Shown: positions 1 to 27,027 of the stretch, piece by piece
How the letters are laid out: every line of letters begins with the position of its first letter
Position numbering within the stretch: position 1 is the first letter of the stretch
DNA from: Candidatus Wukongarchaeum yapensis
Lineage (GTDB): Archaea > Asgardarchaeota > Wukongarchaeia > Wukongarchaeales > Wukongarchaeaceae
Length of the DNA stretch: 27,027 nucleotides
Reading direction: 5' to 3'
NCBI GenBank assembly: GCA_016840425.1
Contig: JAEOSI010000003.1
Location: 1 to 27,027 of the forward strand
Position numbers and translations under genes: made by a program
Notes under the pieces: generated by a model
Databases searched by the model: none
Told to the model about the DNA's origin: nothing
What the model saw: the letters and a program-made list of their open reading frames with translations, nothing else

Positions 1-1
1 G

Positions 2-97
2 GTGAAAGAGGCAGGAATCACGAAATCTGCGATGATTATTGTGGGAGACGTTCTTAATCCGCCTAAATTTCAGAGGTCGAAACTTTATGGAGAGTGA
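2..97 (+). CDS. cbiF: 3' end of cobalt-precorrin-4 C11-methyltransferase (5'-truncated by window edge)
   Basis: Manual translation from nt 2: VKEAGITKSAMIIVGDVLNPPKFQRSKLYGE*. This matches the CbiF C-terminal GI..TA.I.VG.VL....RS.LY pattern. The stop overlaps the cbiG ATG at 87. Confidence 0.85.
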   Translation: MKEAGITKSAMIIVGDVLNPPKFQRSKLYGE

Positions 98-995
98 ACA
101 ATTAATCGAGAAAAAAGTGGCGATTATAGTGTTTGAACGCGATTTTGGTACTGCCGCTAAAATCCAAGAGGCTATTGGAGGAGAAATTTTAGTCTACAAT
201 AAAGGTGTTTTTGAACAGGCTTTTAAACAGTTTAACATCGTAATTGCTATCATGGCTACAGGAATTGTTGTACGAAAAATCGCGCCTTTAGTAAAAGATA
301 AATGGGAATCTCCGCCAGTAGTGGTTGTAGATAATGGGTTAAACTTCGCCATACCCCTTTTAGGAGGCCACCATGGAGGAAACAGATTAGCGAGAAAGTT
401 ATGGGAAAAAATAGGATGCTTGCCAGTAATCACTACTGCAACAGAGGTCAAAGGACGAATATCGGTAGAAGGAATAGCGGAAAAATTAAAGGCCAATATA
501 TTAAACAAAAGCTCAACAAAAAACTTGAACGTTATCCTCCTTGAAGAGGATGTTCCCGTTCTTGAGATAAGAGGGCCTAAAATAGTCGTAATCGACGAAA
601 AAGTTTCCATACTCAAAAAGGAGAGTACTGATAATAGGTCGATTGTTTTAGGGATAGGTACCCGCAAAAACGTGACAAAGGAAGAGGTTCTTGAAGCGAT
701 AAGCGAGGCTTTGAAGCTTTCAGGTTTTGATATGGGGGATGTTAAGGAGATTGCTACTGCAGATATTAAGCAGGAAGAGAAGGGATTATTGGAGGCTGCC
801 TCGTATTTGAGTAAAAAGCTTTCCTTTGTTTCACCCGAAGAAATTGATGGTGTAAAAGCTCCTTCTAAATCAAAGGCAGAATTGGTGGGGTTAAAGGGAG
901 TGGCAGAACCTTGTGCACTTGTAAGATCAAGTGAAAAAAAGCTTTTAATGCGAAAAAAAGTGTTTGGGAGAGTTACTGTTGCCATCGCAAGGTAA
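87..995 (+). CDS. cbiG: Cobalt-precorrin-5A hydrolase CbiG
   Basis: Motifs AIMATGIVVR, KDKW..PPVVVVD, IPLLGGHHGGN, PVITTATE, LGIGTRK and GVAEPCAL. ATG at 87 is preferred over the track start at 39, which lies inside cbiF. Confidence 0.95.
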   Translation: MESEQLIEKKVAIIVFERDFGTAAKIQEAIGGEILVYNKGVFEQAFKQFNIVIAIMATGIVVRKIAPLVKDKWESPPVVVVDNGLNFAIPLLGGHHGGNRLARKLWEKIGCLPVITTATEVKGRISVEGIAEKLKANILNKSSTKNLNVILLEEDVPVLEIRGPKIVVIDEKVSILKKESTDNRSIVLGIGTRKNVTKEEVLEAISEALKLSGFDMGDVKEIATADIKQEEKGLLEAASYLSKKLSFVSPEEIDGVKAPSKSKAELVGLKGVAEPCALVRSSEKKLLMRKKVFGRVTVAIAR

Positions 996-1734
996 ACTTT
1001 ATGTTGTAGGCATAGGCCCTGGCTTCCTTGATTATATGACGATCAAGGCCAAAGAAGTGATACTTGGGTCAGAGTATATAATCGGCAATGACTTGTATTT
1101 GGAACAGATAAAAGCGTTATTGGATGGAAAAAAGGTCATAAGTGGAGGGATGGGCACCGAGGTAGAGAAAGCTAAAAAGGCTGTTAAGTTAGCTGAAAGC
1201 CATGTAGTGTCAGTTATCAGTGGAGGAGACGCTAATGTTTATGGTATGGCGGGAATAGTTTTAGAAGTCGCCCAAAAAAAAGGACTTAACGTTGAGATTG
1301 AAGTAGTCCCTGGAGTAACAGCTGCTACTGCTGTTGGTTCCAGATTAGGGGCACCGATTATGGGAGATTTTGTAGTGATAAGCTTAAGCGACCTTTTAAC
1401 ACCTTGGGAAGTTATTGAAAAGCGTCTCAAAAGCGTGGCGTCAACAGATTTTGTTACCATCATATATAACCCAAAAAGCAGAAAAAGAAACACAAACTTT
1501 CAAAAAGCAATCAAGATCATCCGTGAGCATAGGTCAAAAAATGTACCTGTTGGAATTGTTAAAAACTGTATGAGGGACGGAGAAAACGTTATCATTACCA
1601 CTCTAGGCGAAGTTTTAGAATACGACAATATTGTGAATATGCGTACTACAATAATTATCGGAAATAGCGAGTCAATAATTTGGAATAATAAGATAATTAC
1701 AAGGAGAGGATACCATCGGAAGTACACATATTGA
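979..1734 (+). CDS. cbiH: Cobalt-factor III / precorrin-3B C17-methyltransferase CbiH
   Basis: GKLYVVGIGPG, VISGGDANVYGMAG, VVPGVTAA, LGAPIMGDFVVISLSDLLTPW, IYNPKS and C-terminal RGYHRKY. Start is probably TTG 979 after GGGAGAG; the track start is 964. Confidence 0.95.
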   Translation: MPSQGKLYVVGIGPGFLDYMTIKAKEVILGSEYIIGNDLYLEQIKALLDGKKVISGGMGTEVEKAKKAVKLAESHVVSVISGGDANVYGMAGIVLEVAQKKGLNVEIEVVPGVTAATAVGSRLGAPIMGDFVVISLSDLLTPWEVIEKRLKSVASTDFVTIIYNPKSRKRNTNFQKAIKIIREHRSKNVPVGIVKNCMRDGENVIITTLGEVLEYDNIVNMRTTIIIGNSESIIWNNKIITRRGYHRKYTY

Positions 1735-2359
1735 TTTAGGAGCAACTACCGAAGAAGCTAGAAAAATCTCTGAAAAAAGCAGGAAAATAGTAAAGAAAAT
1801 AGTGGGTGACAAAACACTTGAGGATAGGGTGCGTCAAAAATGCGTCATTGCTACCGGAGACCCCGAGTTTAAAGATTTACTACAGTTCAATAACGATGCC
1901 GTAACCCGCGGAGTTGAAGCCGTAAAACGAGGAACTCCCATATTTTGTGACATAAAAATGATCGAAACAGGGATACTAAAAAAAGGCCACAAGTGCAAAA
2001 TAATGTGCGTTCTTGGATTAGGAGAAGATATAGCGCATGAAAAAGGCATAACAAGAACTTCTGCTGGCTTTTTTGCCCTCGGAGAAAAACTGAACGGCTC
2101 GATAGTGGTAATAGGCAACGCGCCTAGTGCAGCCTTGGCTGTTTACCAGTTAGTAATGAAAGGAGTTAAACCGGTCTTTATAGTTGCCACTCCGGTAGGA
2201 TTCGTTCAGGCTGCCGAATCGAAGAAAAAAATTCGCACCCTAGAAATTCCTTCAATAACATGTATAGGTACAAAGGGAGGTACGCCCGTGGCTGTAGCTA
2301 TCATGAACGAACTGATCACGATAGCAGTTCAATCATCATACTCTCCCCTTAAGGAGTAA
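1715..2359 (+). CDS. cbiC: Cobalt-precorrin-8 methylmutase CbiC; start uncertain (track GTG 1802, frame open from 1697)
   Basis: EDRVRQKCVIATGDP, GITRTSAG, VVIGNAPSA, ATPVGFVQAAESK and GTKGGTPVAVAIMN. The in-frame upstream stretch HIDLGATTEEARKISEKSR looks like the conserved archaeal CbiC N-terminus. Confidence 0.92.
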   Translation: MGSTHIDLGATTEEARKISEKSRKIVKKIVGDKTLEDRVRQKCVIATGDPEFKDLLQFNNDAVTRGVEAVKRGTPIFCDIKMIETGILKKGHKCKIMCVLGLGEDIAHEKGITRTSAGFFALGEKLNGSIVVIGNAPSAALAVYQLVMKGVKPVFIVATPVGFVQAAESKKKIRTLEIPSITCIGTKGGTPVAVAIMNELITIAVQSSYSPLKE

Positions 2360-2376
2360 TTAAAGGGGCTGACTAC

Positions 2377-3426
2377 ATGGATCAAGATCAAGCAAGGAAA
2401 ATAGGAGTGTATGATCCAGTGGACAAGAGTTTTGTGTCTTCGACTTGGCTTGAGAAAAGTAAAATCCCTTTTGAAGAGTTGAAAAAGGGGATCGAAAGCG
2501 GCAGATTATTGCTTTTGCCCGACGGCTCGGTTTTACGTAGGGGATATACTACCGGGACTGTGACAGCTGTTGCAGCTAAAGCAGCAGTTCTTTCGCTAAA
2601 GAAAGAGTTAAAGAAAGGAGAAATTGTCACTATAGAGACGCCGGTTGGTGTGAGGGCTGGGCTGCCTGTTTCAGCTAGTAGAGGGCAGGCTATTGTGATA
2701 AAAGATGCAGGAGACCATGAAAGGGATGTAACAAACGGTATAAAAATTGTGGCAGAAGCTACGGAACATGAAAAGATAAGCGTCGAAGCGGGGGAAGGTA
2801 TAGGGATAGTGACCCGTAAAGGTTTGGCTGTTGACGTAGGAAAACCTGCTATTAACCCTGTGGCCTTGAAACATATTTTGAAAGCGATTCAGGAAGCAGT
2901 TTTTGAAACCGGTTTGAAAGGCGCGCTTGTAACTATTAGTGTTCCCAATGGGGAAGAAATTAGTAAAAAGACGAGAAATGAAAAGGTGGGAGTTGTTGGC
3001 GGGATCTCGATTTTAGGCAGTACGGGATTTGTTGAGCCTTGGAATGATGACTTAGAAGAGTTATTTATAGACATGGTGAAAAAAGCTGGAAAGGTTGTGT
3101 TAACTACAGGGAGGTTAGGAGCTTATCATTCGAAAGTATTGTTTCAAGGTTATGACGTAGTATTAGTTGGCAGTAAGATAAGCGAGGCGGTTAAACATAC
3201 TCTGGAAAAAGACGTGATTTTATGCGGGTTACCAGGGTTGATATTAAAGTGGGGTAATCCGAAGATCTTGGAAGAAACCGGATTTTTAACCGTGTCTGAA
3301 CTTGTTAAAACGGATCCATCTCATGAGGTTATTGACGATACTCTTCAAAAAATTAAAATAAAATATCCAAAACTACGAATAGTTCTTTTGAAAAAAGACG
3401 GGTCAATTTTGAGGGATACAGGATGA
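2377..3426 (+). CDS. cbiD: Cobalt-precorrin-5B C1-methyltransferase CbiD
   Basis: LRRGYTTGT, KDAGDH..DVTNG, GEGIGIVTRKGL..GKPAINP and GVVGGISILGSTGFVEPW. Confidence 0.96.
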   Translation: MDQDQARKIGVYDPVDKSFVSSTWLEKSKIPFEELKKGIESGRLLLLPDGSVLRRGYTTGTVTAVAAKAAVLSLKKELKKGEIVTIETPVGVRAGLPVSASRGQAIVIKDAGDHERDVTNGIKIVAEATEHEKISVEAGEGIGIVTRKGLAVDVGKPAINPVALKHILKAIQEAVFETGLKGALVTISVPNGEEISKKTRNEKVGVVGGISILGSTGFVEPWNDDLEELFIDMVKKAGKVVLTTGRLGAYHSKVLFQGYDVVLVGSKISEAVKHTLEKDVILCGLPGLILKWGNPKILEETGFLTVSELVKTDPSHEVIDDTLQKIKIKYPKLRIVLLKKDGSILRDTG

Positions 3427-4049
3427 AGATAGTTGGGGTTGGCGCGGCTCCTAATCTGTTGACACAAGAAGCAATAAAAACAATTGGAAATGCTAAGAAA
3501 ATCTATGGCTCAAAAAGGGCATTAGAGCTCGTATCAGAATTTATTCCGCCCGATTGTAATTGCAAAGAGATAAAAGATTATCGAAAACTTGACGAAATTC
3601 CTGAGGGGGCGGTAGTACTTTCTACAGGCGATCCCATGTTATCAGGATTAGGGTTTTTGAAAGGGGAAGTGATACCAGGAATCTCGTCTCTACAACTGGC
3701 AAGTGCAAAATTAAAAATAGATCTTTGTAACATAATAACGATCACAGCTCACGGCAGAAACATAAAAGAAGCAAGGGAAAGGATATTGGAAGCAGTTAAA
3801 GGGGATAGGGTGCTTTTTATCCTCCCAGACCCTAAGAATTTCAGCGTTTACGAGATATGTGACCTTGTTAATAAAAACTTAAAAAAGGAGCTTGAAGTAG
3901 CAGTTTGCGAAAATTTGGGCTATCCTAATGAAAGAATAGTCATAGGTACTACAAGTAATCCCCCAATTTGTAAATCCAAACTTTACTGTATCTTAATCGG
4001 CCATAACTTAAGAAAATACGAAGAAAAAAATGTTAACAATCCAAAATAA
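3423..4049 (+). CDS. cbiE: Cobalt-precorrin-7 C5-methyltransferase CbiE
   Basis: IVGVGAAP.LLT.EA, VLSTGDPMLSGLG, IPGISSLQLA and VCENLGYPNERI. ATGA overlap with cbiD. Confidence 0.92.
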   Translation: MKIVGVGAAPNLLTQEAIKTIGNAKKIYGSKRALELVSEFIPPDCNCKEIKDYRKLDEIPEGAVVLSTGDPMLSGLGFLKGEVIPGISSLQLASAKLKIDLCNIITITAHGRNIKEARERILEAVKGDRVLFILPDPKNFSVYEICDLVNKNLKKELEVAVCENLGYPNERIVIGTTSNPPICKSKLYCILIGHNLRKYEEKNVNNPK

Positions 4050-4063
4050 TTGGCGTGATGACC

Positions 4064-5251
4064 ATGTATCAAAAACAACAACAAGAAAAGAAAGAAAAAG
4101 AAAGAACGGCATTACTATCACTGTTAGAGGAAATGTTAGATCCAAACGTTTTTGGGATGCGTCCTTGTGTTCATGGAGGGGATGTTCAAAGGACTGCTGC
4201 GGAGCTCGGTATTCCTTGGCGTGAGATGATTGATTTTAGTGCAAGTGTTAACTCTCTTGGTCCTTCTCCAAAGGTTTTGAAAGCTATTTGTGATAATTTG
4301 TGGCAAATTCCTTTTTACCCCGACCCTTGTTCTGAGCTTTTAAAGGAAAGTATAAGTAAGCATATAGGAGGTATTGATGAGGGTAACGTTATTGTTGGTA
4401 ATGGCTCTACCGAGCTTATTTGGCTTTTTTCTGACATTTTACTTTCGGATAGTGACAAGGTAATTATTCCTGCCCCTACTTATGGAGAGTATGAAACTGC
4501 CATATCAAAAAAGGGAGCAAAACCCATATTTTTAAACCTTGACCAAGAAAAAGAGTTCAGAATCGTCTATGAAGATGTTATAGATAGAATTTCTTATGAA
4601 AAACCTAAAATGGTTTTTATTTGCAATCCGAACAACCCTCCAAGCAAGGTTATTGGGAGAGAGGAAATGCTTTCCATCGTGGAAGAATGTGCACGTAAAA
4701 ACGTTTTCGTCTTCGTTGACGAGGCTTATGTAGATTTTGTCGACAAGCCTTGGGAGGTAACAGTAGCGCCAGAAGTAAACGATTATTGGAATCTTTTTGT
4801 GTTACACTCCATGACAAAAATATATGGCATGCCAGGATTAAGGGTGGGGTATGGCATATCAAACCATGAATTCATAAACGTTTTAGAGCGGGTAAAACAG
4901 CCGTGGAACGTCAACTGTTTAGCTCAAGTTGCGGCGATAGAAGGGTTAAAAGATGAAGATCATCTAAGAAAAACGCGGAAAATAATAACTAGTGGAAGAA
5001 AATACTTGGCGGAGAAAATTGAGTCCTTTAAAAGTTTACATTTATACAAGCCAGAAGCAAACTTTCTCCTAATAAACATCAATAAAGTGGAGATGACTGC
5101 TGCACAACTCAAGGGAAAACTTGCAAGGAAAAGGATCCTGATAAGGGACTGCAGTTCTTTTAGAAACATGGATAGATACCATGTGAGGGTTTCTGTACGC
5201 ACCCCTGAACAAAACCAGAGGTTAATCGAAGCTTTAAAAATAACGGTATAA
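4064..5251 (+). CDS. cobD: L-threonine-O-3-phosphate decarboxylase (PLP-dependent)
   Basis: HGG, DFSASVN.LGP, YPDP, GNGSTELI, DEAYVDF, SMTKIYGMPGLRVGY (PLP lysine) and LIRDCSSF, plus operon context. Possible starts are 4055, 4058 and 4064. Confidence 0.88.
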   Translation: MYQKQQQEKKEKERTALLSLLEEMLDPNVFGMRPCVHGGDVQRTAAELGIPWREMIDFSASVNSLGPSPKVLKAICDNLWQIPFYPDPCSELLKESISKHIGGIDEGNVIVGNGSTELIWLFSDILLSDSDKVIIPAPTYGEYETAISKKGAKPIFLNLDQEKEFRIVYEDVIDRISYEKPKMVFICNPNNPPSKVIGREEMLSIVEECARKNVFVFVDEAYVDFVDKPWEVTVAPEVNDYWNLFVLHSMTKIYGMPGLRVGYGISNHEFINVLERVKQPWNVNCLAQVAAIEGLKDEDHLRKTRKIITSGRKYLAEKIESFKSLHLYKPEANFLLININKVEMTAAQLKGKLARKRILIRDCSSFRNMDRYHVRVSVRTPEQNQRLIEALKITV

Positions 5252-5274
5252 TAAAGAGGTAAGGAGTTATTTTA

Positions 5275-6666
5275 TTGGAAATTCCAAGAATTGTTTTAGG
5301 GGCTGCGCGCAGTAGTGCGGGTAAAACCACTGTTTCAAGCGGGTTAATGAGCGCTTTTGTAAAAAGGGGATTAAAGGTGCAACCATTTAAGGTGGGGCCA
5401 GATTACATCGATCCCAGTTATCACTCAATAATTGCTGGGAGACACTCGAGAAATTTAGACACATGGCTTACTTCAAAAGAGATCGTCCCGGATATATTTT
5501 TTCACGCTTCTAGAGGCGCGGATATTGCGGTAATTGAGGGCGTTATGGGGCTTTATGACGGAAAAGACGACACTGGAACTGGGAGTACTGCCGAGATAGC
5601 GAAACTCCTCACTGCCCCAGTAATCTTAGTGGTAGATGTGAGACATGTGGGAACGAGTGTGGCAGCTGAAGTGCTAGGCTACCAAAAATACGATCTGAAA
5701 GTTAACATAGCGGGGATTATACTAAACAAAGTGGGAAGCAAAAAACACGAAACAATGACTAAAAAAGCGATAGAAAGAGCTACATCGATACCTGTATTAG
5801 GCGCCCTTCCAAGGGAAGAAAATATCGAAATGGACGAGCGACATTTGGGCCTGATTCCTACTCATGAACATAAAACAGACCAGCAAGTTTCAGCGGTAAC
5901 ATCGTTCATAAAAGACCATGTTGATCTCACTAAAATCTTTGAGATAGCCTGTAGTGCGCCTAAATTAATTCCACCTAAGAGATCTATTTTTTCACCAAAA
6001 AAAAGAAAAGATGGAAGGGAAATTAGGGTGGGAGTTGCCTTTGATGAAGCTTTCAACTTCTACTATTGGGATAATATAGAACTGCTTGAAACTAAAGGCT
6101 GCACCGTAATTTTTTTCAGCCCAGTAAACTATAAAAGCCTCCCCCCAGACCTTGATATGCTCTATATAGGCGGGGGCTTCCCTGAACTTTTTACCGAAAA
6201 ACTTCAAGAAAATGTTTCGATGAGAAAAGCGATAAGAAAAGCTGCAGAGGACGAAATGCCTATCCTTGCAGAGTGCGGCGGGCTCATGTATTTAACGAGA
6301 TCTATAAAAGATTTTAGTGGGAGGGTTTATGAGATGGTTTCTCTTATTTCTGGCGTGACTGTTATGTCAAAAAAATTGACAGCTTTAGGTTACACTTCCT
6401 GCCTCTTGCTTAAAGACAGTTTACTTGGAAAGAAGGGGATGCGCATTAGAGGACATGAATTCCACTACTCTTTTATCGATCCTGAAACCCTCCCTAATGA
6501 TACAGAATATGTTTACCAAGTCGAAATAGGGAAGGGTATTAATGAGAAGAAGGACGGGATCGTGGTGCATAAAACGGTAGCAAGTTATAGCCACACCCAT
6601 TTAGCTTGTAGGGAAGACTTAGTAGATGAGCTCATTCTGTCTGCAGAAAGATATGCGAAATCGTGA
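5275..6666 (+). CDS. cbiA: Cobyrinate a,c-diamide synthase (CbiA/CobB)
   Basis: SSAGKTT P-loop, FKVGPDYIDP, IEGVMGLYDG, ERHLGL, AFNFYY, YIGGGFPE, AECGGLMYL and GHEFHYS. TTG start after AAGGAG. Confidence 0.96.
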   Translation: MEIPRIVLGAARSSAGKTTVSSGLMSAFVKRGLKVQPFKVGPDYIDPSYHSIIAGRHSRNLDTWLTSKEIVPDIFFHASRGADIAVIEGVMGLYDGKDDTGTGSTAEIAKLLTAPVILVVDVRHVGTSVAAEVLGYQKYDLKVNIAGIILNKVGSKKHETMTKKAIERATSIPVLGALPREENIEMDERHLGLIPTHEHKTDQQVSAVTSFIKDHVDLTKIFEIACSAPKLIPPKRSIFSPKKRKDGREIRVGVAFDEAFNFYYWDNIELLETKGCTVIFFSPVNYKSLPPDLDMLYIGGGFPELFTEKLQENVSMRKAIRKAAEDEMPILAECGGLMYLTRSIKDFSGRVYEMVSLISGVTVMSKKLTALGYTSCLLLKDSLLGKKGMRIRGHEFHYSFIDPETLPNDTEYVYQVEIGKGINEKKDGIVVHKTVASYSHTHLACREDLVDELILSAERYAKS

Positions 6667-6700
6667 AAAGGATGCTTTTTGGACCGTTGTGTGAATTTCT

Positions 6701-7510
6701 ATGAGAAGCAATAAGGATGAAAAGATTTTGTGCGGAAAATATCCGTGTTTGGATCCTGATTATGGCAGTTTTTCGGAAGAAGATGATGGAAGACTATCTT
6801 GGTCTTGTGAGCGGTGTAATTTAAACCACAGATTAGGGGAGGAAGTGGAACGATTTAACTATTCGGATTGGGATGTTCTTTCAGAAATCAAGTCCTTAAG
6901 ACAAAAAAAGGTGTCTGGACATCTTATCAGCCAAGTAATGAATTATTTGAAGGGTCTTCAAGGCATAAATCATGTCGTGGAAGTTTCCACTATTGGGGAG
7001 AGGGAAGAAATACTTCGAAGGGAAATGGAGGGAGAAAAGCACGTCTTAAAGGGGGTGGCACGCTCTTATAATTTAGGGCTTAGAAAATGCTTAACCCGCG
7101 ATGTAGTACTTATTTTGAGCCACGACTTATCTTTTAGGGGGCCATGTATGCCTACAGTGATCCTGGTAAACGATAAGGAAATAAAGGGGCATGAAATCGT
7201 TCGAGAAGAAGATTTAAAACGGTTTGCCTTGAAGGGGAAAAAATATGCTTTTCTCGGCAGAAGATTTGTGGTTTATAATGAAAGATTCATTTTTAAAGAA
7301 CTAGGCCCGCATAATTCCTTGTTTGTTTTTCCTCCTTTACCCTTCCCTGAACTTGAAAACGTAAGAGGAGTTGTTGATGTTGTTTCAAGTAGTCCAAACT
7401 TTGAGGCAGATACATATATAAGGACGATTCTATTGCCCAACCTAAACATTCCAAAAAAACTAGCCTTGATCCTAGCAGGGTTTAATCATTCTCCCTGTTT
7501 CCTTTTTTGA
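6701..7510 (+). CDS. Unknown protein; N-terminal degenerate cysteine-rich small (zf-like) domain plus an uncharacterised archaeal domain
   Basis: 269-aa ORF 34 nt after cbiA. YPC...G..SWSCERCNLNH resembles the cobamide-associated Cys-rich small domain. The C-terminal part has HD.SFR.P, PPLPFPEL, VVSSSP and ILAGFN. Confidence 0.7.
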   Translation: MRSNKDEKILCGKYPCLDPDYGSFSEEDDGRLSWSCERCNLNHRLGEEVERFNYSDWDVLSEIKSLRQKKVSGHLISQVMNYLKGLQGINHVVEVSTIGEREEILRREMEGEKHVLKGVARSYNLGLRKCLTRDVVLILSHDLSFRGPCMPTVILVNDKEIKGHEIVREEDLKRFALKGKKYAFLGRRFVVYNERFIFKELGPHNSLFVFPPLPFPELENVRGVVDVVSSSPNFEADTYIRTILLPNLNIPKKLALILAGFNHSPCFLF

Positions 7511-8724
7511 TCTATGTGGCCCATTACTCCTCCAACAATCCCTGAAAGAACATAATACATTGTAGGCGTCATCTCACCCTTCAAAGGATTCTCCCCTGTA
7601 TTTTCAAAAAACTTAACACTCTGTCCATATAACGTTGACCCTTTCACTCCCCCTATATAATCCGCAATAACCCCTCCTAAAACCCGTGAAGGAAGCCTAT
7701 GAATTTCCTCATTACTCCCTTTTCGGAGAACTATTTCACCCTCATAAGGCATAAACCCTCTTCTTTCCTCATCCTTCTCCAAGCCAAGCCCCGCCATCAC
7801 AAGAGAACAAACTCCTCGATCGCGAGACAAAACTTCCTCCAATTCCTTCCTAAAAACCTCCTCCCCGGGAAGGTTATCTCTCGACTCTCTACTGGAAAAT
7901 GATGAAAAATAGTGGTCTACAGCAATCCTCATGAAATGACCGATAGAAACTCCTCTCTCCTCAAGTCTTTTCAACAAAGACCTACCAATCCTAATTTTAT
8001 CCTGTTTCTCTAACGCCTTCAAAACACCTTCCTTAACCGCCAATGCTATCAACCTACCCACTTCGATACCTTCCTCGAAAGCTCCAAACCTTCCTCGAAA
8101 GCTCAAACCCGTACTATGATACCAGATCAGTTTCCCTTTACCAGTACACGATACAACCACAGTGTCGGTCGTGGTCCCGCTTGCAAGATTAGTAGACAAA
8201 TCATAGGTCGAACCCATTGAAAAACTTCGGACATCAAGCTCTCTTAAAGCCAGGGTCTTAGCCTCGGTAGCAATCATCACAGAACTCGCCATAGTAGCTG
8301 AAGAAAAATTACCATCAAGGAGCAAAATCACGTTTATAGTGCCTTCAAGGAAAGGAAAACGCGGTCTTTCTCCCGCAGTAGCAGGATTAGAAACACCCGC
8401 AGTAATGATAGTAGTAACTCTAAACTCCCCTTGCTCATCTTCCTTATTAATGACGGCGACATTCTCCATTTCGGCAGCAGTCATCATCCCAACCACAGGC
8501 TCAGGTAGTCCTATCTTCTCAATCATCCTTCTAATATGTCCCTCAGGGTCCTCATGATTATAACTTTTAGGTATATGCATGTTTAAAACAGCCCTTGCGT
8601 CGATAATCCCACCATTAAAAATAGCAGAACTCAAAGTCTTCCAAGGCCTATTAAACAAAACGGTTATACAATCACTACCAACAACTTCCGCCTTAACACC
8701 GGGAACAATAACATCAAGCTCCAT
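7486..8724 (-). CDS. cbiS: CbiS-like fusion: adenosylcobinamide amidohydrolase (CbiZ) plus degenerate archaeal CobZ/PgpA-like phosphatase domain
   Basis: N-half has LSSAIFNGG, VGMMTAA, TAGVSN, GTINVILL, EAK and SGTTTDTV. C-half has LLKRLEERGVS, FRKELEEVL, LGGVIADYIGG.KG and GIVGGVMG. GGAGGT SD at 8733-8738. Confidence 0.85.
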   Translation of the reverse strand: MELDVIVPGVKAEVVGSDCITVLFNRPWKTLSSAIFNGGIIDARAVLNMHIPKSYNHEDPEGHIRRMIEKIGLPEPVVGMMTAAEMENVAVINKEDEQGEFRVTTIITAGVSNPATAGERPRFPFLEGTINVILLLDGNFSSATMASSVMIATEAKTLALRELDVRSFSMGSTYDLSTNLASGTTTDTVVVSCTGKGKLIWYHSTGLSFRGRFGAFEEGIEVGRLIALAVKEGVLKALEKQDKIRIGRSLLKRLEERGVSIGHFMRIAVDHYFSSFSSRESRDNLPGEEVFRKELEEVLSRDRGVCSLVMAGLGLEKDEERRGFMPYEGEIVLRKGSNEEIHRLPSRVLGGVIADYIGGVKGSTLYGQSVKFFENTGENPLKGEMTPTMYYVLSGIVGGVMGHIDQKRKQGE

Positions 8725-8739
8725 TAAATAAAACCTCCG

Positions 8740-9414
8740 TTAGCTACTATTAATAGGCCTAATAGCCTCTGCAACTGCCCCCCCTCACAACATGATCTTC
8801 ATCTTTTAGTAACGGTTTCAGCTCATCTAAAGCTTCTGAGGAGCCTGTGCTTTTGAATAATTCCTTGATAGCCCGTACAGCTGCCTCTCTCATCTCCCAA
8901 TCTTCGTCTTTTAATAGAGGTTTTAGGAGGGCTAAAGCCTCTGAGGAGCCAGTTCCTTTGAATGTCTCTCCGATGGCTTGGGCGGTCACCTTACGAACGT
9001 ATGGCGTTTCGTTTTTTAGTTGTGTTTTTAGGGGGTTTAAAGCTTTTTTTTGTTCTGTTTTGATGGTGGTTTTTAATGTTTTTACTTTTTTTAAAAACAG
9101 TCGGTAGCGAATATGAGTCCGAAAGGACTTATTGAGTGTTTTTATTTCCTTTGCTCCTTCTAAAGGCTTTTCCAGTAGTACTTTTCCTTCTTCTGTCATC
9201 TCAATAAGCTCCATGACAGGTTTTTCATACGTTTGTGCCTTGGTTTTGCCGTGTTTTTTTAGGATCTATAGGTTTTTTTCGTAGAAGGATTGGGATGTTT
9301 CCATTATTTTCAGATATAGTTCTGCTAGGGGGAGTGGAGGAGTATGAATTTCTCATCCGCTTCGTCCCGCCTTATTTTCCCATGTTTTACGAGGGTTTCA
9401 ACAGTTTGCGCCAT
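8740..9414 (-). pseudogene. Decayed HEAT/PBS-repeat protein gene
   Basis: Repeats (S)EAL..LKPLLKDED..VR.AA..AI. An extra G in the G7 run at 8778-8784 shifts VRGAVAEAI to VRGGSCRGY*. Upstream coding-like sequence from ATG 9414 is broken by a frameshift near 9330 and an in-frame TAG at 9266-9268. Confidence 0.7.
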
Positions 9415-9434
9415 TCTACCCCAGAAAGGCGGGT

Positions 9435-10328
9435 TCATCTACTGCTCTGTCTTTTGGCATGTTCAAGTAACGCTTGAGGAGGGGTAGAGGTTTTGCTTTG
9501 AATTAAGGAAAATATTTCTTTCTTTGTAGAAGTATACGCCGCTTTTCCAGCACAGCAAATAGGAATAACATTATAAGATTCTGTTTTTTCGTTATAGCTT
9601 ATTTCTACTTCAATATCATATACATCTCTTATGTTGTCTATGGTAAGAACATCTTCAGCTAGACCTACCGAATATATTTTACCCAACTTAAGAAGCATGA
9701 ACTTATCGCAATATCGACTTGCTAAATTGAGGTCATGAGTTACTAAAACTACCGCTAAATTATTCTTTATGGCTAATTCCCTAATCAACTCCAATATTTC
9801 TAATTGATGATTTATATCCAAATGTAGTGTTGGTTCATCCAGCAATAGTACTTTTGGTTCCTGTGCTAACGCCCTAGCAATGATTACACGTTGCCTCTCA
9901 CCCCCACTAATTTCGTTTATTACTCTATTGGCAAGATGCTGAGTACTAGTAACTTTCATAGCATTTTTAACAACTTCTAAATCGTCTAATGTTTCTTTAC
10001 CGAATCTACTACGTAAATGAGGCATTCTACCCATTAAAACTATATCAAGAACAGTAAATGGAAAAACTATTACAGATTCCTGTGGAACAACGCCGAAATT
10101 TTTTGCAATCTCTTTTCTATCAAACTCACATATATTTTTGCCGTCAATAAGAACAGTTCCCACTTTTGGTTTCAATATCATACTTATACATCTAAGAAGT
10201 GTTGACTTTCCCGATCCATTAGGGCCGATAACGCCTACAACTTCTCCTTCGTTCACCTCAAAAGTTATTCCTTCCAATGCCTTAACGCCGTTGTAACTGA
10301 AACTAATACCATTTATATTCAGCTTCAT
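9435..10328 (-). CDS. btuD: Corrinoid/Fe-siderophore ABC importer ATPase (BtuD-like)
   Basis: GPNGSGKST, GVVPQE, VLMGR.PH, ISGGERQRV.IARALAQEP, LLLDEPT and HDLNLA..YCD. Confidence 0.85.
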   Translation of the reverse strand: MKLNINGISFSYNGVKALEGITFEVNEGEVVGVIGPNGSGKSTLLRCISMILKPKVGTVLIDGKNICEFDRKEIAKNFGVVPQESVIVFPFTVLDIVLMGRMPHLRSRFGKETLDDLEVVKNAMKVTSTQHLANRVINEISGGERQRVIIARALAQEPKVLLLDEPTLHLDINHQLEILELIRELAIKNNLAVVLVTHDLNLASRYCDKFMLLKLGKIYSVGLAEDVLTIDNIRDVYDIEVEISYNEKTESYNVIPICCAGKAAYTSTKKEIFSLIQSKTSTPPQALLEHAKRQSSR

Positions 10329-10329
10329 T

Positions 10330-11436
10330 TTACCACCCCATTAATCTCTTCCTGCTTCTTAATAGATATAAGAAGAAAGGTGCTCCTAGAACAGCAGTAA
10401 TTACTCCCACAGGAAGTTCTGTGGGCTGAATTATTGTCCTTGCTAATGTGTCCATCCATATCAAGAATATCGCTCCTACTAATCCCGATGATGGTAATAA
10501 AATGCGATGGTCTGGGCCTACAAAAATCCTCATAATATGAGGTACTATGATGCCTACAAACCCGATGATACCACTCACTGAAACTGCAGCCGCAGTTGTT
10601 AATGTTGAAAAAACCAAAACAGACTTTTTAACCGATTCCACATTTACACCCAGATTTAAAGCATGTTCCTCTCCCAACAACATGAGGTTTAGCTCACGAC
10701 TATAGTACAATGTACCCACAATTCCTAGGAGGATTAATGGGAGAGCGATATATACTTTATTCCAACTGCTAGCCCAAAATCCACCCAACAACCAGATTAT
10801 GAGGCTATGAAGCTCCTCGCCGGCAATATATTGCAAAAAGGCTACCATTGCCGAAAAGAATAACCCAACCGCAATACCTGCAAGTAAGAGGGTTTCTGTA
10901 GGTACTAATCCTTCAATCCTTGCGATATTGTAAACCAAAAATATCGCAATCAACGCGAAAATAAAAGCCATAAATGGAATTGCAAGAGAACCTTTCACAA
11001 AACTAAAGCCCAATACGATGGCTACGGCCGCTCCAAAAGCAGCGCCTGATGATAGGCCGAGAACATACGGTGAAGCTATAGGGTTTCTAAGTAAGCCTTG
11101 CATAGCACAGCCTGCAACCGCCAGTCCCGCACCAACCAATCCCGCCAATATAACCCGTGGTAACCTGACTTCTAACACTATTATCTCGTAGGTATCCGGC
11201 CAAGATTGAGGAAAATGAAACAATATTTTGAACACAGTGAGTTTTGGGATATCTACTGGGCCAACTGCAAGAGCAAGAATGAATGTTAAAATAAGCCCGA
11301 TTGATAAAGAAAAAATCGTTAAAAACCAGCGTAAATATTTCTTGGAGAAAAGAGCATCCATATCAATTTTTTCTTTTTCTTCAGTTCCATAGTCACTAAT
11401 TCCATACCTACCTATTATGTGCTCGCTTTTTCTCAT
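10330..11436 (-). CDS. btuC: FecCD/BtuC-family ABC permease
   Basis: VRLPRV, QGLLRNP.ASPY.LG.SSGAA.GA, LGEE.A..LGV, GIIGFVGI.VPH and ELPVGVITA.LGAPFF. An alternative start lies at ATG 11361. Confidence 0.88.
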   Translation of the reverse strand: MRKSEHIIGRYGISDYGTEEKEKIDMDALFSKKYLRWFLTIFSLSIGLILTFILALAVGPVDIPKLTVFKILFHFPQSWPDTYEIIVLEVRLPRVILAGLVGAGLAVAGCAMQGLLRNPIASPYVLGLSSGAAFGAAVAIVLGFSFVKGSLAIPFMAFIFALIAIFLVYNIARIEGLVPTETLLLAGIAVGLFFSAMVAFLQYIAGEELHSLIIWLLGGFWASSWNKVYIALPLILLGIVGTLYYSRELNLMLLGEEHALNLGVNVESVKKSVLVFSTLTTAAAVSVSGIIGFVGIIVPHIMRIFVGPDHRILLPSSGLVGAIFLIWMDTLARTIIQPTELPVGVITAVLGAPFFLYLLRSRKRLMGW

Positions 11437-11593
11437 TATATGACCTCAATACGCTCCTATACAGGGTCTACCTAATGTTCAAAAAAAGATGTAGATTGAT
11501 AAGATGTTTTTGCCAATTATCATGTTTGTCGTGTGTAGGTTTTTATGATTACCAGTATAGTATCGGTGTTTTCTCATTGCCCTTGCTTTATCG

Positions 11594-12592
11594 TTAATTT
11601 ACTGAAATACCATGCAAAATTGAGGTTAAACCCGAAACCAAAGAGGTTGGCTCTGAGAACAGGCTTGGGTGGAACCAGTAAGCAAAATATTCTATTCCCA
11701 GTACAGTCCTTGGGTTAGGGCTAATCCAGTCTACCTTGACTGTGTAAATCCGGTCATTCTGGACTGCATCTATAGCACCCCATCCGTCTCTAGCTTTTAC
11801 TTCTTCTATTGATGTAATATGTGAACCCCCCATTTCCTCTATTAACAAAATTACTTCAGGGTTCTTGTTAATGATATATTCGCTGTTAAGGATGGGGTTT
11901 CTCAAGGGTTCATCGCCTGCGATGTTAACTCCTCCGGCCATGAATATCAATTCATTTACGGAGTTCGGACCCCCTACCGTCATCAAGTCGGTCCCTACTT
12001 CAATGTATACCCTTGGTCTTTGGGTACTATTGAGTTCATCTGTTATGGCTGTTACAGCATCCGCTCTACTCTGCATATCGGCCACAAGAGCTTCAGCTTC
12101 GGATAATTTATCGACGACCAATCCAATTACCAGAATGTTATCCAGAATTCCATTAAAAGAAGCAGGGTCGAAGTATATACAGGGGATTTTATCTTCAATA
12201 GAGGATAACGCAGTTTCTGACCAATACCACCCCATTATTACATCGGGTTCTAACCCTATGATCATTTCTATATTGGGGTCCATTCCTCCACCGACATCTT
12301 CTGGGAGATCATTTTCCACTTCCGGTGGATAAGTACTATATCTATCTCTGCCTACAAGTTTATCCTCTGCACCTATTGCGTATAATGTTTCTGTGACTGA
12401 AGGACTCAGTGATACTATTCTTCCTGCGCTATCAGAGAGAGTCACCGTCCTTCCAAGATCATCGATTATTTTGATTTTTCCTTCTTCTTCGCCTTCCTCC
12501 GTTAGCGCATTACTCAGGAGGTATCCGCCACCAAATGCAACACCTATTAGTATGACTATTACTATCCACATTCTGAGTTCTTGCTTTTCCAA
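11594..12592 (-). CDS. btuF: Corrinoid substrate-binding protein (BtuF-like) with N-terminal TM anchor
   Basis: DDLGRTV, RIVSLSPSVTETLYAIG, NIEMIIGLEPD, EYIINKNPEVI, AV.N.RIY and PNPR. TTG start with AGGAGG 10 nt upstream. Corrinoid specificity is inferred from context. Confidence 0.82.
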   Translation of the reverse strand: MEKQELRMWIVIVILIGVAFGGGYLLSNALTEEGEEEGKIKIIDDLGRTVTLSDSAGRIVSLSPSVTETLYAIGAEDKLVGRDRYSTYPPEVENDLPEDVGGGMDPNIEMIIGLEPDVIMGWYWSETALSSIEDKIPCIYFDPASFNGILDNILVIGLVVDKLSEAEALVADMQSRADAVTAITDELNSTQRPRVYIEVGTDLMTVGGPNSVNELIFMAGGVNIAGDEPLRNPILNSEYIINKNPEVILLIEEMGGSHITSIEEVKARDGWGAIDAVQNDRIYTVKVDWISPNPRTVLGIEYFAYWFHPSLFSEPTSLVSGLTSILHGISVN

Positions 12593-12658
12593 GATTCTTT
12601 TGCCTCCTAAGAAACACCTTCTTCCTTTTCCGTGTTACTTAATTGCTATAAGTTTCTA

Positions 12659-12702
12659 ATAGGTTGGTTAACCTACCTATATAGGTTATTTAACCTGCTC
12701 CA
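12659..12702. promoter_or_regulatory. Tandem 22-bp palindromic operator-like sites
   Basis: ATAGGTTGGTTAACCTACCTAT (12659-12680) is immediately followed by the degenerate ATAGGTTATTTAACCTGCTCCA (12681-12702). Both lie between the btuF TATA box and its start. Confidence 0.75.
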
Positions 12703-12719
12703 CGTTGACGACTTGGAAG

Positions 12720-12734
12720 TATATAAACTTTACG
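12720..12734 (-). promoter_or_regulatory. BRE/TATA promoter of btuFCD
   Basis: Minus strand reads CGTAAAG-TTTATATA (TATA at 12720-12727), about 130 nt upstream of btuF. Confidence 0.6.
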
Positions 12735-12855
12735 TAGTACTATATTTGTAGTACGCTTATCCTATGGTGCCAAGAGGAGGACAAAACTTTACTTATCGCT
12801 ATATTTCTGTCCTCTTTTTCCGGATTTCTAGCTCTTTAAAAAATTTGGGGAATTA

Positions 12856-15800
12856 TTACAATTTTTCTTCGATTGTTGCTTCTATTTGCAGGTATGCTCG
12901 TTTGAGGTTTTCTTTCATTTTTTCATCAGTTTCCCAAAGTCCTCGTTCAATAGCTTCTAAAAGCTTTTCTATGATGTTCATCAAAGCATAAGGATTATGT
13001 TCTTCGAAAAATTCACGCATCTCCTCATCAAAAACGTACGTTTCTGCGATTTCGTCAAACATCCAATTCTCTATTATCTCGCTTGTAGCTTCCCAAAAAT
13101 AGATGTTATCAATGTATTTTGAGAAGGCGCCAGCGCCAGTGTAGCCGTGTTTTTTCATACCCTCTATCCATTTCGGGTTTATTACTACAGTCCTGAAAAC
13201 AATAGTTGCCTCTTCTTTTACACTTCTCGTTTTAATGCTTTCCAAGTCTGTGGTGTCGCCTTTAAAGGATTTAGGGGCTTTTCCGCTGTAAACCTTTACG
13301 GCGGCGATCATGCCTCCATGGTAGTCTGCCCAATCGTCCGCTTCAAAGATGTCCCATTCGTGACTGTCTTCATTTTTCACAGTAACCTCGATTTTACTCA
13401 ACCTCTTGACAAATTCTTCAGGGGATTTCAAACCATGCTTATTTTTGCCGTAGACATAAGATCCCCAGGTGACGTAGACTTTTGCAAGATCTTCTAAAGT
13501 TTCCCAGTTTTTTTGTTCTAATACTTCAGCGATTCCGGCTCCGTAGCTTCCAGGTTTTTCTCCAAAAATCCGGTATAATGATGTTTCTTTAGCCTCTTTT
13601 TCGGTCATGCCTTTTTCTATTTTCTCCGCCATTTCTTCTATGAAATGTTTTTTTATAAAGTTCAACTCTTCAGGTTCATCCAAGGTTGCGACTAATTGGA
13701 TTGCTTCATCAAGTAGATCTACAAGGTTTGGGAATGCGTCTCTAAAAAATCCACTAACCCTTAGTGTGACATCAATCCTTGGTCTTTTCAACTCCTCTAA
13801 AGGTATAACTTCTAACCCGATAACATAGTCTTTTTCATTATACTTCGGTTTCAACCCTAATAAGTAGAGAATTTCCGCTATATCTTCTCCTTTGGTTCTC
13901 ATTATTGGAGTGCCCCATACTACCATGCCTAAAGATTCGGGGTACTTTCCTGTCTCCTCTAAAACCCGTTTTAACAGATCATCTCCCATCTGTTTGCCGG
14001 CCATATAGGCAGCAAAAGTAGGTATTTCTCGGGGATCACAAGAGTAGAAGTTTCTGCCTGTAGGCAGAACGTTTGTGTTTCTTGTGGGGCATCCGCTTGG
14101 GCCTGCCGGGATGTATTGGCCTTCAATGCCTCTTAAAACGTTTTCGATCTCTAAGGTCACTAGTTCTAGTTTAGGAAGCACGATGTCTACAACGTGTTCT
14201 AAGATCTGCTGTATTTTTGGGGTTATTTTGAGGGTTTTTAGGTTGCTGGTTTCTTCTTTTTTAAAGCCGTGTTGGTAAAACTCTTTTAAAAGGCTTAATG
14301 AGAGGTTGTTTACTTCGTCTAAGAGTTGCGCGTTCATTTTGCCGAACTTTTCGTTGAAATTATCTATTTTTAGAATCTCTTTATAATCGTACCCTAAGCA
14401 TTCTGAAACACCTTCTCTTAGAGAGGGTACGTTTCCGTCAGCTGTTTTCATTATGGTGAAAACCGTTTCTACGAGCTTATCACCTTCTAAAGGTTGTCCT
14501 AAAACGTGTAATCCGTTATTTATCTCCCTTTCTTTAATTTCATACAGGTAAACGTGTAACTTTTCTAAAAAATCTTCAAAAAGCGAAAGATCAGCACCGT
14601 TTTCATTCTCAACTATGGCTATATTTTTCGCCTTTAAATCGTCTGTTAGTTTTAACTCTTCCACCATCTCAACTATGATTTTTTTCAAGGGGGGAATCCT
14701 TTTTTCGTCCACCTCTTTTGCCTCATGATATTCCTCGATGGATCTTTCGAGGCGTGAAAGGTTCTCGTAGAGGTCTGAAAAAGTCATGGGCGGGATCATA
14801 TGGTCCACGATTGTTGCATAACTTCTACGTTTCGCTTGGGTTCCCTCGCCAGGATTATTAATGATATAGGGATAGATGTTTGGAAGTTCCATGCAGATGT
14901 CAGGATAACAGTCACAAGAGAGACCGAAGCCCTTCCCGGGAAGCCATTCAAGGGTTCCATGTTTACCTACGTGTACTAGTACGTTTGCCTTGAAAACGTC
15001 TTTAACCCATTTATAATAAGCTATATAATGGTAGGGAGGGGGTAGATCAGGGTCATGGTAAACACTTGAGGGAGCCGCACCATACCCCCTAGGAGGTTGG
15101 AGTCCTATGAAAATATTCCCATTTGCAATCCCAGCAAATATCAAAACGCCGTCATAGTTGAAAAATTCTCCCGGAACTTCTCCCCAGTGCATCTTTAACT
15201 CCTTGCTTACTTTTGGAGAGAGTAAATTGAACCATTTCTCATAGTTTTCGCGTGTCGCGCGCCCTATTGTTTGTTTTAAATGTTTTTCTGTGATGAATCT
15301 CTGATCGCCTGTTGCGCATTCTGTTATTTTGTTTATAAGCTCTTCAGGGTTTTCTGGTATATGTTCTATGGTGAAGCCGCGTTCCTTCATGGCTTTTAAA
15401 ATGTTTATCACGCTTTGAGGAGCATCTAAGCCGAAAGCTGAACCGATTAAATCATTTCTCGGCGGGTAGTTGTGAAAAATTATAGCTACTCTTTCGTCGT
15501 TATCCGGTTTCTTTTTCAGTACAGCGTATCTGATAACCATTTGAACGATTTTTTCCATCCTTTCTTCGATAGGTTTTAACTTTAGTCTGTTTGTTAGATC
15601 CAAACTTTCTCTCGATAATTCTCGTGGTCTTCCAGCTAGGGGGAAATGGATTATTAGCCCGTCAAACTCGGGCATTACTGCGTTTATGATTACGTCAAGG
15701 GGGTTTAATCCTTGTACAGAATTTCTCCATTCCTCGATAGATCCTGTGGTGATTATGCCTTGCAATACAGGCACATTAAGTTCTTCCAAAAATGTCGCTT

Positions 15801-16602
15801 TATCTTCAATTAGGCTGGATGAAAATTGCATTTTGAAGAAAAAGGAAGTTGTATTAATTATTATATCAACTAGGGGTTTGTTTTCTTGGTAAAAATATTT
15901 CTTGATGGATTTTTCTATGCCTAAAGAACCAAACTCGTTTGGTGAAGCAAAAAATAGGGGAATAACATTAGCATCTGCTTCTTCAACCTTTTCAATTAAA
16001 TGGTCTATAAAGTCCAAATTATTAGAGAGCCAACATGTTCTATAAAAAAGCACGCCAATGGTAATCTTAGATGGGGAATAATTTTTATTGTTTAGGAGGT
16101 AATCTTCCAATTTTTCAAAATATTTATTTTTATAATAGATTCCTTGCCAAGGCATGCTTTCAGGTTCTTCATAGGGGACACTTTGGTCTGAAAACCGATT
16201 TGAGAGAAAAAGTAAAAGATTTTCGTAATTTTTCTCCCCTCCAAGGGCTAAATACTTAATAACTTCAAGCCTTATTTCATTAGGAACAGTAGAAACTTTA
16301 TCCAGTTCAGGCTGACTATCACCAATGGTAGGCAAAGGTATGAACGGCACATTGTAATTTTTTAGATGGGATGCAAGGGCATCGAAGAAAGGGCAAGCAT
16401 CTTTCCCTCCCATAAGTTTTGTGAAGACCACTGATGCTTCTTTTGTAAATTCGAAAAACTCTTCAATTTGCGCCTCTGTACTCACTACGTTAATAATTTT
16501 GAACTCTATACTAACCTTATCTTTTAAGGAGGAGAGAATATGGTTGAATATTAGATTATCATCCAGTGTCGAGGAAACAAAACCTATTTTAGCCAAGGTC
16601 AT
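12856..16602 (-). CDS. cobN: Cobaltochelatase large subunit CobN
   Basis: 1248 aa with MPEFDG, IGSAFGLD, LQPPRG, H.GKHGTLEWLPGK, YPYIINNPGEG.QAKRR, LPTGRNFY, RPRIDVT..SGFFRDAFP and NPKWIEGMK.HGY.GA. Confidence 0.95.
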   Translation of the reverse strand: MTLAKIGFVSSTLDDNLIFNHILSSLKDKVSIEFKIINVVSTEAQIEEFFEFTKEASVVFTKLMGGKDACPFFDALASHLKNYNVPFIPLPTIGDSQPELDKVSTVPNEIRLEVIKYLALGGEKNYENLLLFLSNRFSDQSVPYEEPESMPWQGIYYKNKYFEKLEDYLLNNKNYSPSKITIGVLFYRTCWLSNNLDFIDHLIEKVEEADANVIPLFFASPNEFGSLGIEKSIKKYFYQENKPLVDIIINTTSFFFKMQFSSSLIEDKATFLEELNVPVLQGIITTGSIEEWRNSVQGLNPLDVIINAVMPEFDGLIIHFPLAGRPRELSRESLDLTNRLKLKPIEERMEKIVQMVIRYAVLKKKPDNDERVAIIFHNYPPRNDLIGSAFGLDAPQSVINILKAMKERGFTIEHIPENPEELINKITECATGDQRFITEKHLKQTIGRATRENYEKWFNLLSPKVSKELKMHWGEVPGEFFNYDGVLIFAGIANGNIFIGLQPPRGYGAAPSSVYHDPDLPPPYHYIAYYKWVKDVFKANVLVHVGKHGTLEWLPGKGFGLSCDCYPDICMELPNIYPYIINNPGEGTQAKRRSYATIVDHMIPPMTFSDLYENLSRLERSIEEYHEAKEVDEKRIPPLKKIIVEMVEELKLTDDLKAKNIAIVENENGADLSLFEDFLEKLHVYLYEIKEREINNGLHVLGQPLEGDKLVETVFTIMKTADGNVPSLREGVSECLGYDYKEILKIDNFNEKFGKMNAQLLDEVNNLSLSLLKEFYQHGFKKEETSNLKTLKITPKIQQILEHVVDIVLPKLELVTLEIENVLRGIEGQYIPAGPSGCPTRNTNVLPTGRNFYSCDPREIPTFAAYMAGKQMGDDLLKRVLEETGKYPESLGMVVWGTPIMRTKGEDIAEILYLLGLKPKYNEKDYVIGLEVIPLEELKRPRIDVTLRVSGFFRDAFPNLVDLLDEAIQLVATLDEPEELNFIKKHFIEEMAEKIEKGMTEKEAKETSLYRIFGEKPGSYGAGIAEVLEQKNWETLEDLAKVYVTWGSYVYGKNKHGLKSPEEFVKRLSKIEVTVKNEDSHEWDIFEADDWADYHGGMIAAVKVYSGKAPKSFKGDTTDLESIKTRSVKEEATIVFRTVVINPKWIEGMKKHGYTGAGAFSKYIDNIYFWEATSEIIENWMFDEIAETYVFDEEMREFFEEHNPYALMNIIEKLLEAIERGLWETDEKMKENLKRAYLQIEATIEEKL

Positions 16603-16709
16603 TGATCAAATACCCCCTAAAAGTAAATTGAGCGAATTATTCACAACTATCAAAAATGTGAAATTAACAATGATTTCGAAATTTTAAACGAAGAAGAATA
16701 TGAGGAGGA

Positions 16710-18824
16710 TTAGGGCTGATTAAGTGAAAAAATATCGTCTAATAAGCTTCGCTCAAAAGAAACGATCGATGTAAGTTTTTCAGGTTCTAGAGAATCAACA
16801 TGATAATATTTAGCGGCACTCTTTTCAGCAAATTCTTTAATTAAATTGAGCCCGTAAAACCTTTTATCTTCTGTATCGATGATTATTGTTCTAATTAAAT
16901 CCTTTTTTAGCTGTAAAGCGCATTTGTCTAGATCTTTTAAAACATCATTAAAAAGGGCTACGTTGCCTTTTCCGTCTGTAATAAGAACCATCATCGGTAT
17001 GACTCTGTATCCTTTTAATAACTCCGTTTTAATCAACTCTATACCTTTAACTATTCCGGCGGGTAAAGGTGTTTTCCCGCCAGTCGGAAGTTCTTTAAGA
17101 CGTTTAAGCGCTAATTCAACGCTTTTAGTTGGGGGTAGTATTACTTCAGCTTTGTTGCCTTTGAACATAATCATTGCAACTTTATCCCTGCGTCGATACG
17201 TATCGTTGAGGAGAGAAAATATGGCTCCTTTTACGGCGATCATCCTATTATTTACGCCCATGGAACCACTTGCGTCTACAACAAACATGATTAGAGATGC
17301 TGCTCTTCCTTCCCTCACTTTTTCTCGAAGATCAGACGAGTGTATATCTATTTTCCCCTTTTTAAAAGAGTGGGTTACAGCGGCTCTAAGCGTGGCATCT
17401 ACTGCAATATCTTTTACCTTACCTGTTGGAATTCTAGGCCTAACATATTTTCCACGAGAAAAGGTAGATATCGATTTCAGCCTTCTACCATTACATGGCC
17501 TCAATGAGCGATCTTTTCTCCAGCCTAGTATTTTTTGAGCGTCTCCAATGGGAGGACCTATTTCGAAAACTTTATCGATATCGGTAAAACCGTCAGCTGG
17601 ATGCTTTTCCTCTGATTTTTCGTCATATTTTTCTTTTCCTCTGTTTGGCTTTTCTTCTCCTTTTCCTTCTTTCTTCGTTTCTTCTTCTTCTTCTTCTTTT
17701 TTCTTTTCATGGTCTGGATTTTCTGAATCGTTTTCAGGCTGATTAGGTGGAGGGTTGTTTGGGTTTCTCTGAGTTTTAGGGGGTTGTTGTTCTTTTGCTT
17801 TATTAAAAGCTTCTTCAAGGGCTTCTTTGCTTATTTCTGGTTCTTCGAAGGGTTTTTTCCTCATCCTATGGCCTAAAACAAGCTCTAGGGCTTCTTTGAC
17901 ATCGCTTTCTTTTACTTCTGTTCTACCGTTAAACGCTGCTATTGTTTTTGCTGTTTTCACGGTAATAATGTCCGCCCTGTGACCTTCCGTACCGAGGGCT
18001 ATACAAACCCAAGAAATTTGGCGTAAAAGATCTTCAGAGATGGTAATGCTTGGAAGTAAGCTTTTTGCCTTCTTTATCTTTTGAACTAGCTCTTTTTGAG
18101 CACTTTCAAAACATTTCTTAAAAGCCCACGGACCTGCGTCAAACTCTTCCCGGAGTTTAGCTACCTCCATTCTTTGTTTTACGTCTTTAATCCCCTCAAC
18201 TTTAACACTGAGACCAAATCTATCAATAATTTGAGGCCTTAACTCTCCTTCCTCAGGGTTCATAGTTCCTATGAGAAGAAACTTGGAAGGGTGACTGACT
18301 GAGATTCCTTCCCTTTCAACGATGTTTACTCCCATGGCGGCAGCGTCGAGTAATAGGTCTGAGATGTGGTCTTCAAGCAAATTAACTTCGTCTATGTAGA
18401 GTATGCCTCTATTTGCTTCTGCCAATATGGCTGGTTCTAACGCTTTTATTCCCTCCTTGAGGGCCTTTTCTATGTTAAGAGTACCTACAACCCGATCCTC
18501 AGTAGCGTTTATTGGCAAGGTAACCAAGGGCATTTTTCGCTTTCTAACCGGGAGTTTTTCCCTAGATTCGTATCGTTTTTGGCATGATTGACACATTTCT
18601 TCTATATTGTGTGGGTTACAGTTGAAAGGACAGTCCGCTACAACCTCTATTTCTTCTAAGAGGTCTGTTAAGGCCCGTGCAATTGTGGATTTGCCTGTCC
18701 CTTTCTCCCCTCTGATTAAAACACCGCCTATTTTGGGGTTAATAGCGTTTAGTATCAGAGCTTTTTTCATCATTTCTTGGTCAACAATCGCGACAAAGGG
18801 GTATATAGGACGATCATAACTCAT
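16710..18824 (-). CDS. chlD: ChlI/ChlD-type chelatase subunit (AAA+ domain, acidic linker, vWA); likely CobN partner
   Basis: [44 protein letters not shown], Pro/Glu/Lys linker, and vWA with VDASGSM, TGGKTPL and ITDGKGN. ATG 18824 follows AGGTGG; the track start is 18863. Confidence 0.9.
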
Positions 18825-18936
18825 CTTATTTTTCCACCTTTTGATCGGTATAGAAATGTCCAAGAAGAAATATTTTCTAAATTAATGGAGGGGGAGGATT
18901 CTCACTGGCTTTTAGTCTTTTTTATCCACAGTTTTT

Positions 18937-18958
18937 ATAGGAAGGATAACCTACCTAT
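18937..18958. promoter_or_regulatory. 22-bp palindromic operator-like site
   Basis: ATAGGAAGGATAACCTACCTAT, located between the TATA at 18985-18992 and the chlD start. Confidence 0.75.
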
Positions 18959-18984
18959 ACTTCTAGACAAAATGCGTTAAAGTA

Positions 18985-18992
18985 TTTATAAA
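18985..18992 (-). promoter_or_regulatory. TATA box for chlD-cobN
   Basis: TTTATAAA preceded on the minus strand by purine-rich AAGAAAGA. Confidence 0.55.
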
Positions 18993-19128
18993 TCTTTCTT
19001 CAAAACTAGAAACGTTACTTAAAGTCTAATAGCAGGAATAATAACCAAGCTATTGAAAACTATGAAAAAAACACATACTAAGGAATTATGCGATATTTTT
19101 ACGGTCAATCACGTTTTTTTTTTGATAT

Positions 19129-19150
19129 AAAAGTAGGATAACCTTCCTAT
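19129..19150. promoter_or_regulatory. 22-bp operator-like site with degenerate left arm
   Basis: AAAAGTAGGATAACCTTCCTAT, about 48 bp upstream of TTTTATAA (19199-19206). Confidence 0.6.
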
Positions 19151-19279
19151 TGCTTTAGAAAGGATTTCCTACTTAACTTTAAATACGTAATTAGAAGCTT
19201 TTATAAGGGCGTGTAGAGACATTTTGGAATGTGATGGTTTTTATCATCACGACTTTAGGAGGAGGGAAGCGAATGACTA

Positions 19280-19477
19280 TTGGAAAGTTTTATTTCCTCA
19301 TGCCTTCAGGGAAGATTAGTTGACGTATACAGTGGAGATGGAGCTTGGTTCCACAGTGAAGTCTTCAGCTGTGTAGACGGAGTACTAAGTCTTAAAAGCG
19401 GTATCGCCTATATTAATGTTGCAGTAGAGAAGATCATAGGCATTTGGGGGACTTGTAAAGAAGAATACGAGAAATGA
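19280..19477 (+). CDS. Small beta-rich Sm/LSm-like protein (resembles the methanogen MM0924 family)
   Basis: MESFI..LQGRLVDVYSG...F..EV.SC.DGVL.L....V.VEKIIGIW pattern. AGGAGG at 19257-19262 and TATA at 19199-19206. Family assignment is from memory. Confidence 0.65.
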   Translation: MESFISSCLQGRLVDVYSGDGAWFHSEVFSCVDGVLSLKSGIAYINVAVEKIIGIWGTCKEEYEK

Positions 19478-19564
19478 GAATTGCCGAAGTAAAAGTAGGT
19501 CATGCTACTTGTTCTTAAGGAAATTCTGAAGATATTCGCTAGTAACAAAAAATAGAGATAATAT

Positions 19565-19635
19565 GTGGTGGATGGTTTCATTGAAAATTCACCTAACTGC
19601 CTGTCAAGACATCCATCACCCACCGCTGTTTTTTT
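19565..19635 (+). terminator. Stem-loop followed by a T-run
   Basis: GTGGTGGATG (19565-19574) pairs with CATCCATCAC (19610-19619), 10 bp including one G-U. T7 at 19629-19635. Confidence 0.4.
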
Positions 19636-19778
19636 GACTGTTAAGCTTTTAGGTCTTTTCGCCCTTTGTTCTTTGAGAAACGTTTTTTGAGGAAGCAGGT
19701 TTTGGAAGCTTTTTATAATATAAATAAGGATATCTGATGTTTCAAAGAAATTTTTGGTCTTTTGAACCATAGGTTTTT

Positions 19779-19800
19779 ATAGGTGGGATAACCTGCCTAT
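19779..19800. promoter_or_regulatory. 22-bp palindromic operator-like site
   Basis: ATAGGTGGGATAACCTGCCTAT upstream of the ABC-2 ATPase. Confidence 0.72.
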
Positions 19801-19974
19801 ATTCCTAGACAAATAGTAACATATCTAAAGTGCTTCTCTTTGAGTTTTGAATTTAAAAATCAAAAGCCAGAAATAGGAAAGGCAAAAAAAGAAAACTTTT
19901 GTTTTTTTATAAGAAGATTTTAGCAGATTTGCTTGGATAACTGGTTTGAAAAGTTTGAAGGGGTTTTGCCGTAA

Positions 19975-20979
19975 ATGATTAGTGATGTTAATAGTGTTAG
20001 TATTAGCGAAGGTGAGGAGGATAAGGAGGATGTGATTGTTAGTGTGGAGGGACTGGTTCACAAGTATGGAGATTTTACCGCTGTTGATGGGGTTTCTTTT
20101 ACTGTTAGGAGGGGGGAAGTTTTTAGCCTTTTAGGGCCTAATGGTGCCGGTAAAACCACCGCTATTAATGCTTTGATCGGGTTACTGAAACCTACAAGCG
20201 GCGAGATTTACTTGGATGGTATAAACGTCATTAAGAACCCGGAAAAGGTAAAGGGCAGCATAGGAATAGTTTTTCAAGAGACCATTTTGGATAGAGAAAT
20301 GACTGTTTGGGAGAGCATGGAGTTTCACGGCAAACTTTACAAGATACCCAAAGAGGAAAGGCATGAAAAGATATGGGAGCTACTTGAACTTGTTGAACTG
20401 AGTGAGAAGGTAGACGAGATAACGAGAAGGTTGAGCGGGGGCATGAAGAGAAGGCTTGAAATTGCTCGAGCTTTAATGACTGAGCCTACGATCTTGTTTT
20501 TAGATGAACCTACTTTGGGCCTTGATCCCCAGGGCAGAGTGCTTATTTGGGAACAGATTAGGAAGGTAAACGAGAGGGGCACAACAATGTTTCTAACAAC
20601 ACATTACATGGAAGAAGCTGATCGATTGGCAGACAGGGTTTTCATTATGGATCATGGTAAAATCCTTATTTCTGGAACTCCTGAAAGGCTAAAGGACAAG
20701 CTTGGGAAAGATGTTATCTTTCTTTATTTAGCGGAGAAAGAGAGGGCGAGGGAAGTTTTAGAGGGATTTGATTTTATCAATGAAATTGTTGAGTTTGATA
20801 AAGGATTAGAGATCGTGCTTAACGGTTCAGGGGTTCCTTTGGCGCCGAGGATTATGGAGACTTTGGATAGTTTGAAACCTAAGTTAGCTGTAGATGGCGT
20901 GAATATAAAGAGACCGTCGCTTGATGATGTTTTCCTGTATTTTACAGGCAGAAAAATTAGGGAAACTGACATATCCTGA
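19975..20979 (+). CDS. ABC exporter ATPase (DrrA/NodI-like)
   Basis: GPNGAGKTT, GIVFQE, LSGGMKRRLEIARAL, LFLDEPTLGLDP, LTTHYMEEAD.LADR and C-terminal PSLDDVFL..TG. Confidence 0.92.
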   Translation: MISDVNSVSISEGEEDKEDVIVSVEGLVHKYGDFTAVDGVSFTVRRGEVFSLLGPNGAGKTTAINALIGLLKPTSGEIYLDGINVIKNPEKVKGSIGIVFQETILDREMTVWESMEFHGKLYKIPKEERHEKIWELLELVELSEKVDEITRRLSGGMKRRLEIARALMTEPTILFLDEPTLGLDPQGRVLIWEQIRKVNERGTTMFLTTHYMEEADRLADRVFIMDHGKILISGTPERLKDKLGKDVIFLYLAEKERAREVLEGFDFINEIVEFDKGLEIVLNGSGVPLAPRIMETLDSLKPKLAVDGVNIKRPSLDDVFLYFTGRKIRETDIS

Positions 20980-21040
20980 CTTATTTTTGAGTTTTCAGTT
21001 GATTGAAAGATTTTTTGTCTCTTTAAAGGAGGTTTTTATT

Positions 21041-21871
21041 GTGCATGGGGCTTGGACAATTTTTTGGCGGGAAATGGTAAAATATAAGAGAAGAATGATG
21101 ACCCTTTTTGTAACGATTGTTCAGCCTGTTTTATGGATTTTATTATTTGGTGTTGCTTTAGGCTCTACTATTCCAGAAAAGGAAGGTAGCATTTCTTACG
21201 TGAACTTTCTTATTCCGGGGATCATTGGTTTAAGCATCCTTTTCAGTTCGTTGTTTGCAAGTTTTAACGTTTTGCTCGATAAAGAGTTTGGTCTTACGAA
21301 AGAGATTTTAATGAGTCCTACTTCGAGAAATCAGGCTATGGTAGGTTATAGTTTGAGCGGTTTGGCTAAAAGCTTGATACAGGCCTTTGCCGTACTATTA
21401 TTAGGCGTTTTTTTGATCGTATCCGGTAGTGAGAAACTCGTATTGTTTGGAGAAGGTGAGGGTTTTTTTGACACTTTTATATGGTTTTTAACATTTGTTC
21501 TTATAATCGTCATTTTTTCCTTTGGGTTCTTATTTATGGCTATGGCTATTGCGGCTAGGATGACTAGCCATGGGGCATTACAAGCCCTTACGACTATGCT
21601 GACTTTACCACTATTTTTTGCATCCGAAGCGTTGTACCCGTCGAGGGAGTTCCCGTTTTGGCTTGCAATAATCGCCAAGATAAACCCTTTAACCTATTGT
21701 GTTAGGGTTCTCCAGATCTCCCTTTTGGGCTATGATTTCAGGTATGGTGACAATCCTCCATTTCATTACGAGTTTGCCGACATCGTTACGGGATTTATTA
21801 TGGTAGGACTGTTTACTCTTATTATGTTTTATCTTGCAATAAAATCGTTCCAAAAAATAAAACTATTTTAG
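21041..21871 (+). CDS. ABC-2 type exporter permease (DrrB-like)
   Basis: IFWRE, QPVLWILLFG, YVNFLIPGI, D.EFG..KEIL.SP, FF.S.ALYP and INPLTY.V with multiple TM segments. GTG 21041 follows AAGGAGG; the track start is 20921. Confidence 0.92.
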   Translation: MHGAWTIFWREMVKYKRRMMTLFVTIVQPVLWILLFGVALGSTIPEKEGSISYVNFLIPGIIGLSILFSSLFASFNVLLDKEFGLTKEILMSPTSRNQAMVGYSLSGLAKSLIQAFAVLLLGVFLIVSGSEKLVLFGEGEGFFDTFIWFLTFVLIIVIFSFGFLFMAMAIAARMTSHGALQALTTMLTLPLFFASEALYPSREFPFWLAIIAKINPLTYCVRVLQISLLGYDFRYGDNPPFHYEFADIVTGFIMVGLFTLIMFYLAIKSFQKIKLF

Positions 21872-22000
21872 CAAAGATCGAAAACTATGAACTCTCCCAA
21901 TCCAACAGTAGAAATAGGTATAAGGGTTTAAGCGTTTTAAACTGTTTGGTTAATTTTAAGGCTTGAAGTTGAAGTTTTGTTTTTTGGTTGGTTTTTGGTT

Positions 22001-23044
22001 ATGGATGTTCTTTTTTTTACTGAGTGGAATGGTATAGCACATTTATTGTTTGTCGAGATGGCTATAATAGGGTTGGCTGTTTTTCTCGATCTTTTGTTCG
22101 GGGAGCCCCCTTTGAAGGTTCATCCTGTGGTCTGGATGGGTGCTTTGATTGATAAGCTAGGGAAGTTTTTCAGTACAAGTGTTCCTGAGAAGCAGAGGAT
22201 GAGGGGTGTGTTTCTTGCTTTAACGTGCATATTTTTTGTGGCAGTTCCTGTGTTTTTCTTGTCGATTCTTATGTGGCGGTATTTGGATATTTGGAGTTAT
22301 ATAGTGGTTTCTGCTTTTCTTTTGAAAGCTACTTTTGCTGTGAGGTGTTTGAGGGAGCATGTTTACACAGTGAGAGATTGTTTATATGAGGGGGATATTG
22401 AGGGGGCTCGGGGTATTCTTCCGGGGTTGGTGGGCCGTGATCCCAGTAAACTCGGTGAGAGGGAGATTATTAGTGCGACTATAGAGTCTACAGCGGAAAG
22501 TACTGTAGACAGTTTTACTTCTCCTATTTTTTATTATGTTCTTTTTGGGCTTTTGGGTGCTTATGTTTACCGTATGATAAATACTTTGGACAGCATGGTG
22601 GGGCACAAAACTGAGGAGTATGTTCGTTATGGGTGGTTTTCTGCTAAGATAGATGAGTTAGTAAATTACCTCCCTTCACGCATTACGTCGATTTTCATAG
22701 TTTTATCAGCGTTTTTAAGTGGGTATGATTGGCGTAAAAGTTGGGGAATATTGAGAAGAGATAGGTACAGTCTTGAGAGTAGGGTCGGGGGTTGGAGCAT
22801 GGCCCCTATGGCAGGAGCCCTTGGGGTGCAACTTGAAAAGCCGGAGTTTTACACCCTTGGTGATCCTAAAGAAGAGATGGCTGTTGAGCATATAACGCGA
22901 GCGTGGAGGGTTACTTTCGTGACAATAATATTGTTTTTCGTGATGGTGGTTCCTATAATCCTCCTATTAATGGACCTCTTTGACTTATATTTTTATACTC
23001 ATCTTTTTTCGCCATTATCTGATGAACCCTTATGGCTATTTTAA
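22001..23044 (+). CDS. cbiB: Adenosylcobinamide-phosphate synthase CbiB
   Basis: D.LFGEPP..HPVVWMG, LVGRDP, IES.AES.VD..TSPIFY, YRMINTLDSMVG, FSAKIDE..NY.PSR and MAGALGVQL.K..Y.LG. ATG 22001 is preferred over 21977. Confidence 0.94.
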   Translation: MDVLFFTEWNGIAHLLFVEMAIIGLAVFLDLLFGEPPLKVHPVVWMGALIDKLGKFFSTSVPEKQRMRGVFLALTCIFFVAVPVFFLSILMWRYLDIWSYIVVSAFLLKATFAVRCLREHVYTVRDCLYEGDIEGARGILPGLVGRDPSKLGEREIISATIESTAESTVDSFTSPIFYYVLFGLLGAYVYRMINTLDSMVGHKTEEYVRYGWFSAKIDELVNYLPSRITSIFIVLSAFLSGYDWRKSWGILRRDRYSLESRVGGWSMAPMAGALGVQLEKPEFYTLGDPKEEMAVEHITRAWRVTFVTIILFFVMVVPIILLLMDLFDLYFYTHLFSPLSDEPLWLF

Positions 23045-23052
23045 CGTTGTTT

Positions 23053-24612
23053 TCAACTTTCCATTTTCCTGGCTCTTTGGTGCATTTTTCTCCAGTATAT
23101 GTCTGAGCCAAAGTAGGCGGTTCCTGTGATGATTCCCGTAATTACGAGGGATAGGATGCTGTTATATAGGTCCTTTTCAAAGGGCGAAAGGATCAAAACA
23201 GATGAAACAACGCCTAGCATTACCGTGAGGGCTATTTGGAAGAAATTTGAACGGATTTGTTCATAGCTTTCAATGGCGCTGTCTAAAAGTTCTAGTTTAT
23301 CCATGATTGATTGAAACATGTTATTGATTAGCATTGTTTCTTTTCCGTGTTCAAGACGGAGATGCGTCATTCTGTGTCCAACTATTTTGATGGTGTAAAA
23401 CTCGTCAAGAGCTTGCCCCATGAACTCTTTTAAGACCATTATTTCGCCTGAACCCATGTCTGCGATGTTCTTTCTGGTGAGGAAAAAATCGAGAAACCTG
23501 AGCAAAAATCGTTGCATTTGCAAGAGTTCAAGAGCGGAGAAGCCTGGGATTATTTCCAGTAAGGTTTCATATTCAACGCTGGTTCCGTTTTCTTTTGCTT
23601 TTTCGGCGAGAATTTCTTGGGATTTTTTGGATAAAAGTAGGATCGTGGAACCTATGGTGCTGAGATATGCTATGTCTGATCTTTCGCTTATGTTTGGACG
23701 TAGAAGGTCCTCAGTGATATCGTCATTTATTACGTCATATTCGACGTCTTTCATATGGGCCATGATTTGATAGAACTGTTTCGGGTGGCTATCAACTATT
23801 TCTATGGCGTTTTCCTTGTCTTCTACTTCTGTTAAAACTACGACGTAGGGATATATAATATAAGGTTCGTAACGGAGGCTTTCTGAAAGTTTTTCGCTTG
23901 ATGAAAAGCGCGATTTGTTGACCCGATTAATTACGGATGAAACGTAGTACCAAACGAGTTCTGAAAAGCTTTTATTCTTCATATTTATCGATTTTTTACC
24001 CTTTTCTTTCATAGCTTCAACGACTTTCGTGAGCTCTTTGTTCAAATTGGAGTACTCTTCAATAAGTTGTATCGGGGCCTTTATGTTGAGGGTTTCTTCC
24101 TCGACTGAGGGTATGATTTGGAGCTCTGCCAGTTTTCTAGAGGTTACTGGTTCTTCAATATCCATCCAAAAGCTTAGCACTACTGCTCCATACCTGTTTA
24201 ATGTAACGTAGACATCTACATCTGCGTAGTTCTCAAAGCCAAGAACCAGAATTTTTATCCCTTGAAGGCGGAGGCGTGCGTATTGACCGCTTTCGAAATA
24301 TTCCTCATCTAAGTACAAGAAATCTGACTTCTGAAAAGCTTCAAGGTGTTCATAGGTGTCATCTTTGATTTCTTGGCTTTCTCCTCCTTCTTGAATACCT
24401 TTTATTTGGATTTCTCCAACTCCCTCGTCCCTTCTCTCTGGCGGCAAGTATGAGAGCAGTCCACGACATATAGGCGAATCATACAAGTTTTTTGCCGCCG
24501 GTTTTATGTCTTCAATTGAAGAACCTAAGTCGAACGTTACTTGCCATATGATTTTGGATCTTGAGAAAACAAGTTTATCTTCCCCTTGATTAGAATTAGG
24601 AAAAGAAGCCAA
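23053..24612 (-). CDS. CorA-like architecture membrane protein (large soluble domain, long helix, two C-terminal TMs) without GMN motif
   Basis: 519 aa. The hydrophobic segments FFQIALTVMLGVVSSVLILSPF and SILSLVITGIITGTAYFG follow a heptad-like helix. TTG start after AAGGAAGG. Confidence 0.6.
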   Translation of the reverse strand: MASFPNSNQGEDKLVFSRSKIIWQVTFDLGSSIEDIKPAAKNLYDSPICRGLLSYLPPERRDEGVGEIQIKGIQEGGESQEIKDDTYEHLEAFQKSDFLYLDEEYFESGQYARLRLQGIKILVLGFENYADVDVYVTLNRYGAVVLSFWMDIEEPVTSRKLAELQIIPSVEEETLNIKAPIQLIEEYSNLNKELTKVVEAMKEKGKKSINMKNKSFSELVWYYVSSVINRVNKSRFSSSEKLSESLRYEPYIIYPYVVVLTEVEDKENAIEIVDSHPKQFYQIMAHMKDVEYDVINDDITEDLLRPNISERSDIAYLSTIGSTILLLSKKSQEILAEKAKENGTSVEYETLLEIIPGFSALELLQMQRFLLRFLDFFLTRKNIADMGSGEIMVLKEFMGQALDEFYTIKIVGHRMTHLRLEHGKETMLINNMFQSIMDKLELLDSAIESYEQIRSNFFQIALTVMLGVVSSVLILSPFEKDLYNSILSLVITGIITGTAYFGSDIYWRKMHQRARKMES

Positions 24613-24659
24613 TTTTGAGACCTTCCTTTTGAGGCTGGATTTTTAATCATGATTTTGCC

Positions 24660-24800
24660 TTATTCTTCATCTTCTTCTAGAGCCGAAATAAGATCGTCAA
24701 CTAGGTCTTTATCCGCCTTCTTTTTTCCTGCCTTCAACCCGCCCTTTGCTTGCACGACTGATCTTTTTTTAGGTTTTTCTTCTTTTGATGATGGCGTCAT
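24660..24800 (-). CDS. 46-aa small charged protein (not in ORF track)
   Basis: MTPSSKEEKPKKRSVVQAKGGLKAGKKKADKDLVDDLISALEEDEE*. GGAG lies upstream, and the ORF ends 47 bp before the 519-aa gene on the same strand. Confidence 0.6.
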   Translation of the reverse strand: MTPSSKEEKPKKRSVVQAKGGLKAGKKKADKDLVDDLISALEEDEE

Positions 24801-25132
24801 AATTGCTACAACTCCTATATTTAATCAGTTAGCATACATTTTTGGTTTTGTTTCCGTATACTATAATGTGTATAAGGTTATTTCAACATGACGGCTTTTT
24901 CTCGTTCAAATTGGAATCCTCTTTTTGTACTTTTAGTTCTCATGCTTTTTCGGCGGCTTTTTGGGCAATTTGAGTCTACGAAAAAGAATAGTTAACTGAT
25001 AAGTATATACAATTTGGATACGTGATAATGAAGTTAGATAAGGTTTTAACTTATTATTTCAATATATATTATGGAGTTATATCGAAAAAACTGTCTTGGT
25101 GTAGACTAAAACAAATTTTGGGAGGATTTTAA

Positions 25133-27027
25133 ATGAAATACAAAAATGGTAAACTGCTCGTGGTTTCTGCTTTTCTGTGCTTTCTTCTAGTTCTTTCAGT
25201 TTCAAGTGTTGTAGTTCAACCTAGTGTGAGTGTCGGTGCTTGGTCTGATGATTTACCAACAGTCGATGGAAGCATTAGTGAAGACGACAAGAGAAGAAGC
25301 GACCATCTTCAAATCTCAGATGTACCAATCATGACATTTGGAGGTGTGCTTGAGTGGACGAGTGATTTCGACATCTTTTTAGCAGCTAATGACTCACAAC
25401 TTTATATCGGTATGAACATCACTAACATTCCCTTCTTAGCCAGCGTAGTCATGGGACCAAGCGGTCCGACTGAAGATCCAGCAAATGCAACATTTATTTC
25501 TATATACTTTGATAATGATAATAACAACACTATTGATAACTTAGAGGATGCGAAAAGCGTTTATTTCCTTAATGAAATCACATACGTCGGAGAAGATCAG
25601 TTCTGGAACGCTTCAGATCCCAATCCTGAAAGATGGGGATACGCATCCGACTCTGAATCTGGAGACGGTCCTGATCCTCAAAACATTACAGCCCTAGGTG
25701 TAAAACACTCAAATCCTACCGAACAAGGTAGTATAGGTAACCTCACTGTAGAACTCTTTATGCATTGGAGAGACGATTTACAGGAACGTGATGGCGGAGG
25801 GCTAGTCAGTGGATCGCCTGTTAGTTTTGCAATCAGATATGAAGCTATGGTCAATGCTGTACTCGCAGGAAACGGTAACGGTCCTGGTCAAATGGATAAC
25901 AGGTTATTTGGAGAAACAACCGGAAATGTTTTTAGGGACGAAAACGATGCAAGTAACTTCGATTCCGTAACATGGACCTTTAGTGAGACTCTAAATCTGT
26001 TCTCAGCTGATGGATATCTTACTCAAACTGAGAAAGATAATAGCGGTCCTTACGTGCCATTTTCCGACGTGCAAATCTACGGTATGGTTGCATATGAAAG
26101 TACTGTGGACATTTATGTTGTGAACAACGCTACTCATCTTTATGTTGGTGTTGAGATGTCCGATGTGCCTTATCTTGCTAACTTGAATTGGACAGGTGGT
26201 TCTTTTGGAGCTGGACTTCATAACTTCACAACGATAAGAGTGGTTTTCGATAACGATAACAATAATACTCTTGACTATAAAGAAGATGCAAAACTAGTAA
26301 CGCATGGAAACAACTCCTTTTCATTGGCAGACGATCAGTTGTTTAACACTACAGTAGAGTGGGATCCCCTCGGAGCTGGTTTCACTTCGGATTCACAGAA
26401 CGAACACGGTTTCCCTCCAGAACAGGGAGACATTAGTGCTTTTGACGCAATGCATTCTAATCCATCATATCAAGGCGCAATCGGTGTTCTAACTATGGAA
26501 CTAACCATGCCTCTGGCTGACGATGCCTCTGGATACGATGGAGAAGGTCTTTCAGATACAGTAGGATTCTCAATATACTACCAAGCAATAGTCAACTTTA
26601 ACACATCAACTGGTAACAGTCCTGAGTTTGAAAACTTCTTTCTTGGAGCGACTGCAGGCGGGGCCTTTAGTGAAAATGATGCTTCAGAATTTCACGATTT
26701 GGTGATAAAAGGTGCTGACAATACGGATCCGACCATCAATGAACCAGATGATGTTACCTATGAGGAAGGTGAGACTGGAAACAGCATTGAATGGGCAGCT
26801 ACTGACACTAACCCGTACAAATATAGCATAGCTAAGGATGGTTTAGTTGTTGAAGAGGGTTATTGGGAAAGCGGCGTAGCAATTAGTATAGATGTTGATG
26901 GACTCGATGTTGGTAATTATACCTATGTTTGCAGTGTTAACGATACGGGTGGCAATAGTGCGAGCGACGAGGTGGACGTAACGGTAACCACGCCTGAAGA
27001 AGTATCAGAATTTTCATACGGATACGC
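25133..27027 (+). CDS. Secreted/surface glycoprotein, 3'-truncated: signal peptide, two DOMON/CBM9-like repeats, Ig-like domain
   Basis: Frame open for 631 codons to the window end after GGAGG. Signal MKYKNGKLLVVSAFLCFLLVLSVSS. Repeated FDNDNNNT.D..EDAK and HSNP..QG.IG.LT.EL. The Ig-like unit reads DPTINEPDDVTYEEGETGNSIEW...GNSASDEVDVTV. Many N-x-S/T sequons. Confidence 0.88.
   Translation, partial: MKYKNGKLLVVSAFLCFLLVLSVSSVVVQPSVSVGAWSDDLPTVDGSISEDDKRRSDHLQISDVPIMTFGGVLEWTSDFDIFLAANDSQLYIGMNITNIPFLASVVMGPSGPTEDPANATFISIYFDNDNNNTIDNLEDAKSVYFLNEITYVGEDQFWNASDPNPERWGYASDSESGDGPDPQNITALGVKHSNPTEQGSIGNLTVELFMHWRDDLQERDGGGLVSGSPVSFAIRYEAMVNAVLAGNGNGPGQMDNRLFGETTGNVFRDENDASNFDSVTWTFSETLNLFSADGYLTQTEKDNSGPYVPFSDVQIYGMVAYESTVDIYVVNNATHLYVGVEMSDVPYLANLNWTGGSFGAGLHNFTTIRVVFDNDNNNTLDYKEDAKLVTHGNNSFSLADDQLFNTTVEWDPLGAGFTSDSQNEHGFPPEQGDISAFDAMHSNPSYQGAIGVLTMELTMPLADDASGYDGEGLSDTVGFSIYYQAIVNFNTSTGNSPEFENFFLGATAGGAFSENDASEFHDLVIKGADNTDPTINEPDDVTYEEGETGNSIEWAATDTNPYKYSIAKDGLVVEEGYWESGVAISIDVDGLDVGNYTYVCSVNDTGGNSASDEVDVTVTTPEEVSEFSYGY

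Follow-up and report, generated by a model that had tools for sequence, protein, structure and literature searches.

A 22-bp palindrome at cobalamin promoters of Candidatus Wukongarchaeum yapensis, a probable repressor operator with DUF4443 proteins as candidate readers

A 22-bp palindrome recurs in a 27,027-nucleotide stretch of the genome of the Asgard archaeon Candidatus Wukongarchaeum yapensis (contig JAEOSI010000003.1, positions 1 to 27,027), hereafter called the window. Genome-wide, strong copies of the palindrome are restricted to the promoters of cobalamin genes and of a small gene family, DUF6897, and related sites are found in other archaeal lineages. From these observations we infer, with a probability of about 70%, that the palindrome is the operator of a trans-acting repressor controlling a cobalamin regulon, the likeliest reader being a DUF4443 (PH0730-like) protein, possibly bound as two dimers, and the likeliest signal being a corrinoid.

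Putative operator copies, genes, and promoter geometry in the window

The window contains four 22-mers and a degenerate copy adjoining one of them. These sites, for which no strand is given, are listed here together with the surrounding genes and repeats and, where available, their position weight matrix (PWM) scores.

9435..12592, minus strand: btuF (Peripla_BP_2), btuC (FecCD), and btuD (ABC_tran), corrinoid uptake operon, assigned by Pfam
12659..12680: strong 22-bp operator of the minus-strand operon btuF-btuC-btuD, PWM 33.7 bits
12681..12702: weaker adjacent site of the single type (ATAGG-N8-CCTGC)
12721..12728, minus strand: putative TATA-like box TTTATATA of the btuF promoter, read from the sequence
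12856..18863, minus strand: chlD-like AAA+/VWA subunit gene (chlD-like part 16710–18863) and putative cobN
18910..18972, plus strand: left-hand copy of a direct repeat of approximately 62 bp that contains an operator
18937..18958: 22-bp operator of chlD-cobN, PWM 34.1 bits
19004..19659, plus strand: core of the DUF6897 cassette, sharing 79% identity with C192:1614–2285
19129..19150: 22-bp operator of the DUF6897 gene, one outer arm degenerate, PWM 28.5 bits
19155..19176: weak second site, 4 bp past the preceding operator, PWM 10.6 bits
19280..19477, plus strand: gene for a small DUF6897 protein, 65 aa, TTG start
19752..19814, plus strand: right copy of the approximately 62-bp direct repeat containing an operator
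19779..19800: 22-bp operator of the genes for the ABC-2 ATPase, the ABC-2 permease, and cbiB, PWM 32.2 bits
19975..23044, plus strand: ABC-2 ATPase (19975–20979), ABC-2 permease (20921–21871), and cbiB (21977–23044)

All copies in the window are intergenic and, according to the Pfam assignments, precede btuF-btuC-btuD, the chlD-like gene and cobN, the DUF6897 small gene, and the ABC-2 genes. Placement and targets are those given in a preliminary description of this DNA, whose four 22-mers were reproduced letter for letter and whose coordinates for them and for the degenerate tandem copy proved right. An export function, as proposed there, would be putative for the ABC-2 genes, which lie ahead of cbiB. 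The start codon of btuF lies 66 nt beyond the end of the strong operator. The 1248-codon ORF at 12856–16602 is read as cobN based on its size, its position, and the preliminary description's reading, whereas orf120 (19408–19770, minus strand) looks spurious. A search of the window with the pattern ATAGGNNGGWTAACCNNCCTAT, allowing up to three mismatches, gave matches at the four 22-mers only; the chance expectation is 0.02, and the observed count was reached in none of 100 dinucleotide shuffles.

Each 22-mer consists of two overlapping TAGG-N8-CCTA units, at positions 2–17 and 6–21, which are offset by 4 bp; the nested double dyad noted earlier decomposes into these two operators. In 11 of 11 copies, 12 bp separate the outer arms and 4 bp the inner arms, with a cross-register spacing of 8. 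Single TAGG-N8-CCTA units are present at window position 12681 and at C178:2764, C178:13450, and C192:1761. The operator of the DUF6897 gene has a conserved paralogous copy at C192:1735–1756, and the paralogue of the weak site at 19155–19176 (C192:1761–1778) is a perfect TAGG-N8-CCTA.

The operators at 18937 and 19779 are duplicates that flank the inserted DUF6897 cassette, a duplication that the preliminary description had missed. The cassette is missing from related strains, in which the 18937–18958 operator is unchanged and the flanks differ, and the DUF6897 gene is a member of the regulon in this strain only. Among DUF6897 genes in other Asgard genomes, none was found with the operator. 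Such strain-to-strain rearrangements at the operator indicate that a cassette can join the regulon by operator duplication.

TATA-like boxes were read by eye from the sequence. At btuF, approximately 18 nt separate the end of the box from the degenerate copy, which coincides with the expected start of transcription, and 39 nt separate it from the strong copy. At chlD, the box (18985–18994, minus strand) ends 24 nt before the operator, and a second TATA-like run (18932–18939, plus strand) overlaps the operator at its other end. The TATA-like run TTTTTATA (19774–19781) overlaps the upstream end of the 19779–19800 operator. Outside the window, a TATA-like box abuts the site at cbiX and another lies 5 nt before the site at the cbi operon; at cobQ, the site precedes the TATA-like box. 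For the DUF6897 gene and abcA, an alternative, downstream TATA-like box would put the sites far upstream of the promoter. The repressor geometry that had been proposed for btuF and chlD agrees with the spacings at these two promoters and is, judging from the sequence, the most likely arrangement for the sites. Because the sites lie on or just after a TATA-like box, a bound repressor would block assembly of the transcription machinery.

Distribution in the genome and among Asgard archaea

A PWM scan of the 2.16-Mb assembly yielded six sites at 26 to 34 bits, all of which precede cobalamin or DUF6897 genes. The next-best match in the genome scored 16.3 bits, and the best match in a reversed-genome control scored 19.1 bits. 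The two strong copies outside the window are found before cbiX-hemALC-cobA and before a second DUF6897 gene. The unit TAGG-N8-CCTA occurs 20 times in the genome; eight of these occurrences are intergenic, and seven of the eight are located at cobalamin or DUF6897 loci. This count adds the long cbi operon (C178:2764) and cobQ (C178:13450, a perfect 16-bp palindrome). The genome scan with a PWM, which had been suggested as a check, showed the anticipated enrichment before cob/cbi genes, and the idea of a promoter operator common to the genes for cobalamin uptake, cobalt chelatase, and cobalamin synthesis fits the restriction of the PWM sites to those loci and DUF6897. The regulon would comprise btuFCD, chlD-cobN, cbiX-hemA-hemL-hemC-cobA, the long cbi operon, cobQ, and ABC-2/cbiB, and would also include the two DUF6897 genes in this strain and cobalt uptake genes in the sister species. 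About ten sites are available in the genome, one for each cobalamin transcription unit, and they include both single and doubled operator forms.

The GTDB class consists of three genomes. In the sister species (G001), all sites are retained, and the operator that separates cbiX-cbiNQO-hemA from cbiM and a NicO-like transporter is duplicated, the cbiX operator being part of a 66-bp tandem duplication. The btuF-cobN intergenic regions of the two genomes are identical at 282 of 291 positions (approximately 97%), so that conservation of the site in this region says little. No chlD or btuF match was found in G002. In genome and metagenome scans, occurrences of the exact 22-mer were confined to this genus: the metagenome scan with the exact 22-mer pattern returned 83 stretches, one of which (L138) is from the same organism, and the remaining matches were discarded as terminator-like perfect hairpins or an unrelated high-GC element.

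The form ATAGG-N8-CCTAT precedes btuF in the genomes G138, G118, G029, G116, and G124 and a corrinoid adenosyltransferase gene in G029 and G116; genes for a CbiQ/ECF transporter and for an ECF S component likewise follow it. Counts of this pattern in five other Asgard genomes equal those of controls, the pattern being too degenerate, and only the contexts are informative. Recurrence of TAGG-N8-CCTA at B12 genes spans two Asgard families, f9 and f21. The N9-spaced sites of g16 and G008 are ambiguous, as they may instead be iron boxes. No such motif accompanies the BtuF homologues closest in sequence, from "Thermoplasmatales archaeon ex4484_30" and from a bacterial contig, at 57% identity. The 22-mer may be regarded as a doubled TAGG-N8/9-CCTA operator, the simpler form of which precedes B12 genes in other Asgard archaea.

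DUF4443 as candidate reader and alternative explanations

No DNA-binding domain was detected among the proteins of the window, which agrees with the earlier placement of the regulator gene outside it; that the operator is read by a trans-acting factor encoded elsewhere is supported. The preliminary description had envisaged a corrinoid- or metal-responsive factor. The trans-acting factor stands, whereas a metal effector is disfavored, since the gene set is less consistent with a metal than with a corrinoid.

The present genome encodes DUF4443 (PH0730-like) wHTH proteins on contigs C245 (at 1110–1709) and C159. Their genes are not near cobalamin genes and have no operator of their own, and in none of 30 other Asgard genomes was a cobalamin gene found within 1.5 kb of a DUF4443 gene. 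DUF4443 was detected in 106 of 151 Asgard genomes, a BtuF relative in no more than 19. A distance of 3 to 6.5 kb separates the DUF4443 gene from btuFCD and its operator in genus g32. An evenly spaced sample of the contexts of the DUF4443 family provided five informative loci, of which three have B12-type uptake genes within 6 kb of DUF4443 and two have no B12 gene. Two of the B12-linked loci have TAGG-N9-CCTA palindromes. In one, these form a nested double dyad of 24 bp, ATAGGATAGGATATCCTATCCTAT, located past the TATA box and ahead of the start codon; in the other, two TAGG-N9-CCTA sites occupy the intergenic region shared with the divergent DUF4443 gene. The B12-linked context L262 has a different palindrome. 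In G018 and G038 (82–84% complete), TAGG-N9-CCTA precedes a btuF-like gene, and no DUF4443 was found.

In the AF2 model of DUF4443 (pLDDT 95.5), the wHTH is nearest to DNA-bound CggR and DtxR/IdeR domains, and structures related to the model include the DtxR/IdeR entries PDB 1DDN, 2IT0, and 7B24. The resemblance of the palindrome to DtxR/IdeR boxes, pointed out previously, was useful in this respect, the modeled wHTH of the candidate reader being structurally close to DtxR-type domains. The C-terminal domain resembles the insertion domain of AspRS and no known B12-binding fold, so that corrinoid binding is not supported by the model. An alignment of the recognition helices of DUF4443 proteins revealed no specificity code. 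Literature searches returned nothing relevant on DUF4443/PH0730 and only reviews, none of them relevant, on an archaeal B12 regulator or regulon. Proteins of this genome with B12-binding domains were considered as readers and rejected; they are corrinoid proteins, and an HTH domain was not detected in those scanned.

Considered as a family, DUF4443/PH0730-like proteins might be archaeal B12-responsive repressors that use a DtxR-like winged helix on four TAGG-type repeats, with two dimers, in this Asgard lineage, loading in registers 4 bp apart on each 22-bp operator, which would lie between face-to-face TATA boxes and silence divergent operons together. We put this fuller proposal forward tentatively and would sooner doubt than accept it in all its parts. 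With the registers overlapping at a 4-bp offset, two dimers might be accommodated on different helix faces, similar to DtxR/IdeR at their nested boxes. Should DUF4443 bind the sites in a corrinoid-dependent manner, some 500 uncharacterized representative clusters would gain a function, and the B12 auxotrophy and cross-feeding of sediment archaea could become readable from promoters. The candidate protein is small and can be expressed.

The sites could alternatively be boxes of a metal-sensing repressor of the DtxR family, responding to cobalt or iron, in which case the regulon would report metal supply. The TAGG/CCTA arms and the nested double dyad are arranged as in IdeR/DtxR boxes (TTAGGTTAGSCTAACCTAA), three DtxR-family proteins are encoded in the genome, and a palindrome before a DtxR(FeoA)-feoB operon, TTTAGGTTATCCTAAA, equals the inner dyad of the 22-mer. 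Moreover, the regulon of the sister species includes cobalt transporters, btuF-like binding proteins can be siderophore transporters, and G018 and G038 have sites and no DUF4443. However, the DtxR genes adjoin Feo iron transporters on contigs that lack the 22-mer, and the targets (btuFCD, hemA-hemL-hemC, cbi, cobQ, and the corrinoid adenosyltransferase gene of f9) mirror bacterial B12-riboswitch regulons. Shutting down B12 uptake and synthesis when cobalt is plentiful would make little physiological sense, and the operators in L257, L260, L207, and L208 lie near DUF4443 with no DtxR gene close by. We consider a DtxR-family reader unlikely. A true B12-regulon operator read by some other factor, possibly an activator, with DUF4443 unrelated to it, also seems improbable to us. 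Such a factor would be compatible with the lack of linkage between DUF4443 and cobalamin genes here and in most Asgard loci, with the wider distribution of DUF4443 than of btuF, and with a MAG that is 92% complete in 277 contigs, from which a regulator gene could be missing; the DUF6897 and abcA sites could also lie upstream of a second TATA-like box. On the other hand, DUF4443 is co-located with B12-type uptake genes and TAGG-N8/9-CCTA palindromes in independent lineages, no other DNA-binding gene recurs beside the operators among the loci read, and cbiX, the cbi operon, chlD, and btuF all show a repression-type geometry.

Two further explanations dispense with a DNA-bound regulator or with regulation altogether. 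The palindrome could form an RNA hairpin in the mRNA leader, acting as a stability, termination, or translation signal. The sites at btuF, chlD, and probably abcA lie past the expected start and would be transcribed, and many exact metagenome matches are bacterial terminator hairpins. Yet across the 11 sites, no compensatory pairing is seen at the variable positions 6/7 and 16/17, a pattern in keeping with recognition by a protein and not with an RNA hairpin; at cbiX and the cbi operon, the site falls after the TATA box but ahead of the expected start, and that at cobQ falls before a TATA-like box; no U-tract follows the sites; and an Rfam search of the window at E ≤ 1 gave no match, in line with the earlier statement that the window has no cobalamin riboswitch core. 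Taken together, this makes a hairpin very improbable. Least probable of all, in our estimation, is that the copies are remnants or ends of repeated or mobile elements devoid of a regulatory role. The direct repeat around the DUF6897 cassette with its two operators, the lack of the cassette in related strains, a second DUF6897 copy adjoining an integrase-family gene, and the tandem duplication at cbiX in the sister species would suit such an origin, but the sites at btuF, cbiX, the cbi operon, and cobQ have no common flanks, and cassette-free strains retain one operator between chlD and abcA. In addition, every site is located at a cobalamin promoter, and the arms are found again ahead of B12 genes in further Asgard families.

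Relation to known regulatory systems

The preliminary description had called the regulon undescribed, which is an overstatement, since a "CBL-box", the predicted signal of a hypothetical archaeal B12 regulator, was reportedly put forward in 2003 by Rodionov, Vitreschak, Mironov, and Gelfand in J Biol Chem. The CBL-box is reported to be likewise a palindromic DNA signal ahead of genes for cobalamin synthesis and transport in archaea without B12 riboswitches, a likeness of setting. Asgard archaea were unknown in 2003, and neither the nested form of 22 bp nor the DUF4443 candidate is known to belong to that prediction. Archaea are generally held to be without B12 riboswitches. The bacterial cobalamin riboswitch regulons (Rfam RF00174 and relatives) have the same gene content under one signal, namely btuFCD, cobalt transport, cbi/cob operons, and the cobN-chlD chelatase, but are controlled by a B12-binding RNA leader, whereas here a DNA palindrome lies on the core promoter. 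A protein repressor would fill the role that B12 riboswitches have in bacteria.

ThiR is the archaeal regulator for thiamine. RbkR, the archaeal riboflavin regulator, has been proposed to activate (PMC5397151). As is proposed for the present case, these are wHTH protein factors in place of a bacterial vitamin riboswitch, with palindromic operators at archaeal promoters; the protein families and ligands are different, and the activation proposed for RbkR contrasts with the repression suggested by the geometry observed here.

The DtxR/IdeR operator is a 19-bp sequence, TTAGGTTAGSCTAACCTAA, to which two dimers bind on opposite faces. It shares with the 22-mer the TAGG/CCTA arms and the nested double dyad of four short repeats, and the wHTH fold of DUF4443 is close to that of its reader. 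The arms of the IdeR box are separated by N9, whereas the outer arms of the 22-mer are separated by N12 and the inner arms by N4, so that the 22-mer is not a 19-bp DtxR/IdeR box. DtxR/IdeR targets iron genes, in contrast to the cobalamin genes preceded by the 22-mer, and the DtxR genes here are found with feoB on contigs without the 22-mer. In DUF4443, a GAD-like C-terminal domain takes the place of the metal-binding and dimerization domain of DtxR.

The operator and its sites in the genome

The window, which is the entire contig C69 of the G000 assembly (2.16 Mb in 277 contigs, 38% G+C; GTDB class with three species only), is a cobalamin island carrying the following genes:

cbiG, two tetrapyrrole methylase genes, cbiC, cbiD, an aminotransferase gene, and a cbiA-type amidase gene
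cbiZ
btuD, btuC, and btuF
a 1248-codon ORF, interpreted as cobN, and a chlD-like gene
a small DUF6897 gene
ABC-2 ATPase and permease genes, followed by cbiB

Two further proteins are conserved in the sister species G001 or at locus L138: a 269-residue protein ending the cbi operon (6701–7510), with a single weak match (Cys-rich, "zf-like"), and a 519-residue protein without Pfam match, next after cbiB on the opposite strand (23053–24612).

The four nested 22-bp palindromes of the preliminary description were found exactly at 12659, 18937, 19129, and 19779 (sites 1–4), and the start of a degenerate copy at 12681 was confirmed. With up to three mismatches allowed, the pattern matches only these four sites in the window, compared with a chance expectation of 0.02; the observed count was reached in 0 of 100 shuffles. 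A position weight matrix built from the four sites and run over the whole assembly, as had been proposed, gave six places at 26 to 34 bits, the next best match scoring 16.3 bits and the top match in the reversed genome 19.1 bits. The two additional strong sites are:

C178:2849, which directly adjoins a TTTATAT box and is 42 nt upstream of cbiX–hemA–hemL–hemC and a uroporphyrinogen-methylase-type gene
C192:1735, upstream of a second DUF6897 gene

G001 joins contigs C178 and C69, so that the cbiX site falls between two divergent operons, that of cbiX and the long cbi operon, the later genes of which stand at the start of the window. In G001, the cbiX operator is present twice because of a 66-bp tandem duplication, and the region also holds cbiM, a His-rich NicO-like transporter gene, and cbiN/Q/O-like genes. 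The absence of a cobalamin riboswitch and of a regulator gene from the window was borne out by an Rfam search of the window (none at E ≤ 1) and by the lack of any DNA-binding domain among its proteins.

The consensus of eleven copies from G000 and G001 is ATAGG-(T/A)N-GG-WT-AW-CC-NW-CCTAT. It is built of four TAGG-like words, one pair direct and one pair inverted; the outer-left with the inner-right word, and the inner-left with the outer-right, form two TAGG-N8-CCTA palindromes that are shifted by 4 bp relative to each other. The GG and CC pairs show no change or nearly none (one in 11 copies), and no compensatory pairing occurs at the variable positions of these copies, which argues for conservation through protein contacts rather than through a selected RNA hairpin. 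G000 also has the single form, TAGG-N8-CCTA:

window 12681, ATAGG-N8-CCTGC
C178:13450, perfect TAGGTTAATTAACCTA, 71 nt before cobQ
C178:2764, with a TATA box 5 nt upstream of it and the leading gene of the cbi operon 62 nt downstream
C192:1761

Of the 20 TAGG-N8-CCTA matches in G000, eight are in intergenic DNA; seven of these eight fall at the single-form and 22-mer loci. Judged from these sequences, the 22-mer is a real and specific predicted promoter operator of a cobalamin regulon. It is a doubled, Hodarchaeota variant of a type of archaeal operator reportedly predicted in outline in 2003.

Two other palindromes were seen. TTTAGGTTATCCTAAA at C136:1400–1415 (L264), followed at about 70 bp by a DtxR-family gene encoding a FeoA domain and then by feoB, probably serves as an iron (Feo) operator; the TAGG-N4-CCTA it contains is identical to the inner dyad of the 22-mer. 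ATAGGTTTGATATCCTAA at C117:6738–6755 (L058:2009–2026) adjoins a TATA-like run; 128 bp separate it from a preceding corrinoid-protein gene, and an Mrp/NUBPL-type ATPase gene follows after about 590 bp. It may be an additional site of the regulon, with no evident target.

Promoter layout and the chlD–abcA region

TATA boxes were read by eye and, like the start sites, are predicted:

cbiX: box directly abutting the site
cbi operon: box 5 nt upstream of the site
chlD: site begins 24 nt past the end of the box
btuF: about 18 nt between the end of the box and the weak site, which the strong site adjoins
cobQ: TATA-like box immediately after the site
abcA and DUF6897: T/A-rich TATA-like run overlapping the upstream end of the site

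This layout is that of archaeal repressors blocking recruitment of TBP/TFB or polymerase. Contigs of related strains indicate an ancestral layout with one operator between chlD and abcA (18958 joined to 19854 in three runs). This operator is flanked by TATA-like boxes that face each other, so that one bound protein could close both operons.

Sites 2 and 4 lie within a direct repeat of about 62 bp flanking the DUF6897 cassette, the core of which (19004–19659) is 79% identical to C192:1614–2285, adjoining an integrase-family gene. Among close strains, the intergenic region (window 18900–19860) holds either a single operator, a pair separated by 238 bp, a pair separated by about 840 bp together with the cassette, or a cassette from which the ORF is deleted. 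In G001, DUF6897 is missing and 238 bp separate the two copies of the repeat (L048:13600–13893); in one related strain the DUF6897 ORF is lost and site 3 has four changes, including both outer arms. The 22-mer could have been the end of a mobile element, and this was ruled out by comparing repeat, cassette, and flanks between strains: site 2 is unchanged in related strains even where its flanks differ. Duplication of the operator has nonetheless brought a cassette into the regulon. The second DUF6897 copy (C192:827–3549, L065) adjoins phage-integrase-family, PIN-domain, and small HTH genes, followed by form III RuBisCO and a ribose-1,5-bisphosphate-isomerase-type gene.

Candidate binding protein and effector

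The B12-binding-domain proteins scanned were rejected as readers of the operator, being corrinoid proteins with no detected HTH domain. The three DtxR paralogues of G000 are located with feoB. DUF4443, a PH0730-like winged-helix (wHTH) family, was detected in 106 of 151 Asgard genomes. In G000, the family is represented by two copies with 85% identity, both of them next to a gene for the RFC large subunit and probably derived from two strains; the same gene pair on C245 and C159 (85–89% protein identity) suggests two related strains in one metagenome-assembled genome. Neither copy has an operator, and the G001 contig ends 53 bp short of the expected position. No cobalamin genes adjoin DUF4443 at 30 Asgard loci, genus g32 being the exception, with DUF4443 3 to 6.5 kb from btuFCD and its operator. 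When every twentieth of 534 family representatives was sampled (three contigs were too short, leaving five informative loci), B12-type uptake genes lay within 6 kb of DUF4443 at three of the five. At L257, an ECF-S/DUF4430 operon has ATAGGATAGGATATCCTATCCTAT between a TATA box and its start, with the same nested dyad as the 22-mer but a period of 5 bp; at L260, DUF4443 and an ECF-S gene share an intergenic region with two TAGG-N9-CCTA sites; the palindrome at L262, a locus with btuFCD and RACo, is a different one.

The AF2 model of DUF4443 (pLDDT 95.5) matches PH0730 (2P8T); its wHTH is nearest to DNA-bound CggR and DtxR/IdeR/SloR, and its C-terminal domain to the AspRS insertion domain. The modeled DtxR-like helix may account for the IdeR-box look of the 22-mer arms. 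DtxR and IdeR bind DNA as two dimers, and by analogy the nested dyad suggests such a mode. Taken together, the odds that DUF4443 is the reader are about even.

The regulon covers uptake, cobalt transport, chelatases, early tetrapyrrole steps, late amidation, and adenosylation, and thus mirrors bacterial B12-riboswitch regulons. By this analogy, corrinoid feedback would explain all members, whereas a cobalt or iron signal would explain only some, making a corrinoid the candidate effector.

Related sites in other lineages

Among the genomes and metagenomes searched, the exact 22-mer is present only in the genus of G000. ATAGG-N8-CCTAT palindromes, often paired, precede BtuF homologues in two other Asgard families, f21 (G138, G118) and f9 (G029, G116, G124). 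In f9, they also lie 4 to 16 bp before a corrinoid adenosyltransferase gene (two genomes) and precede a CbiQ/ECF transporter and an ECF S component. In G018, G038, and G008, the TAGG-N9-CCTA sites upstream of btuF-like genes allow more than one reading, since such transporters can carry iron chelates. A protein of 361 to 365 residues without Pfam match, divergent from btuF and with its own ATAGG-N8-CCTAT site (L189:2709–3806 in G029, L190:2540–3625 in G116), is a candidate member of the Asgard B12 regulon. A block around ATAGGCAGGWTAWCCTGCCTAT, conserved together with both of its flanks, recurs on high-GC contigs at metagenome loci L070, L072, L073, L075, L076, and about 20 more; it is unrelated to the 22-mer and could be a structured RNA, or else a conserved terminator, belonging to a single bacterial lineage.

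Follow-up and report, generated by a model that had tools for sequence, protein, structure and literature searches.

The cobalamin gene cluster of Candidatus Wukongarchaeum yapensis, an Asgard archaeon, carries a DrrA/DrrB-type ABC-2 transporter pair whose linkage to B12 genes, proposed in the initial annotation, is borne out by comparison with other genomes. Orthologues with 71–91% identity occupy two chromosomal sites, at each of which cobN-chlD and a gene for salvage adjoin them, and the same set of partners is found in a published bacterial operon that is repressed by B12. The genes are real and the operator in their vicinity is real; the connection is uncertain. We tentatively favor the reading that DrrAB acts as a waste valve for by-products of corrinoid salvage or synthesis.

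The window, i.e. the whole stretch of 27,027 nucleotides analyzed here, is contig C69 of the 2.16-Mb host genome (G000). Its gene content is that of a cobalamin cluster with cbi genes at the left end. The minus strand encodes a CbiZ-like protein, a BtuFCD-like importer, CobN, and a ChlI/ChlD fusion, and the plus strand encodes DrrA, DrrB, and CbiB (Table 1). The pair is intact and lies, as described before, between the divergent chlD-cobN unit (18863–12856) and cbiB. A TATA/BRE scan of the drrB–cbiB gap gave no plus-strand TATA, and cbiB is probably co-transcribed after drrB. A 120-amino acid minus-strand ORF (19408–19770) was rejected as spurious, having no family match and running antisense into the neighboring MM0924 cassette.

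Table 1. Coordinates of the transporter pair, its operator copies, and the neighboring B12 genes in the window
Feature	Coordinates	Strand	Family assignment and remarks
cbiZ/cbiS-like amidohydrolase	7486–8724	-	NF038002 E 1e-37, below cut-off; 59% to CbiZ of sister-lineage locus L041
btuF-btuC-btuD-type importer	9435–12592	-	Behind operator 12659–12680 and a weaker adjacent copy
cobN, cobaltochelatase large subunit	12856–16602	-	TIGR02257 over cut-off
chlI/chlD fusion (chlD), putative cobaltochelatase motor	16710–18863	-	TIGR02442 over cut-off; divergent from drrAB
Operator copy at chlD promoter	18937–18958		Just downstream of minus-strand BRE-TATA (18992)
MM0924/DUF6897 (Sm-like) cassette	19004–19660	+	NF041655 over cut-off; own operator copy 19129–19150
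Operator copy nearest drrA, 22-bp palindrome	19779–19800		Within 62-nt repeat 19752–19813 of chlD promoter region
drrA-type ABC ATPase, 334 aa, DrrA1-3 C-terminal domain	19975–20979	+	TIGR01188, PF00005, PF13732
drrB-type ABC-2 permease, 276 aa	21041–21871	+	PF01061, PF12698; predicted type V fold
cbiB	21977–23044	+	TIGR00380 over cut-off; 3' of drrB

Near-identical cbiG copies open the window (39–995) and contig C178 of the same genome (3–827), and the two contigs probably represent one cob cluster of ∼44 kb. The same DrrB is also present on a 44,949-bp contig. A HEAT-repeat-like ORF between cbiZ and btuD (8759–9214) contains an internal repeat of 64 nt and resembles a fragment. Beyond cbiB, the window encodes a 519-amino acid protein with a hydrophobic C terminus and no Pfam or NCBIfam match (23053–24612); a second, open-ended protein has internal repeats and a signal-like N terminus (25133–27025).

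DrrA scores 315.9 bits against TIGR01188 (cut-off 312.45), and its C-terminal domain scores 27.6 against PF13732 (cut-off 27.4). The motifs of the nucleotide-binding domain are complete (Walker A, Q-loop, LSGGM signature, Walker B, D-loop, and H-loop), and the start agrees with the starts of orthologues. For DrrB, the start is most likely the GTG at 21041, which is preceded by AAGGAGG. DrrB matches PF01061 with an E value of 5e-27 (95 bits); against TIGR01247 it reaches 127 bits, under the cut-off of 223, which leaves it outside the DrrB subfamily defined by that model. A sequence search of the PDB using DrrB returned no match. The best Foldseek matches of the AlphaFold model (pLDDT 80.7) all belong to type V at 12–17% identity and include ABCH, ABCG2, ABCG25, Pdr5, NosY, KpsM, Wzm, and TarG; MRP1/ABCC1 and ABCD4, which have a type IV fold, are not among the listed matches. 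By family, motifs, and predicted fold, DrrAB is thus a predicted ATP-driven type V exporter and an ordinary member of its family, with DrrA and DrrB expected to contact each other as a textbook pair.

The predicted type V fold fixes neither cargo nor direction. The fold matches include NosY, KpsM, Wzm, and TarG, and DrrAB could instead assist the importer or the chelatase in a NosFY-like manner, be it as accessory motor, as flippase, or as a transporter working inward, or remove surplus cobalt complexes; induction together with the importer would fit a place on the uptake side. However, the pair is not accompanied by a gene for an accessory extracellular partner, and its sequence is closest to the DrrA/DrrB efflux families, so that we regard such roles as improbable.

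The 22-bp palindrome that precedes drrA occurs at four sites in the window (12659, 18937, 19129, and 19779), compared with 0.01 expected. A matrix trained without the 19129 and 19779 copies scores the 19779 site at 26.5 bits. At a threshold of 18 bits, the genome contains seven sites and three shuffled genomes contain 0. Six of the seven are located inside the cob cluster; those outside the window lie in the cbiT/cbiX–hemA gap, in the cobQ/trpD-like gap, and in a second MM0924 cassette that adjoins an integrase-like gene. Judged by this placement, the palindrome marks a B12 regulon. At chlD and btuF, it overlaps the predicted start, a placing that resembles that of a repressor site. An Rfam scan of the whole window for riboswitches gave no match.

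The near-perfect operator copy before drrAB reported in the initial annotation is therefore a real palindrome, as its score indicates; the further claim that the pair is under the same operator as the importer and chelatase genes may or may not hold. The 19779 site is 174 nt away from the drrA ATG and forms one half of a 62-nt direct repeat, the other half of which is at the chlD promoter. TATA candidates surround it on the plus strand (19710–19719, 19774, 19852, and 19904) and, with a chlD-like geometry, on the minus strand (19829), so that the direction served by the site is not fixed. An operator is present before the drrA orthologues of the congener G001 and of sister-lineage loci L041, L091, and L092, and has decayed in one sister species (L093–L095) that kept both AT boxes and all genes. 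Control of drrAB by the 19779 site is uncertain because the site duplicates the chlD promoter copy and has decayed in this gene-keeping species.

In the sister lineage, the 300-bp divergent spacer contains a single operator that aligns with the chlD copy and shares with it an AT box, which is missing at the drrA-side copy. This arrangement favors an explanation that we consider quite possible, namely that DrrAB is a general drug, lipid, or peptide exporter of the usual archaeal kind, held beside chlD by a shared short divergent promoter. In that case, the targets of the operator would be chlD-cobN and the cob gene farther downstream, and any effect of B12 on the pump would be incidental. The loss of the site in one sister species points the same way and also speaks against a waste valve. 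Tandem operator copies at one promoter, moreover, occur elsewhere in the regulon, and the host genome contains nine matches to ABC-2 permeases.

Two further observations concern the regulon. On contig C11 of G001 (L121, 8707–13000), cbiX is preceded by a tandem pair of operator copies with a distance of 66 nt, and an additional ABC-ATPase-like ORF, absent from G000, lies between cbiX and hemA. In the species with the decayed operator, a cobW-like gene in three pieces (L093, 16238–17872) lies 4–5 kb from the cobN-chlD-drrAB-cbiZ block.

The MM0924 cassette (∼650 bp), which lies between chlD and drrA, is absent from G001 and from sister-lineage locus L041. For this reason, the Sm-like gene has to be removed from the import/synthesis/export module to which it had tentatively been assigned; by comparison of the loci, the cassette is a lineage-specific insertion outside the conserved module. 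A paralogue with 79% identity lies outside the cob cluster on contig C192 of the host genome (1614–2285), with an operator and beside the integrase-like gene. The window copy carries one extra base just past the ATG used by the C192 copy and would need TTG at 19280, or is decaying.

Relatives of DrrB at 90–91% identity are followed by those of the sister lineage at 71–74%, after which identity falls to 38%. When DrrB and ChlD were compared with metagenome and genome contigs, the only matches came from the same species or its congener. Among 1.84 billion representatives searched with DrrB, a single cluster was close and the next full-length matches were at ≤37%, and there is therefore no wide cob-linked DrrB clade to test.

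The sister lineage has the same block at a different place. There, cobN-chlD and drrA-drrB-cbiZ are arranged divergently between the genes for pantoate kinase and SfsA, away from the large cob cluster, and cbiZ occupies the place that cbiB has after drrB in the host. CobN, ChlID, the ABC-2 pair, and CbiZ are contiguous in L041 and L093, and only 18 nt separate drrB from cbiZ in L096. The pantoate kinase/sfsA site is empty in the host genome. Because the block stands in the cob cluster here and at the pantoate kinase/sfsA site in the sister lineage, cobN-chlD and drrA-drrB occur as a unit at two chromosomal sites. B12 genes flank this block on both sides in both lineages. Both facts weigh against a pump that is merely held in place by a shared promoter. 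Between the lineages, DrrA and DrrB are 78 and 72% identical, compared with 78% for CobN; this similar divergence, like the retention of the block at two sites, would argue for a waste valve. However, the two lineages are ∼80% identical in their housekeeping proteins, so that the conserved linkage has a shallow time depth, and its restriction to these two lineages counts against the waste valve.

The congener G001 offers a further view of the second site (contig C118; L152, 1–1200). Here, cobN-chlD is gone, and the first 63 codons of drrA are fused to the end of drrB, whereas cbiZ remains, open to the contig end. That drrAB was internally deleted where cobN-chlD was lost would be consistent with a waste valve for the chelatase. 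The remnant could also result from redundancy with the cluster copy or from a mosaic contig. The remnant part of C118 is 96.7% identical to sister-lineage L096, and the far part is 92–95% like G000, suggesting either a recombined block or a chimeric contig. The G001 contig with chlD ends inside the operator, and the missing drrAB-cbiB beside chlD there thus carries no weight.

Outside this close clade, the pump keeps other company. In the ATPase tree, DrrA groups (100/99) with a clade that has Bathyarchaeia as its named members and with four genomes of an Asgard family (f3); the nearest outside permease homologues have 35–38% identity. The Bathyarchaeia-type homologues are located behind PadR or toxin–antitoxin genes, and MarR also heads some outside homologues. 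Those of f3 adjoin 2-oxoacid oxidoreductase genes, with a corrinoid protein and RACo gene 3–7 kb away; cobN, cobQ, and cbiB were not found in the f3 genomes carrying them (93–98% complete). No 22-bp operator was detected upstream of the Bathyarchaeia and f3 homologues. Ralstonia-type DrrB matches showed no link to the megaplasmid cob cluster. The nearest named relatives of CobN outside the lineage are Methanococcales proteins (50–54% identity). Given the non-B12 contexts of the outside homologues and the other relatives of CobN, trees and neighborhoods indicate a local recruitment of the pump, whose family does not follow the distribution of B12 producers. The expectation that homologues cluster with cobN and cbi genes across taxa thus holds for the close clade, the only one linked to cob genes; all homologues beyond it stand in unrelated contexts without the motif, and none that track cobamide producers across taxa were found. 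The PadR-headed or oxidoreductase-linked, motif-free sister clades and the different nearest relatives of CobN and DrrAB are what would be expected of a general exporter, and the contexts of the outside homologues weigh against a waste valve.

The wider DrrAB clade is repeatedly found near 2-oxoacid:ferredoxin oxidoreductase genes (L039, 6618–9871; L055, 10409–14150; L051, 1509–9979), which possibly represent its older neighborhood. The window CobN is ∼30% like most other Asgard CobN proteins, which form a separate, stand-alone chlD-cobN group.

No ABC-2 permease was found near cbiB at 20 Asgard loci or near cobN at 25 loci from other Asgard families, several of which have short flanks, and at five plasmid loci, which again argues against a waste valve. 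In Asgard family f9, however, 10 of 26 chlD-cobN loci, which are kin and not independent, have an ABC-2 permease within 3.3 kb, and four of these 10 permeases are directly upstream of and co-oriented with chlD-cobN. The background in f9 is 3–8 permease matches per 3.3–4.1-Mb genome. The f9 pairs represent approximately four unrelated subtypes; they were rejected as orthologues of the window pair (21–22% permease identity for those that align, separate clade). The proximity of unrelated pairs to chlD-cobN would, by analogy, support a waste valve, but two of the subtypes have 62–74% orthologues far from cobN, which counts against it. In f9, chlD-cobN has no adjoining cob genes and is often beside ABC-2 pairs (L081–L086, L108–L115, and L153–L164), and cbiB had no match in the six f9 genomes covered by the cbiB search.

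The closest published parallel is corrinoid operon-2 of Dehalobacter restrictus PER-K23 (Dehre_0281–0292), which is syntenic in Acetobacterium woodii and contains an importer, two CbiZ, CobN, two chelatase subunits, a radical SAM protein, and an ABC-2 pair, to which the authors assign no function (PMC4285132). At low corrinoid, the ATPase Dehre_0291 was 29-fold more abundant in this strain, a corrinoid auxotroph (PMC4285132). Operon-2 and the window (within 7486–21871) share a BtuFCD-like importer, CbiZ, CobN, ChlI/D, an ABC-2 pair, and a control element linked to B12, which by analogy argues for a waste valve. Unlike the window, with its DNA operator and divergent layout, operon-2 is a single operon headed by a riboswitch and includes a radical SAM gene; none was called around drrAB in the window or at the sister-lineage loci. 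Compared by annotation and length, the Dehalobacter pair is NodI/NodJ-like (279 and 244 amino acids), whereas the window pair is DrrA/DrrB-like (334 and 276 amino acids) with a nodJ score of 25 bits. The Dehalobacter strain is also an auxotroph, in contrast to the window organism with its full synthesis pathway. The window module is an archaeal, operator-led variant of this published, functionally unsolved arrangement. That the same set of partners recurs under riboswitch control, together with an ABC-2 pair of different appearance, speaks against a mere promoter neighbor. We consider it conceivable but doubtful that this lineage, f9, and Dehalobacter/Acetobacterium each recruited ABC-2 pumps independently to give their CobN-ChlID modules a dedicated exit for corrins or tetrapyrroles.

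DrrAB of Streptomyces peucetius and DrrABC of Mycobacterium tuberculosis (PMC11539658) likewise combine an ATPase having the DrrA C-terminal domain with an ABC-2 permease of type V fold; in contrast, the window permease is below the TIGR01247 cut-off, the surroundings hold no anthracycline or PDIM cluster, and the neighbors are B12 genes. ATP-driven removal of metal-free tetrapyrroles has parallels in ABCG2, which carries protoporphyrin IX and also has a type V fold (PMC6750912), and in MacAB-TolC (PMC4263509). The ABCG2 precedent would support a waste valve; identity to the window pair is 13–16%, MacB is another ABC type that needs TolC, and neither system is tied to corrinoid genes.

The initial annotation had proposed that the pair exports cobamides, intermediates, or metal-free tetrapyrroles. 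Intermediates and metal-free tetrapyrroles are plausible cargoes. Secretion of finished cobamide or cobinamide that feeds neighbors appears very improbable to us, even though the host genome encodes a long de novo B12 synthesis pathway and precedents exist in eukaryotes. No prokaryotic B12 exporter is known (PMC13440303), and MRP1, a multidrug-type ABC pump, exports B12 in mammals (PMC11311337). MRP1/ABCC1 and ABCD4 resemble the proposed exporter as B12-moving ABC pumps, the former first described as multidrug efflux, but both are eukaryotic, and for ABCG2, the relative with a type V fold, no B12 export was found (PMC11311337). The organism itself appears to have a large B12 demand, with 10 B12-binding-domain matches in its genome. 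Because the same operator heads the importer, co-induction of a cobamide exporter would result in a futile cycle. Finished-cobamide export for cross-feeding is unsupported because the analogous Dehalobacter pump is co-induced with an importer during starvation, and this in a corrinoid auxotroph.

For the waste valve, we propose the following scheme. Tree and synteny suggest that the archaeal lineage took the pair from a non-B12 ABC-2 clade and placed it back-to-back with cobN-chlD, in front of the salvage gene cbiZ or cbiB. When cobamide is scarce, a repressor would leave the operator, and importer, chelatase, salvage enzyme, and pump would be induced together, as in the Dehalobacter operon. 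The pump would then remove tetrapyrroles that CobN-ChlID handles and that lack a metal or carry the wrong one, which we consider the most likely cargo, or possibly the base–nucleotide fragment cut off by CbiZ. It would not be a route for giving away finished B12.

The role of CobN-ChlID in organisms with early cobalt insertion is unresolved, and a function in salvage has been speculated (PMC8305020). A pump that recurs with the CobN-ChlID chelatase and CbiZ provides a concrete test of both B12 export and the role of CobN-ChlID, and both questions become testable because Dehalobacter and Acetobacterium offer analogues that can be cultured. If DrrAB is a general exporter that happens to lie here, it would be one more pump of the multidrug type and of little interest. 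If, however, such pumps were recruited repeatedly, they would be the first class of exporters known for the corrinoid pathway in prokaryotes, and they would actively supply sediments with corrinoid precursors or lower ligands.
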